In this document: piece after piece, positions 1 to 64,000 of the stretch
Layout of the letters: each line of letters opens with the position of its first letter
Position numbering within the stretch: the first letter of the stretch is position 1
Source of the DNA: a virus
Taxonomy: Duplodnaviria; Caudoviricetes
Strand: one strand, 5' to 3'
Length of the DNA: 64,000 nucleotides
IMG/VR virus record: IMGVR_UViG_3300032138_000006
Coordinates: 29,325-93,324 of that record
The notes under the pieces: generated by a model
Told to the model about the DNA's origin: nothing
Database searches by the model: none
What the model saw: only the letters and a program-made list of their open reading frames with translations
Position numbers and translations under genes: made by a program

Positions 1-3
1 AAG

Positions 4-2868
4 GTGGAATTTGCCAACAGATTAAGAGCGGATATTATTGATGAGATAATGACGCCGCAGGGCTATGGTACCGTGAGAGCAGCTAGGTTGACAGAATTGT
101 TTTATGAAACATCCGGAGACACCAATATCTCTGGTGGTGGGGACACCGGCGCCACGGATACACGAATATGTACAATGAAGTTTGCAGCAGAGTCGCTGGC
201 TGCGTTGTCATATCGCCCCGACGTTAACAAGTCAGCATCTTTGTTTGACATGGTAATGTCTCCTACGGCAGACAAATCGTATGCAAATGGCTCTCTCAAG
301 GTTTCCAATAAAAACTTTTTTATGGTAAGGGTTGCGTTTGGCTATCGTGTCCCACAAGGCTATCGTGACGTTTTTGCTGCCGGTCAGCTTGAGGCAATTA
401 GAAAAGCCAAAACATATATGATCATGAACCAATCAAAGGTTCCCAAAATTTCTCTTAAGGAGGATGGTCAGGTCGAGGTTGAATTAAACTATCTGGCAAG
501 AGTTGAGGTCGACCCCTTTAAGGGAACTGGCTTATTCGACGACAACACCCCTCCCAGAGGCTCGATGAACAACACTATAACTGCCACCATGAATGAAAGG
601 AAGGAGAAGGAGGCAGGAAGGGCTGCGCAAGTTCAAAGGCAAATAGATGCCAAAACCGCAAGGAAGCGATATGCCGCATTGCTTACTGATATTTACAAGA
701 ACATGGATGAGAGTGACGTCAGCGATCTGTTTGGAGATGGCGTCCACGACGCGGTTGTGAAGGGATCTCAGGACGGCGGCGATCCCGAGGCGATTCTTGA
801 GCATGCCAATCACAGTGATATTATTGCATGGGGTGGCGAGGGCGATAGCCAGTTGGAAACCACTGTCGAAGACAATATGGAATATATAGGACCCGACAAC
901 CCCAACCCCGAAATGCACCCACAATCAGGGCTTAAGAAGCCGCAATGGTCTGTGAAAGAAGCCATGCAAAAGCTAAGGGATGCAAAATCACTTGCCGAAC
1001 AGTTCCAATCCACCACGGCAGAGGTTGCTCAAGGCGTAGCCGGAGACCGAATGGAGAAGTATTCTCGAACCATGAGGTGGTTATTGGCAAATAATAAAAT
1101 TTATAGCATGCTTATTCCAAAAGAGGCGCTGGGGATTGAAACCACGCCCGCAAAAGCCTTCTATGATCCGAACTCCCCCGGTGGCATCAGCACATCCTAC
1201 AACAAAATCAAGCGTACACGGCTTTCTCACTTAAGTGATGTCATGGCAACCGGCGGCGAAGAGGCACGCGCAAATCAGATTATTGGTGGCGGTACATCGT
1301 TAGATGAGAGGCAGGCGGAAAAGCACCTCCTCAACGCAGGATATTCACATGATGAGATCGACGAGATCCTCGATACCAAAGTGCACGCCCACGGGGTAGA
1401 CCGCATCACCTTCCACCAAGACTTCGTTGAAAAACATAAAAAACTGCACGAGAAGAAGCGAGCCGTCGAGAAGGAGTATGTTAATAACCAAGAGGGAGCT
1501 AACAAGAGAAAAGTCGATGTGGCGAACACCGAAGTGCAAAATACAGGCAGCAGCCATCAACAACAGGTTCAGAGCACCCAAGAAACAATCGCAAAGAACA
1601 CGGCGGCAAAGGCTAACGTATCATCTGAAGATGTCGAAAAGATAAAAAGCGACTTGGCAACCTCCATTAACGGCACAGGTGCCTCGACCGGGTTTGTTGA
1701 AATGGACGACGCCCAGAAGAATGTTAAAATACATTATACATATTTTGGCAACTTGATCGAAGCCGTGGTCCATCGCTTGGGTACCAGAATGGACGGATCC
1801 ATATCTAATCCCAAGTTGCTTTTAGGCGTACTTGATTATAGAGATCCGGACAACCTAAACGTTGTTAAAAGCGTGCCTTTGACCGATATCCCGATTTCAA
1901 TTAGCATGTATCGTTGGTGGCTTATGAAGTTCATGGTGGATCCGATGATTGACTATTCTACCATCGATCAGTTTATCGACAGCATAGTTAAAGATCTCTT
2001 ATACCAGATCATGGGCGGCGACGCAAATGGGTGCTTTACTGGCACTGGGGTTGTTAGCGCGACAGGACAACAGGGCGTGATGACCCGCGGGATTGAGGCA
2101 CTTGGCGCACAAGGCGGCATCAATCGGCTCGCAAAATTTGATGGCGGTCGTTTTGGCACTGAATCGCTTAATGAAATTGTGCCACCCGATCCGGATTATT
2201 CATTCGACGCAGAAAAAAAGACTTACCATTATATTGTAATGAGTGCTTTGTTTTTTACGGAAGATAATATAAAGGTTGGAAATGTTAGAGCGAGAACTCC
2301 CGAGACCGACGAGGCACAGGGAAAATATTGGGTTTCGGTGCGTTCTGACAAGGGTCCGGTGCACTCCGTATCATTTGAGGAAATGGACACAAAAGACGAT
2401 GACGTCGCCCGCGCCGCAAACGATGAAGTCGCTGCTCGCTATGGAATCGGAGGAGGCTTATTTACTCTATATAAAGTCAATGTTAAGATGATGGGCAATG
2501 GTCTTTTTAAACTTGGTTCAGACTTTTTCTTGAACACTGGCACGATTGGAGATCTCCCTTCCGAAGAACTTGCGGAAGCACTGGGGTTTGGTGGAGACTA
2601 TCAGGTTAACAAAATTACGGGAACTATCAACGAGGCTGGCTGGGTGACAGAAATACAGGGATATCCGAAAGCCAGAACAAAGGAACAAACAAGGCGCTTT
2701 GAGGCTTTCATTAAGAAACAAACGGCAGAGCAGGGCTTGTGGAGCAAGGACGTGAGGGGCTTGGATGAAATGGATCCCTCCGAGATCACGACCCCGGACA
2801 ACCCAAATCTTACTCGACCAAACCATAGGTTCGGGAGAGGCGTAAAGAAGAGCACCCGCTATTTCTAG
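4..2868 (+). CDS. Large virion structural protein, possibly baseplate-hub-like; 5' end probably outside the window
   Basis: 954 aa ORF open from the window edge. C-terminal beta-rich pattern YKVNVKMMGN...LGFGGDYQVNKITGTINEAGWVTEIQG resembles hub/gp27-like C-termini. Confidence 0.45.
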   Translation: MEFANRLRADIIDEIMTPQGYGTVRAARLTELFYETSGDTNISGGGDTGATDTRICTMKFAAESLAALSYRPDVNKSASLFDMVMSPTADKSYANGSLKVSNKNFFMVRVAFGYRVPQGYRDVFAAGQLEAIRKAKTYMIMNQSKVPKISLKEDGQVEVELNYLARVEVDPFKGTGLFDDNTPPRGSMNNTITATMNERKEKEAGRAAQVQRQIDAKTARKRYAALLTDIYKNMDESDVSDLFGDGVHDAVVKGSQDGGDPEAILEHANHSDIIAWGGEGDSQLETTVEDNMEYIGPDNPNPEMHPQSGLKKPQWSVKEAMQKLRDAKSLAEQFQSTTAEVAQGVAGDRMEKYSRTMRWLLANNKIYSMLIPKEALGIETTPAKAFYDPNSPGGISTSYNKIKRTRLSHLSDVMATGGEEARANQIIGGGTSLDERQAEKHLLNAGYSHDEIDEILDTKVHAHGVDRITFHQDFVEKHKKLHEKKRAVEKEYVNNQEGANKRKVDVANTEVQNTGSSHQQQVQSTQETIAKNTAAKANVSSEDVEKIKSDLATSINGTGASTGFVEMDDAQKNVKIHYTYFGNLIEAVVHRLGTRMDGSISNPKLLLGVLDYRDPDNLNVVKSVPLTDIPISISMYRWWLMKFMVDPMIDYSTIDQFIDSIVKDLLYQIMGGDANGCFTGTGVVSATGQQGVMTRGIEALGAQGGINRLAKFDGGRFGTESLNEIVPPDPDYSFDAEKKTYHYIVMSALFFTEDNIKVGNVRARTPETDEAQGKYWVSVRSDKGPVHSVSFEEMDTKDDDVARAANDEVAARYGIGGGLFTLYKVNVKMMGNGLFKLGSDFFLNTGTIGDLPSEELAEALGFGGDYQVNKITGTINEAGWVTEIQGYPKARTKEQTRRFEAFIKKQTAEQGLWSKDVRGLDEMDPSEITTPDNPNLTRPNHRFGRGVKKSTRYF

Positions 2869-2881
2869 ATAAGGAGGATCT

Positions 2882-4138
2882 ATGGCTTTTGAACACTTAA
2901 CATATTTTGCTTTGGCTTCTAACGGCATGGATGCTCGCATGGCGTTTGAATACCGTCGTTTCTGGAAGGAGCACATGAAGGAAGACAACGCACCACTCAA
3001 CCAGACTGCTGATTTGTGGTACGACAAGAACCTTCATGGAAAATTGAACCACGATGGGGACATTGTTCACCTTTCTGAGACAAATCTGAAAACTTATAAG
3101 TCCATTTCTGGGGACTTGGTAGAGGGCGTTGATTTTGTTGTCGACGCTTTCACCGACCTGCAAAAACATTTTTTATCTGCACGCGCCACGAGCATGTTGA
3201 ATACAAATTCGGGCAAAGAAGATATTGTTAATATGCAGGCTCATTTTGGTTGGACCAGTGTGCACACAGCCTACAACTCATATTTAAAAGACATGTATAA
3301 TGTGCTGGTTTCTGACTGGTTTTCGAAAAACATTACTGGGCGCTGCTTGCAGACGAGATCTCATACGATAAGGGATTTGCCGTCATACACAAAGGCTGTT
3401 TTGGAGTTGCTGATTGAGAATAATGGGAGAGCGTTCTTAAGCAAGAGTGCTTTCATTTGTTCTAATTTTCTTTCCCCCATGGCTAGCGGTCTTTGCATTG
3501 AGATAACAAAGCGCGGACAGCATCACAGCGATCCGGATAAGAGTACATGGATTAACGATCCAAACTTTCAATTTTATAAAAGTTCCGCACAGAATCATGG
3601 CTTCATGCTTGACGGCAATGCCCCATGGAGATTAATAGCAGATATCAACCATCCCGTCATGCAGACCTATATGGAGACCTATGGCGTCACCGCAGAGAAC
3701 CTTTTTCAAAAGTATTATTATCAAACCTTTAGGTATGATATCGATGAACTCAAGGATTGGTTTGCAGGGTCTTATCACGCATATGCTCAGGCATACCCCG
3801 TGTTTGCTTTGCCTCAAACCACAACTGTGGCAGGGCTCCCGGTGACCAGACCCAGACTCGTTTCCCGATGGAAAGCGCACGAGCCCTCCGACAAAAGCAT
3901 TACTTCAAAAGAGATCTCTGACTTTTACGTGGCGCCACAGGGAGATGAATATTGGCTGGAGCTTTATTACTTTATTCGTCTCAGAGAGCTTGGCGTTCCG
4001 CTAGAACCAACAAAGTTTAATCGCACGGTTAAAAAAATAATTCAAGTTTATAAGCATTTTGGACTTGACAAAGCTCAGGAATATGTTAGTATGTTAATTA
4101 AGAATACTAGAACAGAATTTTTGAGCAAACGTCGTTGA
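2882..4138 (+). CDS. Hypothetical phage protein
   Basis: 418 aa ORF with strong RBS (AAGGAGG), coupled to the next gene. Confidence 0.6.
   Translation: MAFEHLTYFALASNGMDARMAFEYRRFWKEHMKEDNAPLNQTADLWYDKNLHGKLNHDGDIVHLSETNLKTYKSISGDLVEGVDFVVDAFTDLQKHFLSARATSMLNTNSGKEDIVNMQAHFGWTSVHTAYNSYLKDMYNVLVSDWFSKNITGRCLQTRSHTIRDLPSYTKAVLELLIENNGRAFLSKSAFICSNFLSPMASGLCIEITKRGQHHSDPDKSTWINDPNFQFYKSSAQNHGFMLDGNAPWRLIADINHPVMQTYMETYGVTAENLFQKYYYQTFRYDIDELKDWFAGSYHAYAQAYPVFALPQTTTVAGLPVTRPRLVSRWKAHEPSDKSITSKEISDFYVAPQGDEYWLELYYFIRLRELGVPLEPTKFNRTVKKIIQVYKHFGLDKAQEYVSMLIKNTRTEFLSKRR
4065..4092 (+). promoter_or_regulatory. Sigma70-type promoter upstream of the polA-like gene
   Basis: TTGACA-16-TAGTAT with an extended TG. 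Confidence 0.5.
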
Positions 4139-5322
4139 TTTTTCAAATATTAGATACAAAAAAAGAATGTGCTGGAATATACGCTTCGGGTGAGATTATC
4201 CGAGATTGCACGCCAGACGGCTTAACTGCAACTTGGAAGTACACAACACACTTTGATTTGCCTGTCAAGTATGCCAGCTTATATTGTGCTGGTAAGTCTA
4301 TCGGTGAGGCATGCCCTCCTGAAAAAATGGAGAGTTGGCAGGCATTGAATGGAAAGCTTCAAAATTGTCTTAATGCCTGCAACGTCGCCAAGGTAGATCT
4401 AGAACAAAATTGTTTTTACGATCTGGTACCGCAGAAATTCTTGCTGGAATACTGCGAGCTTCGGAATCAAATTACCGAACATGTTATCAACAACTATGAA
4501 AAGCCACAAAATTATGATTTTTTGCTTGACTTGGTGCGGATGTTGGCACACATTAAAGAACAGCCTTTAAACATTGATCCGTCTTTTCTTAGCGAATACA
4601 TGGCGCTCCCTCGCGCTCGCATGCTTTATAAAAAACTCATCAAGAAAGACACACATCGTGTTGACTATCTCCCATTCAAATCAAAGACCGGGCGACTTAC
4701 AACGAGCAAGAGTAGCTTCCCCATATTAACCTTGGATAAAGTTTTTCGCCCTGTAATAAAGCCCACCAACGATTATTTTGTGGAACTTGATTTTAATGCC
4801 GCAGAGCTTCGCACCCTTCTTGCTCTTTCTGGAAAGGAGCAGCCGAGCATCGATATTCACGATTGGAATGTTGAGAATGTTTATCGGGGTCTGCTAACAA
4901 GGGACGAAGCTAAAAAAAGAATATTTGCTTGGTTGTATAATCCGGCTTCAAAAGACTATCTTTCTGGGAGAGCTTATGACCGCGACGAAATTTTAAAGAA
5001 ACATTTTGATGGCAACAGAGTAACAACTGTTTTTGGCAGGAATATTCCCGCCGATAACCATCACGCATTAAATTATATTATTCAAAGCACAACAAGCGAT
5101 TTGCTCTTAAAAAGGGCAATCGAAACTGGTAAAATACTACATAACCGTAAATCCACTGTGGCTTTTTTGCTGCATGATTCGCTGGTTATTGACTTTGCCA
5201 AGAGTGACACCAGCTTGCTGGACGAGATTGTGGAAACATTTGGCAATACGGATCTTGGGCGGTATGTCACGAACATTTCAGTTGGCAAAAACTTTGGGGC
5301 GATGAAGAGGTATAATAAATGA
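4135..5322 (+). CDS. Compact family A DNA polymerase-like protein (polymerase domain only)
   Basis: KTGRL; motif A LDFNAAELR; motif B RDEAKKRIFAWLY; NYIIQST; motif C LLHDSL. Confidence 0.8.
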   Translation: MIFQILDTKKECAGIYASGEIIRDCTPDGLTATWKYTTHFDLPVKYASLYCAGKSIGEACPPEKMESWQALNGKLQNCLNACNVAKVDLEQNCFYDLVPQKFLLEYCELRNQITEHVINNYEKPQNYDFLLDLVRMLAHIKEQPLNIDPSFLSEYMALPRARMLYKKLIKKDTHRVDYLPFKSKTGRLTTSKSSFPILTLDKVFRPVIKPTNDYFVELDFNAAELRTLLALSGKEQPSIDIHDWNVENVYRGLLTRDEAKKRIFAWLYNPASKDYLSGRAYDRDEILKKHFDGNRVTTVFGRNIPADNHHALNYIIQSTTSDLLLKRAIETGKILHNRKSTVAFLLHDSLVIDFAKSDTSLLDEIVETFGNTDLGRYVTNISVGKNFGAMKRYNK

Positions 5323-6152
5323 GCAGTGTTATTGGATTGGGAGAGGTTGGGTCCGCTGTTGCCAATGAATTTAAAAAATATCCTCCGTATACTGTTTATA
5401 CCATCACAGTGGGGGACAAGAGGACTTATGGCAAAAAAACGTATATTAAGAAGCAGAAGACTGCGGAAAAATATGAAGAGAAGTGTCCTTCGCTTAAAAA
5501 CTTTTTAAAAAATGTGAAGGGAGACGTTTTATTTATTGTCGACGGAGCAGAACTTGCCTCGGCAGCATCTTTAAGGATTTTATCACACATAAAACAGTGT
5601 AACATTACTATTCTCTATGTCAAGTCTGAAACAAAATTTCTTTCAGCAGAAGAAAAAATGAATGAAGCAACTGTTCGAGGCGTCTTACAAGAGTATGCGA
5701 GATCCGCTGTGTTTGAAAAAATAATATTAGTCGATGTTCCCATCATTGCAAATACGCTTTCTGGTTTAACTGTAAAAAATTATCATTCTAAAATTAGAGA
5801 ATCGCTGGCTTCAACTCTTCACATGGTGGAGGTGTTTTCTCGCTCGAAGCCTGCCTTGGGTAGCGAAAAGGCACCACACCCAGCCGCTCGATTGGTGACT
5901 GTTGGGCATATGGACATGAAAACGGGAAAAGAAAATTTGTTTTTTCCGCTTGACTATCCGCGAGAAAGGTGTTATTATTATGCTATTAACGAAGACAAAC
6001 TGGAGAATGATTCTAGTTTACTGGACAAAATTAATGAGCAGGTCTCAGCGGCAGCACATGACAACATGGATGTATCTTATGGGATATACTCAACTCAATA
6101 TGAGAAAGACTATGTGTATGTTGTGTCTCGCAGTTCGGCAATACAAAATTAA
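5319..6152 (+). CDS. Divergent tubulin/FtsZ-like protein
   Basis: N-terminal VIGLGEVGSAVA as in FtsZ/tubulin; size and layout fit; GGGTGSG signature replaced by DGAELASAA. Confidence 0.55.
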   Translation: MSSVIGLGEVGSAVANEFKKYPPYTVYTITVGDKRTYGKKTYIKKQKTAEKYEEKCPSLKNFLKNVKGDVLFIVDGAELASAASLRILSHIKQCNITILYVKSETKFLSAEEKMNEATVRGVLQEYARSAVFEKIILVDVPIIANTLSGLTVKNYHSKIRESLASTLHMVEVFSRSKPALGSEKAPHPAARLVTVGHMDMKTGKENLFFPLDYPRERCYYYAINEDKLENDSSLLDKINEQVSAAAHDNMDVSYGIYSTQYEKDYVYVVSRSSAIQN

Positions 6153-6160
6153 AAAAGTGC

Positions 6161-6189
6161 TTGACAAAAGAAATATACTGTGCTACAGT
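6161..6189 (+). promoter_or_regulatory. Sigma70-type promoter
   Basis: TTGACA-17-TACAGT with extended TG and an upstream A-tract. Confidence 0.75.
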
Positions 6190-6247
6190 GTAAACTAGAA
6201 ACTTGGAAGATTAGCTGAGTTTACTTTAACAACTAGGAGAAAAGCCA

Positions 6248-7021
6248 ATGGCTATTGATTTGAAGAAAATGCAGGAGAGAAAGTTCGCCCTCGATAATCG
6301 AGGTGGTTCAAGATCTCAAAAGAACGGGTTTTGGAAGCCACAGGATGGCGAGCAGACCATCCGAATTATTCCGACTGCGGATGGAGATCCGTTCAAGGAT
6401 TATTGGTTCCACTATAATGTGGGCAAGAACTCTGGGTTTATGTGTCCGAAGAAGAACTACGGGGAGGACTGTCCTGTCTGCGATTTCGCAAGCCAGCTTT
6501 GGCGAGAGGACAACGAAGGAAGCAAGAAGATGGCAAAGTCCCTTTTTGCACGCCAGCGTTTCTTCTCTCCTGTAATGGTTCGTGGGGAAGAGGCGCAAGG
6601 AGTGCGTGTCTGGGGCTACGGCAAGATGGCGTACGAAACGCTTCTTAATTTGGTACTCAATCCAGAGTATGGAGATATTACCGACACTGAGGCTGGTACA
6701 GACTTGGTTATGGTATACGGTAAGCCTCCGGGCGGTCAGTTCCCGCTGACAAAGCTCACCCCTAAGCGCTCAACTTCACAGTTCTGTGAGGATGTTACGC
6801 CGGAGCGATGCAAAGAGCTTCTGGATGGTATTCCAAACTTCGAAGACCTGTTTGATCGCAAGACTTCAGCAGAGGTGAAAGCCCTTTTGGATGAGTTCTT
6901 GCTTTCTGACGAGGATGCCGAATCAGCCTCAACAGAGACTGTTAAGTATGCCTCGTCAAACAAGACAACTTCAGAGGCAAATTCTGTTTCTGATGCGTTT
7001 GATGAATTGTTGGGCAGTTAG
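6248..7021 (+). CDS. Single-stranded DNA-binding protein, T4 gp32-like
   Basis: FWKP..G...IRIIP, His/Cys zinc site (H..C..CPVC), VWGYGK, DITD..GTD, acidic tail DAFDELLGS. Confidence 0.85.
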   Translation: MAIDLKKMQERKFALDNRGGSRSQKNGFWKPQDGEQTIRIIPTADGDPFKDYWFHYNVGKNSGFMCPKKNYGEDCPVCDFASQLWREDNEGSKKMAKSLFARQRFFSPVMVRGEEAQGVRVWGYGKMAYETLLNLVLNPEYGDITDTEAGTDLVMVYGKPPGGQFPLTKLTPKRSTSQFCEDVTPERCKELLDGIPNFEDLFDRKTSAEVKALLDEFLLSDEDAESASTETVKYASSNKTTSEANSVSDAFDELLGS

Positions 7022-7027
7022 TCCATT

Positions 7028-7060
7028 CCCACAGGGAGGCACAGGGTTATCAGGTGTCTT
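7028..7060 (+). repeat. 33 nt intergenic structured element, copy 1
   Basis: CCCACAGGGAGGCACAGGGTTATCAGGTGTCTT; 30/33 identical to 7533-7565. Confidence 0.85.
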
Positions 7061-7089
7061 GTTATTTTACTATAAAAAGGATTTAAACC

Positions 7090-7515
7090 ATGAGTAAAGC
7101 AGAAAACGGACAGAGCGTTAAGGTGCATTACAAGGGTACTCTGAGCGATGGCACGATATTTGACAGTTCGCGTGATCGAGGAGAAACCTTGGATTTTGAG
7201 TTAGGGGGAGGCGATCTTCTTCCTGATTTTGAGGGTGCTGTTATCGGAATGGAGGTAGGCGAGGTGAAGTCGTTTACTATTGCGGAGGGTTATGGCGCTC
7301 ATCAACAAGATGCAGTGGTGCCAGTGCCAAGAGCAGCCTTTCCGGAAGATTTTGAGTTTACCATCGGGCAGACTGTTGGGGGTACTAGTGCCTCTGGTCA
7401 GCCCATCCGGGCAGTTGTTACAGAGGTTGGCGACGAACAAGTCACCTTGGACCACAACCACCCCTTGGCGGGTAAAGACCTCAATTTTGAAGTCGAGCTT
7501 GTAGAAGTTTCTTAA
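7090..7515 (+). CDS. slyD: FKBP-type peptidyl-prolyl isomerase (SlyD/SlpA family)
   Basis: VKVHYKGTLSDGTIFDSS and LDHNHPLAGKDLNFEVELVEV. Confidence 0.9.
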   Translation: MSKAENGQSVKVHYKGTLSDGTIFDSSRDRGETLDFELGGGDLLPDFEGAVIGMEVGEVKSFTIAEGYGAHQQDAVVPVPRAAFPEDFEFTIGQTVGGTSASGQPIRAVVTEVGDEQVTLDHNHPLAGKDLNFEVELVEVS

Positions 7516-7532
7516 GAACAACTCCTTCGATC

Positions 7533-7565
7533 CCCACAGGAAGGCACAGGGCTATCAGGTGCCTT
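7533..7565 (+). repeat. 33 nt intergenic structured element, copy 2
   Basis: CCCACAGGAAGGCACAGGGCTATCAGGTGCCTT. Confidence 0.85.
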
Positions 7566-7591
7566 AATTTATATTAATGGGAGACAGAGAC

Positions 7592-8725
7592 ATGGCAAGA
7601 CCAAAATCAGGAAAAACAAAAGTCGGCAAGTTGAGCATTGCCGATATGCGAGCGTTAATTAATAAGAAGGCTGGTATCAATGTGGCTCACAATCTCGCAG
7701 AGGATAACCCGACAGAGGTCAATGATTGGATCCCAACCGGCTCTCGCTGGCTAGATAGTATTATTTGTCGTGGGCAGTTGGCGGGGATCCCGGTTGGAAA
7801 AATCTCTGAGATCGCTGGATTGGAATCCACGGGTAAGTCTTTTTTGGCAGCACAGGTCGCAGCCAACGCTCAGAAGAAGGGCATCGATGTAATTTATTTT
7901 GATTCCGAATCAGCCATCGATCCAGAGTTTCTGGCACGCGGAGGTTGTGATGTTGATCGCGTACTATATGTACAGGCTCAATCAGTAGAGTTTGTTTTGG
8001 AGACCATTGAAGATCTCTTGGAGACAAATGAAAACCGAATGCTTTTTATTTGGGATTCATTGGCACTCACTCCATCTACAACAGATGTTGAGGGGGACTT
8101 CAACCCCTTGTCTTCCATGGCAGTAAAGCCGAGGATTTTATCAAAGGGGATGTCAAAGCTCACTGTGCCGATTGCGAACAGCCAATCAACATTTCTGGTT
8201 CTTAATCAGCTTAAGACTAATATCACTAGCAATATTGCAGAAGCTATGACGACGCCATACTTCACCCCCGGTGGAAAGGCGATGCACTATGCGTATTCGC
8301 TCCGCATCTGGCTTACAGGGCGCAAGGCTAAGAATGCATTTGTTATGGATGATCGTGGTTTCCGCATTGGTTCAGAGGTCAAAGCTAAGATTCAGAAATC
8401 TCGCTTTGGAACACAAGGTCGCCAGAGTGCATTTAAAATTCTTTGGGGTGAAGAGGTTGGAGTTCAAGACGAGGAAAGTTGGCTGGACGCAATCAAGGGC
8501 TCTGATAATTTAAAGAATGCCGGTGCTTGGTTCCAGTTGGTATATGAAGATGGCTCGGTTGATAAATTTCAAACGGCTCATTGGATGGACAAGCTACAAG
8601 ATGAGAAATTTAAAAGCCGAGTGTTACAAATTATGGATGAAGAGGTTATCCTAAAGTTTGATAAGCGACTGGGCGAAGCGTCAGATTTTTATGGCGACGA
8701 TGAGGAGACGGAAGATGAAAAATAA
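7592..8725 (+). CDS. recA: RecA/UvsX-like recombinase
   Basis: IPTGS..LD, Walker A GLESTGKS, YFDSESA, IWDSLA, LNQLK, TPGGKA. Start placed after a GGAG RBS. Confidence 0.9.
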   Translation: MARPKSGKTKVGKLSIADMRALINKKAGINVAHNLAEDNPTEVNDWIPTGSRWLDSIICRGQLAGIPVGKISEIAGLESTGKSFLAAQVAANAQKKGIDVIYFDSESAIDPEFLARGGCDVDRVLYVQAQSVEFVLETIEDLLETNENRMLFIWDSLALTPSTTDVEGDFNPLSSMAVKPRILSKGMSKLTVPIANSQSTFLVLNQLKTNITSNIAEAMTTPYFTPGGKAMHYAYSLRIWLTGRKAKNAFVMDDRGFRIGSEVKAKIQKSRFGTQGRQSAFKILWGEEVGVQDEESWLDAIKGSDNLKNAGAWFQLVYEDGSVDKFQTAHWMDKLQDEKFKSRVLQIMDEEVILKFDKRLGEASDFYGDDEETEDEK

Positions 8726-9371
8726 ATTAATTTTTGGTGGAACAACATTGGCTTTTTTGCTTTTGATGGCAATTACCAATAAGACAGCACACGCTAGCTC
8801 TTGTGAATCCCGCCCCGAGCCTCTTCGATGGAACGTCGGCTCAGCCGAATATATTGCTTCATGGCATGTTGGTGAGGCTCCAAGAATATATTTTAATGTA
8901 GGACCGTTTGATCACAGAAGGTCGATTATTGTTGCAGAGTTTGACGTGCGCTTTAATGTGTGGTTGTTTCATAGCTACGTCGACGACGGCTTCATCAAGG
9001 ATGTGCATCGTCACTGGCGCCGTCACCGCCGGCACTACCGACGGTGTATGGGATATTCCGCAGAATACTATTATAAGCCATATTATCCTCATTATAATTA
9101 TAGATGGTTTAAGCGCCAGCATCGGTATAGAAAATACGCACGCCCACATGCCCACGGAAACCTTTATCACCCCCATGTCTCACCGCCCTACAGCTACGGG
9201 CACCACCACAATGTAATGCCGCAGCAGAATCAGAAGCCTAGACGAAAGCTGTCCCCTCACCGCCGGCATCAAAATAATAGCTCGGCGAATGCACAGCCAA
9301 ATCATCAAAAGCCGAAGCGGCATCATCAAAAGCGAAAGAAGCGGCGCAACAAAAGACAGCACCGCCGCTAA
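8715..9371 (+). CDS. Exported His/Arg/Tyr-rich protein
   Basis: Signal peptide ending AHA; low-complexity basic C-terminal half. Confidence 0.55.
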   Translation: MKNKLIFGGTTLAFLLLMAITNKTAHASSCESRPEPLRWNVGSAEYIASWHVGEAPRIYFNVGPFDHRRSIIVAEFDVRFNVWLFHSYVDDGFIKDVHRHWRRHRRHYRRCMGYSAEYYYKPYYPHYNYRWFKRQHRYRKYARPHAHGNLYHPHVSPPYSYGHHHNVMPQQNQKPRRKLSPHRRHQNNSSANAQPNHQKPKRHHQKRKKRRNKRQHRR

Positions 9372-9378
9372 AAAGTGC

Positions 9379-9407
9379 TTGACTTTTCCTGTTGCCTACT
9401 GTATAGT
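9379..9407 (+). promoter_or_regulatory. Sigma70-type promoter, likely leaderless transcript
   Basis: TTGACT-17-TATAGT; ATG at 9415. Confidence 0.7.
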
Positions 9408-9414
9408 GTTAAAC

Positions 9415-9819
9415 ATGAACATCAACGAACTCGGCGGAAGAAAACGCCGCTATGTAGATTTGGCAAGACGCATCGCACAACAAAGTACATATGGTAATGT
9501 AAAGCACGGAGCAGTTCTAATCAAAGGAGGCTCCGTGCTTAATGTTGCGTGTAACAAAGAGAATCATTGTGGCTTTGGCAATCGCTTTCGAGAGCGTAGC
9601 ACGGGTCACGCAACGTTGCACGCGGAGTTGGGATGCGTGTTAAACCTTGACCGCAGCGTAACGAACGGAGCGGAGGTATTTGTTGTGCGTGTCAATAGAA
9701 AGGGCGAATACAGGATGTCAAAACCCTGCCCAATGTGTCAATCTGCCCTTGAACATGTGGGCATAAATAAGGTATACTATTCCACAAGCGACAACACCTT
9801 GGAGACTATGAGACTATGA
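9415..9819 (+). CDS. Zn-dependent cytidine/dCMP deaminase family protein
   Basis: HGAVL, HAE and SKPCPMC motifs. Confidence 0.85.
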   Translation: MNINELGGRKRRYVDLARRIAQQSTYGNVKHGAVLIKGGSVLNVACNKENHCGFGNRFRERSTGHATLHAELGCVLNLDRSVTNGAEVFVVRVNRKGEYRMSKPCPMCQSALEHVGINKVYYSTSDNTLETMRL

Positions 9820-10334
9820 ATATTTTTGCTATTGAAAAAAACAAGCACGGCGGCATTGACTGGGTAATGTCTGCTCGTTCGCAGGATAACTACCGAGTTG
9901 TCAAGATGATACTGGAATCCTGTCAGATGTTGTCAACCGCCATCAATGAGCTATCAGGCACCACTGACGCCCCTTATCGCACCACCCACAAGCACCACCC
10001 GTCCACCAAATGGGTTATGCAGTCATCAGACAATTTTTGTATGCTGGTTGTACATTGTGCGGAGATGCTTGACGAGTATGAGCGTCGCTTTAATAAGGTG
10101 CACAAGTGTCGGGCTGTCCTCCACCGCATCCAAGAGTTGTTTGACCCGTCCCTGTTCCCGTCCAGCGAACCCACTCGCCTGCCGTTGGCTATGCCGCCAG
10201 AGTTTCACACAGATGACATTGTAGAGTCTTACCGTCGTTTCTATGCTAGCAAGCCTCGTATGCGATATCCCGCAGATAAGGTGCCAAGTTGGTTTGCCGA
10301 GTATCGCGGCGACAAAGAATATCAGGTGGTGTAA
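9816..10334 (+). CDS. Pyrimidine-dimer glycosylase (DenV-related) family protein
   Basis: MNIF...VVKMILESCQMLST..Y..TH.HHPS..W...PLAMP..SYR.FY pattern. Confidence 0.7.
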   Translation: MNIFAIEKNKHGGIDWVMSARSQDNYRVVKMILESCQMLSTAINELSGTTDAPYRTTHKHHPSTKWVMQSSDNFCMLVVHCAEMLDEYERRFNKVHKCRAVLHRIQELFDPSLFPSSEPTRLPLAMPPEFHTDDIVESYRRFYASKPRMRYPADKVPSWFAEYRGDKEYQVV

Positions 10335-10336
10335 GG

Positions 10337-11308
10337 ATGCCAAGAGTACTAATCATTGACGCCCTCAATATGTATTTCAGGGCATACATCGTAGACCCCA
10401 GCCTATCTACTAACGGTCAACCCATCGGCGGCACCAAGGGCTTTCTTAAGATCTTGCAGAAGCTAGTGCGAGAGACCAAGCCTGATCAGATTGTGATTGC
10501 ATGGGATGGAGCAGGCGGATCCCAGCGCCGCAAGAGCATAGATAAGAATTATAAAGAAGGGCGCAAGCCAATCCGCCTCAATCGCCAAATTCGCAACCTC
10601 TCTGAAAATGAGGAGGTGGAGAATAAGGTCTGGCAACAAACCCGCTTGGTAGAATACCTAAACTGTATGCCCGTATGCCAAGTGATGCTTCCAGCGATTG
10701 AAGCCGATGATGTTATTGCCTACGTTGTGGGTATGTCATCGCTCAAGGGCTGGCAGAAGGTCATTGTGTCAAGCGACAAAGACTTCTATCAGTTGTGCGA
10801 CGACGAGACTGTGTTACATAGACCAATCCAGAAGGCGACGCTGAACAAACTTCGCATCATAGAAGACCACGGGATCCACCCACTGAACTTTGCTCTTGCT
10901 CGCGCTGTTGCGGGAGATAAGAGTGACAACCTTAAAGGTGTTGGCGGTGTGGGATTGGCTACAATATCCAAACGGTTCCCGTTCTTGGCAGAAGAGAAGT
11001 CCTATACAATTGACGAGCTAGTTGATTATTGCGACGACTGTGAAAATAAATTAAAAGTACACCATAACATCCTCGACGGACGTGGTATAATAGAAAAGAA
11101 CTACAGATTGATGCAGCTTTACTCACCGAGTATCTCGCCTCAATCCAAGAAGATTATTAGGCACACGGTTGAGGAGGCGGCTCTGGAGTTTAATAAGACA
11201 GAGATGCTGAAGATGATGAACACAGACGGGTTTGGAGTGTTTGACTGGACAAGCCTGTTTCAGACGATGCGGCGAATTGTGGCTGCGGAGGTAGCGGATG
11301 GCGCGTAG
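10337..11308 (+). CDS. 5'-3' exonuclease / flap endonuclease (T4 RNase H, PolI N-domain-like)
   Basis: IDALN, WDG, YKEGR, EADDVI, SSDKDF, GDKSDNLKGVGGVG. Confidence 0.9.
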   Translation: MPRVLIIDALNMYFRAYIVDPSLSTNGQPIGGTKGFLKILQKLVRETKPDQIVIAWDGAGGSQRRKSIDKNYKEGRKPIRLNRQIRNLSENEEVENKVWQQTRLVEYLNCMPVCQVMLPAIEADDVIAYVVGMSSLKGWQKVIVSSDKDFYQLCDDETVLHRPIQKATLNKLRIIEDHGIHPLNFALARAVAGDKSDNLKGVGGVGLATISKRFPFLAEEKSYTIDELVDYCDDCENKLKVHHNILDGRGIIEKNYRLMQLYSPSISPQSKKIIRHTVEEAALEFNKTEMLKMMNTDGFGVFDWTSLFQTMRRIVAAEVADGA

Positions 11309-12665
11309 CGAAAACGCAGATTTTTCAAAGTTTGGCAAGGCATTTCAAGAGGGGTTGGCTCAGCTTATTATGGAGGACCGCCCCTTCGCAGATCAGATTC
11401 AGGAGGTCCTGTCAATAGACTTTTTTGAATTAAAATATTTGCAAGCCTTTACCAAAAAGGTTTTTGATTTTAAGGTCAAGTACGATGTGCACCCATCAAA
11501 GGATGCGATGCTATCAGTGCTCCGAGCGGAACTTGATGACGAAAACCCAGCTACCCAAAAACAAACCCGAGATTTCTTTGCAAGAATTTATAAATCTGAG
11601 ATCGAGGTCGGCGGAGAAAAATATATTAAAGAGACAGCCCTTGACTTTTGCAGAAAGCAAAAGCTCAAAGAGGCTATGATCAAATCAGTAGGGCTGCTAG
11701 AGGCGTCATCGTTTGATGAGATCAGTTCAGTGATCAACGAGGCTTTGAAGCTAGGCTCCAACACAGATTTTGGTTATGACTACATGGCTGATTTTGAAGA
11801 GCGGTTTTTGCTCAAGGCTCGCGACCCCATCAGCACAGGCTGGCAAATCATTGACGACCACTGCAAAGGTGGGTTGGGGATTGGAGAGCTTGGTGTAGTC
11901 ATCGCCCCGACCGGAGCAGGGAAGTCAATGGTCTTGGTACATCTTGGAGCCGAGGCTTTAAAACAGGGCAAGACTGTGGTACACTATACACTAGAGTTGG
12001 CGCCCACAGTCATTGCTAATCGGTATGATAGCTGCATAACGGGCATTCCACTCCCGCAGCTTTTTGGTTGCAAAGAAGGTATTTACGAGACGGTAAAAGA
12101 ATTGGACGGGCAATTAATAATTAAAGAGTATCCAACCAAGTCAGCTTCGCCGAATGTAATTCGTAATCATCTGGAAAGGTTGCAGCAACGGGACATCAAA
12201 CCGGATTTAATTATTGTGGATTATGCCGATTTGCTGCGCCCAAACGTAATAAGAAAAGAAAAAAGACACGAGTTGGAGACTATTTATGAAGACATCAGAG
12301 GTATAGCACAGGAGTTTAAATGCCCGTGTTATACCGCATCGCAAACCAACAGGTCTGGATTGAACGCAGAAGTAATTACCATGGAAGCCATCTCCGAAGC
12401 ATTCAATAAGTGCTTTGTGGCAGATTTTATTTTCTCCGTCTCCAGAACAGTTGAAGATAAAAATACAAATGGGGGCAGGGTCTTTCTAGCTAAGAATAGG
12501 AATGGTCCTGATGGAATTATCTACCCTATTTTTATGGATACGGCGAGAGTTAAAATAAAAGTGTTGCCACCAGATGGCACCACGATTGAGCAGGCTGTCG
12601 CACAGTCGACTGCCGAACAGGGAAAGCAGTTACGAGAGAAATACAAGGAATTTAGGAAGAAATAA
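11298..12665 (+). CDS. Replicative DnaB-family helicase (gp41-like)
   Basis: APTGAGKS, TLE, IVDYADLL, TASQTNR, KNRNG. Confidence 0.9.
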   Translation: MARSENADFSKFGKAFQEGLAQLIMEDRPFADQIQEVLSIDFFELKYLQAFTKKVFDFKVKYDVHPSKDAMLSVLRAELDDENPATQKQTRDFFARIYKSEIEVGGEKYIKETALDFCRKQKLKEAMIKSVGLLEASSFDEISSVINEALKLGSNTDFGYDYMADFEERFLLKARDPISTGWQIIDDHCKGGLGIGELGVVIAPTGAGKSMVLVHLGAEALKQGKTVVHYTLELAPTVIANRYDSCITGIPLPQLFGCKEGIYETVKELDGQLIIKEYPTKSASPNVIRNHLERLQQRDIKPDLIIVDYADLLRPNVIRKEKRHELETIYEDIRGIAQEFKCPCYTASQTNRSGLNAEVITMEAISEAFNKCFVADFIFSVSRTVEDKNTNGGRVFLAKNRNGPDGIIYPIFMDTARVKIKVLPPDGTTIEQAVAQSTAEQGKQLREKYKEFRKK

Positions 12666-12666
12666 A

Positions 12667-15102
12667 ATGACACTGGATACAGCCCGAGAGAGAACTTTAA
12701 AATATTTTGACGGAGATGAGCTAGCAGCTAATGTCTTTCTAACAAAATACGCCCTTAAGAACAAGATGGGGGAAGTGCAAGAGCAAACTCCAGACGTGAT
12801 GCATGACCGTTTGGCAAAACAGTTTGCAAGGATGGAAGAAAAATTTGGTGGCAACCGCCAGTTGTCGTATGAGGAAATTCGTAAATCGTTTGACGGCTTC
12901 AAGTGCATCGTTCCACAGGGATCAGTAATGTTTGGCTGTGGCAATGATTATGTTCACGCATCGCTTTCCAACTGCGTCGTGGTATCTTCTCCGGAAGACA
13001 ATATGTCATCTATCGTCGAGACCGGCAAAGACCTAGCAAACCTCTTTAAGCGCCGCTGTGGCGTCGGCGTTGATATCTCAGAACTACGCCCAGAAAACAC
13101 ACCAGTTAATAATTCTGCTGGCACCACCACAGGAGCTTGGTCGTTCGCAGATTTTTATTCTTATGTGTGCCGGATGGTTGGGCAAAATGGTCGCCGCGGA
13201 GCACTGATGATTTCAATGGACGTTAGACATCCAGATATCGAACAGTTTGTGACGATGAAGCATGACTTATCAAAGGTCACCGGAGCAAACGTTTCAGTAA
13301 AACTGAGTGATGATTTCATGCATGCGGTTGATTCTAATGCAGACTTTCTTTTGCGCTACCCGGTTGATTCTGAACCAGACGAGGCGGTTAACTTTACGAA
13401 GACCATCCGCGCTCGTGACTTGTGGGAAAAGATTGTCGAGAGCGCCACCAAGACAGCCGAACCGGGATTGTTGATGTGGGACAATATTAAAAAGAACCTT
13501 CCAGCCGAGTGTTATGCTGATGTTGGATTTCAGACCATCTCCACTAACCCCTGTGCAGAGATCCCCCTGTCATCTCACGATAGCTGTCGTCTGATTTCCA
13601 TTAATTTAAAAAACTTTGTCAAGAAGCCATTCACCAAGGGCGCATATTTTGATTATGAAGATTTTGGCAAGAATGTTACTATGGCAATGCGCCTGTCTGA
13701 TGACTTGGTTGAATTGGAAGCAGAGCAACTGGCAAAGATAATTAAAATTGCCGATACCAAGGACGAAAAGAAGCTTTGGACAAAGCTGCGCAAAGCCTGC
13801 CTTGAGGGTCGCCGTACAGGTCTGGGCACGCACGGCTTGGCTGATGCTGTTGCTCGCTTGTGCATGCGTTATGATTCTGATGAAAGTGTCGTCGAGATTG
13901 ACAAGATTTATGGTACTCTAAGAGACAAAGCCTATGAAGAGAGTGCGCGCTTAGCCCAAGAAAGGGGTTCTTTTCCAGTGTTTGATTGGGAAAAAGAAAA
14001 GAATAATGCCTTTATCCGCCGCCTGCCAAAGCGTATCCAAAAAATGATCGCTGAGGCTGGTCGACGCAATATCTCTATTTTGACAAACGCCCCGACGGGC
14101 AGCGTATCGATCTTGTCACAAACCAGTTCCGGCTTAGAGCCGGTGTTCCGCAATTCGTATGTGCGACGTCGCAAGCTGAACCACAACGAGCAAGGCATTG
14201 AACCAGACTTTGTTGACGACTTGGGGGATCGCTGGGTGGAGTATAAAGTTTTTCACCACAACGTCGAAGAATGGACCAAACATCATTCTGGCGCCGGTAC
14301 TGAATTGCCTGATTTCTTTGTAGAAAGCGACCAAATCGATTGGACACGTCGAGTTAAAATTCAGGCGGCAATTCAAAAGAATATTGATCATGCGATTAGT
14401 TCCACGATCAACCTTCCGGAAAATACTTCTCCTGATGTTGTTGCCGATCTTTATATGAGAGGCTGGAAAGAGGGGCTCAAAGGCATTACTGTATACGTTG
14501 ATGGCAGTCGTACCGGCGTACTGGTCACTGGCAAAGAGGACACGTCTGACACGTTCCCTCAAAACGGTGCGCCACATAGACCCGAGGTTGTTGATTGCGA
14601 CATTCACCACACCACAATCAAGGGCGAAAAGTGGACTGTCCTCGTTGGTATTTATGAGGGTCGACCCTATGAGGTGCTCGGGGGGTTGTCTAATTTAATT
14701 GAAATTCCGAAGCGGCACACCGAGGGTCGTTTAACAAAGCACAGGTTTAAGACAAGGACCAACCGATATGACTTGACATTTGGTGTAGATGATGATACGA
14801 CAGTGGTAAGAGACATCGTTCGCGTATTTGATAATCCAAACGAGTCTGCGTTTACACGAATGATTTCTCTTGCCTTGAGGCATGGTGCCCCACCGCGCCT
14901 TTTGGTGGAACAACTACAAAAAGATAAGGACAGTGATATGTTTAGCTTTGCTAGATGCGTTGCTAGAATTCTTAAGAATTATATCCAAGACGGAGAGCCT
15001 GCCGGGGACAGGGATTGTCCTGAGTGCAGCGCAGAAGATGGGCTGGTCTACCAAGATGGTTGCGTGGCTTGCCGTCAGTGTGGTTATGCAAAATGTGGAT
15101 AA
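12667..15102 (+). CDS. nrdJ: Class II (B12-dependent) ribonucleotide reductase
   Basis: SNC, GQNGRRGALM, TNPCAEI, APTGS, KGITVYVDGSR, C-terminal CPEC..C..C..CG. No R2 gene nearby. Confidence 0.9.
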   Translation: MTLDTARERTLKYFDGDELAANVFLTKYALKNKMGEVQEQTPDVMHDRLAKQFARMEEKFGGNRQLSYEEIRKSFDGFKCIVPQGSVMFGCGNDYVHASLSNCVVVSSPEDNMSSIVETGKDLANLFKRRCGVGVDISELRPENTPVNNSAGTTTGAWSFADFYSYVCRMVGQNGRRGALMISMDVRHPDIEQFVTMKHDLSKVTGANVSVKLSDDFMHAVDSNADFLLRYPVDSEPDEAVNFTKTIRARDLWEKIVESATKTAEPGLLMWDNIKKNLPAECYADVGFQTISTNPCAEIPLSSHDSCRLISINLKNFVKKPFTKGAYFDYEDFGKNVTMAMRLSDDLVELEAEQLAKIIKIADTKDEKKLWTKLRKACLEGRRTGLGTHGLADAVARLCMRYDSDESVVEIDKIYGTLRDKAYEESARLAQERGSFPVFDWEKEKNNAFIRRLPKRIQKMIAEAGRRNISILTNAPTGSVSILSQTSSGLEPVFRNSYVRRRKLNHNEQGIEPDFVDDLGDRWVEYKVFHHNVEEWTKHHSGAGTELPDFFVESDQIDWTRRVKIQAAIQKNIDHAISSTINLPENTSPDVVADLYMRGWKEGLKGITVYVDGSRTGVLVTGKEDTSDTFPQNGAPHRPEVVDCDIHHTTIKGEKWTVLVGIYEGRPYEVLGGLSNLIEIPKRHTEGRLTKHRFKTRTNRYDLTFGVDDDTTVVRDIVRVFDNPNESAFTRMISLALRHGAPPRLLVEQLQKDKDSDMFSFARCVARILKNYIQDGEPAGDRDCPECSAEDGLVYQDGCVACRQCGYAKCG

Positions 15103-15108
15103 AAACAC

Positions 15109-15137
15109 TTGACAAATAAACAAATAAGGCTTATACT
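15109..15137 (+). promoter_or_regulatory. Sigma70-type promoter
   Basis: TTGACA-17-TATACT. Confidence 0.8.
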
Positions 15138-15167
15138 AGTCTTATAACTTTCAAAAGGAGTGACTTA

Positions 15168-15425
15168 ATGTCTAATAACAATAACGAGTATCAGGAAAAG
15201 GAAAATCGCATTACAAACTATATTAAGTCTTTGTCGACTATCGAAGATGCCATGGAACCCTACAAGGAACAGAAGCGAGCCTTGAAGGGAAACTATGTCG
15301 AGAACGGATGGCTTTCAAAAGAGGAAATCAGTATGGCTGTCAAGGCATACCGCATGGTCAAGGATGACACGGATGTTGATCAGTTGTTGGACTTCTACTC
15401 ACATGTGCAGAAGACTTGCAAATGA
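15168..15425 (+). CDS. Small helical DNA-binding protein (T4 DsbA/GapR-like)
   Basis: 85 aa; size and helical pattern resemble DsbA/GapR; strong RBS. Confidence 0.45.
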   Translation: MSNNNNEYQEKENRITNYIKSLSTIEDAMEPYKEQKRALKGNYVENGWLSKEEISMAVKAYRMVKDDTDVDQLLDFYSHVQKTCK

Positions 15426-15706
15426 TTATTAAACCCCAAAATAGGCACTTGTTGGTGGAAGTTCTGGAATCCGATCAGGGCGATAAGCCGACAATTCTGG
15501 TACCAGAAGACTACACTGTAAGGGCTGCGAACGAATATCAGTTGGTTCGTATATTGGCAACAGCGCCTGATTCGTCTCTTTTTGAGGTGGGTCAGTGCGC
15601 TGTTGTTGAGGGTCATATGATTAAGAGCGTCGGCGTGGGCTCTTCCCCGCACCAACTAGTATTGGAAAACTACGTTCTTGCGCTAGTGGAAGATGAGGCA
15701 GTATAA
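15422..15706 (+). CDS. groES: Co-chaperonin GroES-like
   Basis: IKPQNRHLLVE..ILVP..VGQ.AV..LVLENYVLALV. Confidence 0.7.
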   Translation: MIIKPQNRHLLVEVLESDQGDKPTILVPEDYTVRAANEYQLVRILATAPDSSLFEVGQCAVVEGHMIKSVGVGSSPHQLVLENYVLALVEDEAV

Positions 15707-16595
15707 TGAAATTGTCGTTGGGCATAGCCTAGCGGCGGTCGCATATGCGTACCTTAATGCCGCGCCTCTTATAATTAATAAGCAAGGTGCGTCGCCATTT
15801 TTATTTGATTTCTTTGAACAGGGGTTCGATTTAGCTCCGTTCTTGACTCCACCCGTCACCTATGATATGGTTTCTAATGTCGGTATAAAAACCGTTGGAG
15901 CGTCGAAGTCAGATTTGTGGGAGAAGATTGTTTTTTCATTAGCTGTCTCTGGTCGTCTGCCTGTTTCTGATAAAGCAAAATCGATAAGAGTGGATGCAGA
16001 AACTAAATCGCTGGTAGTTATTATCGGGGGATCGGCAGTGAAATATGGCTACCAAAAATTGCGCATATTTAATAGTGACGTCATACAGGGGCTCAATCTA
16101 GCTGAACCGCCAGAATCTGAAACGGTCAGAGTATTCGACTGGTTTAACGTTCGAACGGGCTGTTGTCACGAATATGATCACTTGCGCAGCGATGATGACT
16201 TAGTGAGTGAAATATATTTTTATCCATCCCCGAGAGCAGGAACAAAAAACCACAATATTAAAGATTTGGTTGCGGTTTCTTTTTTGAGCGCGGATCAATT
16301 AAACGATGTTGAATATTCAGATGTCGCTGCGCGATTTAAGATTTTAAATATGATGAAGACTGCTGGCATTCGGGGCGCCAGAAACGGGCGCGACCAAAAA
16401 AAGCCAGAAAGATATAAGTATTACGCTGTGAGGATTGAAGCAACCGAGCGTCAGGTCGAGCAGATCAAAACAGGCAGTTATTCGAGCCGATGTGGTGTGA
16501 TTTTCGATCATCGCAACGAAGAAGAAGTTATATTAGAACACCCATTCAATGAAAATCATAGTTATAAAACTCTCCACCAGCTAATTAGGGGGTAA
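15693..16595 (+). CDS. Hypothetical protein with degenerate FAD-Rossmann N-terminus
   Basis: YNEIVVGHSLAAVAYAY. Confidence 0.5.
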   Translation: MRQYNEIVVGHSLAAVAYAYLNAAPLIINKQGASPFLFDFFEQGFDLAPFLTPPVTYDMVSNVGIKTVGASKSDLWEKIVFSLAVSGRLPVSDKAKSIRVDAETKSLVVIIGGSAVKYGYQKLRIFNSDVIQGLNLAEPPESETVRVFDWFNVRTGCCHEYDHLRSDDDLVSEIYFYPSPRAGTKNHNIKDLVAVSFLSADQLNDVEYSDVAARFKILNMMKTAGIRGARNGRDQKKPERYKYYAVRIEATERQVEQIKTGSYSSRCGVIFDHRNEEEVILEHPFNENHSYKTLHQLIRG

Positions 16596-16623
16596 GGTGC
16601 AGGAAGCACAGGAGGATAATACT

Positions 16624-16998
16624 ATGAGTGGCATCGGAGGAGTGTCGGGCGCAGGAGGCGCATCAGCGGCTGGAGGAGCAGGAGCCGCCGCAGGAGCAGG
16701 AGCAGGGGCAGGAGCCGCTGCTGCTGGTGGAGTATCGCATGCGGGAGGGGTTGAATCTGCTGGCTCTACCGAAGGGGGTACCGGCGAGGCGTTAAAGCCG
16801 TTGGACTCTGGAGAACATGTTGCACCACCGGGTGAGCCGAATGGAAACATGAATACGATGAACTTTATCGAACTTCATAATACTTCGGTCACACAGGTGA
16901 ACGAGGTGCAGGAAAGCGGAGAGATTGATTGGAAGAAGCTGATCGAAATGATGATAGCAATTAAACTATTACAAGAGATGGGTAAAAGTCAACAGTGA
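16624..16998 (+). CDS. Gly/Ala-rich small protein
   Basis: GGAGG RBS; GCAGGA microrepeats; amphipathic C-terminal helix. Confidence 0.6.
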   Translation: MSGIGGVSGAGGASAAGGAGAAAGAGAGAGAAAAGGVSHAGGVESAGSTEGGTGEALKPLDSGEHVAPPGEPNGNMNTMNFIELHNTSVTQVNEVQESGEIDWKKLIEMMIAIKLLQEMGKSQQ

Positions 16999-17210
16999 AA
17001 GTGACAGAAATCAAAAATATTCCATTTTTAAATTTGATACCAGAAGAGCACCGCCGCTGGGTTGCACAAGAGATAGAGTTTGAAGAGCCAGAGCCGGAAG
17101 AAGAGTACGGAGAACTGCCCGCCATTCAGGACGGCGAACTTATATTATATGATCGTTGTGGCAGAATTAAAAAGTTAAAAAAAATGTCTCGTCTTATAAA
17201 TATAATTTGA
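16995..17210 (+). CDS. Hypothetical protein
   Basis: 71 aa; GTGA overlap with the upstream stop. Confidence 0.5.
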   Translation: MKVTEIKNIPFLNLIPEEHRRWVAQEIEFEEPEPEEEYGELPAIQDGELILYDRCGRIKKLKKMSRLINII

Positions 17211-17235
17211 CTTTCGTGTTTTAGTCTGTTATTAT
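17207..17235 (+). promoter_or_regulatory. Sigma70-type promoter, likely leaderless transcript
   Basis: TTGACT-17-TATTAT with extended TG; ATG at 17242. Confidence 0.65.
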
Positions 17236-17241
17236 ACTCTT

Positions 17242-18147
17242 ATGTCCTTACACAAAAGCTCAATCAGCGAAAAGACGTTTCATTTGGCTGGCATCGTTCC
17301 AGTTGCAGGTCAGCCGCTAGATTTTGAGTTCCCTTGGCACGATTCTTTAATGCCAATCGCGCCAAACTATTTGGCAATAGAGAGAGCCGTGGTTGAATGT
17401 GCATGGGCTGGTTGCGAAACGATTTGGATTGTGTGCAATGACGATATGCAGCCGCTCATTCGCCACCGCCTCGGAGATTATATTTACGATCCTGTGACCA
17501 TGGGCAGGAACTACGGCATCAAACCAACTGACGAAAGAAAGCCAATAACAATTTACTACACACCAATACACCCAAAAGACCGACAAAAGAGAGACTGCTT
17601 GGCTTGGAGCGTATTGTATGGTGCTCAGGTTGCTTTTGATACGTCTAAGCAAATAAGTCGTTGGGTTGCGCCAGATAGATACTATGTTGCTTTCCCGTAT
17701 GGAGTTTACGAGCCCGAGATATTAAGAGAGTACCGTAAAGAAATCTCTAGTCGCCGCGATTTTTGTCTGGCTCATAAGGACAAGACCGTGAGAGATGGTG
17801 AATATTTGGGATTTACTTTCGAGGCAGACGCCCACAAAGAATTTGTAAAAGTGGTTCGTTCCGGTACAGGAGATAAAGTACCGGGTCGACATCGCCCCGG
17901 CGAAATCCCCACTGAAAGGCTACCTTTGCATAAAAAATGGTCAGCGAGGTTTTTTTCTCTTGACAAAGTTTTTGAATCTGTTATGGTAGAGAAGGCTGTT
18001 ACAGCGGAAGTCAAATGGTATCACAAAATCGATAGCTGGAAACTGTTTTGTGATTATGCCGCTAGCGGCAATTCATTAACGCGACCGGCAAAATGTATAC
18101 TCTCTTATAGAGAGTGGAACCCAATAGGAGTTGATAATAATGAGTGA
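17242..18147 (+). CDS. Sugar-phosphate nucleotidyltransferase-fold protein (divergent)
   Basis: AGIVPVAG..LMPI..IE..V....AGCETIWIV; GxGTR motif absent. Confidence 0.6.
   Translation: MSLHKSSISEKTFHLAGIVPVAGQPLDFEFPWHDSLMPIAPNYLAIERAVVECAWAGCETIWIVCNDDMQPLIRHRLGDYIYDPVTMGRNYGIKPTDERKPITIYYTPIHPKDRQKRDCLAWSVLYGAQVAFDTSKQISRWVAPDRYYVAFPYGVYEPEILREYRKEISSRRDFCLAHKDKTVRDGEYLGFTFEADAHKEFVKVVRSGTGDKVPGRHRPGEIPTERLPLHKKWSARFFSLDKVFESVMVEKAVTAEVKWYHKIDSWKLFCDYAASGNSLTRPAKCILSYREWNPIGVDNNE
17960..17987 (+). promoter_or_regulatory. Possible internal promoter for dnaE
   Basis: TTGACA-16-TATGGT with extended TG. Confidence 0.45.
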
Positions 18148-21100
18148 AAGAACCGTATCTAATATCCCTTTTGTAGGGCTTCATGCCCATAGTGGATTGT
18201 CGTTGTTTGATGGTCTGGGATACCCACAAGATCATATGGATTTTGCATATCAGAACGGCAGCGACGCGCTAGCCTTGACTGATCACGGGCATATGAATGG
18301 ACTATCATACCAAGTTCTTCATGCAAAAAAAATGAAAGCCGCGGGAAAAGAATTTAAGCCAATCTTTGGAGTGGAAGCATACTTCCTTCCATCTGTGCCC
18401 AAGTGGAAAGCTGCATATGAAGAGTCTAAAGAAGCTAAAAAGAAGCAGAAGAAAAGCGGTCTTGTCATCGAGGATGAGAACGCGAGCAAGAGTGCCAAGA
18501 GCCTTTTGAATAAAAGGAACCATCTTATTTTGTTGGCAATGGACCAAACAGGTTTGAACAACATATTTAAGCTCATATCGGAGAGCTATGATGGTACAAA
18601 CTTTTATCGGTATCCTCGCGTTGATTATGATATGCTCGCTGCTCACAGTGAGGGTGTTATTGCCACGTCTGCTTGCCTTGGCGGTGTGTATGCTGGGAAT
18701 TATTGGGATAATAAAGATGATGGTCCTGATGCTATCATGGATGCAATGAGGCTGACCACTGAGAAGATGCAAAACATCTTTGGAGATCGGTGGTATGGAG
18801 AGCTTCAATGGAATAACATCCCAGAACAACACGAGCTAAATAAATATATTATTCAGGTAGCCACAGAATCCGGCGTGGAATTGGTTTCCACAGCCGACAG
18901 TCATTATCCAACGCCGGAAGCTTGGCGAGATCGAGAACTATACAAGCGTTTAGGCTGGCTCGGTAAAGGGGGCATGCCCAGTTGGATGAGCACAGAGCTT
19001 CCAGATGGCGTTGAGGAAATTGGCTACGAACTGTATCCCAAAAATGGGGATGAGATGTGGGAGTCATATAAAAGTTATTCTGCGATGGCGGGTCAGGAAT
19101 ATGATGATGATCTCGTGAGAGCGTCTATTACTCGCACCCATGACATTGCCCACAATCGTATTGAGTGCTTCATGCCAGACGACACAGTTCGTCTACCAGA
19201 CTTTGTTGTACCAGAAGGGAAGACTGCGGAAAAGGCATTGAGGGAGTTTTGCGTCACCGGTCTCCGCGAGTATATGAAAGCGGATGACCCCAAACTACCG
19301 GAGTATATTGAACGACTCAAGTACGAGTTGGATGTCATTGAAGATCGTGGTTTCACAAAATACTTTTTGACAATGAAGACCATCGCAGACAAGGCTCTGG
19401 AGAGGCAGCTTGTAGGAGCCGGTCGCGGCTCCGCTGCTGGGTCGCTAGTGTCCTTCTTGATTGGTATCACGCAGGTCGATCCACTTAAATATAACCTACT
19501 CTTTGAGAGGTTTATGCGGAAGGACCAAACCGACTATCCTGATATCGATTATGATGTTTCGGATCCTATGGATCTTAAGGAGCAGCTTATCGGGGAGTGG
19601 GGCGACGGCACGGTTGTGCCAATCTCAAACTTCAATACCTTGAAGCTTCGCTCTCTGATCAAAGATATTGCAAAGCTATACGAGGTGCCGTTCACAGAGG
19701 TTAATCCAGTGACGGCGCGAATGATTAACGAAGCCACGCCAGAGGCGAAGAAGAAGCACGGTATTAAGGCTGGAGTTTATGTACCAACCTTTGATGAGGT
19801 GGTTGAGTTCTCGCCAACGCTTCAAGGGTTCTTTGATAAGTATCCAGACATCAAGACGCACATTGAAGCACTGCACGGGCAGGTACGCAGTGTGAGCCGC
19901 CATGCTGGAGGCGTTGTGGTAGGAGAGAATCTTGACAAGTGGATGCCGCTGATTAATAGCGGAGGTATTCGTCAAACCCCATGGTCAGAGGGTCAGAATG
20001 TCCGACACTTGGAGCCGCTAGGGTTTATTAAATTTGATATCCTTGGCTTGGCTTCTCTGCGAATGATGGAGGGAGCTATCAAACACATCCTCCGACGCCA
20101 CAAAGGTATCGCAGATCCAACCTTCGCACAGGTTAAAGAATATTACGATGAGTATCTTCATCCAGATAAAATAAATTTTGATGACCAAGCCATCTACGAG
20201 AAGATCTTTCACAAGGGCAAGTGGGCTGGCGTCTTTCAGTTTACAGAGAAAGGAGCCCAGACATTCTGTCAGAAAGCCAAGCCGACAAGCATCATTGATA
20301 TCTCGGCTATCACTTCCATCTTCCGTCCCGGTCCCTTGAGTGCCAACGTCCACGAATTATATGTGGAAGCGAAGAGTAATCCAGACGAGATTGATTATGG
20401 GCACGAGATCATCAGGGAAGTGACAGAGGAAACATATGGGTTCCTCATCTTCCAAGAGCAGATTGCCTTGCTAGCACATAGGCTAGGCAAGGACCTGACG
20501 CTGGACGAAGGAAACATGCTCCGCAAACTTCTAACCAAAAAAGGGACGGGCTCTACTGATGCCAAGAAAATTAAAATCTACAACAAATTCATCGAAGGTT
20601 GTACTGATAAAGGACTTTCAAAAAGCTTCGCCGAGGGGCTCTGGGAGAAGTTCGAATACTTCTCGGGATACGGTTTTAATAAGTCCCACGCTGTTAGCTA
20701 CAGCATTCTTAGTTATCAGTGCGCCCATCTTCTGTATCACTATCCTTCAGAGTGGATGGCAGCGTTTCTTGACAAGGAACCAGAAGCCAGAAAAGAAGCG
20801 GCAATCAATGTAGCCAAGTCACAGGGCTTTACAATTGCGCCGCTGAACGTTAACACATCTGGAACTGTGTGGGAAATCTCAGATGATGGCAGCACTCTAA
20901 TCCAGCCGCTAACTTCGGTCAAGGGCTTGGGCGACGCAGCCATTGAGCAGATCATTAGCCATCGCCCATTCAACACTATTGAGGAACTGTTGTTTAGTGA
21001 GGAGATTGTATATTCCAAATTAAATAAAAAAGCACTGGACGTTCTTGTGCGAGCGCAGGCTCTGAATGCGTTGGTTGATGATCGCTTCTCTGGGCTTAAG

Positions 21101-21565
21101 CATTTCTGGTCAGCAGCGGTTGTGGATCGCCCGAAGACCAGAAAGAAGCTGAACGAGAACATTGAAGTATATCAGCCGGAAGGAGACTTCACTGACGAGG
21201 AGAAAATTGAATACCTCGTCAACCTCACGGGTGTCTTTCCGTTTGCATTGGTCATGGATGATTATATCCAAGAACAACTGGCAGACCACTGTGTTCCACC
21301 ACTGGGGGACTGGGACCATGACATCGGAGTGGCTTGGTTTATTCCCCGAGAGGTGGTAGAGAAGAAAACCCGCAAGGGTAGGACGTACTGGCTGGTAAAG
21401 GTTGTTGATTCGACCAGTAAAAATACCACTATCAAGTGCTGGGCAGTTGATCCGAAGAAAGATGTGGTCCACCTCAATAGACCATATATGGCTCGGCTCG
21501 ACCACAGCGATGACTGGGGGTTTAGTACACGATCAGTGAGATATAATTTTAAACTTCTAGGATGA
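18140..21565 (+). CDS. dnaE: DNA polymerase III alpha subunit
   Basis: PHP motifs LHAHS and ALTDHG; GRGSAAGSLV; PDIDYD; KFDILGL; YGFNKSHA. Confidence 0.95.
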   Translation: MSERTVSNIPFVGLHAHSGLSLFDGLGYPQDHMDFAYQNGSDALALTDHGHMNGLSYQVLHAKKMKAAGKEFKPIFGVEAYFLPSVPKWKAAYEESKEAKKKQKKSGLVIEDENASKSAKSLLNKRNHLILLAMDQTGLNNIFKLISESYDGTNFYRYPRVDYDMLAAHSEGVIATSACLGGVYAGNYWDNKDDGPDAIMDAMRLTTEKMQNIFGDRWYGELQWNNIPEQHELNKYIIQVATESGVELVSTADSHYPTPEAWRDRELYKRLGWLGKGGMPSWMSTELPDGVEEIGYELYPKNGDEMWESYKSYSAMAGQEYDDDLVRASITRTHDIAHNRIECFMPDDTVRLPDFVVPEGKTAEKALREFCVTGLREYMKADDPKLPEYIERLKYELDVIEDRGFTKYFLTMKTIADKALERQLVGAGRGSAAGSLVSFLIGITQVDPLKYNLLFERFMRKDQTDYPDIDYDVSDPMDLKEQLIGEWGDGTVVPISNFNTLKLRSLIKDIAKLYEVPFTEVNPVTARMINEATPEAKKKHGIKAGVYVPTFDEVVEFSPTLQGFFDKYPDIKTHIEALHGQVRSVSRHAGGVVVGENLDKWMPLINSGGIRQTPWSEGQNVRHLEPLGFIKFDILGLASLRMMEGAIKHILRRHKGIADPTFAQVKEYYDEYLHPDKINFDDQAIYEKIFHKGKWAGVFQFTEKGAQTFCQKAKPTSIIDISAITSIFRPGPLSANVHELYVEAKSNPDEIDYGHEIIREVTEETYGFLIFQEQIALLAHRLGKDLTLDEGNMLRKLLTKKGTGSTDAKKIKIYNKFIEGCTDKGLSKSFAEGLWEKFEYFSGYGFNKSHAVSYSILSYQCAHLLYHYPSEWMAAFLDKEPEARKEAAINVAKSQGFTIAPLNVNTSGTVWEISDDGSTLIQPLTSVKGLGDAAIEQIISHRPFNTIEELLFSEEIVYSKLNKKALDVLVRAQALNALVDDRFSGLKHFWSAAVVDRPKTRKKLNENIEVYQPEGDFTDEEKIEYLVNLTGVFPFALVMDDYIQEQLADHCVPPLGDWDHDIGVAWFIPREVVEKKTRKGRTYWLVKVVDSTSKNTTIKCWAVDPKKDVVHLNRPYMARLDHSDDWGFSTRSVRYNFKLLG

Positions 21566-21574
21566 TGTGGTAAG

Positions 21575-21874
21575 ATGAACAAAGAAAAAAAAGAAAAAGA
21601 GATGTATATGATTATAGAATCTTTATCTGATCGAATTGAAACTGTCACTGCGCGTGTCTGTAGTGATGATCGTAAAGAATATCACATTAGTATGATGAGG
21701 CTGGAAGCATCGCGCCTCTTGGAACTTCTTGGCGCCGAGGAGATTGAGGCTGATGGCGACGGTATCTTAGGCACTGCCCGTGAAAATTTCAAGAAAGTGG
21801 AACAACTGATTGCCAAACATGGTTTAATTAAAGCATTGCAACTTCTTCAACCCTCAAACAAAAGGAGAAAGTAG
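21575..21874 (+). CDS. Hypothetical protein
   Basis: Fills the dnaE-dut gap and abuts dut. Confidence 0.5.
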   Translation: MNKEKKEKEMYMIIESLSDRIETVTARVCSDDRKEYHISMMRLEASRLLELLGAEEIEADGDGILGTARENFKKVEQLIAKHGLIKALQLLQPSNKRRK

Positions 21875-22348
21875 ATGAACCTTAAAGTTAATTTGTTACG
21901 AGAAGGCGCAAAGCCGCCACAACGAGCATACGCCACGGACGCCGGGGCTGATGTTTTCTTCTGTCCAGATTCAAAAAGCTTAAGTAATTGTCGCATGGGA
22001 GAGGGAGAGGACGTGTGGGTCTCCCCACGAACATCTTGTGTTATTCCAACCGGCATCAAGGTGGAAGTACCAGAGGGATATATGCTGGAGGTTAAAAACA
22101 AGTCAGGCATCGCCTCAAAGCGACAACTGGTTGTTGGCGCATGTGTGATTGATTCCGGCTATGACGGCGAGGTATTTATTAATTTGCACAATATTGGAAA
22201 TTCAACGCAGGTTGTTAAACCGGGGGATAAACTAGCCCAAGTGGTTCTGGTACCAGTCAACACTTGTGGGTTTGAAGTTGTGGCTGGGGAAATCAATAAC
22301 AACACAGAGCGTGGAACCGGCGGGTTTGGCTCAACGGGTGAGAGATGA
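21875..22348 (+). CDS. dut: Trimeric dUTPase
   Basis: DAGAD, KSG, VIDSGYDGE, AQ, RGTGGFGSTG. Confidence 0.95.
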   Translation: MNLKVNLLREGAKPPQRAYATDAGADVFFCPDSKSLSNCRMGEGEDVWVSPRTSCVIPTGIKVEVPEGYMLEVKNKSGIASKRQLVVGACVIDSGYDGEVFINLHNIGNSTQVVKPGDKLAQVVLVPVNTCGFEVVAGEINNNTERGTGGFGSTGER

Positions 22349-22629
22349 GCCAAAAAAGAAAAATAAACAGACGCCAACAACAGCGCGACAAGAAGAGAGT
22401 GCAAAAAGAAATGACCCAGAAGATGGGAATGTTTGAACGCATGCCTGACGAGTGTAGCGCCTGTGAAGAGTCTTTTGATAAGCAAAATCGTGAACAGGTT
22501 ATGAGTTGGAATGTGGTTGTAAGAGAAGAAGAGAAAATCGTACGCCTATATTGTCCTGCCTGCTGGGGCAAGGCTAAAGAACTAATAAAGGAGATGAAGG
22601 ATGCTATACCAAGAAACACTGACGTATGA
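22345..22629 (+). CDS. Small zinc-ribbon protein
   Basis: CSAC...CPAC. Confidence 0.6.
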   Translation: MSQKRKINRRQQQRDKKRVQKEMTQKMGMFERMPDECSACEESFDKQNREQVMSWNVVVREEEKIVRLYCPACWGKAKELIKEMKDAIPRNTDV

Positions 22630-23632
22630 CGACGTGCTGCTAGTGCCGCAGTACTCGGATATTGAGAGCAGAACGGAAATTAACATATCCAATCATTTGG
22701 ATAAAAATATAAAGCTGGAAGTGCCAATTATATCCAGTCCAATGGATACGGTTACCGAAAGCTCCATGGCAATTGCCATATCAGAACTGGGTGGTCTTGG
22801 AATTATCCACCGCTATAACTCTATCGAAGAGCAGGTCGCTATGGTAGACGCCGCCTTGCGCGACCCCGGTTGCCGCATCGTAGGCGCCGCAATCGGCGTC
22901 ACCGGAGATTATGAAGAACGTGCCGCAGCATTGTTTGAGGCTGGGGCAGATGTTATTTGTCTAGACGTTGCCCACGGACATCACTTGTTGATGAAGAATG
23001 CCTTGCGACGACTGACGTCCACACTCCCCTCTGCTGCCCACATTATGGCGGGAAATGTAGCCACCAAGACGGGCTATGAAGCCCTTGTTGACTGGGGCGC
23101 TCGTTCTGTTCGGTGCAATATTGGCGGTGGGTCTATTTGTTCTACTCGCATTCAGACCGGTCATGGGATCCCCGGACTGCAAACTATTTTTGAATGCGCG
23201 TCTGCCGGATTGGACATTCCGATTATTGCCGACGGTGGAATTAAAAATTCTGGTGACATTGCGAAAGCACTTGGAGCAGGCGCCGATTTTGTAATGCTTG
23301 GTTCACTCTTGGCGGGAACAGATGAAGCCCCCGGCATAACTTATATTAACGCATCTGGTAGAGAATCTAAGATGTACCGAGGCATGGCTAGCCATGGTGC
23401 ACAAAAGGACTGGCGCGGCAGGTTGACCTCTGCGCCAGAAGGTGTCACTTCACAGATCCCATACAAGGGCGACGTGGCTACTGTTTTGCGTAATCTGACC
23501 ATGGGTGTGCGTAGTGGGTTTTCGTATACTGGCGCCCGCACCCTGCCAGAATTTCAAGCAAGGGCAAAGTTTGTCAAGCAAACTGGCGCCAGCCAGACTG
23601 AAAGCACGGCGCATATTTTGAGAGGTGAATAG
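22601..23632 (+). CDS. guaB: IMP dehydrogenase / GMP reductase family protein, no CBS domains
   Basis: [46 protein letters not shown]. Confidence 0.85.
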
Positions 23633-23962
23633 GTGGCAGAATATGGACATAATAAAAAAAAGGTTGTCTTCTACTCGACAGACAAAGCGCATGCAGACAT
23701 GAAGGTACGCCTGAAGTATGATGGCTTGACGCAGAGCAGCTTTTTTCGAGGAATTGTGAATGGATATATTAATAAAGATCCAGCTATCAGCGACTTCATC
23801 GATAGACTTAAAGAAAACCTGTCGACACAGGGCGCGTCAAAGCGCCAACAGTCTAATCGGTTGATACAGGAAGGAGAAGAAGTGTCATCTAAATTTGGCT
23901 TGGGAGATACTGAGGTAGAGGATATATTTGACATTATACAAAAGGAGCACCCAGAACTATGA
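23633..23962 (+). CDS. Hypothetical protein, possibly ribbon-helix-helix DNA-binding
   Basis: KKVVFY strand followed by helices (LTQSSFFR). Confidence 0.45.
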   Translation: MAEYGHNKKKVVFYSTDKAHADMKVRLKYDGLTQSSFFRGIVNGYINKDPAISDFIDRLKENLSTQGASKRQQSNRLIQEGEEVSSKFGLGDTEVEDIFDIIQKEHPEL

Positions 23963-24276
23963 GCGAGAAAGCGTTGTCAAAGAAGAGCATACCCGAGTGT
24001 TCAAAAAAATGTGCAGAGTTGGGGGTCTCTTGTCCGGTCAAAGATTGCCGGGAATGGATTGATTTCGAGGAAGATTATAATTGTACATCCATAGCTATAG
24101 CCAAACACAGCAATATGACGCTACGAGAAGTAGCTGATCGGCTGCATGTAAGTTTCGTACGAATAAAACAAATAGAGGACAAAACACTTGAAAAAATCCA
24201 TAGATCTCTCGCAAGAGAACTAGGGGTTAGAAAAGATGATCTACCCCAGTTTATTTTAGATTGCTATAAGGATTAA
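23959..24276 (+). CDS. Cys-rich protein with sigma70 region-4 HTH
   Basis: MTLREVADRLHVSFVRIKQIEDKTLEKI; five N-terminal Cys. Confidence 0.75.
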   Translation: MSEKALSKKSIPECSKKCAELGVSCPVKDCREWIDFEEDYNCTSIAIAKHSNMTLREVADRLHVSFVRIKQIEDKTLEKIHRSLARELGVRKDDLPQFILDCYKD

Positions 24277-24324
24277 GCAATGGCAAAAACTTTGTTATAG
24301 ATTGGCATTTATCTATTACAACGA

Positions 24325-24333
24325 ACTATTTAT
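24325..24333 (+). promoter_or_regulatory. Putative phage late promoter motif ACTATTTAT
   Basis: Same motif recurs 20-35 nt before starts at 28533, 31767 and 35848. Confidence 0.5.
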
Positions 24334-24366
24334 TTGAGAAACACTATTGTCTAAGGAGATAATGTA

Positions 24367-24939
24367 ATGAGCAATAACAGACTTGATGAAGGCACAATTC
24401 GCCGCTTTATGGGGCTCGCTGGGCTCCAGCCCTTGGGCGAAGGCTTTCTTGATCGCATCGATCCACTTGAGGAGATGCCAGAGGAAGAAGATACCATGGC
24501 ACCAGAAGCCGATCCTGCCGCCGAAGAAGCACCTCCCGCAGAGGATATGGGCATCGATGATGCTGAGGCTCCAGCCGATCCTGCTGCTGCTGATGCGGCT
24601 GCTGAGATTGCACAGGACGTCGCCAATGCGGTTGCTGATGCAATGACTGACGCGCTGGGCAAGCACGGCGTGACTGTTGATGCTGGCGCTGGCGAAGGCG
24701 CCGCGCTGGGCGCTGAAGAGGATCCTATGGCTGACATGGGAGAGCCCGAGGCAGAGGCTGCACCTGAAGAGATGCCCCCCGTCGATGACGAGGCACCGCT
24801 TGAGGAGACAGCCGCCGATGACGACACCTTAACGAAGCTTGAATCTTCCGACGTAGAGTTGGTTGATGATGAGAAGGTCGTACAAGAGGTCGCCCGTCGT
24901 GTTGCCGCACGTCTTCTTCGCACTGCCAATAAGCAGTAA
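24367..24939 (+). CDS. Acidic low-complexity protein, prohead core/internal protein-like
   Basis: LDEGTIRRFMGLAGL leader; D/E/A/P-rich; LxE sites. Confidence 0.55.
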   Translation: MSNNRLDEGTIRRFMGLAGLQPLGEGFLDRIDPLEEMPEEEDTMAPEADPAAEEAPPAEDMGIDDAEAPADPAAADAAAEIAQDVANAVADAMTDALGKHGVTVDAGAGEGAALGAEEDPMADMGEPEAEAAPEEMPPVDDEAPLEETAADDDTLTKLESSDVELVDDEKVVQEVARRVAARLLRTANKQ

Positions 24940-24977
24940 GGACACTCTCTTTAGGTGCTTAGCCGCAGAGGGTAATT

Positions 24978-25622
24978 GTGAGTAAGGTACAATATAGCGA
25001 AGCGGATCTTGAATTTAGGTTTCACAAACTTGTTTTTTATATAAAAAAACAAATACCTAAGTTTCGATTGCGCAGCAAGAAAGATAGTACCCTCATGCAA
25101 TTACTGGCTGTGGCTTTGTTTTTTAATAAAGACTTTTTAGATAAGTACGTCACTACTTTATATCCCGAAGTTTATGTGCCCAATTTACCATGGGAACGTG
25201 CTGCCGCCTCGCGCATATCCATCTTGGCGCACGAGTATGTTCACCTAAAAGATCGCAAGCGCATGGGTTGGCTGTTTAATATTTTATATCTTTCGCCGCA
25301 AATATTCTCCTTGCTTGCCCTCGGGGCAGTTTGGAATGTTTGGTGGCTGCTGGCTCTCTTGTTCTTGTTGCCCCTGCCCAGTCCGGGTCGAGCGTGGTTA
25401 GAGTTCCGTGCATACAAGGTGTCTATAGCGCTGCACTGGCAGTTGACTGGTCACCGAATAAATCTTTTTTGGCTTCAAGCTCAATTCACCAAGTCCAATT
25501 ATTATTGGATGTGGCCATTTAAAAAAATGATAGAAAAGCATATGCTAAAGGCGGCGGAAAATGTGGAATCTGGCAATTTTTTGTCGCCTGAAATTTCAGA
25601 GATTTTAGAAGTAATAAAATAG
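24978..25622 (+). CDS. Membrane HExxH metallopeptidase-like protein
   Basis: AHEYVH, hydrophobic hairpin, then RAWLEFRAY. Confidence 0.6.
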   Translation: MSKVQYSEADLEFRFHKLVFYIKKQIPKFRLRSKKDSTLMQLLAVALFFNKDFLDKYVTTLYPEVYVPNLPWERAAASRISILAHEYVHLKDRKRMGWLFNILYLSPQIFSLLALGAVWNVWWLLALLFLLPLPSPGRAWLEFRAYKVSIALHWQLTGHRINLFWLQAQFTKSNYYWMWPFKKMIEKHMLKAAENVESGNFLSPEISEILEVIK

Positions 25623-25631
25623 GAGTAAGTT

Positions 25632-26000
25632 ATGGGTTCAGAAGCATTGTGGTTTTTTGGAGGCGCGTTAACGTTTCAAATTCTATCTCGGCTATTTCGA
25701 GCTAGCCAGCTTGTAAAAATGTCGATAGAGGTGGGGGCATCTTTGATGGTCTTGGTGTCTAGCGTACATGATGATGTAGAGAATGCGGTCAATTTAAAGC
25801 ATAAAAATATGGAAAACAGCGTAAAAGACGAAGATTTAAAACTACTTAAAGAGGTAGACAGCGCTGCTTTACAAGTTTGGCGAGAGTCAATAATTTATAA
25901 ATTTAAGAGCGCCTTGCCTAAACCGGTTAGCGACATATTTGCCTTTCAAGACTGGAATGGTGCCATGAGGTTTATGAGGAAATACACACGAAAGGGGTAA
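25632..26000 (+). CDS. Hypothetical membrane-associated protein
   Basis: AGGAG RBS; hydrophobic N-terminus. Confidence 0.55.
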   Translation: MGSEALWFFGGALTFQILSRLFRASQLVKMSIEVGASLMVLVSSVHDDVENAVNLKHKNMENSVKDEDLKLLKEVDSAALQVWRESIIYKFKSALPKPVSDIFAFQDWNGAMRFMRKYTRKG

Positions 26001-26006
26001 GCAACG

Positions 26007-27227
26007 ATGGGAAAAACTAGTTTAAAAGAAATAAAAGAACTCATTAAAGAAGAAGTTCAGAAATCACGACACAGTATACTACTGGAATCTCCAGAGATGC
26101 TCGATGAAAAGAGCATTTTAAAGAACAAATACCCGTTCAAGGCAATTTATATCTTTGGACCGGCAGGGTCGGGAAAATCATATATTGCTGGAAACTTGCT
26201 AGGAATTCCGACAGACTTTGTTGTCTCTAACCCCGATGAGCGGATTGAAGCGGTGTTCCCCGCTTTCGGTGTCAGTATGAAGTTCGTTAACTCTAATGAC
26301 GGCGACGATGCCGATTTGGAAAAGATCCAGCAGACATCGCGTAAAATTTTACAGAGAGCCACAAAAGCCCATACAGCAAATTTGGTTGGCATCGCAAATC
26401 CCATTCTGTTTGACACCACTGGAGAGAAGGTGCCTAAGATGGTTAATCGTATTAAGAATTTGACCAAATTGGGATATGACGTCGCAGTCTTTATGATAAA
26501 TGTCCCAACACAAGCCTCTGTTGAGCGTGACGCTCGCAGAAAACGAGTTGTTGGAGCAGAAAGAACAGCGGGTATCTCACAAGCCTATCAAAAGGACGTC
26601 GTACAGTCTCAGGGATATCTTAAGGCTCTTGCTGACAATGAACATGTGACCATTTTATCTGATGTCTACAATAATATTTTTGATCTGAATACCGGAGATC
26701 TCTTGACAAAACCAACGGTTATCACACCAGATATGCTTCCGGATGATCTAAACCCCGAGAAAAACCCCGAAGCGTTTGCCAACGAGAAAGCCAAGATAGA
26801 GCAAGCCGTCAGCAGTCTTCAACAGTGGGTCAACACTCCGGTGGAAAATCCGGGCGGTCAAACAGTGCTCAAAGGTATGCGGACTCTGGTTAAAAAATCT
26901 GGGGGCAAATTGGGTCAAAATTTAAATGACATTGTTGTGGCAACACGAAACGAAGAATTTCAAGATCCAGACATCCTCGCTGCGGCTGAACACCTTGGAT
27001 CACTCGGAGGTGTTAAGAGAACAATCAGGCGTTCTCAAGCAGCCGCCCCGCTGGTCAAGACCCGGCATCAGCGGGTCGACCCGGAGACAGGGGAAACCTA
27101 TACGGCACATAAGTCTCGCCAACATGGGGAAATTGACACTATTCGCGGAATGACACAAAAAGAAGCATTAAATTACGATAATTTGGTCGATTTAGTTCGC
27201 GACGTCTTAATTAAAGGTGATGGATGA
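26007..27227 (+). CDS. Zeta-toxin/AAA_33-like P-loop kinase with leader peptide
   Basis: GPAGSGKS, NPD, LFDTTG, SVERDARRKRVV; N-terminal LKEIKELIKEE. Confidence 0.7.
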   Translation: MGKTSLKEIKELIKEEVQKSRHSILLESPEMLDEKSILKNKYPFKAIYIFGPAGSGKSYIAGNLLGIPTDFVVSNPDERIEAVFPAFGVSMKFVNSNDGDDADLEKIQQTSRKILQRATKAHTANLVGIANPILFDTTGEKVPKMVNRIKNLTKLGYDVAVFMINVPTQASVERDARRKRVVGAERTAGISQAYQKDVVQSQGYLKALADNEHVTILSDVYNNIFDLNTGDLLTKPTVITPDMLPDDLNPEKNPEAFANEKAKIEQAVSSLQQWVNTPVENPGGQTVLKGMRTLVKKSGGKLGQNLNDIVVATRNEEFQDPDILAAAEHLGSLGGVKRTIRRSQAAAPLVKTRHQRVDPETGETYTAHKSRQHGEIDTIRGMTQKEALNYDNLVDLVRDVLIKGDG

Positions 27228-27501
27228 TTATAGAGGATATACGGTCAGGACAGCGCGAAGGGAACTTATAAGAGCCTTCGTGCGCACAGATGACATTATT
27301 TTTAAGAAAGGCAACGTCTACTATGGCGGCAAAACCTTTGTCATCAACTCTATTATCAATTGGTGCTTAAATCAACGTGCAAAAAAGTTTTTTTCCTTGA
27401 CAGAGATGCGCTACTATGTTACATTGATACAAAGATATATTGATGATGAAATCGATTTGTGGTGGGATGGAAGATCCCTTAACATTCGAACGAAGAAATA
27501 A
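27220..27501 (+). CDS. Hypothetical protein
   Basis: ORF with AAGGTG RBS overlapping the upstream stop. Confidence 0.5.
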   Translation: MDDYRGYTVRTARRELIRAFVRTDDIIFKKGNVYYGGKTFVINSIINWCLNQRAKKFFSLTEMRYYVTLIQRYIDDEIDLWWDGRSLNIRTKK

Positions 27502-27511
27502 AGGAGACAGC

Positions 27512-27823
27512 ATGGAAGCGACAGCATGGAAAGAAGATTACTACGCAGACGGGCATCGTTATCGCCTGCAAGTTAATAATGTATCAGACGGCAGGTCGGT
27601 TCGGAAATTGCGCAGCGCCGTGAGCGACTGGCAAGAGTCTGGTTCAGGCTGGAACCCGGCTAGTAAATCTGAAGTGCTTATATTTTCAAAAGAATTTGAC
27701 ACCGAGCAAGAATGGTTGAAATGGGCTAAACATTTTCCATATAAACTGGTAGAATTGAATCGAAAAGGAAATCCTAAGCGAACAAAGCTTGGGCTTGATG
27801 CTCAAAAGAGAAAGGGGCAATAG
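27512..27823 (+). CDS. Hypothetical protein
   Basis: AAGGAG RBS before ATG 27512. Confidence 0.55.
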   Translation: MEATAWKEDYYADGHRYRLQVNNVSDGRSVRKLRSAVSDWQESGSGWNPASKSEVLIFSKEFDTEQEWLKWAKHFPYKLVELNRKGNPKRTKLGLDAQKRKGQ

Positions 27824-27825
27824 TT

Positions 27826-28521
27826 TTGAAAAATTACCTTGCTGGAAAGAAGAAGAAGGCGAAGGCAGAAGAAAAGCCAAAAGAAGAGGCGGATGAGGCT
27901 TCGGCGGAATCGGTCCTTGCCTCACTGTTGATGGAAGCCGCCGAGACAGACGACAAGCCAAAAACCCAAATGATCAGCATGTACGGCGAAGTCGAAGAAG
28001 AAAAGATTGGCGAAATAGCATATGCTCTTCGAGTGCTTAGTTCTTTAAATGTTCAGAAGAAAGACGAACATGCTCGCAAGGAAAAAGATGGCGACTGTGA
28101 GCCGGATACGGTGGAGTTGATCTTGTCCACTCACGGTGGCTCTGCTGCTGATATGTTCTCGCTATACGACACCATCCGCTGGTGCCGCTCAGAGGGCACT
28201 CCAATCGCCACAACCGGCATTGGAAAGATTATGTCAGCCGGGGTCCTCCTAATGGCTGCTGGCTCCAAGGGCAGGCGAAAGATCGGAGAGAACTGTCGCG
28301 TGATGCTCCACGGTGTTGCCTCTGGGCACGTTGGTCAGATTCATAACTTGGAGAACGAGTTGGATGAAGCCAAGTGGACGCAGGATCGATATATCAAGGC
28401 ACTCGTTAAAGAAACCAATATGACCGCTGCCTACATCAAGAAGTTGTTTGATCGTCGTCAGAATGTCTACCTCACGGCTGAAGAAGCCGTTGAGTTAGGT
28501 ATCGCTGACGAGGTGTTTTAA
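27826..28521 (+). CDS. Divergent ClpP-family protease
   Basis: STHGGS, IMSAG (Ser), VMLHG (His), YLTAEEAVELGIADEV. Confidence 0.85.
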   Translation: MKNYLAGKKKKAKAEEKPKEEADEASAESVLASLLMEAAETDDKPKTQMISMYGEVEEEKIGEIAYALRVLSSLNVQKKDEHARKEKDGDCEPDTVELILSTHGGSAADMFSLYDTIRWCRSEGTPIATTGIGKIMSAGVLLMAAGSKGRRKIGENCRVMLHGVASGHVGQIHNLENELDEAKWTQDRYIKALVKETNMTAAYIKKLFDRRQNVYLTAEEAVELGIADEVF

Positions 28522-28532
28522 TAGCGGAAATG

Positions 28533-28541
28533 ACTAATTAT
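28533..28541 (+). promoter_or_regulatory. Putative late promoter ACTAATTAT
   Basis: Recurrent motif in a short intergenic gap. Confidence 0.5.
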
Positions 28542-28564
28542 ACCTGAATGTGAGGGTTTAAGCT

Positions 28565-31755
<3,191 letters not shown>

Positions 31756-31766
31756 ACAGGGGGCAT

Positions 31767-31775
31767 ACTATTTAG
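31767..31775 (+). promoter_or_regulatory. Putative late promoter ACTATTTAG
   Basis: Recurrent motif. Confidence 0.5.
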
Positions 31776-31800
31776 TGTATCCAAGGAGAGGCGCCATAGC

Positions 31801-32136
31801 ATGTCAGACAACCCTACCCATATAAAGAGAAAGCTGGACCCAACAATAACAGCGCACATCTTAGATCTCACAAATAAGATTGACATATTGATCGAATCAC
31901 ACAGGGTATTAACTGAAAGTGTCGACAAGATCAAAGAGGCAATTTACCACCCAGACGAGGGGATTTACTCCCGCATTCGTGAAGTGGAGCGAGAGGTTAT
32001 TAAAGACGGCGATATCCGAATTGCTAAGCTTGAAGAAACGATGGAAGCCGTAAAGAGGCTTCAGTGGCTGGTTATTGGTTCTGGTACCGCAGCTATTATA
32101 AGTGTTATTTTTAGAACTTTCGTTATGAATGGATAA
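31801..32136 (+). CDS. Coiled-coil protein with C-terminal TM helix (XhlA/holin-like architecture)
   Basis: Heptad region followed by WLVIGSGTAAIISVIF. Confidence 0.5.
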   Translation: MSDNPTHIKRKLDPTITAHILDLTNKIDILIESHRVLTESVDKIKEAIYHPDEGIYSRIREVEREVIKDGDIRIAKLEETMEAVKRLQWLVIGSGTAAIISVIFRTFVMNG

Positions 32137-32146
32137 AAAATAAAGC

Positions 32147-32258
32147 TTGACTCCCCGATGAAGTCCCTATATACTAATAGACAGGTTGACAAGGAAAATA
32201 AAAAAAATGCAAAAAGAAGCGTTTTTTCCTTGACAAATAGGTAGAATGCTGCTATTCT
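32147..32258 (+). promoter_or_regulatory. Tandem sigma70-type promoters
   Basis: TTGACT-17-TATACT (32147-32175) and TTGACA-17-TATTCT with TG (32230-32258). Confidence 0.75.
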
Positions 32259-32289
32259 ACTTATGTATTGATGGTTGATAGGGAGACCA

Positions 32290-32943
32290 ATGAGCTACTA
32301 CCGAAATTATCGTCGCAACAGTTACCCGCCAGTGGAGCGCGTGACGGATGAGACTATCGCCCCTCGGCTTAAGACTTTGCTTGAAAACGGCAATGTTCCG
32401 GCAAACACTGTTGACTTTCTTCAATCGCTCGTTGAGGCGAACGAGAAGTATTCAGGCTTGACCTCTCGTCAAGCTGATGCTCTCAAGAAGGTTGAGCAGC
32501 GTTTTTCTACTGAAGCTATCGCCCACCGCAAGGCTTGGGCTGGTGAATATAGTGAAGAGCGCCGAGCCGCGGCTAAGATTTGTGCTGAGTACTACCTCGC
32601 CAATCCTCCCTACTATCGTGACCTTGCGGAAAAGGTCTTGAACGATCCAGAATTCGTTCCTACTGAACGTCAATGGCGTGCTTTGTGTGAAAACAAGTAT
32701 GCAAAGAAGGTCCTCGTGGCTACTCGCGCCGAACCTAAGTACCCTGTTGGGTCTATGGTTATGGGACGCGCCAATGCTGGACGTCAGGTTCAAAATCGCC
32801 TCTTGGTTGTTATTGAAACCGACGCAGAGCCTGTGACTAAGGCTGCGAAGGGAACTAAGGTCTATCGCGTGCTCCCCGTGGGAAGTCCGTCGACCCTACT
32901 TGTTGAAGAGCGCGACATTAAAAAGTCGAAAAAAGCAGCGTAA
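32290..32943 (+). CDS. Early hypothetical protein with C-terminal SH3-like domain
   Basis: GGGAG RBS; PKYPVGSMV...LLVEERDIKK. Confidence 0.6.
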   Translation: MSYYRNYRRNSYPPVERVTDETIAPRLKTLLENGNVPANTVDFLQSLVEANEKYSGLTSRQADALKKVEQRFSTEAIAHRKAWAGEYSEERRAAAKICAEYYLANPPYYRDLAEKVLNDPEFVPTERQWRALCENKYAKKVLVATRAEPKYPVGSMVMGRANAGRQVQNRLLVVIETDAEPVTKAAKGTKVYRVLPVGSPSTLLVEERDIKKSKKAA

Positions 32944-32952
32944 GGAAAAGAT

Positions 32953-33288
32953 TTGTCAGAAGCAAACAAAAGAGTAAGAATAACCTATACGGTGGAGATG
33001 GAAGAGGTGCCATCGAGGATTGCGGGGCTTTTAAGAGAGGCAGAAAAGGACGCAGAAGCTCTTGTAAGACAGTTATCCGATGCGGCATCACATCTAGATT
33101 CAGATGACAATGCGAACAAGGCGATTGTCGTACTTGAGCATGTACGCCAAGGAATGATGAAGGTTGATCTTCGCCTAGACGATTGTCAAAATTTGCTCGT
33201 TGGATATCAATCAGCGACCGCAGAGTTTAATAAAATAAACTTGGATCCCCAGTCAGAAGAGATCGCTGAAGGGGTGCCCGATGAATAG
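32953..33288 (+). CDS. Hypothetical helical protein
   Basis: 111 aa; AAGGA RBS. Confidence 0.55.
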   Translation: MSEANKRVRITYTVEMEEVPSRIAGLLREAEKDAEALVRQLSDAASHLDSDDNANKAIVVLEHVRQGMMKVDLRLDDCQNLLVGYQSATAEFNKINLDPQSEEIAEGVPDE

Positions 33289-33514
33289 CGCAGAGCTTAA
33301 GAAGGGGGCGCTAGTGTATATTCCGGCAGGCGCTAGGCTTTTGCAATTTGAAGACGGAAGAAAGTTGCCCACCAGATATTGTCATATTCAAAAGCCTACA
33401 AACGTTTTGTTTTTGCTTGCCGGTATGAAATATTGTGATGTTATTTACGGAGGTGAGAGGTGGGCTGTGGAACGAAGAGATATATATCCAATGAAGGTAG
33501 AAAAAAATGAATAA
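33281..33514 (+). CDS. Small SH3-like protein
   Basis: LKKGALVYIP...WAVERRDIYP. Confidence 0.55.
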   Translation: MNSAELKKGALVYIPAGARLLQFEDGRKLPTRYCHIQKPTNVLFLLAGMKYCDVIYGGERWAVERRDIYPMKVEKNE

Positions 33515-33833
33515 CGTTAAATTGACAGAAGTGGTTTCAAAGAGGTCTCTTGCAAACGAAGGTACCGCTGCCGTGAAGGAGACATACACGTTGCGCGAGG
33601 TTTATATCAATCCTGAGCATGTTGTGTGCATGCGCACAGACAATCTGATGAAGCGCCGACTAGCTGAAAATTTGCTGCCGAATGATTTGGATGATCGTCA
33701 GGAATTTACAAAGATTTATATTAACCGCGGTCATGCTGGGTTGGACATCACTGTCGTGGGGTCTCCAAGCATTATCCAAAATAAAATGTTTGAAACTGCG
33801 AAACAGGTTAAAAGAGAAATATTAAAGGGTTAG
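33507..33833 (+). CDS. Hypothetical protein with FlbD-like motif
   Basis: VKLT...VYINPEHVVCM...TKIY...ITVVGSP. Confidence 0.5.
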   Translation: MNNVKLTEVVSKRSLANEGTAAVKETYTLREVYINPEHVVCMRTDNLMKRRLAENLLPNDLDDRQEFTKIYINRGHAGLDITVVGSPSIIQNKMFETAKQVKREILKG

Positions 33834-33839
33834 TTTACT

Positions 33840-34130
33840 ATGGCAATGTACTTTCATGTGTTTGGAAAAAAGCGCTGTAAATACTGCACAAAAGCAGTAA
33901 AACTTTTGCAGTCAAAAAAACTAGATTATGTGGTGTCTTACTTAGATCATGCACCAGCCTCCTTAAACGAGTTGAAGCGTGGTGTTGATTGGAAAACCGT
34001 GCCAATTGTCTTGGAGGTATTGAATGACACCTCTGTGTTTGTTGGCGGCTTTACTGAATTGGAGAAATACCTAGATGGGTCGTACGAGAAAAAAGAAGAG
34101 GGTCGCGGAGAAGGTACCGATAACGGCTGA
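33840..34130 (+). CDS. Glutaredoxin
   Basis: CKYC, TVP, FVGGFTEL. Confidence 0.9.
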   Translation: MAMYFHVFGKKRCKYCTKAVKLLQSKKLDYVVSYLDHAPASLNELKRGVDWKTVPIVLEVLNDTSVFVGGFTELEKYLDGSYEKKEEGRGEGTDNG

Positions 34131-34536
34131 GCCGATTCCTTGCGAACTTCGTTCAATATCAGAATATCCGAGCCTGCTTCCATCATGGAATCCGGACAAG
34201 TTTCGAAAGGGTCGTTATGCGGGTAGTGCTTATTCATCAACGCACAAAAAAGAATATGCAGTAATTGTATATATCGACGGTGAGTTCGAGCCTCTTCGCT
34301 CGCAGGGCATGCTTGATGAGGAAATATTGGCGGGATGCATTGCAACGTTGAACAAAGCGCCTCCAAGAAAGAAGTATGCGAAAAAAGCACCAAAGGCACC
34401 GTATGGAGATCTTCGTATTCTTCAGTGGCAAGCAAAAGAATATTCCGCCACTGGAAAGCTGTCTTATGTTGTCGTATTAGGCACCAATCAGAAAAAAAAC
34501 AAAAACTTTTGGGGCGTCGGATTGGGGAAAAAGTAG
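34075..34536 (+). CDS. Hypothetical basic protein
   Basis: GGAG RBS; abuts the next gene. Confidence 0.5.
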   Translation: MGRTRKKKRVAEKVPITAEPIPCELRSISEYPSLLPSWNPDKFRKGRYAGSAYSSTHKKEYAVIVYIDGEFEPLRSQGMLDEEILAGCIATLNKAPPRKKYAKKAPKAPYGDLRILQWQAKEYSATGKLSYVVVLGTNQKKNKNFWGVGLGKK

Positions 34537-34884
34537 ATGGAAGATCGCGGATTTCTTTTGCCGAAACCACAGTGCGAAAAGCTTTTTCGAGAAACAAGCA
34601 CGCGCATGATGCTTGTTAGATCTCACCTTCATGAATATTCTGATTTAAAGAAAAAAGAAAATCAGGATATATTAAGGATCCTTTGCGAATTATTTGTTAG
34701 CCTCGATGGGCTGGCTGAAATATTGAAGCTGGCAAAGTCTGGTCCAACTCAATCTCACGAGGGCGAGGACCACTATGTGATCACCGAGGAGGAGGGGTTC
34801 ATCCTCCAGTCCCTATTTCTTCCCACCATCATGGAATTAAAAAATCGCGCCGATTTGTACGGACTGAGCTTGACGATTAATTAG
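34537..34884 (+). CDS. Hypothetical protein
   Basis: 115 aa, tightly packed. Confidence 0.5.
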   Translation: MEDRGFLLPKPQCEKLFRETSTRMMLVRSHLHEYSDLKKKENQDILRILCELFVSLDGLAEILKLAKSGPTQSHEGEDHYVITEEEGFILQSLFLPTIMELKNRADLYGLSLTIN

Positions 34885-34885
34885 T

Positions 34886-35800
34886 ATGGATTCTGTTAAC
34901 GAAAGGTTTAAAGACTTTGCAAAGTCTCACTGCTGGCAGTACGAGATGCGCATTCGTAATTTAGAGGACGATATGTTAGCAGCGGGGCTTTGCGAGTACT
35001 CGGCTGCGCAGCTTCGCATCGACGACTTCGTTTTTGAGCATATATCAAAGGAAGACAAGGAACAGTGCCAAGAGATTAAGCGGTTTATTGAACGACACGA
35101 GTGGCTTGGAAAACTAAGCCAAAGAAGCACACATCGGTTTACAGCGAGGCTTAAGAACGGCACCCTCGCAGGCGTTGTTATTATGGCAACTCCAAATGCT
35201 TTTTCGAATCTACTGGGAAGGGAGAACCGGGACAAGGAAAAGTTGATTTCACGGGGGGCTTGTATTTCGTGGGCTCCTAAAAATCTTGCCTCTTGGCTCA
35301 TTATGAATTCTATAAAGTGGATGGTCAAGAACACAGAATTCAGGTACTTCACCGCGTACTCAGACCCGGAAGCCAAAGAACTCGGCACAATATATCAAGC
35401 GTGCAACTTTTATTATTTAGGGCAAACTAGCGGCACTACACATCAATATCTTGATCCCATTCGCCCAGAGAAGGGCTGGTTTAGTGATCGTGATTTCAGA
35501 AAGAAGTCAAAATATTTTAAATATGCTGAGGCAATAGGGATCACTAGAGACACTTGGAAGGGTTGGATGAAAAAGTATTCTCCAGACTGGGAGAAGGTCC
35601 CGCCAGATATTAAAATAAAAATTAAAGAACAAGAGCGGATTTACCGAGACAGTTGTAAGAAAAGAAAGGTGCCAGCCAAGCACAAGTATTGTTATATCTT
35701 AGGTCAAACGAAGTCTGAAACAGCACGCCTAAAAAATATTTTTGCAGAAAAAAGTCCAGATAAGGCAAACCTACCTTATCCGAAAAATAGAGGAAAATGA
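34886..35800 (+). CDS. Mom-family (GNAT) DNA base-modification enzyme
   Basis: FIERHEWLG, PKNLASWLI, TAYSDP, GTIYQACNFYYLG. Confidence 0.75.
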   Translation: MDSVNERFKDFAKSHCWQYEMRIRNLEDDMLAAGLCEYSAAQLRIDDFVFEHISKEDKEQCQEIKRFIERHEWLGKLSQRSTHRFTARLKNGTLAGVVIMATPNAFSNLLGRENRDKEKLISRGACISWAPKNLASWLIMNSIKWMVKNTEFRYFTAYSDPEAKELGTIYQACNFYYLGQTSGTTHQYLDPIRPEKGWFSDRDFRKKSKYFKYAEAIGITRDTWKGWMKKYSPDWEKVPPDIKIKIKEQERIYRDSCKKRKVPAKHKYCYILGQTKSETARLKNIFAEKSPDKANLPYPKNRGK

Positions 35801-35828
35801 AGGGGTGCTTTAACCGGCGCTCCTTTTT
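35801..35828 (+). terminator. Intrinsic terminator
   Basis: AGGGGTGCT/GGCGCTCCT hairpin followed by a T tract. Confidence 0.6.
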
Positions 35829-35847
35829 GCATTTTGCTGTAAAACAG

Positions 35848-35856
35848 ACTATTTAT
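35848..35856 (+). promoter_or_regulatory. Putative late promoter ACTATTTAT heading the leader-protein cluster
   Basis: Recurrent motif immediately after a terminator. Confidence 0.55.
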
Positions 35857-35877
35857 CTTACATAGGAGCATGCTTTA

Positions 35878-36174
35878 ATGAACACACTGACCAAACAAGA
35901 TTTAGAAAAACTTATACTTGAAGAGATTGATAAGATGGCTACGACCTCACCAACAATAAATGAGGAATCCGCCGAAACTCCCTTGCCACAGGAAGAGACA
36001 GATCCAACACAGCAATACGTTGATTGGATCGTCGCTATCAACGAAGCTTCACGCGAAGCCATCCAAGAAATTGAGGGTGGTACTGAGCCGTATCAGGCGG
36101 CACTGGGATCAGGGCTCGCCCATCTGGCGCAAGATCTGACCAGTTCTGATTTTTGGCATCACTTTCACGGGTAG
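35878..36174 (+). CDS. Small acidic leader-bearing protein
   Basis: LTKQDLEKLILEEI leader; INE site. Confidence 0.55.
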   Translation: MNTLTKQDLEKLILEEIDKMATTSPTINEESAETPLPQEETDPTQQYVDWIVAINEASREAIQEIEGGTEPYQAALGSGLAHLAQDLTSSDFWHHFHG

Positions 36175-36183
36175 GAGAGAACA

Positions 36184-37158
36184 ATGGGAAAGAAGAGACT
36201 TACAGAAATTGCCATCCGAGAGTGGGGAGAATTTCTTCGCGAGGCACCAGACGCCGCCGCCAAAGCCGCTGAGGCTGGCGCCGCGGCAAGCACAGGCTTG
36301 TCTGATTTATATAAAAAAGCAAAAGATGCAGAAAAGGGGCGGGCAGACGCCATGGCGGATTTGGCAGCATCGACCGATGCGGAGAAGAAGGTGGCTGTTG
36401 CAACACAAAAGCTTGCAAAAGATCGGTCATCTGCATACCAAGGAGCAATCAAGGCTCGTGATGGCGCTAGCAAGCTCCGAGATCAATCCAGCAAGGCTGG
36501 CAAAAAGAAAGAAGACGCCCTTAGCGCAGCAGCCGACGCCCAAGAACAGCAAGCAAAAGCCGAGGAGATGGCAGCAAAAGCCTCAGAAGTTGTGGCTAAG
36601 TCCTCCGAACAAGCCGCATCCGTAGAAGCAGAAATGGCAAAAATCAATGCGCAGTTTGAAAAAACAAATCAAGAATTAAATAAAGCTGCGGAAGAATTCT
36701 CCGATCTTGACGCACAATTTGCGGATGTATCAAAGCAAGCGGCTGGCGCTGCGGATGAGGTAAAGAGCGCACAAGAGGCGGCCGCCGCGGCTCAGGAAGA
36801 GGCTAGCAAGTTAAGCAGCGAGTTTGAAGCAGCGTATCAAGCAGCCAGCGACGCAGCTAAAGATGTCGCCGGAGCGTCTTCAGAGGAAGATCCCGCCGCG
36901 GCAACAGAAGTTCCCGCCGAAGCCGAAGAGGAAGAAGAAGCCGAAGAGGAAGAAGAAGCCGAAGAGGATAAAGAAGAAGAGGAAGCCGAAGAGAAAGATG
37001 CTGATCGTGAAGAGGCGGACAAAGAAGCACAGGCTGACGTTGATGCAAAAAAAGCAGAAGACGAGGCAGAAGCCGAGGCGGAAGAAGCTACGGAAGAACC
37101 GCCGGCGGAAGATATAAAAGAAAGCTTCAGTCGATTTCAAAAAATGTGGAGGGGCTAA
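36184..37158 (+). CDS. Ala/Glu-rich coiled-coil protein (scaffold/internal protein-like)
   Basis: IREWGEFLRE leader; long coiled coil; acidic tail. Confidence 0.6.
   Translation: MGKKRLTEIAIREWGEFLREAPDAAAKAAEAGAAASTGLSDLYKKAKDAEKGRADAMADLAASTDAEKKVAVATQKLAKDRSSAYQGAIKARDGASKLRDQSSKAGKKKEDALSAAADAQEQQAKAEEMAAKASEVVAKSSEQAASVEAEMAKINAQFEKTNQELNKAAEEFSDLDAQFADVSKQAAGAADEVKSAQEAAAAAQEEASKLSSEFEAAYQAASDAAKDVAGASSEEDPAAATEVPAEAEEEEEAEEEEEAEEDKEEEEAEEKDADREEADKEAQADVDAKKAEDEAEAEAEEATEEPPAEDIKESFSRFQKMWRG
36918..36993 (+). repeat. Coding tandem repeat, 18 nt unit GAAGCCGAAGAGGAAGAA
   Basis: About 3-4 units encoding EAEEEE. Confidence 0.7.
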
Positions 37159-37161
37159 TGA

Positions 37162-37458
37162 ATGTCAGCAAGGGCAAGAAAGATTATAAAATGGGTTGGA
37201 GTCTTTTTGGTACTTCTTGCCTTTTGGATGGTGTTGCTATGTGGACCATCAATGGTTAGCGCAGAGACCAAGCCCCCAACGAACACAAAGTCAAAATTTT
37301 ATGACTTCAGCGAGCAGTTGATCGATGGAGAGATCAGGAAACCCCAAGCGCTTTATACAAACTCCCGCGCAAAGGTCAAGTTTGAACGTCTGCTTAGGCT
37401 TAAGAGATCATTTTTGCCAGACCTGATGGAAACCGCAAAGCAAAAAGTTTTTAAATAG
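37162..37458 (+). CDS. CglF/GltF-like exported protein (gliding-motility family)
   Basis: Signal peptide then YDFSEQLIDGEIRKP.....R....FERLLRLKRSFLPDL, matching my recollection of the CglF pattern. Confidence 0.6.
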   Translation: MSARARKIIKWVGVFLVLLAFWMVLLCGPSMVSAETKPPTNTKSKFYDFSEQLIDGEIRKPQALYTNSRAKVKFERLLRLKRSFLPDLMETAKQKVFK

Positions 37459-37471
37459 AAAGGACTACATA

Positions 37472-38440
37472 ATGCGTACCAACAGAGATATGAGGCTGAT
37501 TTTAGAGAATTGGCGAGGATATATAGAAAAGACCGAGAACGATGATCTTGGTACTATTCACTTGTTCGAGAATAGCACAGAAGTATCATCAATGAGTTTT
37601 GATGATTTGCTCAAGGAACATGACAAGGGTGTTATAAGCGAAGAAAGATTCTTTCAAATTTGGGAACAATCAACATCTCACGAATATGATCTGCTTTTGC
37701 AGGAGGGCATCGCGGATGCGCTATCCGGCGCGTTTGAAAGGGCTAAGGGCGGCGCCATAAGAATTAAGGACACAATAACAGACACTGCAAAGGCTGCGCT
37801 CCAAAAAGTCACCAGCTTTTTTACTAGACTTTTGTCTCGTGTTGCTGCGATGATCAAGAAGGGTTTCGATGCTGTTGTTAAAGCAGCCCAGTTTGTATGG
37901 GGCAAGATAAAGGGCTTTAAGGAGAAGCATCCAATTCTTTTTTGGATTATAATTGCCCTTATTATAGCCGCGATCACTGCCGCCGTTTATATGCAGTTGG
38001 TCGACCCCGACACCGCACAGGCAATTGCCCAATGCGCGGGAGGGGCGATGAGCGAGACAGTTGAGTGTGGCGGCGGTATGGCTCTCTCGCAAAACGGCTA
38101 TGAGGCAGCAAGAGGTCTTATCCACGAGATGGGGCAGCATATGAGCAGCGAAGGCGGCGACCCGGCTAATATTGAACTCCTGACGTCAGAGGCAATGCAG
38201 ATTCTTGATTCAGCTAATGGAGATGCTTCAAGCATAGACCTAAGCGAACTCAGCGGCAAGGCGGCAGAACTAGCCAGAGTTGCTGCGGATAATGTTGAAA
38301 AGATAGTCAACGAGATGAAGGGTGGAGATGAACAATCGTTGCAAGATCTTGAAGCGCTCAAAGATATTGGTCAGAGTATAAAACAGTCTTTTGGCGGCAG
38401 CGCGCCACAGGGTCCGACCACTACGGGCGTTGGCTTATAG
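37472..38440 (+). CDS. Leader-bearing protein with an internal TM helix
   Basis: MRLILENWRGYIEKTE; LLQE site; ILFWIIIALIIAAITAAVY. Confidence 0.6.
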   Translation: MRTNRDMRLILENWRGYIEKTENDDLGTIHLFENSTEVSSMSFDDLLKEHDKGVISEERFFQIWEQSTSHEYDLLLQEGIADALSGAFERAKGGAIRIKDTITDTAKAALQKVTSFFTRLLSRVAAMIKKGFDAVVKAAQFVWGKIKGFKEKHPILFWIIIALIIAAITAAVYMQLVDPDTAQAIAQCAGGAMSETVECGGGMALSQNGYEAARGLIHEMGQHMSSEGGDPANIELLTSEAMQILDSANGDASSIDLSELSGKAAELARVAADNVEKIVNEMKGGDEQSLQDLEALKDIGQSIKQSFGGSAPQGPTTTGVGL

Positions 38441-38464
38441 ATTAATGAGGCGGAGATAACGTAC

Positions 38465-39145
38465 ATGGCAGGTTCTTCATATGGCGACGACGCCAACATC
38501 TCTGGCTCCGTCACAATTAATGACGATGGAATTTCGTCGTCAGATCTCCGTGTAGAATCGGACAATGAAACGCATATGTTTTTTGTGGATGCATCCACCA
38601 ACCATGTCGGTGTTGGCACATCATCCCCGCAAGTACCTCTCGATATCTACGAGATGGGCGGGTTGATCCTCGGCTATACTCGTCTAAACAATGCCGACGG
38701 TACTGACAACACAACTTATCAAGTGCAAGCTTCGGGCACCGGCTTTGCTGTGCCAAATAATCGATGGCGAACCGATTTCACAGCCCCAGCCAGCGGAAAG
38801 GTTGAGATTAATTTTAGAGGCGCCTTGGTTTCAAATACGACTGGCGGGACTGACTGGGTAGCTTTGGGCTTGTCAGATAGCGACACATATAATTCCATTG
38901 GGTCAAAATATGAAAAGGTTGTCGACACGCCAACAGAAGTCGCTAGCGCTGGTGTAACACACAGAATTGTGAACCACAGTTGGTTTTGCGACGGGTTGAC
39001 AGCGGGAACGTCCTACTCCATATATATTGGCACGGTTGGAAGAACAACGGCACACTATTGGTATTGGGGCGGATCGGATTCATTCGAGCACGCCGATATT
39101 ATAATTACCACCACTGCCTTGCCCAACACTTTTGTAACGGATTGA
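38465..39145 (+). CDS. Fibre-like virion protein
   Basis: DLRVESDNETHMFFVDASTNHVGVGTSSP repeat-type motif; beta-sandwich-like C-terminus. Confidence 0.6.
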   Translation: MAGSSYGDDANISGSVTINDDGISSSDLRVESDNETHMFFVDASTNHVGVGTSSPQVPLDIYEMGGLILGYTRLNNADGTDNTTYQVQASGTGFAVPNNRWRTDFTAPASGKVEINFRGALVSNTTGGTDWVALGLSDSDTYNSIGSKYEKVVDTPTEVASAGVTHRIVNHSWFCDGLTAGTSYSIYIGTVGRTTAHYWYWGGSDSFEHADIIITTTALPNTFVTD

Positions 39146-39149
39146 TAGT

Positions 39150-39329
39150 ATGATAAACTTGCCCAATATGAAACAAGTTCTGATTGCCTGCGTGGGTATC
39201 AACGTTGCCCTCCTTGCCGGAGGTTTAGCCTTGGAAGACTACCAACTCGTAACACTGGCAGTGCTTTCAGGCGCTTCTTGCTTACTGGGCATCCGTGTTA
39301 GAAGGCAGATCGACGAGGAGCAAGAATGA
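39150..39329 (+). CDS. Small two-TM membrane protein (59 aa, not in the ORF track)
   Basis: MINLPNMKQVLIACVGINVALLAGGLALEDYQLVTLAVLSGASCLLGIRV...; ATGA overlap with the next gene. Confidence 0.55.
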   Translation: MINLPNMKQVLIACVGINVALLAGGLALEDYQLVTLAVLSGASCLLGIRVRRQIDEEQE

Positions 39330-39928
39330 AACTCATAATGGAAAGCTGGCGCAGACACTTGAACGAAAGCGAAACAAACGCGATTGCAGTAGGCTCTTAT
39401 GTTGTCGTTGCTGACGAGCCCGATATCCCGCCGGGACGAGTGATGGAAATAGATGATACGATGGCTGTAGTCCGGTGGAGTAACGGAAGGGAAAATTTTC
39501 AGATGGTCCGCGATCTTCAGGTGGTGAGTGATGTTTCTGAGAGCAAGCACTTGAACGAGGAAGCGATAGGGCAATGCTACCCACACGCTGTACAGATGGC
39601 GAAGGACTGGTATAGCCAGAGCTTGGATATGAGCAAGCCCGTTGGCAAGGGTCGCGTTAGCCCGGACATTGACAACAAAGATAAATTTAAAGTTGTCCAT
39701 GGGCGCATCACCGACAAGTTCAGCGGAGAGAGTGTTCTGCACGCTTGGGTAGAAAAGGAAGATGTGGTATTTGATTGGCAATCTGGCAGCACAAAGCCGG
39801 AAGGGATTTCCAAGGCAGATTATTATGAAATGTACCAGCCCGAACCGCACGAAGAATACACAGCAGAAGAAGCGATGACCGCGTGTATGAGGGCTGGTCA
39901 CCAAGGACCGTGGACGGATAAAGAATGA
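39326..39928 (+). CDS. Leader + SH3-like + papain/transglutaminase-like domain protein
   Basis: MKLIMESWRRHLNE; second HLNE site; GQCY...LHAWVE...VFD triad. Confidence 0.6.
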   Translation: MKLIMESWRRHLNESETNAIAVGSYVVVADEPDIPPGRVMEIDDTMAVVRWSNGRENFQMVRDLQVVSDVSESKHLNEEAIGQCYPHAVQMAKDWYSQSLDMSKPVGKGRVSPDIDNKDKFKVVHGRITDKFSGESVLHAWVEKEDVVFDWQSGSTKPEGISKADYYEMYQPEPHEEYTAEEAMTACMRAGHQGPWTDKE

Positions 39929-41211
39929 AACATTTATTTAACCATTGGCGAGGATATCTCCTAAACGAGGTGACCACTGTTCCCCCGGAACATATGCAAG
40001 CCTTCAAGGATACCATAACCAGTTCCAAGTTCTGGGACTTGCCGCATACTGAAGACGATGTTGACCTTGGCTCCGCAGATGAGCTTACTACAGACGCAGC
40101 CCAAGCACTGATGGATGCTTTGAACGAGACAGCCGAGAGACTGGGCACAGAAATATATTTTCTTTTCACAGTTACCGATGAGGCAGAATACGCACTGGGT
40201 CCAGACAGCCCATATCCCGGTTACCCAGACAACTGGCTAATGCGAGGAGCATACCAAGGACCACAGCAGGGCAAACACGTTGTCTGGTTCCAGTTCCGTC
40301 CATTGGGCGAGGGCTTTGAGATGGACAAGCTCAACCCAACTGCCTTGGTTAAAGTATTGTCACAGACTTTAAATCACGAGCTAGTACACTACTATCAGCT
40401 TAAGAAGCAAGCCGACAGCAAGGGGATCAGTGATGAAGAGGCATGGGCAGAACTAGAGAAGGACCCCAAGCAATTGCCGCAAGATAGCGCAGAGCAGACC
40501 TACCTCGGCTTACATAACGAGATAGATGCTTATGCTCACGAAGCAGCAGAGCAATTGCTGGACAAGCACTCACCAGAAGAGGCACTGGGCATCATCCGCA
40601 AACTATCAGCAGACAATCTGGATCAATACCCAGAGATCTCTTCGGTTATTGAGAAATATATGAAAGCATTTAAGGACGATCCAAAAACACTGGATAAGTT
40701 CCGAAAGAAACTGGTTAGCCAAATTGAAAAGCAGGCAGGTATGCAAGAAATATTTAATAATTGGCGTACCTTTTTAACAGAAGGCGGAGGGCGAACTTTA
40801 TATTATATCGGCAAGGGACCAGCCAAGCCGCAGCCAGCAACAGGTTTGTCTGGCGGTCCTGAAGGCTGGGAGCGATCACAGCACGATGAGCCGGTGGGAA
40901 GCGGAGTATTTTTATCTCCCAATCCCATTGGCATTTATCACAATCACCATGTGACTGGCAATGTATATGCTTACGACGTTTCACACTCGGCAATTAAAAA
41001 AGCCGGTGGGCTTCAAAGACATGACTGGGGGACAGAGGTTTTGTTCCCCGAGGATGTTTGGAATGAGGCTGAGGCTTCCGGAGAGATTAAGTTCCTCGGA
41101 AAGAGCATGGGCAAGGACGAGTTTGAAAAGAAAGCTGACGCCGCCCCAGCCAGCGCAGGGCGAACAAATGTTAGAAAGGTGGCAGAACTAACACAGAGGA
41201 TAAAAGTATAA
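39925..41211 (+). CDS. Leader + HExxH domain + second leader + ART-like domain
   Basis: MKHLFNHWRGYLLNE; NHELVH...EIDAY; MQEIFNNWRTFLTE; LYY...GVFLS...TEVLF. Confidence 0.55.
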   Translation: MKHLFNHWRGYLLNEVTTVPPEHMQAFKDTITSSKFWDLPHTEDDVDLGSADELTTDAAQALMDALNETAERLGTEIYFLFTVTDEAEYALGPDSPYPGYPDNWLMRGAYQGPQQGKHVVWFQFRPLGEGFEMDKLNPTALVKVLSQTLNHELVHYYQLKKQADSKGISDEEAWAELEKDPKQLPQDSAEQTYLGLHNEIDAYAHEAAEQLLDKHSPEEALGIIRKLSADNLDQYPEISSVIEKYMKAFKDDPKTLDKFRKKLVSQIEKQAGMQEIFNNWRTFLTEGGGRTLYYIGKGPAKPQPATGLSGGPEGWERSQHDEPVGSGVFLSPNPIGIYHNHHVTGNVYAYDVSHSAIKKAGGLQRHDWGTEVLFPEDVWNEAEASGEIKFLGKSMGKDEFEKKADAAPASAGRTNVRKVAELTQRIKV

Positions 41212-41663
41212 TGAAACTTATAATGGAAAACTTTAGGAAATTTATTAAAGAGACACAATGGGGAGGCTTTACTGGAGGCGCCGCGCCACTAGACGAACCA
41301 GCACCTGACAGTGGTCAGGTTCCCCCGGAGCAGTTGAGAAAGATGTGGGAGCTTTATATTGAAATGGGTATGAGCCCCGAAGAGATTTTGCAAACCCCAG
41401 AGTTTGTTGAAGCTGGGATTACCGATCCCGAACAACTGCAAGAGGCAATCACTCTCGACATAGAAATCGGAGACATTGTTCTCGGCGGCAAATATAAAAA
41501 TAAAAGAGTTGAAGTAAAAGAGATCGGCACCGATGATATCGGTCAGCCAACAATCAACGGCAAAACACTTTTAAAGTTTAGAATCGAGAAGCAACTACCT
41601 GACAGCAAAAAGAGCAAGAAGACGCTTGATGCGGAGAAAGAGGATGGGCAAACTAAAGATTAA
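41211..41663 (+). CDS. Leader-bearing two-module protein
   Basis: MKLIMENFRKFIKE; LQE followed by ITLDIEIGDIVLGGKYKNK...GQPTING. Confidence 0.6.
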   Translation: MKLIMENFRKFIKETQWGGFTGGAAPLDEPAPDSGQVPPEQLRKMWELYIEMGMSPEEILQTPEFVEAGITDPEQLQEAITLDIEIGDIVLGGKYKNKRVEVKEIGTDDIGQPTINGKTLLKFRIEKQLPDSKKSKKTLDAEKEDGQTKD

Positions 41664-42111
41664 ATCTATTGCAGTGCTTTTGTGGTTCTCCGTGATTGCA
41701 ATTGTCGCCACGGTGATCACGTTATCCTGTGGGACAAACAACAAATATGTGGAAGGCAATACTCAGGTCAGTGTTGAGTATTTCGGCGAACCTATTCATA
41801 ACACCTGCTATCCAAACTTTGTGTGCGAAGTGAGTACGACAGCTTGTGCGGTTGGACTGTACGAGGATGCAACAAAGACTGCGGGTAAGGGAGTGATGGC
41901 TCTTCGCAAGGAGGACTACCGGGATGCTGCTTATCTTTTTTCTTATGCCCTCTGCACCATAATTAATATTGATAAAGTGTTTGAACAAATGAAAGCAGAA
42001 GACAAAGAGGCTTGGGATGAACACCGAGCTAGCGGATTCATTGAAGAAGTCAGAATGACCGGATTGAAGATCGGGATCGTGATTGACCAGATAAAGGACT
42101 TGAACAAGTGA
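41644..42111 (+). CDS. Putative lipoprotein
   Basis: Hydrophobic signal ending TLSC. Confidence 0.5.
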   Translation: MGKLKIKSIAVLLWFSVIAIVATVITLSCGTNNKYVEGNTQVSVEYFGEPIHNTCYPNFVCEVSTTACAVGLYEDATKTAGKGVMALRKEDYRDAAYLFSYALCTIINIDKVFEQMKAEDKEAWDEHRASGFIEEVRMTGLKIGIVIDQIKDLNK

Positions 42112-42812
42112 AACTTTTAATGGAAAGCTGGCGAAAGTTCTTGACAACCTTGAACGAAGATGGTACAGTTAGGTCTGGCATCCAAAATGGTCACTACTCT
42201 CGGGATACCCGTAACAAGATTGGCTTTGATGGTTATGCCAAGAGCACAGACCCCGCATCTAAAACGAAAGGAGGCTTCTTGGCAGAAGCAGCTAAAGATA
42301 CCATTGTAGCATTTTTCGGACCATCTGGGTCTGGGAAGAGCTTCGCTAAGAAACATTTTGTGGACCAAGGCTGGAGGGAGATCCGCACCAACACCACCCG
42401 CCCGCCAAGAGGAGCGGAGGATAAAGAATATAATTTCTGGTCAGAAGAAGAGTTCAAAGAGCTTATGGATGCTGGCAAGCTCGTTAACACGAACGAGTAC
42501 CAAGGGAATTGGTATGGCACCCATGTCGACGATCTTAATGAGCCGGGTTCAGCCGTGATGCTTACGGACACAACCAGCTTGGATAAGCTCAAGCAGGTAG
42601 CCGGGGATCGCCTCACTCTTGTATACACCGCCCCGCCTTCAGATGCGGAGATGGAAAAGAGACACAAGGATCGTGGCACGCCAGAGCGACTGGCAGTTGC
42701 AGCCGCAGAGAAGGAGCGGGACACTGCCGAACTCGCAGATCGCGGCGACGTGCTGACCGTCAACAATCAACAAGAAATTGAAGATTTAGAGCAGCAATTG
42801 CGTGCTTTTTAG
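42108..42812 (+). CDS. gmk: Guanylate kinase with leader peptide
   Basis: GPSGSGKS, TTRPPR.E..EYNF, EYQGNWYGT; N-terminal MKLLMESWRKFL. Confidence 0.8.
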   Translation: MKLLMESWRKFLTTLNEDGTVRSGIQNGHYSRDTRNKIGFDGYAKSTDPASKTKGGFLAEAAKDTIVAFFGPSGSGKSFAKKHFVDQGWREIRTNTTRPPRGAEDKEYNFWSEEEFKELMDAGKLVNTNEYQGNWYGTHVDDLNEPGSAVMLTDTTSLDKLKQVAGDRLTLVYTAPPSDAEMEKRHKDRGTPERLAVAAAEKERDTAELADRGDVLTVNNQQEIEDLEQQLRAF

Positions 42813-42863
42813 ACTGTAGCTCTCTACTTAATCCAAGCGATTAAATGTGGAGGAACACATGCT

Positions 42864-43013
42864 GTGGAATATTTTGTTATATCATCTGGTTGCCCCGAAT
42901 TATATAAAGAAGTGACAAAAATCATTGAGGATTGGGGCGTCTCGCACCGAATCAAGGTCGTCAAAAGTGTCGCCGTCATCGACAATCAACAAAAAAAAAT
43001 AAAAAACGCATAA
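42864..43013 (+). CDS. Small hypothetical protein (49 aa)
   Basis: GTG start after GGAGGA; MEYFVISSGCPELYKEV... Confidence 0.4.
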   Translation: MEYFVISSGCPELYKEVTKIIEDWGVSHRIKVVKSVAVIDNQQKKIKNA

Positions 43014-43114
43014 GAAAACCTCTTTTAGTATCCCTTTGGTGTTATTTACTTTAGACGGGCTTCACGCCGGTCGTTTAAAGCAATGAGATAAACCCACCCC
43101 AAAGGAGATCCGCA

Positions 43115-43738
43115 GTGGCGCGAGACACCAAAGCAAAATACATATTGATTTGGCTGTTTGCGACAAGCGTTTTATATTTTTTAGTTCAATATGCGGTAAG
43201 TCATAGCTATTCTTTCATGACCCCGCTTGATAATCTCATTCCTTTTGTGCCCGAGTTCATCTGGCTGTATCATACTCTGATTCCGGCAATTATTATAACG
43301 ACGATCTTTTCTATGGAAAAGAGGAGTGTGTTTTTTAATACCATATTGGCTTTATCCATTTCAGCCGTAATATTAACAATTTGTCATATACTGTTTCCTT
43401 CTTTTTACCCGCGGCAAGCAATAGATACAGGCTCCATATCACTGTGGCTAGTGGAGGTGACTAGGGCAATGGACGCCGCATGCAACACTTTTCCATCTGG
43501 ACATGTTGCCTTTGCGTGGATTTTATATTTTTGTATTGGCGACGCTGAGTGCATAAAGAGAACGAAGTGGCTTCGACTGACCTATTTACTGTGGGCAATT
43601 TTAATTACTTTGTCCACGCTGGTTCTTAAGCAACATTATATCTTTGATGTTGTCTCAGGGCTTGCGCTGGCGTGGCTGTCTGTTGCTGCGGCAAAGAAGA
43701 TAAGAGGTCGGTATTTTCATGCGAACGAAAACCTTTGA
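43115..43738 (+). CDS. PAP2-family membrane phosphatase/phosphotransferase
   Basis: Multiple TM helices; NTFPSGH; KQHYIFDV. Confidence 0.85.
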   Translation: MARDTKAKYILIWLFATSVLYFLVQYAVSHSYSFMTPLDNLIPFVPEFIWLYHTLIPAIIITTIFSMEKRSVFFNTILALSISAVILTICHILFPSFYPRQAIDTGSISLWLVEVTRAMDAACNTFPSGHVAFAWILYFCIGDAECIKRTKWLRLTYLLWAILITLSTLVLKQHYIFDVVSGLALAWLSVAAAKKIRGRYFHANENL

Positions 43739-44354
43739 AGATGTTCAGCGACAAGATAGCGAAAAGCTAATTCGAGAAGTGTTGGCGGGGCGCTATTTTT
43801 CACTCTCGTTTGAGAATTTTTTATTACGCGAACGCGCCGAGCATACAGAAATTGAGTGCCGTGTTAGCATGACAAGCGAAGACACTCACACCATAGAAAG
43901 CAAAGAGATTTGCGGCTTTGGAAGTGGACCGGTCGACGCGCTATTTAATTCAATTATAAAAGAATATGTTGATGACTGTGTGTCGTTACAGTGTCTACTG
44001 GTGGAGGAATTTTATATTTTTGTTGATGAGCAAGACTTGCGCAAAAGAATTCGCGAAGGAAAAACGGGCACAGATGCAATGGTAAAAACCTGCCTTGTTA
44101 TTAACAATGGCAATAACACGCTGATACCCTTTCGCTCCGAACGCAGATCTGTGATATTGGCTATGTTGGATGTCGTGTTTTCAGCAATTGAATTTTTTAT
44201 TAATTCTGAGCGTGCGGTACACTCTCTTCGAAAGTATGTTGATCATGCTAGCGCGAGAGGTCGTCAAGACTTGGTTGAAAAATATATATTCAAGATGGCG
44301 CAGTTGGTTAAAAATGCCTCCTATGTAGAGAGCTTGCGAGGGACGAATGATTGA
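43719..44354 (+). CDS. LeuA regulatory-domain-like protein
   Basis: GFGSGPVDALFNSI and GTDAMVKT motifs. Confidence 0.45.
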   Translation: MRTKTFEDVQRQDSEKLIREVLAGRYFSLSFENFLLRERAEHTEIECRVSMTSEDTHTIESKEICGFGSGPVDALFNSIIKEYVDDCVSLQCLLVEEFYIFVDEQDLRKRIREGKTGTDAMVKTCLVINNGNNTLIPFRSERRSVILAMLDVVFSAIEFFINSERAVHSLRKYVDHASARGRQDLVEKYIFKMAQLVKNASYVESLRGTND

Positions 44355-44680
44355 AACGCAAAATGACTTCTAACGATATTCAGACAATCTGTCAAAGATT
44401 GGCGATTGGGGCACTTGTACGTTATTTGGACATATACAGCGTTGCTCTTGATGAGCCGCCGGTTGGCATCGTCTCAGCGATTCCAGATGAATGCGTGGGT
44501 ATGGTCGTTGATGTCTTCGCAGCAATTAGTCAAATAGCTGATGACGAAGAAGAGGTTTTCTGGAATTACGAAATATATAGAACTGAGGGGTTTCGAGAGG
44601 TGATTACGAGCGAAGATATAGAATGGCTAGTCGTTAATGACAACTTTGAAATATTATATTCCCCGGTTGACAAAAAATGA
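44351..44680 (+). CDS. SH3-like hypothetical protein
   Basis: IGALVRY...VGMVVD...FEIL. Confidence 0.5.
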   Translation: MKRKMTSNDIQTICQRLAIGALVRYLDIYSVALDEPPVGIVSAIPDECVGMVVDVFAAISQIADDEEEVFWNYEIYRTEGFREVITSEDIEWLVVNDNFEILYSPVDKK

Positions 44681-44701
44681 AAGAGCGAGGCTTAATGAAA
44701 A

Positions 44702-44905
44702 ATGACAATAGAAAGACTGTTGGTGATCTTAGAAGATAAAATAGATGAGCATGAATCCGTGGTGGATGGCGGATCCGCAGAGGATCTCAGTTATCACGAA
44801 GGATGCGCTTCTGCATACCGGTGGATGCTTGAAATTGTTGAGCGTGCGTTTTTGCATGGTGAACTGGGCACCTTGCCAGATGAGGAAGAAGAGGATTCAT
44901 GGTAG
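44702..44905 (+). CDS. Small acidic hypothetical protein
   Basis: 67 aa ORF. Confidence 0.5.
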   Translation: MTIERLLVILEDKIDEHESVVDGGSAEDLSYHEGCASAYRWMLEIVERAFLHGELGTLPDEEEEDSW

Positions 44906-45114
44906 GTAACGAAAAAGATCCTAGTATTGGAGACATGGTGCGAATTGAAAAGGCAGCGGATTGCGTTGGCTTTGTGGTTGAGATATCTGATGTTTGGACG
45001 CCGAGTAAAACTCATCACGCCAAGGTGTATTGGATTGCTGGTGATTATGTTGAATCTGGGTCGTCGCTGTCTTGGGTGCCGCTAAACATTTTAGAATGTA
45101 TTTCTAAGGGGTAA
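44899..45114 (+). CDS. MKVGDLV-type small SH3/KOW-like protein
   Basis: PSIGDMVRI...LECISKG. Confidence 0.6.
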   Translation: MVGNEKDPSIGDMVRIEKAADCVGFVVEISDVWTPSKTHHAKVYWIAGDYVESGSSLSWVPLNILECISKG

Positions 45115-45196
45115 ATCTACTATACATAGAATATTTATTGTGCTAGTATCATATAAGTTGCTATAACAGAGCAACGTTTCAAGGAGGGATTTTTCG

Positions 45197-45349
45197 ATGG
45201 CTAGGAAACTTGGTGGAAATGATAAGCAGACTAATGACCGCAAAGGGAAGAAGACCTATCAGGGTCGTGGCAAGGGTACAAAATATCCGCATAACCCGCG
45301 GAACAAAAAGCACAAGAAGAAGTATCGCGGACAAGGGCGTAGAAAATAA
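45197..45349 (+). CDS. Small basic protein of the KKYRGQG family (50 aa, not in the ORF track)
   Basis: AAGGAGG RBS; KKTYQGRGKGTKY...KKKYRGQGR, as seen in T4-like phages. Confidence 0.75.
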   Translation: MARKLGGNDKQTNDRKGKKTYQGRGKGTKYPHNPRNKKHKKKYRGQGRRK

Positions 45350-45433
45350 ATGTATCACGACTTTGATGACGTTGATTAAGTTCTTCATTTCGTTTGACTT
45401 TTACAACCCCTAATTATAGAGGGGTACCGACGA

Positions 45434-45712
45434 GTGGCAGACGATGGCATTATAAAACTTGTTCAATATAAATATAAGATCGGTGATCTGGTCGAATTTA
45501 AATTGTACAATGGTAATACGCGCTCTCATGAGATGATTGTCGGTGTCGTCCTTAAGAGGAATATTCAACATCACTACTGGTATAAAGAGGCTGAAAAGCA
45601 GGTCTTTGAGAGTGGGAGAGATTTTCTCATATATGATATCGCTCACGAATCTGGCATATATACTGTCAAAGAAAAAGAAATTTTAAAGCTAGTTTCTGCA
45701 AAACTTAATTAA
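45434..45712 (+). CDS. MKVGDLV-type SH3-like protein
   Basis: YKIGDLVEF...LKLVSA. Confidence 0.6.
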   Translation: MADDGIIKLVQYKYKIGDLVEFKLYNGNTRSHEMIVGVVLKRNIQHHYWYKEAEKQVFESGRDFLIYDIAHESGIYTVKEKEILKLVSAKLN

Positions 45713-45725
45713 CATTTGGTCCTTA

Positions 45726-46688
45726 ATGTATTATGATAGGTGTATGGAAAATAAAATTAATTTGTTTCGTGATAATCAAGGCTACGTTGGCTTAATCGGC
45801 GTCAATGGCAGCGATATCTCAGTGCTTGATATTAAAAATGGTCTTTCGGGATCCCCCGAGGACGCCCTCGCCGAAGAATGCAAGAGCAGGATCGCGCACT
45901 TGATAGAACAGGATCACCTTGAGACCTTAGAGCACTGCAACTTGATGTTCAGGGTACGAGCGCCCTTGTTTGTTGCCAGAGAGCACATGAGTCTCCTCGG
46001 CTGGAATTGTAACGAAGAAGACAAATATCACGCGGATATTAATACGAAGTTTTATGAGCCCGGAGCTTATCGATCCAAAGAGCGGCACGGATTTGATCAG
46101 GCAGTTATCAATCCCGTCTTGCAAGACAAGGTTCGTTTAGGCAAGTTTCGAGTTTATCGAGCGACAAAGGCTCTGAGCATCTATCATGAAAGCGCCTTAA
46201 GGCTTTATAAGCATATGACGCAGGCGGGCATATGCAGGACGCAGGCGATGGCTGCGCTGCCGCAGAATGTGTACATAGAATACTGTGCTAGCGCCAGTCT
46301 CTGTGATGCTTTGAGATTCGCATGCTCGGTCGACGACGCCGAGGTGTTACCAGAATTAAGAGATTTGGCACGCGGGGTTTTGGAGATCACAGAAAAAGCA
46401 TTTCCAGCAACAACTGGCGAATGGCTGCGCTCGACCCGAAAGAGGCAGTCGGCTGTTGCTCAGCGGCTAGCCAAGCTTGACCAATTGATCAACATCACCG
46501 AAAAGCTGAATTCAGAACAACAAATAAAAGTTAGCAAGATTAAGAAATACTTAGAAAGCAAAGGAGAAGCTAAAAATGAATATTCTATATCAGAAAGGGA
46601 ACAAGGGGCAGGAAGTACGGAGGATCCAAAAGAAAATCGGCGTAAAGCCAGATGGCGTTTTTGGTCCAAGGACGAAGGAGACAGTTAA
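45726..46688 (+). CDS. ThyX-like protein with degenerate active site and coiled-coil tail
   Basis: HLETLEH..MFRVRAPLFVARE, G.C..QA...LPQ, FP; RHR motif absent. Confidence 0.65.
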   Translation: MYYDRCMENKINLFRDNQGYVGLIGVNGSDISVLDIKNGLSGSPEDALAEECKSRIAHLIEQDHLETLEHCNLMFRVRAPLFVAREHMSLLGWNCNEEDKYHADINTKFYEPGAYRSKERHGFDQAVINPVLQDKVRLGKFRVYRATKALSIYHESALRLYKHMTQAGICRTQAMAALPQNVYIEYCASASLCDALRFACSVDDAEVLPELRDLARGVLEITEKAFPATTGEWLRSTRKRQSAVAQRLAKLDQLINITEKLNSEQQIKVSKIKKYLESKGEAKNEYSISEREQGAGSTEDPKENRRKARWRFWSKDEGDS

Positions 46689-47406
46689 GCTATTTCAGCT
46701 TGATAATCAACTAGAAGATGACGGCATTGTTGGTCCTAAGACCCTAGCAGCGATGGGGTTGGACACCTTTCATGGCATCGACGTAAGCCGCTGGAACGGA
46801 AATGTTCGCTGGGGCAATGTTAATTTAGACCATTGCCAGTTTGTTTGGGCAAAAATGTCCCAAGGTGTGGACTGGTATGACAAGTGCCGCGAGCATAACT
46901 TAGAAGGATGTCGCGCTAACGGAATTCCTGTTGGTGGTTACCATTTCCCATCTCCGCATATCGGAGGGAGCCAAGATCCAAAGAGAGAGGTAGAGCAATT
47001 CCTCCGCGCACTTGGAGAGATTAAAAGCGGGGATATGCTGCCGGTTTTAGATTTAGAAGCAGGGGTGAAGGGAGATCCTGATCATAACCGACAATGGGCG
47101 TTGGAGTTTCTTCAAGAGTTTGAAAACGAAACAGGCATTAAGTGCATTGTATATACTGCAACTTGGTATACATATAGCTACCTTAAAAATAATGTTGGAG
47201 ATCTGAAGAACTATCCACTATGGGTGGCTGATTACACCAATAGCAGATATGAGCCAGACAGCACTTGCGGCTGGGACGAATGGTCGGCTTGGCAGTATAC
47301 TGGGAATGGATATGTCGCTGGCTTAGACGAGACTGGAATTCGCAAGTGTGATCGAAATATCATCCCCGGCGGCGCTAGTGCATTTAATAATCTTAAAGTA
47401 AAATGA
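46576..47406 (+). CDS. Endolysin: peptidoglycan-binding domain + GH25 muramidase
   Basis: DGVFGPRT..FQ..DGIVGPKT; GIDVSRW; VLDLE; LWVADY; WQYT. Confidence 0.9.
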   Translation: MNILYQKGNKGQEVRRIQKKIGVKPDGVFGPRTKETVKLFQLDNQLEDDGIVGPKTLAAMGLDTFHGIDVSRWNGNVRWGNVNLDHCQFVWAKMSQGVDWYDKCREHNLEGCRANGIPVGGYHFPSPHIGGSQDPKREVEQFLRALGEIKSGDMLPVLDLEAGVKGDPDHNRQWALEFLQEFENETGIKCIVYTATWYTYSYLKNNVGDLKNYPLWVADYTNSRYEPDSTCGWDEWSAWQYTGNGYVAGLDETGIRKCDRNIIPGGASAFNNLKVK

Positions 47407-47413
47407 GGAACTG

Positions 47414-47584
47414 ATGTTTGAAAAGGAATATCTTATTACATTTAAAGCGGAGCAAGCCGCCAAGCAGTATGAGGTCAGCAAGCCCGATTTTCCATCTGCA
47501 ACATCGTGGGCGTATCAAAAACGCCACCAACTGACAATGGGCATGGGAAGAAATTGGCGAATTGTTGCCGTAAAAGAAAAATAA
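47414..47584 (+). CDS. Small hypothetical protein (56 aa)
   Basis: GAGG RBS; MFEKEYLITF...WRIVAVKEK. Confidence 0.5.
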   Translation: MFEKEYLITFKAEQAAKQYEVSKPDFPSATSWAYQKRHQLTMGMGRNWRIVAVKEK

Positions 47585-47627
47585 TAAGCATTTTATATTC
47601 ACCCTCCCCTAGTTAGAATTAAAAGGA

Positions 47628-48110
47628 GTGAGATTATACGAGCTTGGGATAACTATCCAGATATTACTTGCTGTTATATATGCCAACTTATTTGAGTGGG
47701 TGATACATAAATACATCTTGCACGATCTTGGCAAGAAGAAAAACTTCCTTCGCTTTCACTGGTCTCACCACCAATCCACTCGTAAATCAGGCGGCTATGA
47801 CCTTGACTACAAAACTCTATTCCCACTATCAAAAGAAGCCATCGCGCTTCTTTTTTCGTTTGCACTCCATATTCCCTTATTTTGGTACTATCCGTATTTC
47901 GCCGGTGCACTGGGAGTGTATGCTCTTGCTTACTTCGTTGTACATCGCAAGGCACATTTAGATCCAGACTGGGGACGCAAATGGATCCCTTGGCACTTCG
48001 ACCACCACATGGGCAAGAACCAAGATTTAAATTGGTGTGTGCTGTTCCCTCTGTGGGATCATATCTTGGGTACCAGAAAAAAATATAAAATAAATGAAAA
48101 AAAGACTTGA
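47628..48110 (+). CDS. Fatty acid hydroxylase/sterol desaturase family protein
   Basis: HKYILH, HWSHH, HRKAH, HFDHH, WDHILGT. Confidence 0.85.
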   Translation: MRLYELGITIQILLAVIYANLFEWVIHKYILHDLGKKKNFLRFHWSHHQSTRKSGGYDLDYKTLFPLSKEAIALLFSFALHIPLFWYYPYFAGALGVYALAYFVVHRKAHLDPDWGRKWIPWHFDHHMGKNQDLNWCVLFPLWDHILGTRKKYKINEKKT

Positions 48111-48135
48111 CTTTCTTATCAAGTTATGGTCTAAT
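48107..48135 (+). promoter_or_regulatory. Sigma70-type promoter driving a non-coding unit
   Basis: TTGACT-17-TCTAAT with extended TG. Confidence 0.65.
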
Positions 48136-48143
48136 GTATATGT

Positions 48144-48215
48144 AAGTTGGTTGAGGGAAGTTAACTTCTGGTTGAAACAACGCTCAACAACTCAGCCAGC
48201 TTCGTTCTTTTAAAA
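48144..48215 (+). promoter_or_regulatory. Leader hairpin plus boxA-like antitermination sequence
   Basis: 12 bp stem AAGTTGGTTGAG/CTCAGCCAGCTT followed by GTTCTTTTAAAA. Confidence 0.5.
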
Positions 48216-48223
48216 ATAGGTAC

Positions 48224-48551
48224 GATGAAGCAACAGGACGGCAATCTTGTGGGCTTGAGCAATAAGGATAGAGGGCGGTTGCCGCCGTCTGATGAAATAA
48301 GATATCCTGCTTGGGGCGTTCGAATCCCCCCATCTCATTTATGGTCGCGCCAATCGGTAGTCATGTAGGGTCACGAGCGAAAGCCTTGACTGATGAGTGG
48401 GTGTTATGCCGCCCTCCCGCGACCATTTCTTATGTGGGAGACACGAGCCAGAGTTTGGCAGTAGGTGAGGGTTAATGACCAATGCTGTCTTCGTGGTTGC
48501 GTAAGCGTTTTAGGTCGTGTCTAGCGTGGAGAAGCTGGGAACTCCACGCAT
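48224..48551 (+). ncRNA. Cluster of three structured, partly tRNA-like RNA domains of unknown class
   Basis: No + strand ORF of 60 aa or more; closing stems GATG/CATC, ATGGTCGCG/CGCGACCAT and AGACACGA/TCGTGTCT; GTTCGAATC T-loop. Confidence 0.6.
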
Positions 48552-48558
48552 TTTTTTT
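48524..48558 (+). terminator. Intrinsic terminator
   Basis: GCGTGGAG/CTCCACGC stem followed by A and T8. Confidence 0.7.
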
Positions 48559-48568
48559 GAAATATTTC

Positions 48569-48597
48569 TTGACAATCATTCTACACTATGCTACATT
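48569..48597 (+). promoter_or_regulatory. Sigma70-type promoter
   Basis: TTGACA-17-TACATT with extended TG. Confidence 0.75.
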
Positions 48598-48630
48598 GGC
48601 CATGTAAGATAAAGAAATTTAGGAGACATT

Positions 48631-48990
48631 ATGCCAGCACTTCCCATCTTTGATAAAGGCTTCACTCAGGAGGAAATCGAATTCGGTTTTCAGAAGTTTG
48701 TTGAAGGTGTTCAGCAGATCACTGCCGAGCATTACGCAACACAATTCCCTAATCTGAAGCCCAATGAGGTCCGCGTCGACGCTGGTCGTGTTTACTGGAA
48801 GCTCGTTAAGCACACTCCCGGTGACAAGTATGGCACCAGCGTTCATTGCTTTGTTCGCAAGGCAGACGGAGCGATCCTCAAGTCTGCAAGCTGGAAGGCT
48901 CCAGCCCTGAACCACCCTCGTGGTTTTGTCACCGATTCCGATTACGGTCTGCACTGTGCGAACTCATACGGGGTTGCTTACCTGCGATAA
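48631..48990 (+). CDS. Conserved early phage protein
   Basis: SVHCFV...G.ILKSASWKAPA...RG motif, common in large phages. Confidence 0.7.
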   Translation: MPALPIFDKGFTQEEIEFGFQKFVEGVQQITAEHYATQFPNLKPNEVRVDAGRVYWKLVKHTPGDKYGTSVHCFVRKADGAILKSASWKAPALNHPRGFVTDSDYGLHCANSYGVAYLR

Positions 48991-48999
48991 GGGCACATC

Positions 49000-49191
49000 A
49001 TGAAAGTAGGCGATCTCATAAGACCGCGCAATGTGCGGAAGGACAACCCTCAGCTTTTGGGGGTTGTTTTGCAAGTGCATCGAGAGAAATTTAAGAAGAC
49101 AAAGGTAACCGCAGTGTTCCCGTTAGGTGTTGGGCTCCGAACCCGGCTAGCTTCTCGCTTCGAGGTTGTAAGCGAGGGCAAAGATGCTTGA
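49000..49191 (+). CDS. MKVGDLV-type SH3-like protein
   Basis: MKVGDLIR...FEVVSE. Confidence 0.7.
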   Translation: MKVGDLIRPRNVRKDNPQLLGVVLQVHREKFKKTKVTAVFPLGVGLRTRLASRFEVVSEGKDA

Positions 49192-49312
49192 GATGACCCT
49201 AGCAGGAATAGCGTTTTTTTTGGTATCTGTTGGGTGGCTCTGGTATTCGCACATAATGCTTGACACCATGTTTCCGAAGATTGAAGACAAGAACGAAGAG
49301 GAAGAAGAGTGA
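49184..49312 (+). CDS. Single-TM micropeptide (42 aa)
   Basis: MLEMTLAGIAFFLVSVGWLWY...EEEEE; overlaps both neighbours. Confidence 0.45.
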   Translation: MLEMTLAGIAFFLVSVGWLWYSHIMLDTMFPKIEDKNEEEEE

Positions 49313-50181
49313 AACCGCTGTTCATGTGGGCTGGCGGCAAGAACAAGATGCTTAAGCGGTATCAGCCACACTTGCCCGAGAAGTTTGATAAGTATTGCGA
49401 GCCGTTTCTTGGCGGCGGGGCAATGTTTGTTTGGGCATATGAAAAGAACCCCCAAGCCAGCTTTGTCTTGAACGATTCCAATGAGGGGGTTGTACAAATT
49501 TATCGAGCCATCCGCAACGATGTTACAAAGTTCATTGCCAGACTGGATATGCTGAGTGGACAATATTTGCCCTTGAGCAAAGAAGATAGGAAGGTGTGGT
49601 ATTATGATTTGCGGAATGAACATGCATATGATTATTACAAATGGACTTCAACAGAGGAAGCAGCTTCTTTATATTTTTTAATGAAGACGGGCTTCAACGG
49701 CATATGGCAAATAAACAAAAATACTAACGATAGATTTGGCACACCCTCCGGCTTGTTAAATCAGAAAGATACCGTCTATGATAAACAGAATGTGATGAAG
49801 TGGCATGCGGCTTTGCAACAGTGCGAGTTGATGTGTGGAGACTTCGAAGAAACCATTAAAAAGATCGGGCGAAAGTCAAACTGCTATGTCTTTTTGGATC
49901 CACCATACAGGGGATCCTTTACTCAATACGGTGTTGACTTTGATGACGGCTTGCAAGAGAAAGTGATAGCATATTTAGAAGTAGCGCGCATGCTTGGTTC
50001 TTATGTGCTTCTGTCAAATCGTGATGTGGGTGATGACTTCTTTGAGAAACGCCGCGGCGACAATAAGATCGTCAAGTTTCCTGTGACTTATACAGCAGGG
50101 CGCAGAAAGAAAACCGAAGAAGGCTTTGAGGCAAAGAAGGCGATAGAGATCTTGATGATAGGAGAGCCGCGTGGACTTTAG
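49309..50181 (+). CDS. D12-class N6-adenine DNA methyltransferase (Dam-like)
   Basis: WAGGK, EPFLGGG, FNG, FLDPPY. Confidence 0.9.
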   Translation: MKPLFMWAGGKNKMLKRYQPHLPEKFDKYCEPFLGGGAMFVWAYEKNPQASFVLNDSNEGVVQIYRAIRNDVTKFIARLDMLSGQYLPLSKEDRKVWYYDLRNEHAYDYYKWTSTEEAASLYFLMKTGFNGIWQINKNTNDRFGTPSGLLNQKDTVYDKQNVMKWHAALQQCELMCGDFEETIKKIGRKSNCYVFLDPPYRGSFTQYGVDFDDGLQEKVIAYLEVARMLGSYVLLSNRDVGDDFFEKRRGDNKIVKFPVTYTAGRRKKTEEGFEAKKAIEILMIGEPRGL

Positions 50182-50440
50182 AGTTGGGGATTTAGTTATA
50201 ACCACAGATTGCATAGCGGATTTGGATGCAACTCGCGCAGGTCGCCATCGCGTCGACGACGACTATGTTAAAGAGGCGCTAGCGTTGGTGTTGCGAACTT
50301 GGAACTCTACACCCCGACCGCGATACAAACTCAGCCCGGACGAGTTTGAGGTTTGTTACTGTTCAGGTCCGTGCACGGGCGATGTTGTACGAGAAACAAT
50401 GCATAACTTTAGACTTGTTAGTCAGGGGAACTCCAAATGA
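50171..50440 (+). CDS. MKVGDLV-type SH3-like protein
   Basis: FRVGDLV...FRLVSQ. Confidence 0.65.
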   Translation: MDFRVGDLVITTDCIADLDATRAGRHRVDDDYVKEALALVLRTWNSTPRPRYKLSPDEFEVCYCSGPCTGDVVRETMHNFRLVSQGNSK

Positions 50441-50718
50441 AAATGGTGATTGTGTTTGATACAGAAGATCCACGCGGTATGAAGGACGCCTATCGAATGA
50501 TTATGTATTTGGCGCAGCAGCATATGGACTTGGACGAGGCACGCAGGGCGCAGCTAACGAAGATTCAGTTGGTAAAGGCATTAAAAGATTTTTCGCGAGA
50601 AAATTTGTCAGACAAACTAGAAAAGCCGCCACGCATTAGAGAGTTTATGCAGTTTGCAGATAAAATACTACAAAAATATGGCGCGCCACAACTATCAGAT
50701 GATGAAGATGGAAATTAA
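50437..50718 (+). CDS. Hypothetical protein
   Basis: ATGA overlap with the upstream gene. Confidence 0.55.
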   Translation: MKMVIVFDTEDPRGMKDAYRMIMYLAQQHMDLDEARRAQLTKIQLVKALKDFSRENLSDKLEKPPRIREFMQFADKILQKYGAPQLSDDEDGN

Positions 50719-50899
50719 CACTAAGGAAACATGTGCAGATTATGCAGTGAAAGCGGCGCAAGGCATTGTTGTTGCTGCTGTTATGCCAGTGATATTTACT
50801 GCTGGTCTCATGTGCGCGGGTGCCATCGGCGCGTTAGCTGTCGGAGAGATGGGAGCTAAGACAATAAAAAAAATTAAAAATCGGGTAACGGGTGAATGA
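50708..50899 (+). CDS. Small membrane protein
   Basis: Long hydrophobic segment and basic tail. Confidence 0.5.
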   Translation: MEINTKETCADYAVKAAQGIVVAAVMPVIFTAGLMCAGAIGALAVGEMGAKTIKKIKNRVTGE

Positions 50900-50987
50900 A
50901 ATCAAAGAAGGGGGAGAAATACTGGGTTGCCATACATAAAAAGACTCGTCAGTGACATAGTTATTAGTGTAAGCCAAAGGAGTTATT

Positions 50988-52313
50988 ATGAGCGATAACC
51001 AAGTTATTTGCTGTTCCTTTTGCGCCAAGGCGCAAGCTGATGTCCGGACAATGGTTGCCGGTACAAAGGTGTTTATCTGTGACGAGTGTGTTGAACTTTG
51101 CATGGATATTGTCGACGAAGAATACGAGTTCAAGAAAGATAAGCAGGAAGCAGTTGAAGAGCCCCAAGAAATATTCACTCCCCAAGAAATATACGACCGC
51201 CTTGGTGAATATGTAATTGGGCAAGAGACAGCTAAAAAGTTTTTGTCCGTAGCTGTGTACAACCACTACAAGCGTGCGTCAATCAATCGCGCCGCCGACG
51301 GCAGTGTTGGCAGCAAAAGACGCCGCCGTCGAACCAAGAAGCCGAAGGACCACTTCGATTTGGAAAAATCCAACGTTTTGCTAATTGGTCCTACGGGCTC
51401 TGGTAAGACATTGCTAGCCAAAACACTAGCCAAGATTCTGGACGTGCCGTTCGCCATCGCAGACGCGACGTCTTTAACTGAGGCTGGATATGTCGGCGAA
51501 GATGTGGAAAACATTCTGCTATACCTAATCCAAAATGCCAATGACAACTTGGACGCAGCCGCACGAGGCATTATCTACATTGACGAAATCGATAAAATTG
51601 CGCGAAAGTCTGAGGGTGCGTCGTCGACCCGTGACGTGTCGGGCGAAGGCGTGCAGCAGGCACTCCTCAAGCTCATTGAGGGCACCGTGGCGAATATCCC
51701 CCCCAAGGGTGGGCGCAAGCACCCCAACCAAGAATACACGCGACTGGACACAAACAATATTTTATTTATCTGTGGGGGCGCTTTTAGCGGGATTGAAGAT
51801 GTTGTGCTTGAACGACTTGGCACCAAAGAGATTGGCTTCTCGAAAAAGACAGAGCAGCGGATCGATACCAACGAGATTGACAAAAACAAAATCTATGAAT
51901 ATGTCGAGCCCACCGACTTGGTTAACTATGGGCTGATATCAGAGTTCATCGGGCGCATCCCGGTGATCACATCTCTTGAGGCGTTGACCGAGGAGGCACT
52001 GCTCAAGGTGCTGACCGAGCCCAAAGGATCTGTCATCAAGCAGTATCAAAAGCTGTTCGATGTTGATGGCATCAAGTTGAGCTTTTCTGATGGCGCATTG
52101 CGTGCAATTGCTCAGGAAGCCATCCAGCGCAAGACAGGTGCCCGTGGATTGCGTTCCATTCTTGAAGCTGTCATGACCGACACCATGTTTGATGCGCCAA
52201 ATGAGAAGGATAAGATCGAAGAGATCCTCATAACCGAAAATGTTGTCAATGCGGGCTTGAAACCTGATATTACTTACAGAATTCCGGAAGAAAAAACGGT
52301 AGAAACTTGTTGA
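50988..52313 (+). CDS. clpX: ATP-dependent Clp protease ATPase subunit ClpX
   Basis: CSFC..CDEC zinc domain, [20 protein letters not shown] loop. Confidence 0.95.
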
Positions 52314-52382
52314 AGCGTGTAATTACTTAACACCAAGTAACAAATAAGTTATGTTAAGTAATGTTAAAGGAGTACTAATAAA

Positions 52383-52571
52383 ATGAACACGTCAGACAGA
52401 ATTCAAGAACTGATCGATCACCTCGCTGCCAGCATGACCGATTCCGGCAAGCATGGAAGAGGAAACTACGCCGCGGGTACCCGCCTGCGCAAGGCTCTTC
52501 AAGAAGCCATTAATGAATGTCGTGACATCCGAGCGCAAGTTCAGGAAGAACGCAAAGAGCGAAAAGATTAA
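52383..52571 (+). CDS. Histone H1-like (Hc1-domain) small protein
   Basis: GNYAAGTRLRKALQE...IRAQVQE. Confidence 0.7.
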   Translation: MNTSDRIQELIDHLAASMTDSGKHGRGNYAAGTRLRKALQEAINECRDIRAQVQEERKERKD

Positions 52572-52592
52572 TAAAATAATATTATTTTTTTG

Positions 52593-52621
52593 TTGACAAA
52601 CCACCTAAACTATGTTGTAAT
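52593..52621 (+). promoter_or_regulatory. Sigma70-type promoter, likely leaderless transcript
   Basis: TTGACA-17-TGTAAT with TG; ATG at 52628. Confidence 0.7.
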
Positions 52622-52627
52622 ATAGAC

Positions 52628-52843
52628 ATGGTTAAGGAAACAGTATTTAACGTTGGCGACTTGGTTCGATACGAAGGTCGCCATGGCGAAGTTTTCGTTG
52701 GCATTGTCACGGAACTTGATCCGTCACCCCTCCCCTTTGCAACAGAATGTTATATAAGTGGTATGAAGCAGTGGATTAATAACAAGTTCCTTGCACACAT
52801 ACCCAAAGGCTGGACAGTTGACACATCCCACATTGGAGCGTAA
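52628..52843 (+). CDS. MKVGDLV-type SH3-like protein
   Basis: FNVGDLVRY...VGIVTE. Confidence 0.65.
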   Translation: MVKETVFNVGDLVRYEGRHGEVFVGIVTELDPSPLPFATECYISGMKQWINNKFLAHIPKGWTVDTSHIGA

Positions 52844-52844
52844 G

Positions 52845-53078
52845 ATGATCCGCGTCGGAGATCTCGTTAGACTTAAGAATATTCCCGAAGTTCTAAACAC
52901 TCGTCACGAGAGTGAAAACCTGACTGCCGAATCGGTCGGGCTCGTGATGGAATGGACACCGAAGCCAACACGTCCGAACGCTAAAGGTGGCGATGGCTGG
53001 GTGCTTTGGAACGGTCACCGCGACTGGGACATTGAGTATGAGGAAGACTTGGAGATTGTAAATGATATCCGAGGTTGA
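52845..53078 (+). CDS. MKVGDLV-type SH3-like protein
   Basis: MIRVGDLVRL...LEIVND. Confidence 0.7.
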   Translation: MIRVGDLVRLKNIPEVLNTRHESENLTAESVGLVMEWTPKPTRPNAKGGDGWVLWNGHRDWDIEYEEDLEIVNDIRG

Positions 53079-53277
53079 AGCCGGAAAGCTGGTAAGGGTA
53101 AGGAACACTCACACAGGCGACGTCCCATGGGTCGTAGAACTTTACTGTAAACGCACACCTGTTCTTGTTGTTCAGACCGATGTGGGCGGTCCTCTGGGCA
53201 CAGGGCATTGTACGATCTTGCACGAGGGACAAAGAAGGCTTTTTCAGAAGTCTAGACTGGAAGTGGTGTCAAAATGA
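53062..53277 (+). CDS. MKVGDLV-type SH3-like protein
   Basis: VEAGKLVRV...LEVVSK. Confidence 0.65.
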   Translation: MISEVEAGKLVRVRNTHTGDVPWVVELYCKRTPVLVVQTDVGGPLGTGHCTILHEGQRRLFQKSRLEVVSK

Positions 53278-53480
53278 AAATCGGTGATTTGGTTGAGTTG
53301 TCTGCTTTGGGTCGTCGTGCCAAGTGGCGTGCGTCCATGCACAACTTGAAAGGGATTGTTACAGGGCGACGTCCCATCGCCCAGTTTTGGGAAGTAAGCT
53401 GGTTTCGTGAAGGCGGGAAGATTTGGATGCAGCCAATGGACCGCAAAGAGATCAAGCACGTCAGGGCACCCAAGAAATGA
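53274..53480 (+). CDS. MKVGDLV-type SH3-like protein
   Basis: MKIGDLVEL...GIVT. Confidence 0.7.
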   Translation: MKIGDLVELSALGRRAKWRASMHNLKGIVTGRRPIAQFWEVSWFREGGKIWMQPMDRKEIKHVRAPKK

Positions 53481-53725
53481 AAAAAAAAGTAAATCGCAAC
53501 GTCGACGTTGGGGATCTTGTTATCCAAAAGAAGCCACGGCGTGCCGTAGATACAGGAAAGTTTCCGTATATTGGGGTGGTTTATGAGGTGAGGGTGGTGC
53601 ATTCCTATGACACAGCATTCATATGTTGGAGCCCGGAAGATCCCCCTGACTATAAGCCAGAGTATGGCTTGGGGTGTATCAACATCCACAATATGTACTC
53701 AACTTATGATGTAGTAAATAAATAA
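53477..53725 (+). CDS. MKVGDLV-type SH3-like protein
   Basis: VDVGDLVI...YDVVNK. Confidence 0.65.
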   Translation: MKKKVNRNVDVGDLVIQKKPRRAVDTGKFPYIGVVYEVRVVHSYDTAFICWSPEDPPDYKPEYGLGCINIHNMYSTYDVVNK

Positions 53726-53758
53726 TTCTTATTAAAAAAGTTGAAAAGGTAGTGTAAA

Positions 53759-53935
53759 ATGAACATTGTAGAACAAACGGTTGAGAAATCAATCAGAGAG
53801 TTTGCCGAAGGCAAGCAAATTAATTTAGATGCAGAAACTGCTAGGGTTGAACTGGCTAGGGTAATCATTGCCGACCTCTCCAATCTCGCAGTAAAACTAG
53901 ACGGAGCAGTAGAAGATTTATATGGGAAAGCTTGA
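53759..53935 (+). CDS. Small hypothetical protein (58 aa)
   Basis: MNIVEQTVEKSIREFAEGKQINL...; fills the gap before tdk. Confidence 0.5.
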   Translation: MNIVEQTVEKSIREFAEGKQINLDAETARVELARVIIADLSNLAVKLDGAVEDLYGKA

Positions 53936-54479
53936 AGTAATTTGTGGACCAATGTTCTCCGGCAAATCCGAAGAACTCTTGCGAAGACTCAAGAGGGCAC
54001 AGATTGCCAAGAGAACCTTTCAGCTATACAAGCCATCTATTGACAATCGCTATTCAGAGACACATGTCGTATCTCACTCTGGCATTGAAATGAAGTGCAG
54101 GGTCATTGACACTGCGGAAGAACTTTTATCGGTGCCAACAGAAATAGAAATTGTGGCAATCGACGAATGCCAGTTTCTTGGGTGGGACACTCCTAAAATA
54201 ATTGAAGCGTTGGTGGCTAGTGGTAAGCGAGTAATCGTAGCTGGTTTAGATATGGATTCCAACGGCACACCTTTTGATCCAATGCCTCAGCTAATGGCGC
54301 GAGCAGAATCAGTTTTAAAAGTTACAGCCGTGTGTGAAGCATGCGGAGATGACGCGACGCACACTTGGAGACATGAGACGGTGGAGGTGGGAGATGGTGT
54401 CAATGTCGGTCCATCGGTGCTGATCGGCGCGTCTGATCACTATGAAGCTAGATGTAGAAAACATTGGCAGCGATGGTAA
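53922..54479 (+). CDS. tdk: Thymidine kinase
   Basis: GPMFSGKS, IDECQF, AGLDMD, C..C, YEARCR. Confidence 0.95.
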   Translation: MGKLEVICGPMFSGKSEELLRRLKRAQIAKRTFQLYKPSIDNRYSETHVVSHSGIEMKCRVIDTAEELLSVPTEIEIVAIDECQFLGWDTPKIIEALVASGKRVIVAGLDMDSNGTPFDPMPQLMARAESVLKVTAVCEACGDDATHTWRHETVEVGDGVNVGPSVLIGASDHYEARCRKHWQRW

Positions 54480-54688
54480 AGAGGGGTGACTTGGTTATGT
54501 GGGACGGCGGATCCGCGGGAAACATACTTTCCGGTGTCGTGCTGTCCATTGAGGCGGTACCGTCTACTTTGGACGCAGAGGATACTTTAGAGATGGTAGA
54601 ATATTTAACGGTGCGATGGCAGACTGGTAAGATGACAGTAATACCAGCAAAATATAAAGGATTGGAGGTAATCAGTGAATGTCGGTGA
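54473..54688 (+). CDS. MKVGDLV-type SH3-like protein
   Basis: MVKRGDLV...LEVISECR. Confidence 0.65.
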   Translation: MVKRGDLVMWDGGSAGNILSGVVLSIEAVPSTLDAEDTLEMVEYLTVRWQTGKMTVIPAKYKGLEVISECR

Positions 54689-54875
54689 TCTTGTTGAATT
54701 TGATGCGGCTTGTATCTGGGATGGTCATCCCAGTAATAAAACGGGGGTGGTGCTTAGTATATCTGTGCCAACGATGTCAAACCCATTGAAGCTTGCGATT
54801 GTGCAGTTTGGCGATGAACGAAGAGAGTGTCGTACACGATATCTTAAGGTAATATCAGAAAGAGAGATTAAATGA
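54675..54875 (+). CDS. MKVGDLV-type SH3-like protein
   Basis: MNVGDLVEF...LKVISE. Confidence 0.7.
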   Translation: MNVGDLVEFDAACIWDGHPSNKTGVVLSISVPTMSNPLKLAIVQFGDERRECRTRYLKVISEREIK

Positions 54876-55471
54876 ACATTGCAGCAATTATATTTTTAAT
54901 GACAACTAGTGCCACAACCCTTTGGCAAGAAGACTTGCCATCGTACGAAGAACTGGTTGATCAGGCATTGCATGATTGTAAATACACAGGCAATCGGGCA
55001 GTCGACGAAAAGCTCTTATGGACGCTGATTGAGGCAGAACAACGTCACGGCGTCCCGCCAGAGCTTCGAGGAATGCTCTTGGCTCAGGCATGCGGGGAGT
55101 CTGGGTTTAACCCCAATGCTCGCGGGGACTATCGTGATGGTCGACCGCAAGCTATCGGACTGTTCCAGATGTGGCGCTGGTGGGAGAGCAGTTACGACAT
55201 TGTGCGCACCGATCCGGCTCAAGCCGCGGATGCGCACATGAAACATATTCTTCGTGTGTTAAAGAAAGTGAAGAAGAGGTGTCGCTGGCGCACCACCAGA
55301 AAGCAGTGGGTTGCTGCTTGGGTGACGGCTATACGCGCACCCAAGCCCGGAGGGCGCTGTGTCGAAGTGCCAAAGCATCTCAAAATTCTAAAAAGATGGT
55401 ATCGAAATATTAAGAAATCGCGGAGGATCCTGCGAGAAAAGCATGCCGGATCCGGATCGTGTGGATGTTAG
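54872..55471 (+). CDS. Exported lytic transglycosylase (SLT-like)
   Basis: ESGFNPNA, AIGLFQM; signal-like N-terminus. Confidence 0.75.
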   Translation: MNIAAIIFLMTTSATTLWQEDLPSYEELVDQALHDCKYTGNRAVDEKLLWTLIEAEQRHGVPPELRGMLLAQACGESGFNPNARGDYRDGRPQAIGLFQMWRWWESSYDIVRTDPAQAADAHMKHILRVLKKVKKRCRWRTTRKQWVAAWVTAIRAPKPGGRCVEVPKHLKILKRWYRNIKKSRRILREKHAGSGSCGC

Positions 55472-55489
55472 CACAACAGGTGATATAAA

Positions 55490-55891
55490 ATGAAACTAGC
55501 AGAGAACTTCTCCCTTTGGGAGTTTAAATGTAGAGACGGCTCAGACGTGCCCGAAGAATATATGGATAACGTTCAAAAACTTGCAGACAACCTGCAAGTT
55601 TTGAGAGACCACGTTTGCGAGCCGATTCGGGTCATCAGCGGGTATCGTTCGAAAAAATATAATACTCGCATTGGCGGTGCACGAAAATCACAGCACATGT
55701 GCGCAAAAGCAGCCGACATTAAAATAAAAGGGATGAAGCCCGCAGCGGTCAAAGAAACAATTGAATGGCTCATCCGAGAAGGCAAGATGCACAAAGGCGG
55801 CGTGGGGATTTATAGAACTTTTGTACATTACGATGTGCGGGGGTGGAATGCGCGCTGGAAAGGCAAGGGTGTAAAAGACGACAGACCATAA
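55490..55891 (+). CDS. Peptidase M15 (D-Ala-D-Ala/YcbK-like)
   Basis: SGYRS, SQH..AAD, FVHYDVRG. Confidence 0.9.
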   Translation: MKLAENFSLWEFKCRDGSDVPEEYMDNVQKLADNLQVLRDHVCEPIRVISGYRSKKYNTRIGGARKSQHMCAKAADIKIKGMKPAAVKETIEWLIREGKMHKGGVGIYRTFVHYDVRGWNARWKGKGVKDDRP

Positions 55892-55912
55892 CGGAAAATA
55901 ATGAAAAAGTTC

Positions 55913-55941
55913 TTTACAAGACATATATTTTTTGTTATAGT
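55913..55941 (+). promoter_or_regulatory. Sigma70-type promoter
   Basis: TTTACA-17-TATAGT with TG. Confidence 0.65.
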
Positions 55942-56031
55942 AATATTATCCCAATTGGACAAAGCGATTTGGTTGGGGTATTATAAAATAAACATTATTC
56001 CGTTAAGATAATGGGATAAAGGAGCAATTAA

Positions 56032-57597
56032 ATGAAACAGAGTAATAATCAGGCACATGTGCATGCCAGCACCGCGCATGACACACACCCGCTAACAGCC
56101 AAGACCATTGAAAGCCATCGAGCGCATCGCCGCTCCATGCATGGCTGCATTGCAGAACTCATTGACAACTCAATTGACGCCGGCGCGACGGATATTGATG
56201 TAACAATATCTGGAGATGAGAACGGCGTCATCGACGCCGTTGTTGTTGCTGATAATGGTACCGGCATGAATGAAAGCGTGTTGTATGATTCTTTCACCCT
56301 CGGCGCGCAGCGATCATATAATCCATCCGATATCGGAAAGTATGGCATGGGCGGAACTTCGTCATGCTTGGCGAAAGCAGATCGTAAAGAAACCATTACC
56401 TGCGATGGGCAAGGTGTATACGGTCGATGTTATGACATGGATGTTGTCAGGGAAAACGACCGGTGGCTCACAACCAAGATGGACCTACCTCAAGCCGAAG
56501 AAGAGTGGGCAGCATTTGGCTACGGAATGAAAGAAAACACAGGCACATTGATAAAACTGGAGCGTTTCTTAAAGGATGAAAAAGCATCAAGCGTTATCAC
56601 GAAAGTGTCTAGAGAGCTTGCAGAAATTTACTGGGAAAGGCTTGATCAGGGCTCGTTGAATATTCGTATCAATGGAGAAGAAGTTGTTGGAGCATGCCCT
56701 GTTGGCACACATCATCGCGGCGCCGAGAAAGGGGTACGAAAGCCCATTCAGCTTAACGGCGAGGTGGTTGGTCATATCACCGAAGTAAGTTTAATCAACG
56801 TTCCTAAGTCATTGCTTAAAGTTAGGGTCAGCGAGGATCAGGACAAGAAGTCGCGACGACTAGAATTTAAAGCTGGGCTTTATTTCTTTCGAAATGATCG
56901 CCTTGTTTGTGGCGGCATAATGAAAGACCCCAAAGCCGATTGGAACGCAGGACCTGTGCGGCATCCGAGCCTTCGTTTTGCCCGCATTAAAGTTGAATTT
57001 TCTCCGGAGCACGATGGGTTGTTTGGTTTGACAAATGACAAGGCTAGCGTCGACCCCGGTCAGGCGCTTACCGATGTGATTACTGAGGCGGTTAGGTCAT
57101 TCTATGGAATTGAAGCGGCAAGGGCGAAGAGCCTCAAGGATCAGGAAGATGCTGACAAAGACGACGGCGTGGCGGCCGCTGCAATTGCCATGGCTAACAA
57201 GCCGACGGTGATGCCAAAGCAAAAGCGCGGCTCTCGATCACCCGCGAAAGGTAAAAGGGGTACAGGGAATGTCAAGAAGATATCCTCTAAGGGCAAATCG
57301 CGTGGGTGGATCGAGAGCTTCGATATCCAGCCCATGGGCGCAAGTTCCGATCCATGGCGCGAAGATGTTTCAGAGAGGATGATCATCTTCAACCGAGATA
57401 ACCGCTTTATTCGAGAGAACTTTCTCAATTGCGGCAAAGAAGCCCGAATGGCTATAGTACGTTTAGCAATTGCAGAACTAGCCTCGCGGCGTGAAATGGA
57501 GATGGAGCCGGAATTTGAGGACGTGGACGGCGCGGCGGACCTGTTGGAGAATTACCGTTTGAGCGTCTTTAAGAAGCTTCGCGCTGCGACATATTAA
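56032..57597 (+). CDS. GHKL (MORC-like) ATPase
   Basis: ELIDNSIDA, DNGTGM, GKYGMGG, GT, YFFRNDRLV. Confidence 0.85.
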   Translation: MKQSNNQAHVHASTAHDTHPLTAKTIESHRAHRRSMHGCIAELIDNSIDAGATDIDVTISGDENGVIDAVVVADNGTGMNESVLYDSFTLGAQRSYNPSDIGKYGMGGTSSCLAKADRKETITCDGQGVYGRCYDMDVVRENDRWLTTKMDLPQAEEEWAAFGYGMKENTGTLIKLERFLKDEKASSVITKVSRELAEIYWERLDQGSLNIRINGEEVVGACPVGTHHRGAEKGVRKPIQLNGEVVGHITEVSLINVPKSLLKVRVSEDQDKKSRRLEFKAGLYFFRNDRLVCGGIMKDPKADWNAGPVRHPSLRFARIKVEFSPEHDGLFGLTNDKASVDPGQALTDVITEAVRSFYGIEAARAKSLKDQEDADKDDGVAAAAIAMANKPTVMPKQKRGSRSPAKGKRGTGNVKKISSKGKSRGWIESFDIQPMGASSDPWREDVSERMIIFNRDNRFIRENFLNCGKEARMAIVRLAIAELASRREMEMEPEFEDVDGAADLLENYRLSVFKKLRAATY

Positions 57598-57608
57598 AGG
57601 ATATAATA

Positions 57609-57634
57609 GGGGGCTGGGCGAATGCCCAGCCCTC
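57609..57634 (+). other. Strong intergenic hairpin
   Basis: GGGGGCTGGGC-GAAT-GCCCAGCCCTC, 11 bp, no T tract. Confidence 0.6.
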
Positions 57635-57655
57635 CATGTGACACAAGGAGATGTA

Positions 57656-58306
57656 ATGAGAATCGAAGACAGAGAGCCAAAGGGAAACATACTAGATAGT
57701 GGATATTATCGAGCCACCGGCAATGTAAAATTTGCCGAACTTATGCGAAAGGTGCAGAGCACTGTTATTGCAAATGGCAATGAGTTGGAAGGCTTGCTAG
57801 TAAAATATTCAAATCATCCCAACACGTCTAGCAGTGAAAAGCTAGCTAATTTTGACTTAGCACAAACATCCGCTTTCGTTGTGCAGATGGCGCTGCGTGG
57901 CGTAGATGAAAAAGGTAAAAACATTAACCTTGACGCATTCCTGTGCACGCTCGACAAAGTATATATCTTTGAAATCAAGGACGGTATGTTCTTTGATACA
58001 AAAAAGTCTGCCGGTGAGGTTAGCAGCCTGAACAAAGCCGCCGCGTTTGTTAGACAAAAGGACCCATTGGGTAGAGAAGTTGTGCCGAAGATTGTCTTGT
58101 GGAACTGCAAAGACATCGATGACGCTTCGTTTAAGTGCGAAGAAGGCATACCAATGCTGATGACTGGAGAAGAATTTGCCGAGCTTGTGCCGGTTGATAG
58201 AGAGGTTCTCTACAAAGAAAGACAAAAAGACATGGTGTACAATGAGCGATGGTGCGTTGCGCGGTGTCGGGAAATTGTTGAACTCTATCAGGAGTTGTTG
58301 GCATGA
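57656..58306 (+). CDS. Putative PD-(D/E)xK restriction-like endonuclease
   Basis: NGNELE...NLDAF...IFEIKDG..FDTKK; coupled to an MTase by an ATGA overlap. Confidence 0.6.
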   Translation: MRIEDREPKGNILDSGYYRATGNVKFAELMRKVQSTVIANGNELEGLLVKYSNHPNTSSSEKLANFDLAQTSAFVVQMALRGVDEKGKNINLDAFLCTLDKVYIFEIKDGMFFDTKKSAGEVSSLNKAAAFVRQKDPLGREVVPKIVLWNCKDIDDASFKCEEGIPMLMTGEEFAELVPVDREVLYKERQKDMVYNERWCVARCREIVELYQELLA

Positions 58307-59364
58307 AACCATTCTTTAAATGGTCTGGCGGCAAGAGGCGCGAGATAAAAGTTGTGCGGCAGTACATGCCAACCCAATTTGACACGTTTTATGAGCCCTT
58401 TTTGGGAGGTGGTGCAATCTGGCTCGATCTAGAACATGATAAGAATGTTGTCAATGACAGCTATCCAGACGTCATGAACTTTTATAAAGTTTTAAAGAGC
58501 GATACTCACGACTTTATAAAGCACATCAACCAATTGAGTACCTCGTACGCTCAAGAGATGAACAATGTTGAAAGAGACCCAAAGTTTGAAAAACAGATTG
58601 AGGAAGTCAAAGGTGCCCTCGGCGGCATTCATGATTCAAACTTTAAAAAAGTACCGGCAATGTCAAAGTCACTCAAAGCCCTGCTTCGCGCCGGGGAACT
58701 GGACAAAAACAAACTGGGCTCAGTCATCGATGACCTTACCTCATGGGAAGAACAAGTAAAGGAAAAGAGAGCAGAACTCAAAGCCCTCAAAGAGGAGATG
58801 AATAAGCCGGTATATGAGATTGCCAACAATTATTATTATTACTATAGAAATAATGACTTCGGCTCTGATTTTGATAAAGCCGTGCAATTTTATATTCTTC
58901 GACAGCTTTCCTTCTCCGGCATGCTCAGGTTTGATGGCAATGGCAAGTTCAACGTGCCGTACGGCTGGTATAAGAGTTTTAAGGGAATAGAGGAGAACCC
59001 AGAAAACATTAAAAACGTGCTCGACAAAACACAGTTGATGTGCTGTGACTGGAGGGACAGCGTAGCTACTGCGACCAAAGATGATTTTGTCTTCTTGGAC
59101 CCGCCTTACACCAGAACGTTTACAAGTTATCACCCCAATGGTCAATTTGGTGATCAAGAGCATGAAGATCTGGCAGAGTGGTTCAAAACAACGAGCGCTC
59201 AGGTTATGATTATTCTCAATAGAGATGAGTTTACAGAAAATCTCTATGGAGAATATATTCTCGATGATTATGATTTTAAATATTCAATTCAGTACAGGGA
59301 TAGGATGACCGAAACGGATTCTAACGCCAAGCACTTTATTGCAACGAACTATAAAAAGGAGTGA
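58303..59364 (+). CDS. D12-class N6-adenine MTase with coiled-coil insertion
   Basis: WSGGK, EPFLGGG, FSG...FNVPYG, FLDPPY. Confidence 0.9.
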
Positions 59365-59365
59365 T

Positions 59366-59947
59366 ATGTATTATCCACCAACAGTAATTGAAAACACCAA
59401 AAATGGCGAGAGGTCGTACGACATATATTCTCGCCTTCTCAAGGATAGGATTGTGTTTTTGGGCACGCAGGTTGACAACAATGTCGCCAATTCTATCATC
59501 GCACAGCTACTTTTCCTCGATATGCAGGATCCAGAGAAGGATATCCTATTTTATATTAATTCTCCCGGTGGCTCTGTGACCGCTGGGCTGGGTATTCTCG
59601 ACACAATGAATCACATTAATGCCGACGTGGCTACTGTATGTGTTGGGCAGGCAGCATCAATGGGAGCCCTGCTTTTGTGCTCCGGAGCCAAGGGAAAGAG
59701 ATCGATATTGCCCAACGCTAGAGTGCTCATCCACCAACCCCTCGGCGGCGCACAGGGACAAGCTAGTGATATTGAAATCCATGCCAATGAGATTGTGCGA
59801 TTGAAGGGGCGCTTAAATCGCATTATGGCAAACGCCACGGGCAAGACGTTGAAGAGTATTAAACAAGACACTGACCGTGACTATATCATGGACGCTGAGC
59901 AAGCCGTAGAGTATGGATTGGTTGATCATGTTGTCGATGATAAGTAA
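59366..59947 (+). CDS. clpP: ATP-dependent Clp protease proteolytic subunit
   Basis: [33 protein letters not shown]. Confidence 0.95.
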
Positions 59948-59997
59948 TAAATATATAGAAATGGGCGAAAATATTAATATTTTCCATATTTACTATT

Positions 59998-60303
59998 ATG
60001 GAAATAGAGTTAAACAATTCCATACTGCTGCTTCTTTTTAGCTTCGCGTATACGTTGGCGATGCTGGCATGGGCATACTATGCAGCGCTGCGTGAGAGGC
60101 ATATCCGCGATCAGTTGGAGAGCATCAAGATATTTCATGAAGAACAGTGGATTATAAATGGGATAATGTATGATAAGATGATTTCGTTAGAGGACGATAT
60201 TAATAATATTCCATCCCTGACTAAAAGAGATGATGAAAAATACATTGGTGAATATATTCTTTTGAAAGATGATGAAGAAACCGAGCCGATGAGAAACCTA
60301 TGA
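59998..60303 (+). CDS. Single-TM protein
   Basis: N-terminal hydrophobic helix followed by a coiled coil. Confidence 0.5.
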   Translation: MEIELNNSILLLLFSFAYTLAMLAWAYYAALRERHIRDQLESIKIFHEEQWIINGIMYDKMISLEDDINNIPSLTKRDDEKYIGEYILLKDDEETEPMRNL

Positions 60304-60311
60304 GGTAGCAC

Positions 60312-60605
60312 ATGTTCAAATGGATTAAGCACAGGCTAGCACACAAGCTGGAACATCTCAGGTGGTCCAGTCTCAAAAAAGTGCTAAAGGAGCACGGAAA
60401 GGCACTTGTTGTCATCATCGTGCTATGGGAAATCATCGAGGACATTCTTTTTCCTCTGCTGTTCGCCTTCCTCGGAGCTTACGTTCACCCATCATTTTAT
60501 GCGGGAATACCAGTGGCTTGGGTCTTTTGCCTCCACTGGCTGATGGTTCCGTTAATGTGGGGATGGTGGATAAAGTTCAAAAAAAATAAAAAAAATGACA
60601 ATTAA
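60312..60605 (+). CDS. Small membrane protein
   Basis: GAGG RBS; two or three hydrophobic helices. Confidence 0.6.
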   Translation: MFKWIKHRLAHKLEHLRWSSLKKVLKEHGKALVVIIVLWEIIEDILFPLLFAFLGAYVHPSFYAGIPVAWVFCLHWLMVPLMWGWWIKFKKNKKNDN

Positions 60606-60637
60606 TACTTGACTTCTGAGCCAACCTGTGAGACTAT
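60598..60637 (+). promoter_or_regulatory. Promoter containing 18 nt repeat copy 1
   Basis: ACAATTAATACTTGACTT; TTGACT-17-GACTAT with TG. Confidence 0.6.
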
Positions 60638-60686
60638 ATAGATGTGGTTGGGGGATTGGTTCTTCAACGAAACAAGAGAGGCAACG

Positions 60687-61019
60687 ATGACGTCATGTGT
60701 TAAGGTTCTCAACTCCCTCCACGGGCTTACCGCTCATGAGCTTCTGCTCGTGAACAAGGCTTCGGCTCAGGTCTGGGAGGAGAAGCAGCAGGCTCACAAG
60801 GCACTGCTCACGAAGGGCACCAAGGTCTCTTGGCGTGCCCAGCACACCGGTCCCGGTCACGTTCCGGAGTGGAACCGTGAGCTTCTCCACGGAACCGTCC
60901 TCCGTCGTGGACCCAAGAATGTCAAGGTCACCGCGACCGATGGCACGGTCTGGACCGTCACCCCTTCCCACCTCGCTTTGGGGTGGACTGATCGCACTGG
61001 CGATTGGGAACGAGAGTAA
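60687..61019 (+). CDS. Early protein, helix + SH3-like domain
   Basis: GAGAGG RBS; LTKGTKVSW...GTV...KNVKV...WTVTPSHL. Confidence 0.65.
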   Translation: MTSCVKVLNSLHGLTAHELLLVNKASAQVWEEKQQAHKALLTKGTKVSWRAQHTGPGHVPEWNRELLHGTVLRRGPKNVKVTATDGTVWTVTPSHLALGWTDRTGDWERE

Positions 61020-61216
61020 TGAAAGTCGGCGATCTGGTCAGAATTCCAAAGCAGGACAACACCGTAGCACTGGTGTTGGACACCAACCCGTCACAGCATA
61101 CTTGTGAGACGTTGGGAATCAACCCTACTGTGGCAAAGTTGAAGTATTGCTGCGCGAAGCGAGGCATCCAATGGACCCCGCTTCAGTTTCTGGAGATGGT
61201 AAATGAAAGTAGGTGA
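61019..61216 (+). CDS. MKVGDLV-type SH3-like protein
   Basis: MKVGDLVRI...LEMVNESR. Confidence 0.75.
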   Translation: MKVGDLVRIPKQDNTVALVLDTNPSQHTCETLGINPTVAKLKYCCAKRGIQWTPLQFLEMVNESR

Positions 61217-61376
61217 TTTGGTAAGACTTCCACCGACCGTCATTGCCAACAATGCCAAGGGCGAATGTGTCGGTGTGATCCTCAAGAAGCATGCGCCTAT
61301 AGTAACTGTGGGCACCCCTCGCGGAATTGAGATGTGGAACGAGAGGCACGTTCACCTGCTTGTGGGGGACAAGTGA
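61203..61376 (+). CDS. MKVGDLV-type SH3-like protein (57 aa, not in the ORF track)
   Basis: MKVGDLVRLPPTVIANNAKGECVGVIL... Confidence 0.75.
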   Translation: MKVGDLVRLPPTVIANNAKGECVGVILKKHAPIVTVGTPRGIEMWNERHVHLLVGDK

Positions 61377-61552
61377 AGGTCGGCGATCTAGTAAGTGTTT
61401 TCCTCAGAGGAAACCGCGTTACCAACATAATTGTTAGCGTCGTTAAGCGTCGCAATGCTGGTGGAACTCACGATGCCTTTGTAGAAGTATTGGGATGTGG
61501 AAGACGCCCGTTTCATTATCTAAATGTGGAGATGGTAAGTGAAAGTCGGTGA
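61373..61552 (+). CDS. MKVGDLV-type SH3-like protein
   Basis: GTG start MKVGDLVSV...VEMVSESR. Confidence 0.75.
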   Translation: MKVGDLVSVFLRGNRVTNIIVSVVKRRNAGGTHDAFVEVLGCGRRPFHYLNVEMVSESR

Positions 61553-61730
61553 TCTGGTAATGATCCACAAGGTATGCATTAATGGTGGCAAGCCAGCCAT
61601 AATCGTTGAAATGCCATGGCAAGGCAGCACGGCAATGAAGATTGTGATCTCCAATGGCATCAAGGTATGTGCTTTGACGGACAACGTAGATTTGATTAGC
61701 GAAGCAAAAGAAAATACAATTAATACTTGA
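61539..61730 (+). CDS. MKVGDLV-type SH3-like protein
   Basis: MKVGDLVMI...VDLISE. Confidence 0.75.
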   Translation: MKVGDLVMIHKVCINGGKPAIIVEMPWQGSTAMKIVISNGIKVCALTDNVDLISEAKENTINT

Positions 61731-61755
61731 CTTAAGCCTCAAGATATGTTTTAAT
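61716..61755 (+). promoter_or_regulatory. Promoter containing 18 nt repeat copy 2
   Basis: ACAATTAATACTTGACTT; TTGACT-17-TTTAAT with TG. Confidence 0.65.
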
Positions 61756-61786
61756 AGAGTTATAGAATTTAATCAAGGAGAGTGGG

Positions 61787-62251
61787 TTGGACACACAGAC
61801 TCAGAAAATAATGTTTAGTTCCAAAACAGGGAACTGGGGTACGCCGCTGGCATTCTATCGCAAGCTGGATATGGAGTTCAACTTCACACTCGATCCCTGT
61901 GCATCGAAGAGCAACGCCAAATGCCCCAAGTATTACACCGAAGCGGATGATGGGCTAGCCCAAGACTGGGGAGGCGAGACTGTCTTTATGAACCCGCCTT
62001 ATGGGCGAGACATAAAGAGATGGATTATGAAAGCGTATGAAGAATCGCTTAAACCCAACACAACCGTGGTGTGCCTAATCCCATCCAGAACAGATACGAA
62101 ATACTGGCACGATTATGTGATGAGGGCAAAAGAAATAAGATTTGTCAAGGGTCGGCTTAAGTTCGGAGACTCAACGAACGCCGCCCCCTTCCCATCAGCC
62201 GTGGCTGTATTTTATACCGGTCCACTCAGCCCGGTAATTAGAGGAATGTAG
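61787..62251 (+). CDS. Small phage-type N6-adenine methyltransferase
   Basis: W.TP, FTLDPCA, FMNPPY, LIPSRTDT, GRLKF, APFPS. Confidence 0.9.
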   Translation: MDTQTQKIMFSSKTGNWGTPLAFYRKLDMEFNFTLDPCASKSNAKCPKYYTEADDGLAQDWGGETVFMNPPYGRDIKRWIMKAYEESLKPNTTVVCLIPSRTDTKYWHDYVMRAKEIRFVKGRLKFGDSTNAAPFPSAVAVFYTGPLSPVIRGM

Positions 62252-62431
62252 ATGGCACTACCATCAGAATATTATGAAAATGTGCGCTTCAAGAAGAAGC
62301 TAGAAGAGATAACAAAACAACTCACCGTCATGCAGCAAAAACTGGACAAGGCTGAAGTGCAGGTAGCTGAACTTCTAGCCGATGCAGACAAAACCAAGAA
62401 AGCCTTATGCAAGGTACTTTTAGGAGAATAA
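62252..62431 (+). CDS. Small coiled-coil protein (59 aa)
   Basis: MALPSEYYENVRF...; abuts the MTase stop. Confidence 0.5.
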   Translation: MALPSEYYENVRFKKKLEEITKQLTVMQQKLDKAEVQVAELLADADKTKKALCKVLLGE

Positions 62432-62435
62432 GAAA

Positions 62436-62675
62436 ATGAAAAAGCTAAGAAAGAAACGTATCCCCAAGAAGATTGCCGACGGCATGGAATCATCCAAGAC
62501 CAGAAAGAAGATAATGGAGCTATCGTATAATAGCGACGTGCTCCCCTATAAGATGCGCTTCGACTTGGACACAATCCGCAAGGAGTTGGGGTTCAATCGC
62601 AACATCACCCTAGCAGATATTAAAACAATCGATAAGACGCACCGGTGGTATAAGAGGAATGAGCGAGAACAATAA
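62436..62675 (+). CDS. Small basic hypothetical protein
   Basis: AGGAG RBS. Confidence 0.5.
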   Translation: MKKLRKKRIPKKIADGMESSKTRKKIMELSYNSDVLPYKMRFDLDTIRKELGFNRNITLADIKTIDKTHRWYKRNEREQ

Positions 62676-62709
62676 AAATAAATATCAGTGCAACAAAGGA
62701 GTATGAAGA

Positions 62710-62958
62710 ATGCTGAAGAACACAAATAAAAGAGGCAGACCACGGGGCAGCGTACCGATGGAAAGGCTTAAATTTACACTCTATGCAGAACAGGGAGAGA
62801 AGGACCTCATTGACGAGGCGTATACAAATTACTGCGAGGAAATACGAAACAGCGATATGCTCGTTCAACCGTTTTCCAAATCAAGCTGGATATTGGCACT
62901 AGTGCGTCGATGCATCATCCAAGACAATAGTAAAAAAGAAAATGAGCGAGCACAATAA
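62710..62958 (+). CDS. Small putative DNA-binding protein
   Basis: KRGRPRG AT-hook-like motif; RHH-like pattern. Confidence 0.5.
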   Translation: MLKNTNKRGRPRGSVPMERLKFTLYAEQGEKDLIDEAYTNYCEEIRNSDMLVQPFSKSSWILALVRRCIIQDNSKKENERAQ

Positions 62959-62961
62959 AAA

Positions 62962-63756
62962 ATGAAAAAGCTTAAACAAAAGCGTACGCAGGGCGGGGAA
63001 GCAACATCCGATCTAACTCGTTCTGCGTCAGTGGCAGGCAATGCTGCCGTGTTCCCCTCAATCCTTTCTTTGCATATGCCGGATGGTGGGCAGATTGCAG
63101 ACGTGACCTTTGGTCGCGGCGTCTTCTGGAAGAATGTTGATCGTCGACACTGGAAGGTTGTTGGCTCGGATATGTTGATTGAGGATAAGGTGCAGGCGCG
63201 CTTCACCGATCTTGATCTGACCACGGGGGTTGACTTTGCACAGCTTCCGTACAAGGACACTTCTATGGACGGGCTGGTCTTGGACCCACCATACATGGAA
63301 GGCTTCTATAGAGAAGACAATGATGCCTTGGCTGGCAGCGGCAGTCACAGTAATTTGCGAGAAGCCTATTCTGGTGGAGGAGAAGGCGTGAGCATCCCGA
63401 GACCACGCGGTCGTTTGGCTTGGCAAGATCGTGTCATCGATGCATATATGGCTGGGGCTAGCGAGGCTCACCGGGTACTCAAGGACAAGGGCTTGTTAAT
63501 TATAAAATGCCAAGACGCTGTTAGTGCAAACACCCAACGACTTGCCCACGTTGAAATAATCACAGGGCTTGAGGGCTTGGGTTTTTATTGCAAGGACTTG
63601 TTTGTTGTGGTGCGTGAGGGACGACCCGGAGTATCAAGAATAAAAAAGCAAGTGCATGCTAGAAAAAACCACTCGTACTTCTTGGTGTTTGAGAAGCGGG
63701 CATCTTTTGGTCGGCTAAGTTGTCGGGCATGTCGGGAGCAGTCACACAAGAAATGA
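62962..63756 (+). CDS. Amino-type (N6A/N4C) DNA methyltransferase
   Basis: ADVTFGRG.FW, VLDPPY, AHRVLK..G.LIIKCQD. Confidence 0.8.
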   Translation: MKKLKQKRTQGGEATSDLTRSASVAGNAAVFPSILSLHMPDGGQIADVTFGRGVFWKNVDRRHWKVVGSDMLIEDKVQARFTDLDLTTGVDFAQLPYKDTSMDGLVLDPPYMEGFYREDNDALAGSGSHSNLREAYSGGGEGVSIPRPRGRLAWQDRVIDAYMAGASEAHRVLKDKGLLIIKCQDAVSANTQRLAHVEIITGLEGLGFYCKDLFVVVREGRPGVSRIKKQVHARKNHSYFLVFEKRASFGRLSCRACREQSHKK

Positions 63757-64000
63757 GCGAGAACAATAAAAAAATAATCCACGTCAATCAACATAAGATC
63801 AAGTCTAACCATAAGACAGGCGTAAGAGAACCTGTCCTAACAGTCAAGACACACAAGAAGAAGAAAGGCGAGGGTTATAATAAAACACATTCTCAGAATG
63901 ACTATTGTCATGAGGTAGAGATAGAAGGACCCTGTAAGGTAATCTATAGCCCAGATGATCCTCTACCCTGTGGTGCTAGAGTATGGATAGAAACAGTAGA
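63753..64000 (+). CDS. Conserved small phage protein, truncated by the window end
   Basis: IHVNQH.IK.N...PVLTVK...GPC.VIYSPD.PL.CGARVWIET. Confidence 0.7.
   Translation, partial: MSENNKKIIHVNQHKIKSNHKTGVREPVLTVKTHKKKKGEGYNKTHSQNDYCHEVEIEGPCKVIYSPDDPLPCGARVWIETV

Follow-up and report, generated by a model that had tools for sequence, protein, structure and literature searches.

A recurrent N-terminal leader on unrelated proteins of a T4-type marine phage as a putative capsid-targeting tag

Why should a cluster of unrelated phage proteins begin with the same short peptide? The question is raised by a 93,324-bp contig of an uncultured marine phage, partial at 93 kb against an expected ~180–200 kb, and in particular by positions 35878–42812 of the 64,000-nt stretch analyzed here (the window, to which coordinates refer unless the contig is named). 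We consider it probable (roughly 65%), by analogy with bacteriophage T4, that the peptide serves injected enzymes as a cleavable tag for capsid targeting, a version of T4's own tag. The contig belongs to a distant T4-type myovirus with gp20, gp21, and gp23 homologs (Portal_T4, E 2.5e-81; Peptidase_S77, E 1.9e-35; Gp23, E 1.6e-70), the Peptidase_S77 match bearing out the T4-type prohead protease implied by an earlier, sequence-only reading. Its closest terminases are those of Flavobacterium phage immuto and Microcystis phage Mel-JY01, T4 relatives being more distant, and terminase and protease identity to the nearest isolates is just ~45–53%. The gp23 maturation site is conserved: T4 FLTE↓AE aligns with ELLRE↓AS in the contig and in the relatives G014 and G024, and with QLISE↓AN in Mel-JY01. 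Candidate core proteins have an L/I-x-E density of 4–5% versus 1.3% overall.

The leader is an amphipathic peptide of 14–17 residues with the consensus M-K-L-I-M-E-(S/N)-W-R-x-(F/Y/H)-(L/I)-x-E. A search of the entire contig in six-frame translation with the pattern [LIVMF][ENQ].[WF]R.[FYHW][LIVM] yielded six copies, all at window 37.5–42.1 kb, and no further matches. Five copies head ORFs, at the positions given in the sequence-only reading, while the sixth, which it had missed, is internal to a 428-aa ORF (Table 1). The near-identity of three leaders at the DNA level (RTGAAACTYWTAATGGAAA) was also confirmed. The leader IREWGEFLRE assigned to the 36184 protein is a looser variant retaining W −6, F −3, L −2, and E 0; the protein itself has no family match in Pfam or PHROG. 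The second leader type was recovered with [LI][EKR][EK][LIV]I[LKRQ]EE in six frames of the contig as four matches (window 26007, 28565, and 35878; contig 331), all on the + strand and 7–23 residues past a first Met. The 35878 ORF has the highest L/I-x-E density of the contig (5 sites in 98 aa, 5.1% versus 1.3% genome-wide), and its product is a candidate core-like protein that would be fragmented by cleavage.

Table 1. Features of the leader cluster and related genes (window coordinates unless stated otherwise).
Feature	Position	Strand	Details
gp21-type prohead protease gene	contig 5879-6514		upstream of window
406-aa protein, second leader type (..IKELIKEE..)	26007..27227	+	outside 35878-42812
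Second ClpP-like gene	27826-28521		
531-aa protein, second leader type (..IIREVIREE..)	28565..30160	+	outside 35878-42812
Terminator-like hairpin	35799..35826	+	11-pair stem, then T-rich tail
Late-promoter-like motif ACTATTTAT	35848..35856	+	30 nt ahead of first start codon
98-aa ORF, second leader type (..DLEKLILEE..)	35878..36174	+	regex match
324-aa Ala/Glu/Lys-rich, very acidic protein, variant leader MGKKRLTEIAIREWGEFLRE	36184..37158	+	translation
98-aa ORF without leader	37162..37458	+	hydrophobic segment at N-terminus (translation)
322-aa protein	37472..38440	+	leader MRLILENWRGYIEKTE at 37490-37537, after six residues (begins at Met7)
226-aa ORF without leader	38465..39145	+	phrog_5906, E 7e-6, unknown function
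59-aa hydrophobic ORF without leader	39150..39329	+	translation
200-aa four-piece protein	39326..39928	+	leader MKLIMESWRRHLNE 39326-39367; extra ~60-aa small beta module; second site, HLNE, 39548-39559; hydrolase 39560-39925
428-aa two-cargo protein	39925..41211	+	leader MKHLFNHWRGYLLNE 39925-39969; HExxH module (HELVH, residues 151-155, 40375-40389); internal leader MQEIFNNWRTFLTE 40741-40782; ART-fold module 40783-41208
150-aa protein, small cargo	41211..41663	+	leader MKLIMENFRKFIKE 41211-41252
161-aa ORF without leader	41626..42111	+	signal-/lipoprotein-like N-terminus (translation)
234-aa protein, guanylate-kinase-family P-loop kinase	42108..42812	+	leader (V)KLLMESWRKFLTTLNE 42108-42158, GTG start
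ClpX	50988-52313		
ClpP	59339-59947		

The hairpin ends an upstream Mom-family gene (34886–35800) and forms the 5′ boundary of the cluster; together with the promoter-like motif that follows, it suggests that 35878–42812 is one unit. An AGGAG Shine–Dalgarno sequence lies between the motif and the start codon. On the contig, the + strand has 13 copies of [AC]CTA[TAC]TTAT and the − strand none, a bias likewise seen in relatives (26:0 in G014, 13:1 in G024). Eleven of the 13 copies are intergenic, 25–52 nt 5′ of starts that include those of scaffold, sheath, and tube genes, and a motif of this kind at 28533 precedes the 28565 gene. Judged solely by the genes downstream, the motif is probably of the late type, and computation places the leader cluster behind it.

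At least 119 distinct leader-headed ORFs are present in IMG/VR. They were fetched by a pattern fixing residues 1–9 only, and the free later positions are kept as well: 86% have Y/F/H at position 11, 71% L/I/V at position 12, and 68% E at position 14. The supposed L/I-x-E end is supported, since it falls at position 14 in 66 of the 119 leaders and within positions 12–20 in 89 (background 1.2% per position), with 30 having none within residues 12–20. The motif is weak, ending at residues 8–20 in 25% of contig ORFs, and the 37472 leader (YIEKTE) is the one copy of six that lacks it at the canonical place. The 102 cargos form 69 BLAST clusters unrelated to each other (at least 69 in IMG/VR, the sample being capped) and include GNAT, AAA_33/Zeta, M23, NUDIX, HD, C5-methylase, and 2H phosphodiesterase families, in line with the proposal of a portable module on unrelated cargos. 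A shared 5′ end could in principle be a by-product of duplication or a nucleic-acid element, such as a translation-initiation region or a recombination site, in which the peptide has no role; the tandem genes and the three nearly identical window leaders would fit. However, the unrelated Pfam families exclude common descent of whole genes, the DNA 5′ of the leader start codons is not conserved, and 117 distinct leader DNA copies use every synonymous codon (six each for Leu3 and Arg9) while the peptide is fixed. This codon usage points to selection on the peptide, and an explanation at the nucleic-acid level is highly improbable. With synonymous sites free, DNA homology would drive exchange only between close copies.

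Several of the payloads named in the sequence-only reading are recognizable. The C-terminal piece of the 39326 product is a papain/transglutaminase-like Cys–His hydrolase, which supports the claimed cysteine-protease-like domain at fold level: its AF2 model (pLDDT 90.8) matches NTAQ1 (3c9q, Z 7.2) and LapG (Z 6.3) best, followed by protein-glutaminases, PeiW, cathepsins, and C39 peptidases. The Cys and two His are invariant among homologs, of which ~100 environmental ones consist of leader and cargo only. Their leaders include ENWR- (29), REYIR- (39), and LTEWR-type (8) classes; 81 of 82 carry L/I-x-E, 3–6 residues ahead of the fold in 72. The HExxH motif was located in a module of the 428-aa ORF that matched no known family, and the second module of this ORF adopts, at fold level, the claimed ADP-ribosyltransferase (ART) fold (AF2 pLDDT 91.2), with matches to MbcT (Z 6.9) and ParT (Z 6.2), then RES, Rhs-ART, diphtheria toxin, DarT, and PARP. 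A guanylate kinase at 42108 was verified (PF00625, E 2e-14; phrog_1815, E 3e-26). The membrane protein corresponds to the 37472 product, which by translation has a single hydrophobic segment, gives just weak tape-measure matches in PHROG, and is a candidate ejection or membrane protein. As for the zeta-like kinase, its second-type leader stands, whereas its AAA_33/Zeta_toxin match is borderline (26.8 bits where the cut-off is 27, and 21.1 where it is 22.3) and the gene, at 26007, lies outside the cluster.

Internal leaders link cargos, and the downstream cargo varies among relatives. The HExxH and ART modules each occur as stand-alone leader–cargo genes (P0102, P0105, P0110), while in other relatives (P0107, P0112, P0119, P0122) a 41211-like cargo follows the internal leader instead, fused behind the HExxH module. 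These alternative architectures agree with the postulated cassette exchange exactly at the leader, where recombination may occur. Conversely, one cargo can stand behind different leaders: ahead of the “VVYHYT” cargo, a marine contig has MKLLMENWRKFLKE, Mel-JY01 has MIKLKSLLQE, LR756508 has MQKLQDLLFE, and a KVP40-type vibriophage has the T4-like leader MKKFNEFANELAE.

The helical hydrophobic moment of the leaders is 0.4–0.7, above ~97% of shuffles for four of the six, and among the products of the operon are four small proteins of hydrophobic or membrane type. Both findings would suit an amphipathic helix that docks enzymes to a membrane or a cytoplasmic multi-enzyme complex, with neither proteolysis nor packaging. 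Such a helix, however, needs neither a conserved E two residues after L/I, at a set distance from the cargo and in four leader classes, nor internal copies at module joints. It is also unlikely given that the tag occurs only in genomes that have a T4-type head protease. Peptidase_S77 is found in 7/7 near-complete leader-bearing contigs and in 23 of the 65 of ≥21 kb, among which there is no complete small genome, and 596 Gb of prokaryote genomes hold merely 3–4 full leader copies, all on MAG contigs.

Co-occurrence with gp21 is not unique, since ClpP (PF00574) is found in 10 of the 12 genomes with the leader that were tested, and in 6 of the 7 near-complete ones, and the window encodes ClpX and two ClpP-like proteins, the second between two genes with second-type leaders. 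The leader might be a recognition tag for the phage's own Clp system or chaperonin, unrelated to the capsid, that times degradation, unfolding, or folding of the enzymes. Flynn et al. reportedly described, in 2003, an N-terminal ClpX recognition motif, to which the leader start (M-basic-hydrophobic x3) is a loose fit. We regard such a tag as quite unlikely: two genomes with the leader, one 91% and the other 82% complete, show no ClpP, and the leader also stands after six residues (37472), after MSE/MSD (many IMG/VR ORFs), and, in a copy kept in relatives, 272 residues from the start of the 428-aa ORF, all of which is a misfit for an N-degron. Left unexplained are the terminal L/I-x-E before the cargo fold, the sole feature common to the leader classes, and the vibriophage cargo behind a T4-like leader, and late co-expression with structural genes would be odd for degradation.

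In the reading we favor, 35878–42812 is probably one late transcription unit encoding putative internal head (“cargo”) proteins. By analogy with the T4 capsid-targeting sequence (CTS), the leader would bind the scaffolding core during prohead assembly, and the gp21-type prohead protease would cleave after its terminal L/I-x-E and at internal motif copies between two cargos. The released enzymes, presumably a papain-like Cys hydrolase, an HExxH protein, an ART-fold enzyme, and a P-loop kinase, plus a membrane protein and others, would remain in the head and exit with the DNA at infection. A guanylate kinase is odd as an injected cargo and counts against this reading.

Related systems are known. 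In phage P1, an N-terminal signal of ≤30 residues on DarB suffices to bring a large enzyme, or else a reporter, into the head (PMC9024508). Like the putative tag, it is a signal at the N-terminus for targeting to the capsid; P1, however, is another phage type, and its signal has one known client and needs other Dar proteins, in place of a leader common to many genes. In the giant phages phiKZ, 201phi2-1, and SPN3US, propeptides of ejection and inner-body proteins are removed at S/A-x-E by a gp21-related protease (PMC9026906, PMC5694885). As predicted for the window phage, a gp21-family protease cleaves many proteins inside the head after Glu, but the propeptides are longer, differ in P3 preference, and share no single short tag. 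The polyvalent proteins that phages and conjugative elements encode (Iyer et al. 2017, PMC5512222) also combine disparate enzyme domains per chain with predicted delivery alongside DNA, and the window's ART-fold module recurs within proteins of 1000–3600 aa. In contrast, most of the window cargos have a small gene to themselves, each with a putative address tag, and their joints are leader or cleavage-motif copies rather than dedicated autoproteolytic domains. T4 Alt is a packaged, injected ADP-ribosyltransferase with gp21-processed termini (PMC9026906, PMC5512222), and likewise an ART-fold enzyme of a T4-type phage with a short propeptide ending in the protease motif. Unlike the R-S-E enzyme Alt, the putative ART module is nearer the H-Y-E, RES/ParT/MbcT-like type (Z 5–7), with Tyr at the first motif position, where most homologs have His.

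The closest parallel is the CTS itself, in which residues 4 and 7 serve targeting and residues 8 and 10 processing, gp21 cleaving after L/I-X-E (PMC9026906). The window leader (MKLIMENWRxYLxE) is longer than the MKTYQEFIAE with which T4 IPII and IPIII begin, its cargos are mostly enzymes of 100–400 aa rather than small basic proteins, internal copies give rise to two-cargo polyproteins, and the repertoire, as read from sequence alone, is far larger. The two agree in spacing, with aromatic residues at −6 and −3 (W/F and F/Y/H in the window), L/I at −2, and E at 0; this likeness amounts to a four-position pattern with no detectable homology. The CTS is, and the leader would be, a short N-terminal propeptide common to unrelated proteins of a T4-type phage that encodes a gp21-family protease, and in both cases the loci for variable cargo lie apart from the main block of head genes. 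The CTS has already been proposed in the literature as an evolutionary device to load varied proteins.

The 14-residue leader with which unrelated proteins of the window begin, M-K-L-I-M-E-(S/N)-W-R-x-(F/Y/H)-(L/I)-x-E (the ENWR leader), is predicted to be a cleavable capsid-targeting tag, at a probability of about 0.65. The sequence-only reading had proposed this interpretation, which is supported in part, every feature that can be tested in sequence fitting such a tag. All leaders named there are present on translation, and the near-identity of the DNA of three of them holds; ahead of the start codons of the leader ORFs, conservation is absent. In a six-frame translation of the whole contig, the core expression [LIVMF][ENQ].[WF]R.[FYHW][LIVM] has exactly six matches, all on the + strand between window positions 37499 and 42117. 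Five lie at ORF starts (39326, 39925, 41211, 42108 and, from Met7, 37472), whereas the sixth, overlooked before, is internal to the 428-aa ORF that starts at 39925. A less strict copy of this type, IREWGEFLRE, stands at 36184. L/I-x-E ends five of the six leaders, the exception being 37472, which reads YIEKTE. A second leader type (e.g., LEKLILEE at 35878) had also been described and is borne out by four matches, every one 7-23 residues past a first Met. The six window cargos—the protein parts behind the leaders—give no BLAST match among themselves or to other cargos.

The closest known counterpart is found in T4, where the N-termini of IPII and IPIII both read MKTYQEFIAE (NC_000866). Counted back from the Glu, positions -6, -3, and -2 are Y, F, and I in the T4 tag and W/F, F/Y/H, and L/I in the window leader, the aromatic pattern recurring in six of six copies. 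Cleavage by the T4 protease gp21 occurs after L/I-X-E and releases propeptides of 10-19 residues; in the IPIII tag, targeting depends on residues 4 and 7 and processing on residues 8 and 10, and this capsid targeting sequence (CTS) has been proposed as an evolutionary route for T4-like phages to package varied proteins (PMC9026906). The window leader has the traits of a T4-type CTS, namely a short N-terminal propeptide (10-19 aa) common to proteins with unrelated mature parts. With respect to CTS residues 4 and 7, the two have a pattern in common, which falls short of proof of a common function. T-even coliphages carry >30 variants at their variable IP loci (PMC2839356; PMC3012670), and searches of the Pfam and PHROG internal-protein families gave no match to the cargos. 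As helices, the leaders are moderately amphipathic (hydrophobic moment 0.4-0.7; four of six above ~97% of shuffles). That they are plain docking helices is nevertheless unlikely, since such a helix gives no reason for the terminal L/I-x-E found in all leader classes.

The predicted tag occurs in a phage with T4-type head genes. Window bases 29325-93324 belong to a single 93,324-bp contig, almost all genes of which lie on the + strand. Genes for sheath, tube, and tape measure and for a T4-type large terminase are located upstream of the window; profile searches also place a T4-type portal there (PF07230, E 2.5e-81), along with the major capsid protein (PF07068, E 1.6e-70) and a prohead protease (Peptidase_S77/gp21). 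Among cultured phages, Flavobacterium phage immuto and Microcystis phage Mel-JY01 come closest, with T4 relatives by the thousands being farther away. As identity to these two amounts to only 44-53% in terminase and protease, the contig comes from a phage that is uncultured and only distantly placed within the T4 superfamily. The phage collection searched contains no isolate from the clade, and tblastn searching of 50,697 phage records with the 200-aa protein returned no match. No terminal repeat was found on the contig, and judgment against relatives of 185-203 kb suggests that it covers about half of the genome. A 72-aa ORF behind the protease and core genes (L001) resembles ribosomal protein bS21, and Mel-JY01 has an annotated RpsU S21 in the matching position.

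With regard to cleavage, the gp23 maturation site of T4, FLTE/AE (slash, maturation site), aligns with ELLRE/AS in the contig, with ELLRE/NS and ELLRE/AS in two relatives, and with QLISE/AN in Mel-JY01. In candidate core proteins adjoining the protease and capsid genes, L/I-x-E occurs at 4-5% of positions compared to 1.3% in all ORFs, and it is densest (5.1%) in the first gene of the leader unit (35878). Both the alignment and these densities are consistent with a T4-like specificity of the predicted protease. In T4 itself, Asp at the cut site prevents processing and leaves targeting intact.

Positions of the features discussed (window coordinates unless marked as contig)
Feature	Position	Remarks
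Prohead protease (Peptidase_S77/gp21)	contig 5879-6514	PF03420, E 1.9e-35
Further core candidates	contig 4115-4945 and 6511-6930	
Scaffold	contig 13707-14690	
bS21-like ORF	contig 6940-7158	
Second ClpP-like gene	27826-28521	PF00574, E 1e-25; long Lys/Glu-rich N-terminal extension; has a gene with the second leader type on either side
Mom-family protein, 304 aa	34886-35800	PF25680, E 9.5e-13; directly ahead of the cargo operon
Terminator-like hairpin	35799-35826	marks the end of the Mom-family gene
Late-promoter-like motif ACTATTTAT	35848-35856	30 nt upstream of the unit; AGGAG, then start at 35878
Leader unit	35878-42812	eleven ORFs, spaced or overlapping by a few bases
200-aa protein	39326-39928	
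Module in 200-aa protein	39368-39547	..GSYVVVADE..VVRWSNG..
Cys-His cargo	39560-39925	
Internal leader copy	40741-40782	directly behind a Met; putative cleavage joint FLTE/GGG
ADP-ribosyltransferase-fold cargo	40783-41208	
Guanylate kinase payload	42108-42812	
PAP2-superfamily membrane phosphatase	43115-43738	PF14378, E 5.7e-14; close downstream of the operon
ClpX	50988-52313	by eye
ClpP	59339-59947	by eye

The motif ahead of the unit, ACTATTTAT, is read as a predicted late promoter, a reading based solely on the genes that the motif precedes. Its general form, [AC]CTA[TAC]TTAT, has 13 copies on the + strand and none on the - strand of the contig; 11 of these are intergenic and lie 25-52 nt ahead of starts, including those of the scaffold, sheath, and tube genes. 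The strand bias amounts to 26:0 and 13:1 in two complete or near-complete relatives, one of which has a copy ahead of its leader-gene array. The classical T4 late promoter TATAAATA was rejected as the late signal, with two copies per strand and none before head or tail structural genes. Since no clear terminator was found downstream of 42812, only a 300-nt gap defines where the unit ends on its 3' side. At eight IMG/VR loci (L041, L105, L110, L120, L098, L071, L052, L116), ACTATTTAAT or ACTATTTAT is located 2-6 nt upstream of the leader ATG, too near for a promoter plus a normal 5' UTR; in this position, the element may serve as a spacer conserved between cassettes or hint at leaderless transcripts. 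The Mom-family protein encoded before the operon may be a DNA-modification enzyme.

The cargos in the unit are diverse. The guanylate kinase proposed among the payloads is confirmed by profile matches (PF00625, 54 bits at a cut-off of 25.2, E 2.2e-14; phrog_1815, E 2.8e-26), by which the cargo of 42108 is a P-loop kinase of the guanylate kinase family. An AF2 model of the Cys-His cargo (pLDDT 90.8) is matched best in VIA-align by NTAQ1 (3c9q) at a middling Z of 7.2 (rmsd 3.0, 102 aligned) and by LapG at Z 6.3, followed by protein-glutaminases, PeiW, cathepsins, C39, and many cysteine peptidases; C6, H47, and H61 are invariant among its homologs. This cargo likely adopts a papain/transglutaminase-like cysteine hydrolase fold. 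For the second half of the 428-aa ORF (pLDDT 91.2), the ~45 top VIA-align rows are almost all proteins of the ADP-ribosyltransferase (ART) fold—led by MbcT (Z 6.9, rmsd 3.5, 109 aligned) and ParT (Z 6.2), again middling scores—with RES toxins, Rhs ART toxins, diphtheria toxin, DarT, and PARPs further down. Its family has an invariant E and a near-invariant H and Y (67 homologs), and an ART fold is likely. For both modeled cargos, the consistent fold theme comes from the wide VIA-align search only; neither model has a significant Foldseek match in the PDB (E >0.5 for the ART-fold module). A homolog search for leader plus ART module at near lengths had returned two matches and was superseded by a whole-library profile search, in which the module family comprises 204 representative clusters, some members having other leaders and some residing within proteins of 1000-3600 aa. 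The HExxH module of the 428-aa ORF has no solved relative by sequence; in the protein atlas it falls into viral clusters only, without Pfam, the weak leads being LPD23 and SprT-like at 0.85-0.86. The protein 37472 contains a hydrophobic segment, and 36184 encodes a very acidic, Ala/Glu-rich protein.

Beyond the contig, IMG/VR was scanned with a DNA pattern fixing only M-K-L-[ILFM]-M-E-x-W-R, which gave at least 130 matches at at least 120 loci. Nearly all of the matches listed are located at ORF starts or behind MSE/MSD, and ~3 look like chance. Positions left free by the pattern are conserved in the 119 distinct leaders listed: Y/F/H at position 11 in 86%, L/I/V at position 12 in 71%, and E at position 14 in 68%. 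The L/I-x-E end falls on residue 14 in 66 of these leaders and on residues 12-20 in 89, the background being 1.2% per position. Every synonymous codon is in use among the leader DNA copies, pointing to selection on the peptide and not on the DNA. That the leader serves as a nucleic-acid element is contradicted by this free synonymous variation and hardly credible. In 596 Gb of prokaryote genomes, the same pattern occurs at 46 places, of which only three or four contain a full leader, all on MAG contigs; the remainder are out-of-frame matches or an unrelated Salinibacter protein. Full leader ORFs in contigs binned as bacterial or archaeal—L173 (CP070664.1, WOR-3 MAG), L177 (Pelagibacter TMED166 MAG), L163, and L176—probably represent mis-binned phage DNA; the L173 "chromosome" is 2.8 Mb long, which is odd.

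Among the matches listed, 65 viral contigs that carry the leader and reach 21 kb or more were examined. No complete small genome is among them; those of 21-58 kb have a CheckV completeness of 11-32%. A Peptidase_S77 gene is present in 23 of the 65, including all seven with a completeness of 90% or more. Eight leader ORFs, mostly arrayed, are found in one complete genome of 203 kb with terminal repeats, and another relative carries five. The strict DNA pattern ExWRx[FY][LI] gave only chance-level matches in Mel-JY01, immuto, and LR756508, which use leaders other than the ENWR type. No publication on the ENWR leader was found in the literature collection searched.

The leaders are combined with a wide range of cargos. 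Among the IMG/VR matches listed, 102 cargos stripped of their leaders form 69 BLAST clusters. Pfam assigns GNAT (4) and AAA_33/Zeta_toxin kinases (3), as well as M23 peptidase, NUDIX, HD, C5 DNA methylase, and 2H phosphodiesterase domains, to some of the 96 leader proteins listed, the majority being without a Pfam family. Conversely, one cargo can carry several leaders. The Cys-His domain of the 200-aa protein has ~100 environmental homologs, mostly of ~120 aa and consisting of leader plus domain, with at least three leader classes: MKLLMENWRxYLxE (29), MKLLREYIRxLLxE (39), and MKKLLTEWRKYLKE (8); a few carry others, e.g., MKITRRQLRQIIKE. L/I-x-E is present in 81 of 82 of these homologs, and in 72 the Glu is situated 3-6 residues ahead of the first conserved Gly of the fold. 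In the window protein, two HLNE sites (residues 11-14 and 75-78) are separated by an additional module of ~60 residues with the appearance of a small SH3/KOW-like beta domain. In a marine contig, a cargo recognizable by 'VVYHYT' follows an ENWR leader; its leader is MIKLKSLLQE in Mel-JY01 and MQKLQDLLFE in LR756508. In Vibrio phage K566 (KVP40-type; L197:6010-6591), this cargo, common to marine, Microcystis, and megaphage relatives, has a leader closely resembling the T4 CTS, MKKFNEFANELAE, followed by /AV... In all four, the leader ends directly ahead of the conserved domain. K566 could provide an experimentally tractable bridge. The halves of the 428-aa ORF are separate leader-cargo genes elsewhere (P0102, P0105, P0110), and in other relatives (P0107, P0112, P0119, P0122) the HExxH module, the internal leader, and a 41211-like cargo form one ORF. 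Because the HExxH module has alternative downstream cargos and the two halves of the ORF also stand alone, we infer that cassettes are exchanged exactly at the leader.

The chances are even that interchangeable leaders make up an address code, with the ENWR leader as one of its dialects, by which enzyme families are loaded into the capsid. The other dialects would be MKLLREYIRxLLxE, MKITxxQLRxIIxE, and MIKLKxLLxE, and the users an abundant lineage of uncultured marine and freshwater T4-type phages. The load would comprise dozens to hundreds of families (ART-fold, Cys hydrolase, kinase, GNAT, NUDIX, 2H phosphodiesterase, methylase), with some cargos packed as polyproteins and cleaved at internal leader copies.

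Clp proteins are frequent companions of the leader: ClpP is present in 10 of 12 leader-bearing genomes of the clade, two of which have two copies, and the window encodes ClpX and ClpP as well as a second ClpP-like protein. A Clp-related tag is quite unlikely all the same. An N-terminal ClpX degron needs a free N-terminus, whereas the leader of 37472 sits six residues in, and further copies are found behind MSE/MSD and 272 residues into the 428-aa ORF, where the copy is conserved in relatives. Two leader genomes are without a ClpP match, and the terminal L/I-x-E common to all leader classes is given no reason by such a tag. The second ClpP-like gene may itself act in a host-like ClpXP or as a second head protease.

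If the leader combines a capsid address with a cut site, it constitutes a cheap sequence marker of injected effectors in an abundant uncultured marine T4-type lineage. To our knowledge, the non-DNA content injected by phages is known for a handful of model phages only. Should the address-code reading be true, the tag would list, from sequence alone, the first-minute effectors of phages that have never been grown. The tagged set comprises at least 69 cargo families, and many of the enzyme types—ART-fold, NUDIX, 2H phosphodiesterase, P-loop kinases, GNAT, and methylase—are linked to host takeover or counter-defence. The small internal-protein system of T4 would then be the reduced end of a far larger, cassette-shuffling cargo system, and new natural tags for packing proteins into phage heads would become available. 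The leader sequence is new, as are the scale and enzymatic character of the cargo set, the presence of several interchangeable leader classes on one cargo, and the internal leaders as polyprotein joints. Since the capsid-targeting principle has been known from T4 since 1996, the value lies in scale and in comparative proof of modularity rather than in a new mechanism. Related known cases include T4 Alt, the processed ejection proteins of phiKZ-like phages, the P1 DarB signal (PMC9024508), and polyvalent proteins (PMC5512222).

Follow-up and report, generated by a model that had tools for sequence, protein, structure and literature searches.

The segment at positions 48107-48558 on the + strand is probably, taking the whole explanation developed below together, a protein-free early transcription unit, a small stable-RNA operon, of a large uncultured T4-like phage. 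The 3' part of this unit is a member of an RNA family that is widespread, strongly conserved and present in no catalogue or paper searched. The window, which is the whole stretch of 64,000 nt that was analysed, corresponds to the final 64 kb of an IMG/VR virus record that is 93 kb long and about 51% complete. All window genes are on the + strand, and they encode, among others, DnaE, UvsX, a DnaB-type helicase, ribonucleotide reductase, GroEL, ClpX, ThyX, a GH25 lysin and a Dam methylase. The closest cultured-phage match to the window has less than 30% identity. The RNA unit is flanked by a fatty-acid-hydroxylase-family gene (47628-48110) on the 5' side and a DUF7717 gene (48631-48990) on the 3' side. 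Two close relatives of the unit are used for comparison throughout: L008, from a 189.7-kb genome that is 100% complete according to CheckV and whose flanking proteins are 75-95% identical to those of the window, and L236, a metagenome contig with a flanking protein 90% identical to its window counterpart.

An earlier sequence-only reading of this DNA had described a self-contained non-coding unit with an rrn-like hairpin and boxA leader and no canonical tRNA, located in the longest ORF-free stretch of about 520 nt. This overall description is supported. Positions 48111-48630 (520 nt) form the longest gap in the window without a + strand ORF of at least 60 aa; the second-longest gap without + strand ORFs is located at 42813-43114 (302 nt). 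Two small ORFs in the gap, of 47 and 54 aa, were rejected as genes, as their ribosome-binding sites are not conserved and they are missing from L008 and L236. Explanation of the region as coding or as a known RNA was likewise dropped, with no gap ORF of at least 60 aa and no tRNA or Rfam match. The predicted folding energy of the region is -140 kcal/mol for the + strand vs -113 kcal/mol for the - strand. The following features have been assigned:

48107-48135, + strand: sigma-70-type promoter, with -35 TTGACT at 48107-48112, a 17-nt spacer and the extended -10 TGgTCTAAT at 48127-48135
48144-48202, + strand: leader stem, 48144-48155 pairing with 48191-48202 (12 bp, 2 G-U)
48156-48169 and 48171-48188, + strand: inner hairpins of the leader, from the MFE fold
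48204-48215, + strand: boxA-like GTTCTTTTAAAA, candidate NusB/NusE site, matching 10/11 positions of GYTCTTTAANA
48233-48253, + strand: small hairpin ACAGGA/TCTTGT, then GCAATCTTGTGGG, from comparison with L008 (...GGTGCTGCAATCTGTGGGGGACAC) and the fold
48261-48340, + strand: degenerate tRNA-like cloverleaf, with T-arm GGGCG-TTCGAAT-CCCCC at 48314-48330 and anticodon-like loop AUGAAAU
48341-48426, + strand: domain 2, a tRNA-shaped 86-nt RNA closed by the helix ATGGTCGCG/CGCGACCAT, with one arm capped by GAAA and another, of 5 bp, close to where a T-arm would be
48434-48551 (118 nt), + strand: member of the conserved phage RNA family (model R1, 96.1 bits, E = 2e-18)
48434-48438, + strand: 5' tail GUGGG of the family RNA
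48439-48446 with 48515-48522, + strand: helix P1 of the family RNA
48447-48497, + strand: P2, with base GCCA-GAG pairing with UUC-g-UGGU
48498-48507, + strand: P3 mini-hairpin UGC-GUAA-GCG of the family RNA
48512-48514, + strand: AGG, invariant in the family
48524-48531 with 48542-48549, + strand: P5, with the tRNA D-loop-like loop AAGCUGGGAA
48524-48558, + strand: intrinsic terminator, consisting of the 8-bp P5 hairpin GCGTGGAG/CTCCACGC with a 10-nt loop, then A and U8
48569-48597, + strand: separate consensus promoter of the DUF7717 gene

The conserved RNA at the 3' end of the unit was recognized through its homologs. The 16-mer GTGGYTGCGTAAGCGT, common to the window and contig L123, drew 75 IMG/VR stretches, about 36 of which are true homologs, and the family RNA is found in about 35 IMG/VR or metagenome contigs. 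The covariance model R1 was built from 32 homologs on the aligned family structure, and its search gave 40 matches with E from 5e-27 to 4e-6. The window match spans model positions 1-131; the window sequence was in the R1 seed, and the window RNA also folds to the consensus by itself, the MFE fold of 48434-48551 alone being the family consensus. Family members are 105-190 nt long, with a P1 of 8-9 bp, a P5 of 7-8 bp with loop A-AGYUGGGA-A, and an optional P4 hairpin, while P2 combines an invariant ACCA:UGGU base with at least four different distal hairpins. The invariants GUGGG, ACCA:UGGU, UGC-GNRA-GCG and AGG are all carried by the window.

The structure of this RNA is supported by covariation. 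RNAalifold on the aligned family recovered P1, the P2 base and P3. In the re-aligned R1 set, pairing in P1 reaches 99.3%, compensatory changes are seen at 8/8 pairs of P1 and 7/8 pairs of P5; the observed values were reached by 0/500 shuffles, and sliding the partner columns gave 32-49% pairing vs 91% unslid. Between the window and L008, P1 shows both G-C to A-U and A-U to G-C swaps. A whole-transcript MFE pairing of 48217-48231 with the 3' strand of P1 was dropped, as it conflicts with the covarying P1. Since the window fold equals the consensus and both P1 and P5 covary, the third folded domain and the terminator are one RNA. The terminator hairpin had previously been treated as an element separate from the folded domains, and the family covariation identifies it instead as P5 of the conserved RNA; its position at 48524-48558 was correctly given. 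A mutual-information scan for a pseudoknot yielded nothing beyond the known helices. The only member without a GUAA tetraloop is L008, which has GGAA together with a CC:GG step changed to CG:CG, a single event; a scan for further non-GUAA variants gave no new members among the matches listed. The invariant CC:GG step may serve as a docking site of the GUAA tetraloop; the two are changed together in L008.

The expectation that the unit is processed into several ncRNAs, formed by three separately closed domains, has been borne out in part. The third domain (48439-48522) is a covarying domain closed by P1 and, joined with the terminator hairpin, is the one RNA with evolutionary support; the covariation among homologs that had been proposed as a check concerns this part only. 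Domains 1 and 2 have no such support, and their folds are no more stable than those of shuffled sequences. Domain 1 (48224-48334) has z = -0.72 and a 4-bp closure, which is not above chance by itself, is missing from both L008 and L236, and is not one RNA; it combines the small hairpin and a truncated GTGGG with a tRNA-like cloverleaf that has decayed. The hairpin segment at 48233-48253 is the counterpart of the pre-RNA hairpin of L008 plus the first five bases of the family RNA. Within it, 48241-48253 (GCAATCTTGTGGG) matches GCAATCTGTGGGGG of L008, which in L008 continues directly into P1. In the window, it is separated by 180 nt of unrelated sequence from a second GTGGG, with which the actual RNA opens. 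The segment thus looks like the scar of a recombination at GTGGG. The cloverleaf at 48261-48340 has a canonical T-loop with a poor acceptor and D-arm. ARAGORN does not report it at default and draws it, as 'tRNA-Phe(gaa)', only when the threshold is lowered to 80%. It is probably a decayed tRNA gene. Domain 2 (z = -1.36) has an identical copy directly 3' of boxA in L236, the sole other contig in which it is known, and therefore no covariation is available for it. No further copies of domain 2 were found in IMG/VR (chance coding matches or none), nor were homologs of the cloverleaf, and neither domain 1 nor domain 2 matched any other collected locus by BLAST or nhmmer.

The close relatives indicate which part of the unit is constant. 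L008 shares the promoter, leader start, boxA-like element and terminator with the window; its unit is about 130 nt shorter, and it has an extra ORF between the RNA unit and the DUF7717 gene. In L236, the order is leader, boxA, domain 2 and 3' RNA, without domain 1, and the 3' RNA is identical to that of the window up to P5. Three different cargos are thus present upstream of the same RNA in three phages with 82-90% identical flanking proteins, and three cargos with one constant RNA in near-identical backgrounds indicate that the 3' RNA is the functional core. By the same comparison, the pieces between boxA and the 3' RNA appear to be lineage-specific cargo with fast turnover.

No known RNA accounts for the unit. 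Over the whole window, Rfam gave no match at the gathering threshold; when the cut-off was relaxed to E = 10 for the region, the sole match was a C/D-box of 9.5 bits (E = 9.1), which was treated as noise. The absence of a canonical tRNA was confirmed with ARAGORN, which found 0 tRNAs in the region at default and none in tmRNA mode, and with RF00005, which had no match in the region at E = 10 or better. The family RNA has no match in Rfam 15. BLAST against 50,697 cultured-phage records gave no match to the whole unit, and none was accepted for family members; a 28-nt match in Xanthomonas phage RTH11 was rejected because it sits inside a giant CDS. The invariant 14-15-mers are absent from the literature searched, which leaves aside the unnamed candidates of an IMG/VR structured-RNA survey (PMC10690425).

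The family RNA occurs in a recurrent genomic context. In L149, L173 and L198, tRNA-Arg(UCU) ends 1-3 nt ahead of the RNA, and in L154, L157 and L173, tRNA-Lys or tRNA-Met begins 1-4 nt past it. This position flush against tRNA ends makes cutting into discrete stable RNAs plausible; judging from its placement, the family RNA appears to behave as a discrete gene product, probably released by tRNA-processing enzymes. U-runs follow P5 in the members that end a unit and are absent where a tRNA follows. In other contigs (L123, L146, L151, L143 and L188), the RNA comes directly after an ORF stop codon. The RNA is single-copy in 5/5 records searched, including complete genomes of 190 kb and 293 kb and the 93-kb record of the window. 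The tRNA model RF00005 found no tRNA gene in the complete 190-kb genome or in the window's 93-kb record, and retention of the RNA by a complete 190-kb phage without tRNA genes indicates a role separate from phage tRNA supply. Among 185,579 prokaryote genomes, only one family match was found, on a MAG contig also carrying four tRNAs. This contig (L206; PBLX01000048.1, 'Legionellales bacterium' MAG, 84.5 kb), with a 105-bit family member, probably derives from a phage and entered the bacterial MAG through binning.

Other arrangements have been observed around the RNA. In three relatives (L196:2026-5133, L168 and L155), the RNA unit is located immediately 3' of a GroEL gene. In the window (30169-32943), the equivalent post-GroEL spot is occupied by a 111-aa ORF and a promoter, with the RNA unit 16 kb off, which indicates that the gene moved within a syntenic region. 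A second recurrent structured RNA is present directly upstream of the family RNA in L154:2090-2237, L162:2270-2419 and L131:7260-7407, with the long closing helix GGTGGGA.TCGGCAGTC ... GACGGA.TCCCACC. In L162 and L157, another RNA occupies the gap of about 430 nt between tRNA-Arg(UCU) and the family RNA. In L138 (13020-13243), the RNA that precedes the family member has a tRNA-like T-arm and GCGCGCCA at its end and has been likened to T4 rnaC; ARAGORN detected no tRNA and no tmRNA in it.

The 5' end of the unit consists of a promoter and a structured leader. The promoter had been placed correctly, as read from the sequence: the -10 hexamer TCTAAT lies at 48130-48135, the 17-nt spacer includes the TG, and the probable transcription start is near 48142-48144. 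A consensus scanner missed this promoter since it demands an A at -10 position 2, and missed the terminator since its loop limit is 8 nt and the actual loop is 10 nt. The window promoter has 92% identity with that of the homologous L008 unit, and the promoter class TTGACTTT...TATATGTAAGTTGGTTGAG drives many genes of related contigs. The 12-bp leader stem with its two internal hairpins was confirmed as the MFE fold (z = -3.97; 0/200 shuffles as stable). The leader 3' arms differ between the window (CTCAGCCAGCTT), L008 (CTCTTAACCGCTT) and L236 (CTCTCAGTCACTT). G-C/G-U and U-A/U-G exchanges keep each of them paired with the 5' arm, which is constant, and this pattern fits selection on RNA and not on DNA.

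The leader 5' arm is not specific to this unit, as TATATGTAAGTTGGTTGAG starts many mRNAs of the phage group; it is a piece of a promoter and initial-transcript consensus common to many protein-coding genes. In a 14-mer scan of the leader, almost all matches were due to chance, and 16-mer and 19-mer scans revealed this shared consensus. It can be written as TTGACTTTT-N17-...TATATGTAAGTTGGTTGAGAGAAGGAG (window 48136-48156; L223-L235), is found group-wide, and usually leads into a ribosome-binding site with an ORF. The AAGUUGG that it contains recurs as the core of tRNA D-loops and of the P5 loop in the family RNA.

The boxA-like element following the leader stem is present at 48204-48215, as first noted, and its 10/11 match is to a consensus taken from PMC5725501. 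GTTCTTTTAAAA is the sole + strand site in the window with at most 1 mismatch to the boxA pattern used. At up to 2 mismatches, 39 matches are present in the window vs 27 expected; the string by itself is thus not rare, and its support comes from comparison with other phages. In 5/35 members vs 0.5 expected (p = 1e-4), the core G[CT]TCTTT lies at most 60 nt ahead of the family RNA, and it follows a hairpin in every near-upstream case (L155, L136, L168 and L008). The order of hairpin then boxA is seen ahead of the same RNA in five other contigs (these four and L236), with the boxA-like sequences CGCTCTTTTCAAAA in L008 and CGTTCTTTGAATATT in L236; in the window and L236, boxA lies farther upstream because cargo is inserted between. 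L123 has the same promoter and first 17 transcribed bases, then two small translated ORFs and the family RNA, and no boxA, as a role in protection from Rho predicts for a unit with translated ORFs. boxA was also not found in two short promoter-driven members, L196 and L177, and is therefore not universal among family units. Overall, the comparison suggests that the boxA leader is conserved in function, beyond sequence alone. NusB/NusE binding to boxA is established (PMC3177189), and the Nus complex is able to block Rho, with aid to RNA folding as its main effect (PMC5725501). By analogy, this role would carry over to the phage unit.

Together, these observations suggest the following mechanism. 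A host-type extended -10 promoter would start a transcript of about 415 nt, whose 12-bp stem and boxA most likely load the host NusB/NusE-Nus complex onto RNA polymerase; this would shield the untranslated RNA from Rho and aid its folding. The conserved payload would be the last 118 nt, comprising the GUGGG tail, the junction closed by P1 with the invariant ACCA:UGGU, the GUAA-capped mini-hairpin and a final D-loop-like hairpin that would double as terminator in the window. tRNA-processing nucleases probably free this RNA as a discrete stable RNA. It could then act in trans on a conserved partner with a link to tRNA or translation, using invariant bases in loops and single strands, with the tail, the GUAA loop and the D-loop-like P5 loop as tentative contact sites. 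Processing sites, Nus binding and trans action are all predicted from the comparisons above. Against the stable-RNA operon stand the commonness of the boxA string, the lack of boxA in L196 and L177 and the lack of covariation support for domains 1 and 2, and against a trans-acting RNA stand the members right after ORF stop codons (L123, L146 and L151), which a cis-acting 3'-end role explains equally well.

Such a cis-acting 3'-end module, in which a structured cap and terminator would stabilize or define the 3' end of whatever transcript lies upstream, is the main rival explanation, although an unlikely one. It is consistent with the elements that end units with a U-run after P5 (window, L008, L236, L140, L176 and L178) and with those directly past ORF stop codons in L123, L146, L151, L143 and L188, but the RNA is also internal in tRNA arrays, with no U-run and a tRNA immediately after it (L154, L157 and L173). 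Moreover, the units of the window, L008, L155 and L168 have nothing upstream to stabilize except the leader, and about 20 invariant junction bases exceed the needs of a protective hairpin. Less likely still, the unit is the inert remainder of a tRNA array that has decayed and happens to have kept a promoter and a terminator. The two tRNA-shaped but non-canonical elements, the lack of tRNA genes in the window's genome and its complete relative, and the true tRNAs at the equivalent place in relatives all fit decay, whereas the structure of the 3' RNA is strongly selected for in about 35 contigs, a complete tRNA-less genome retains a single copy, and promoter, leader pairing and boxA are all kept among the three relatives.

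It is very unlikely that the conserved RNA is a self-cleaving ribozyme freeing itself from adjacent tRNAs or mRNAs. A junction-rich fold, invariant unpaired bases and a location at processing boundaries would suit one, and CUGAUGA and GAAA strings are present in domains 1 and 2, but these strings fall outside the conserved RNA, Rfam ribozyme models give no match with a cut-off as loose as E = 10, and the adjoining tRNA ends already account for release. A hammerhead was rejected because GAAA precedes CUGAUGA by 7 nt, an order and spacing incompatible with the hammerhead core. The least probable explanation, which we regard as highly improbable, is a leader or riboswitch controlling the downstream DUF7717 gene. 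Although the region lies upstream of this gene in the window and L008, a strong terminator intervenes, and the gene has its own promoter at 48569-48597, so the RNA unit is not its leader; in L008 an additional ORF lies between, and the downstream genes in other members are unrelated.

The operon reading that we prefer has parallels in known systems. The T4 RNAs rnaC (139 nt) and rnaD (119 nt), or species 1 and 2, are, like the family RNA, discrete structured RNAs that adjoin phage tRNAs directly and are co-transcribed with them. In T4, tRNA-Arg(UCU) is directly followed by rnaD and then rnaC, and the family RNA has the same slot in L149, L173 and L198; in contrast, the window unit belongs to a genome without tRNAs and stands alone with its own promoter and boxA. 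T4 rnaC also ends in a tRNA-like T-arm, as does the decayed element of the window at 48314-48330. No likeness of the family RNA to the rnaC and rnaD sequences was detected, and R1 with filters off gave at best 6.5 bits (E = 0.57) in the T4 tRNA region, with a tRNA D-arm aligned to P5. The T4 parallel is positional, and homology to rnaC or rnaD was detected in neither sequence nor structure. To our knowledge, the function of these long-known stable non-tRNA RNAs of a phage tRNA operon has never been established.

Like the phage unit, the leader of rrn operons (boxB hairpin, boxA, boxC) has a promoter-proximal hairpin followed by a GYTCTTT-type boxA, and in both cases the transcript that the leader opens is untranslated and highly structured (PMC5725501, PMC3177189). 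The phage cargo differs in being a few hundred nt of phage RNA and not rRNA, with Nus binding as a prediction, and no boxC or leader-trailer helix was identified in the phage unit. The lambda nut sites also have a phage boxA beside a hairpin; however, in these boxA comes before boxB, N is required and mRNA operons are antiterminated, whereas the phage unit has a hairpin and then boxA, and no N-like gene was identified. GOLLD and ROOL (RF02032, RF03087) are, like the family RNA, phage-borne structured RNAs often adjoining tRNA genes, but they are 500-800 nt long and present in Rfam, in contrast to the 105-190 nt of the family RNA.

A more specific function can be proposed with little confidence. 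The conserved RNA could be a phage decoy or sensor of the tRNA world that binds, titrates or senses a host factor directed at tRNAs, for example a defence nuclease that cleaves them, an enzyme that processes or modifies them, or uncharged tRNA; we consider this doubtful. It is based on the terminal hairpin, which copies a tRNA D-loop, and on the core, in which an internal ACCA is paired to UGGU. The T-box reads the tRNA 3' end by ACCA:UGGU-type pairing. If true, this function would explain why exactly one copy is kept even by tRNA-less phages.

Being widespread, short, strongly constrained and single-copy, the family RNA offers a better handle on the question of T4-type stable RNAs, and it is small enough for structure probing, pull-downs, cryo-EM or crystallography. 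The unit also suggests that large phages apply an rrn-style hairpin-boxA signal to their own untranslated RNA operons, a predicted use of Nus factors that would be distinct from the lambda N paradigm.
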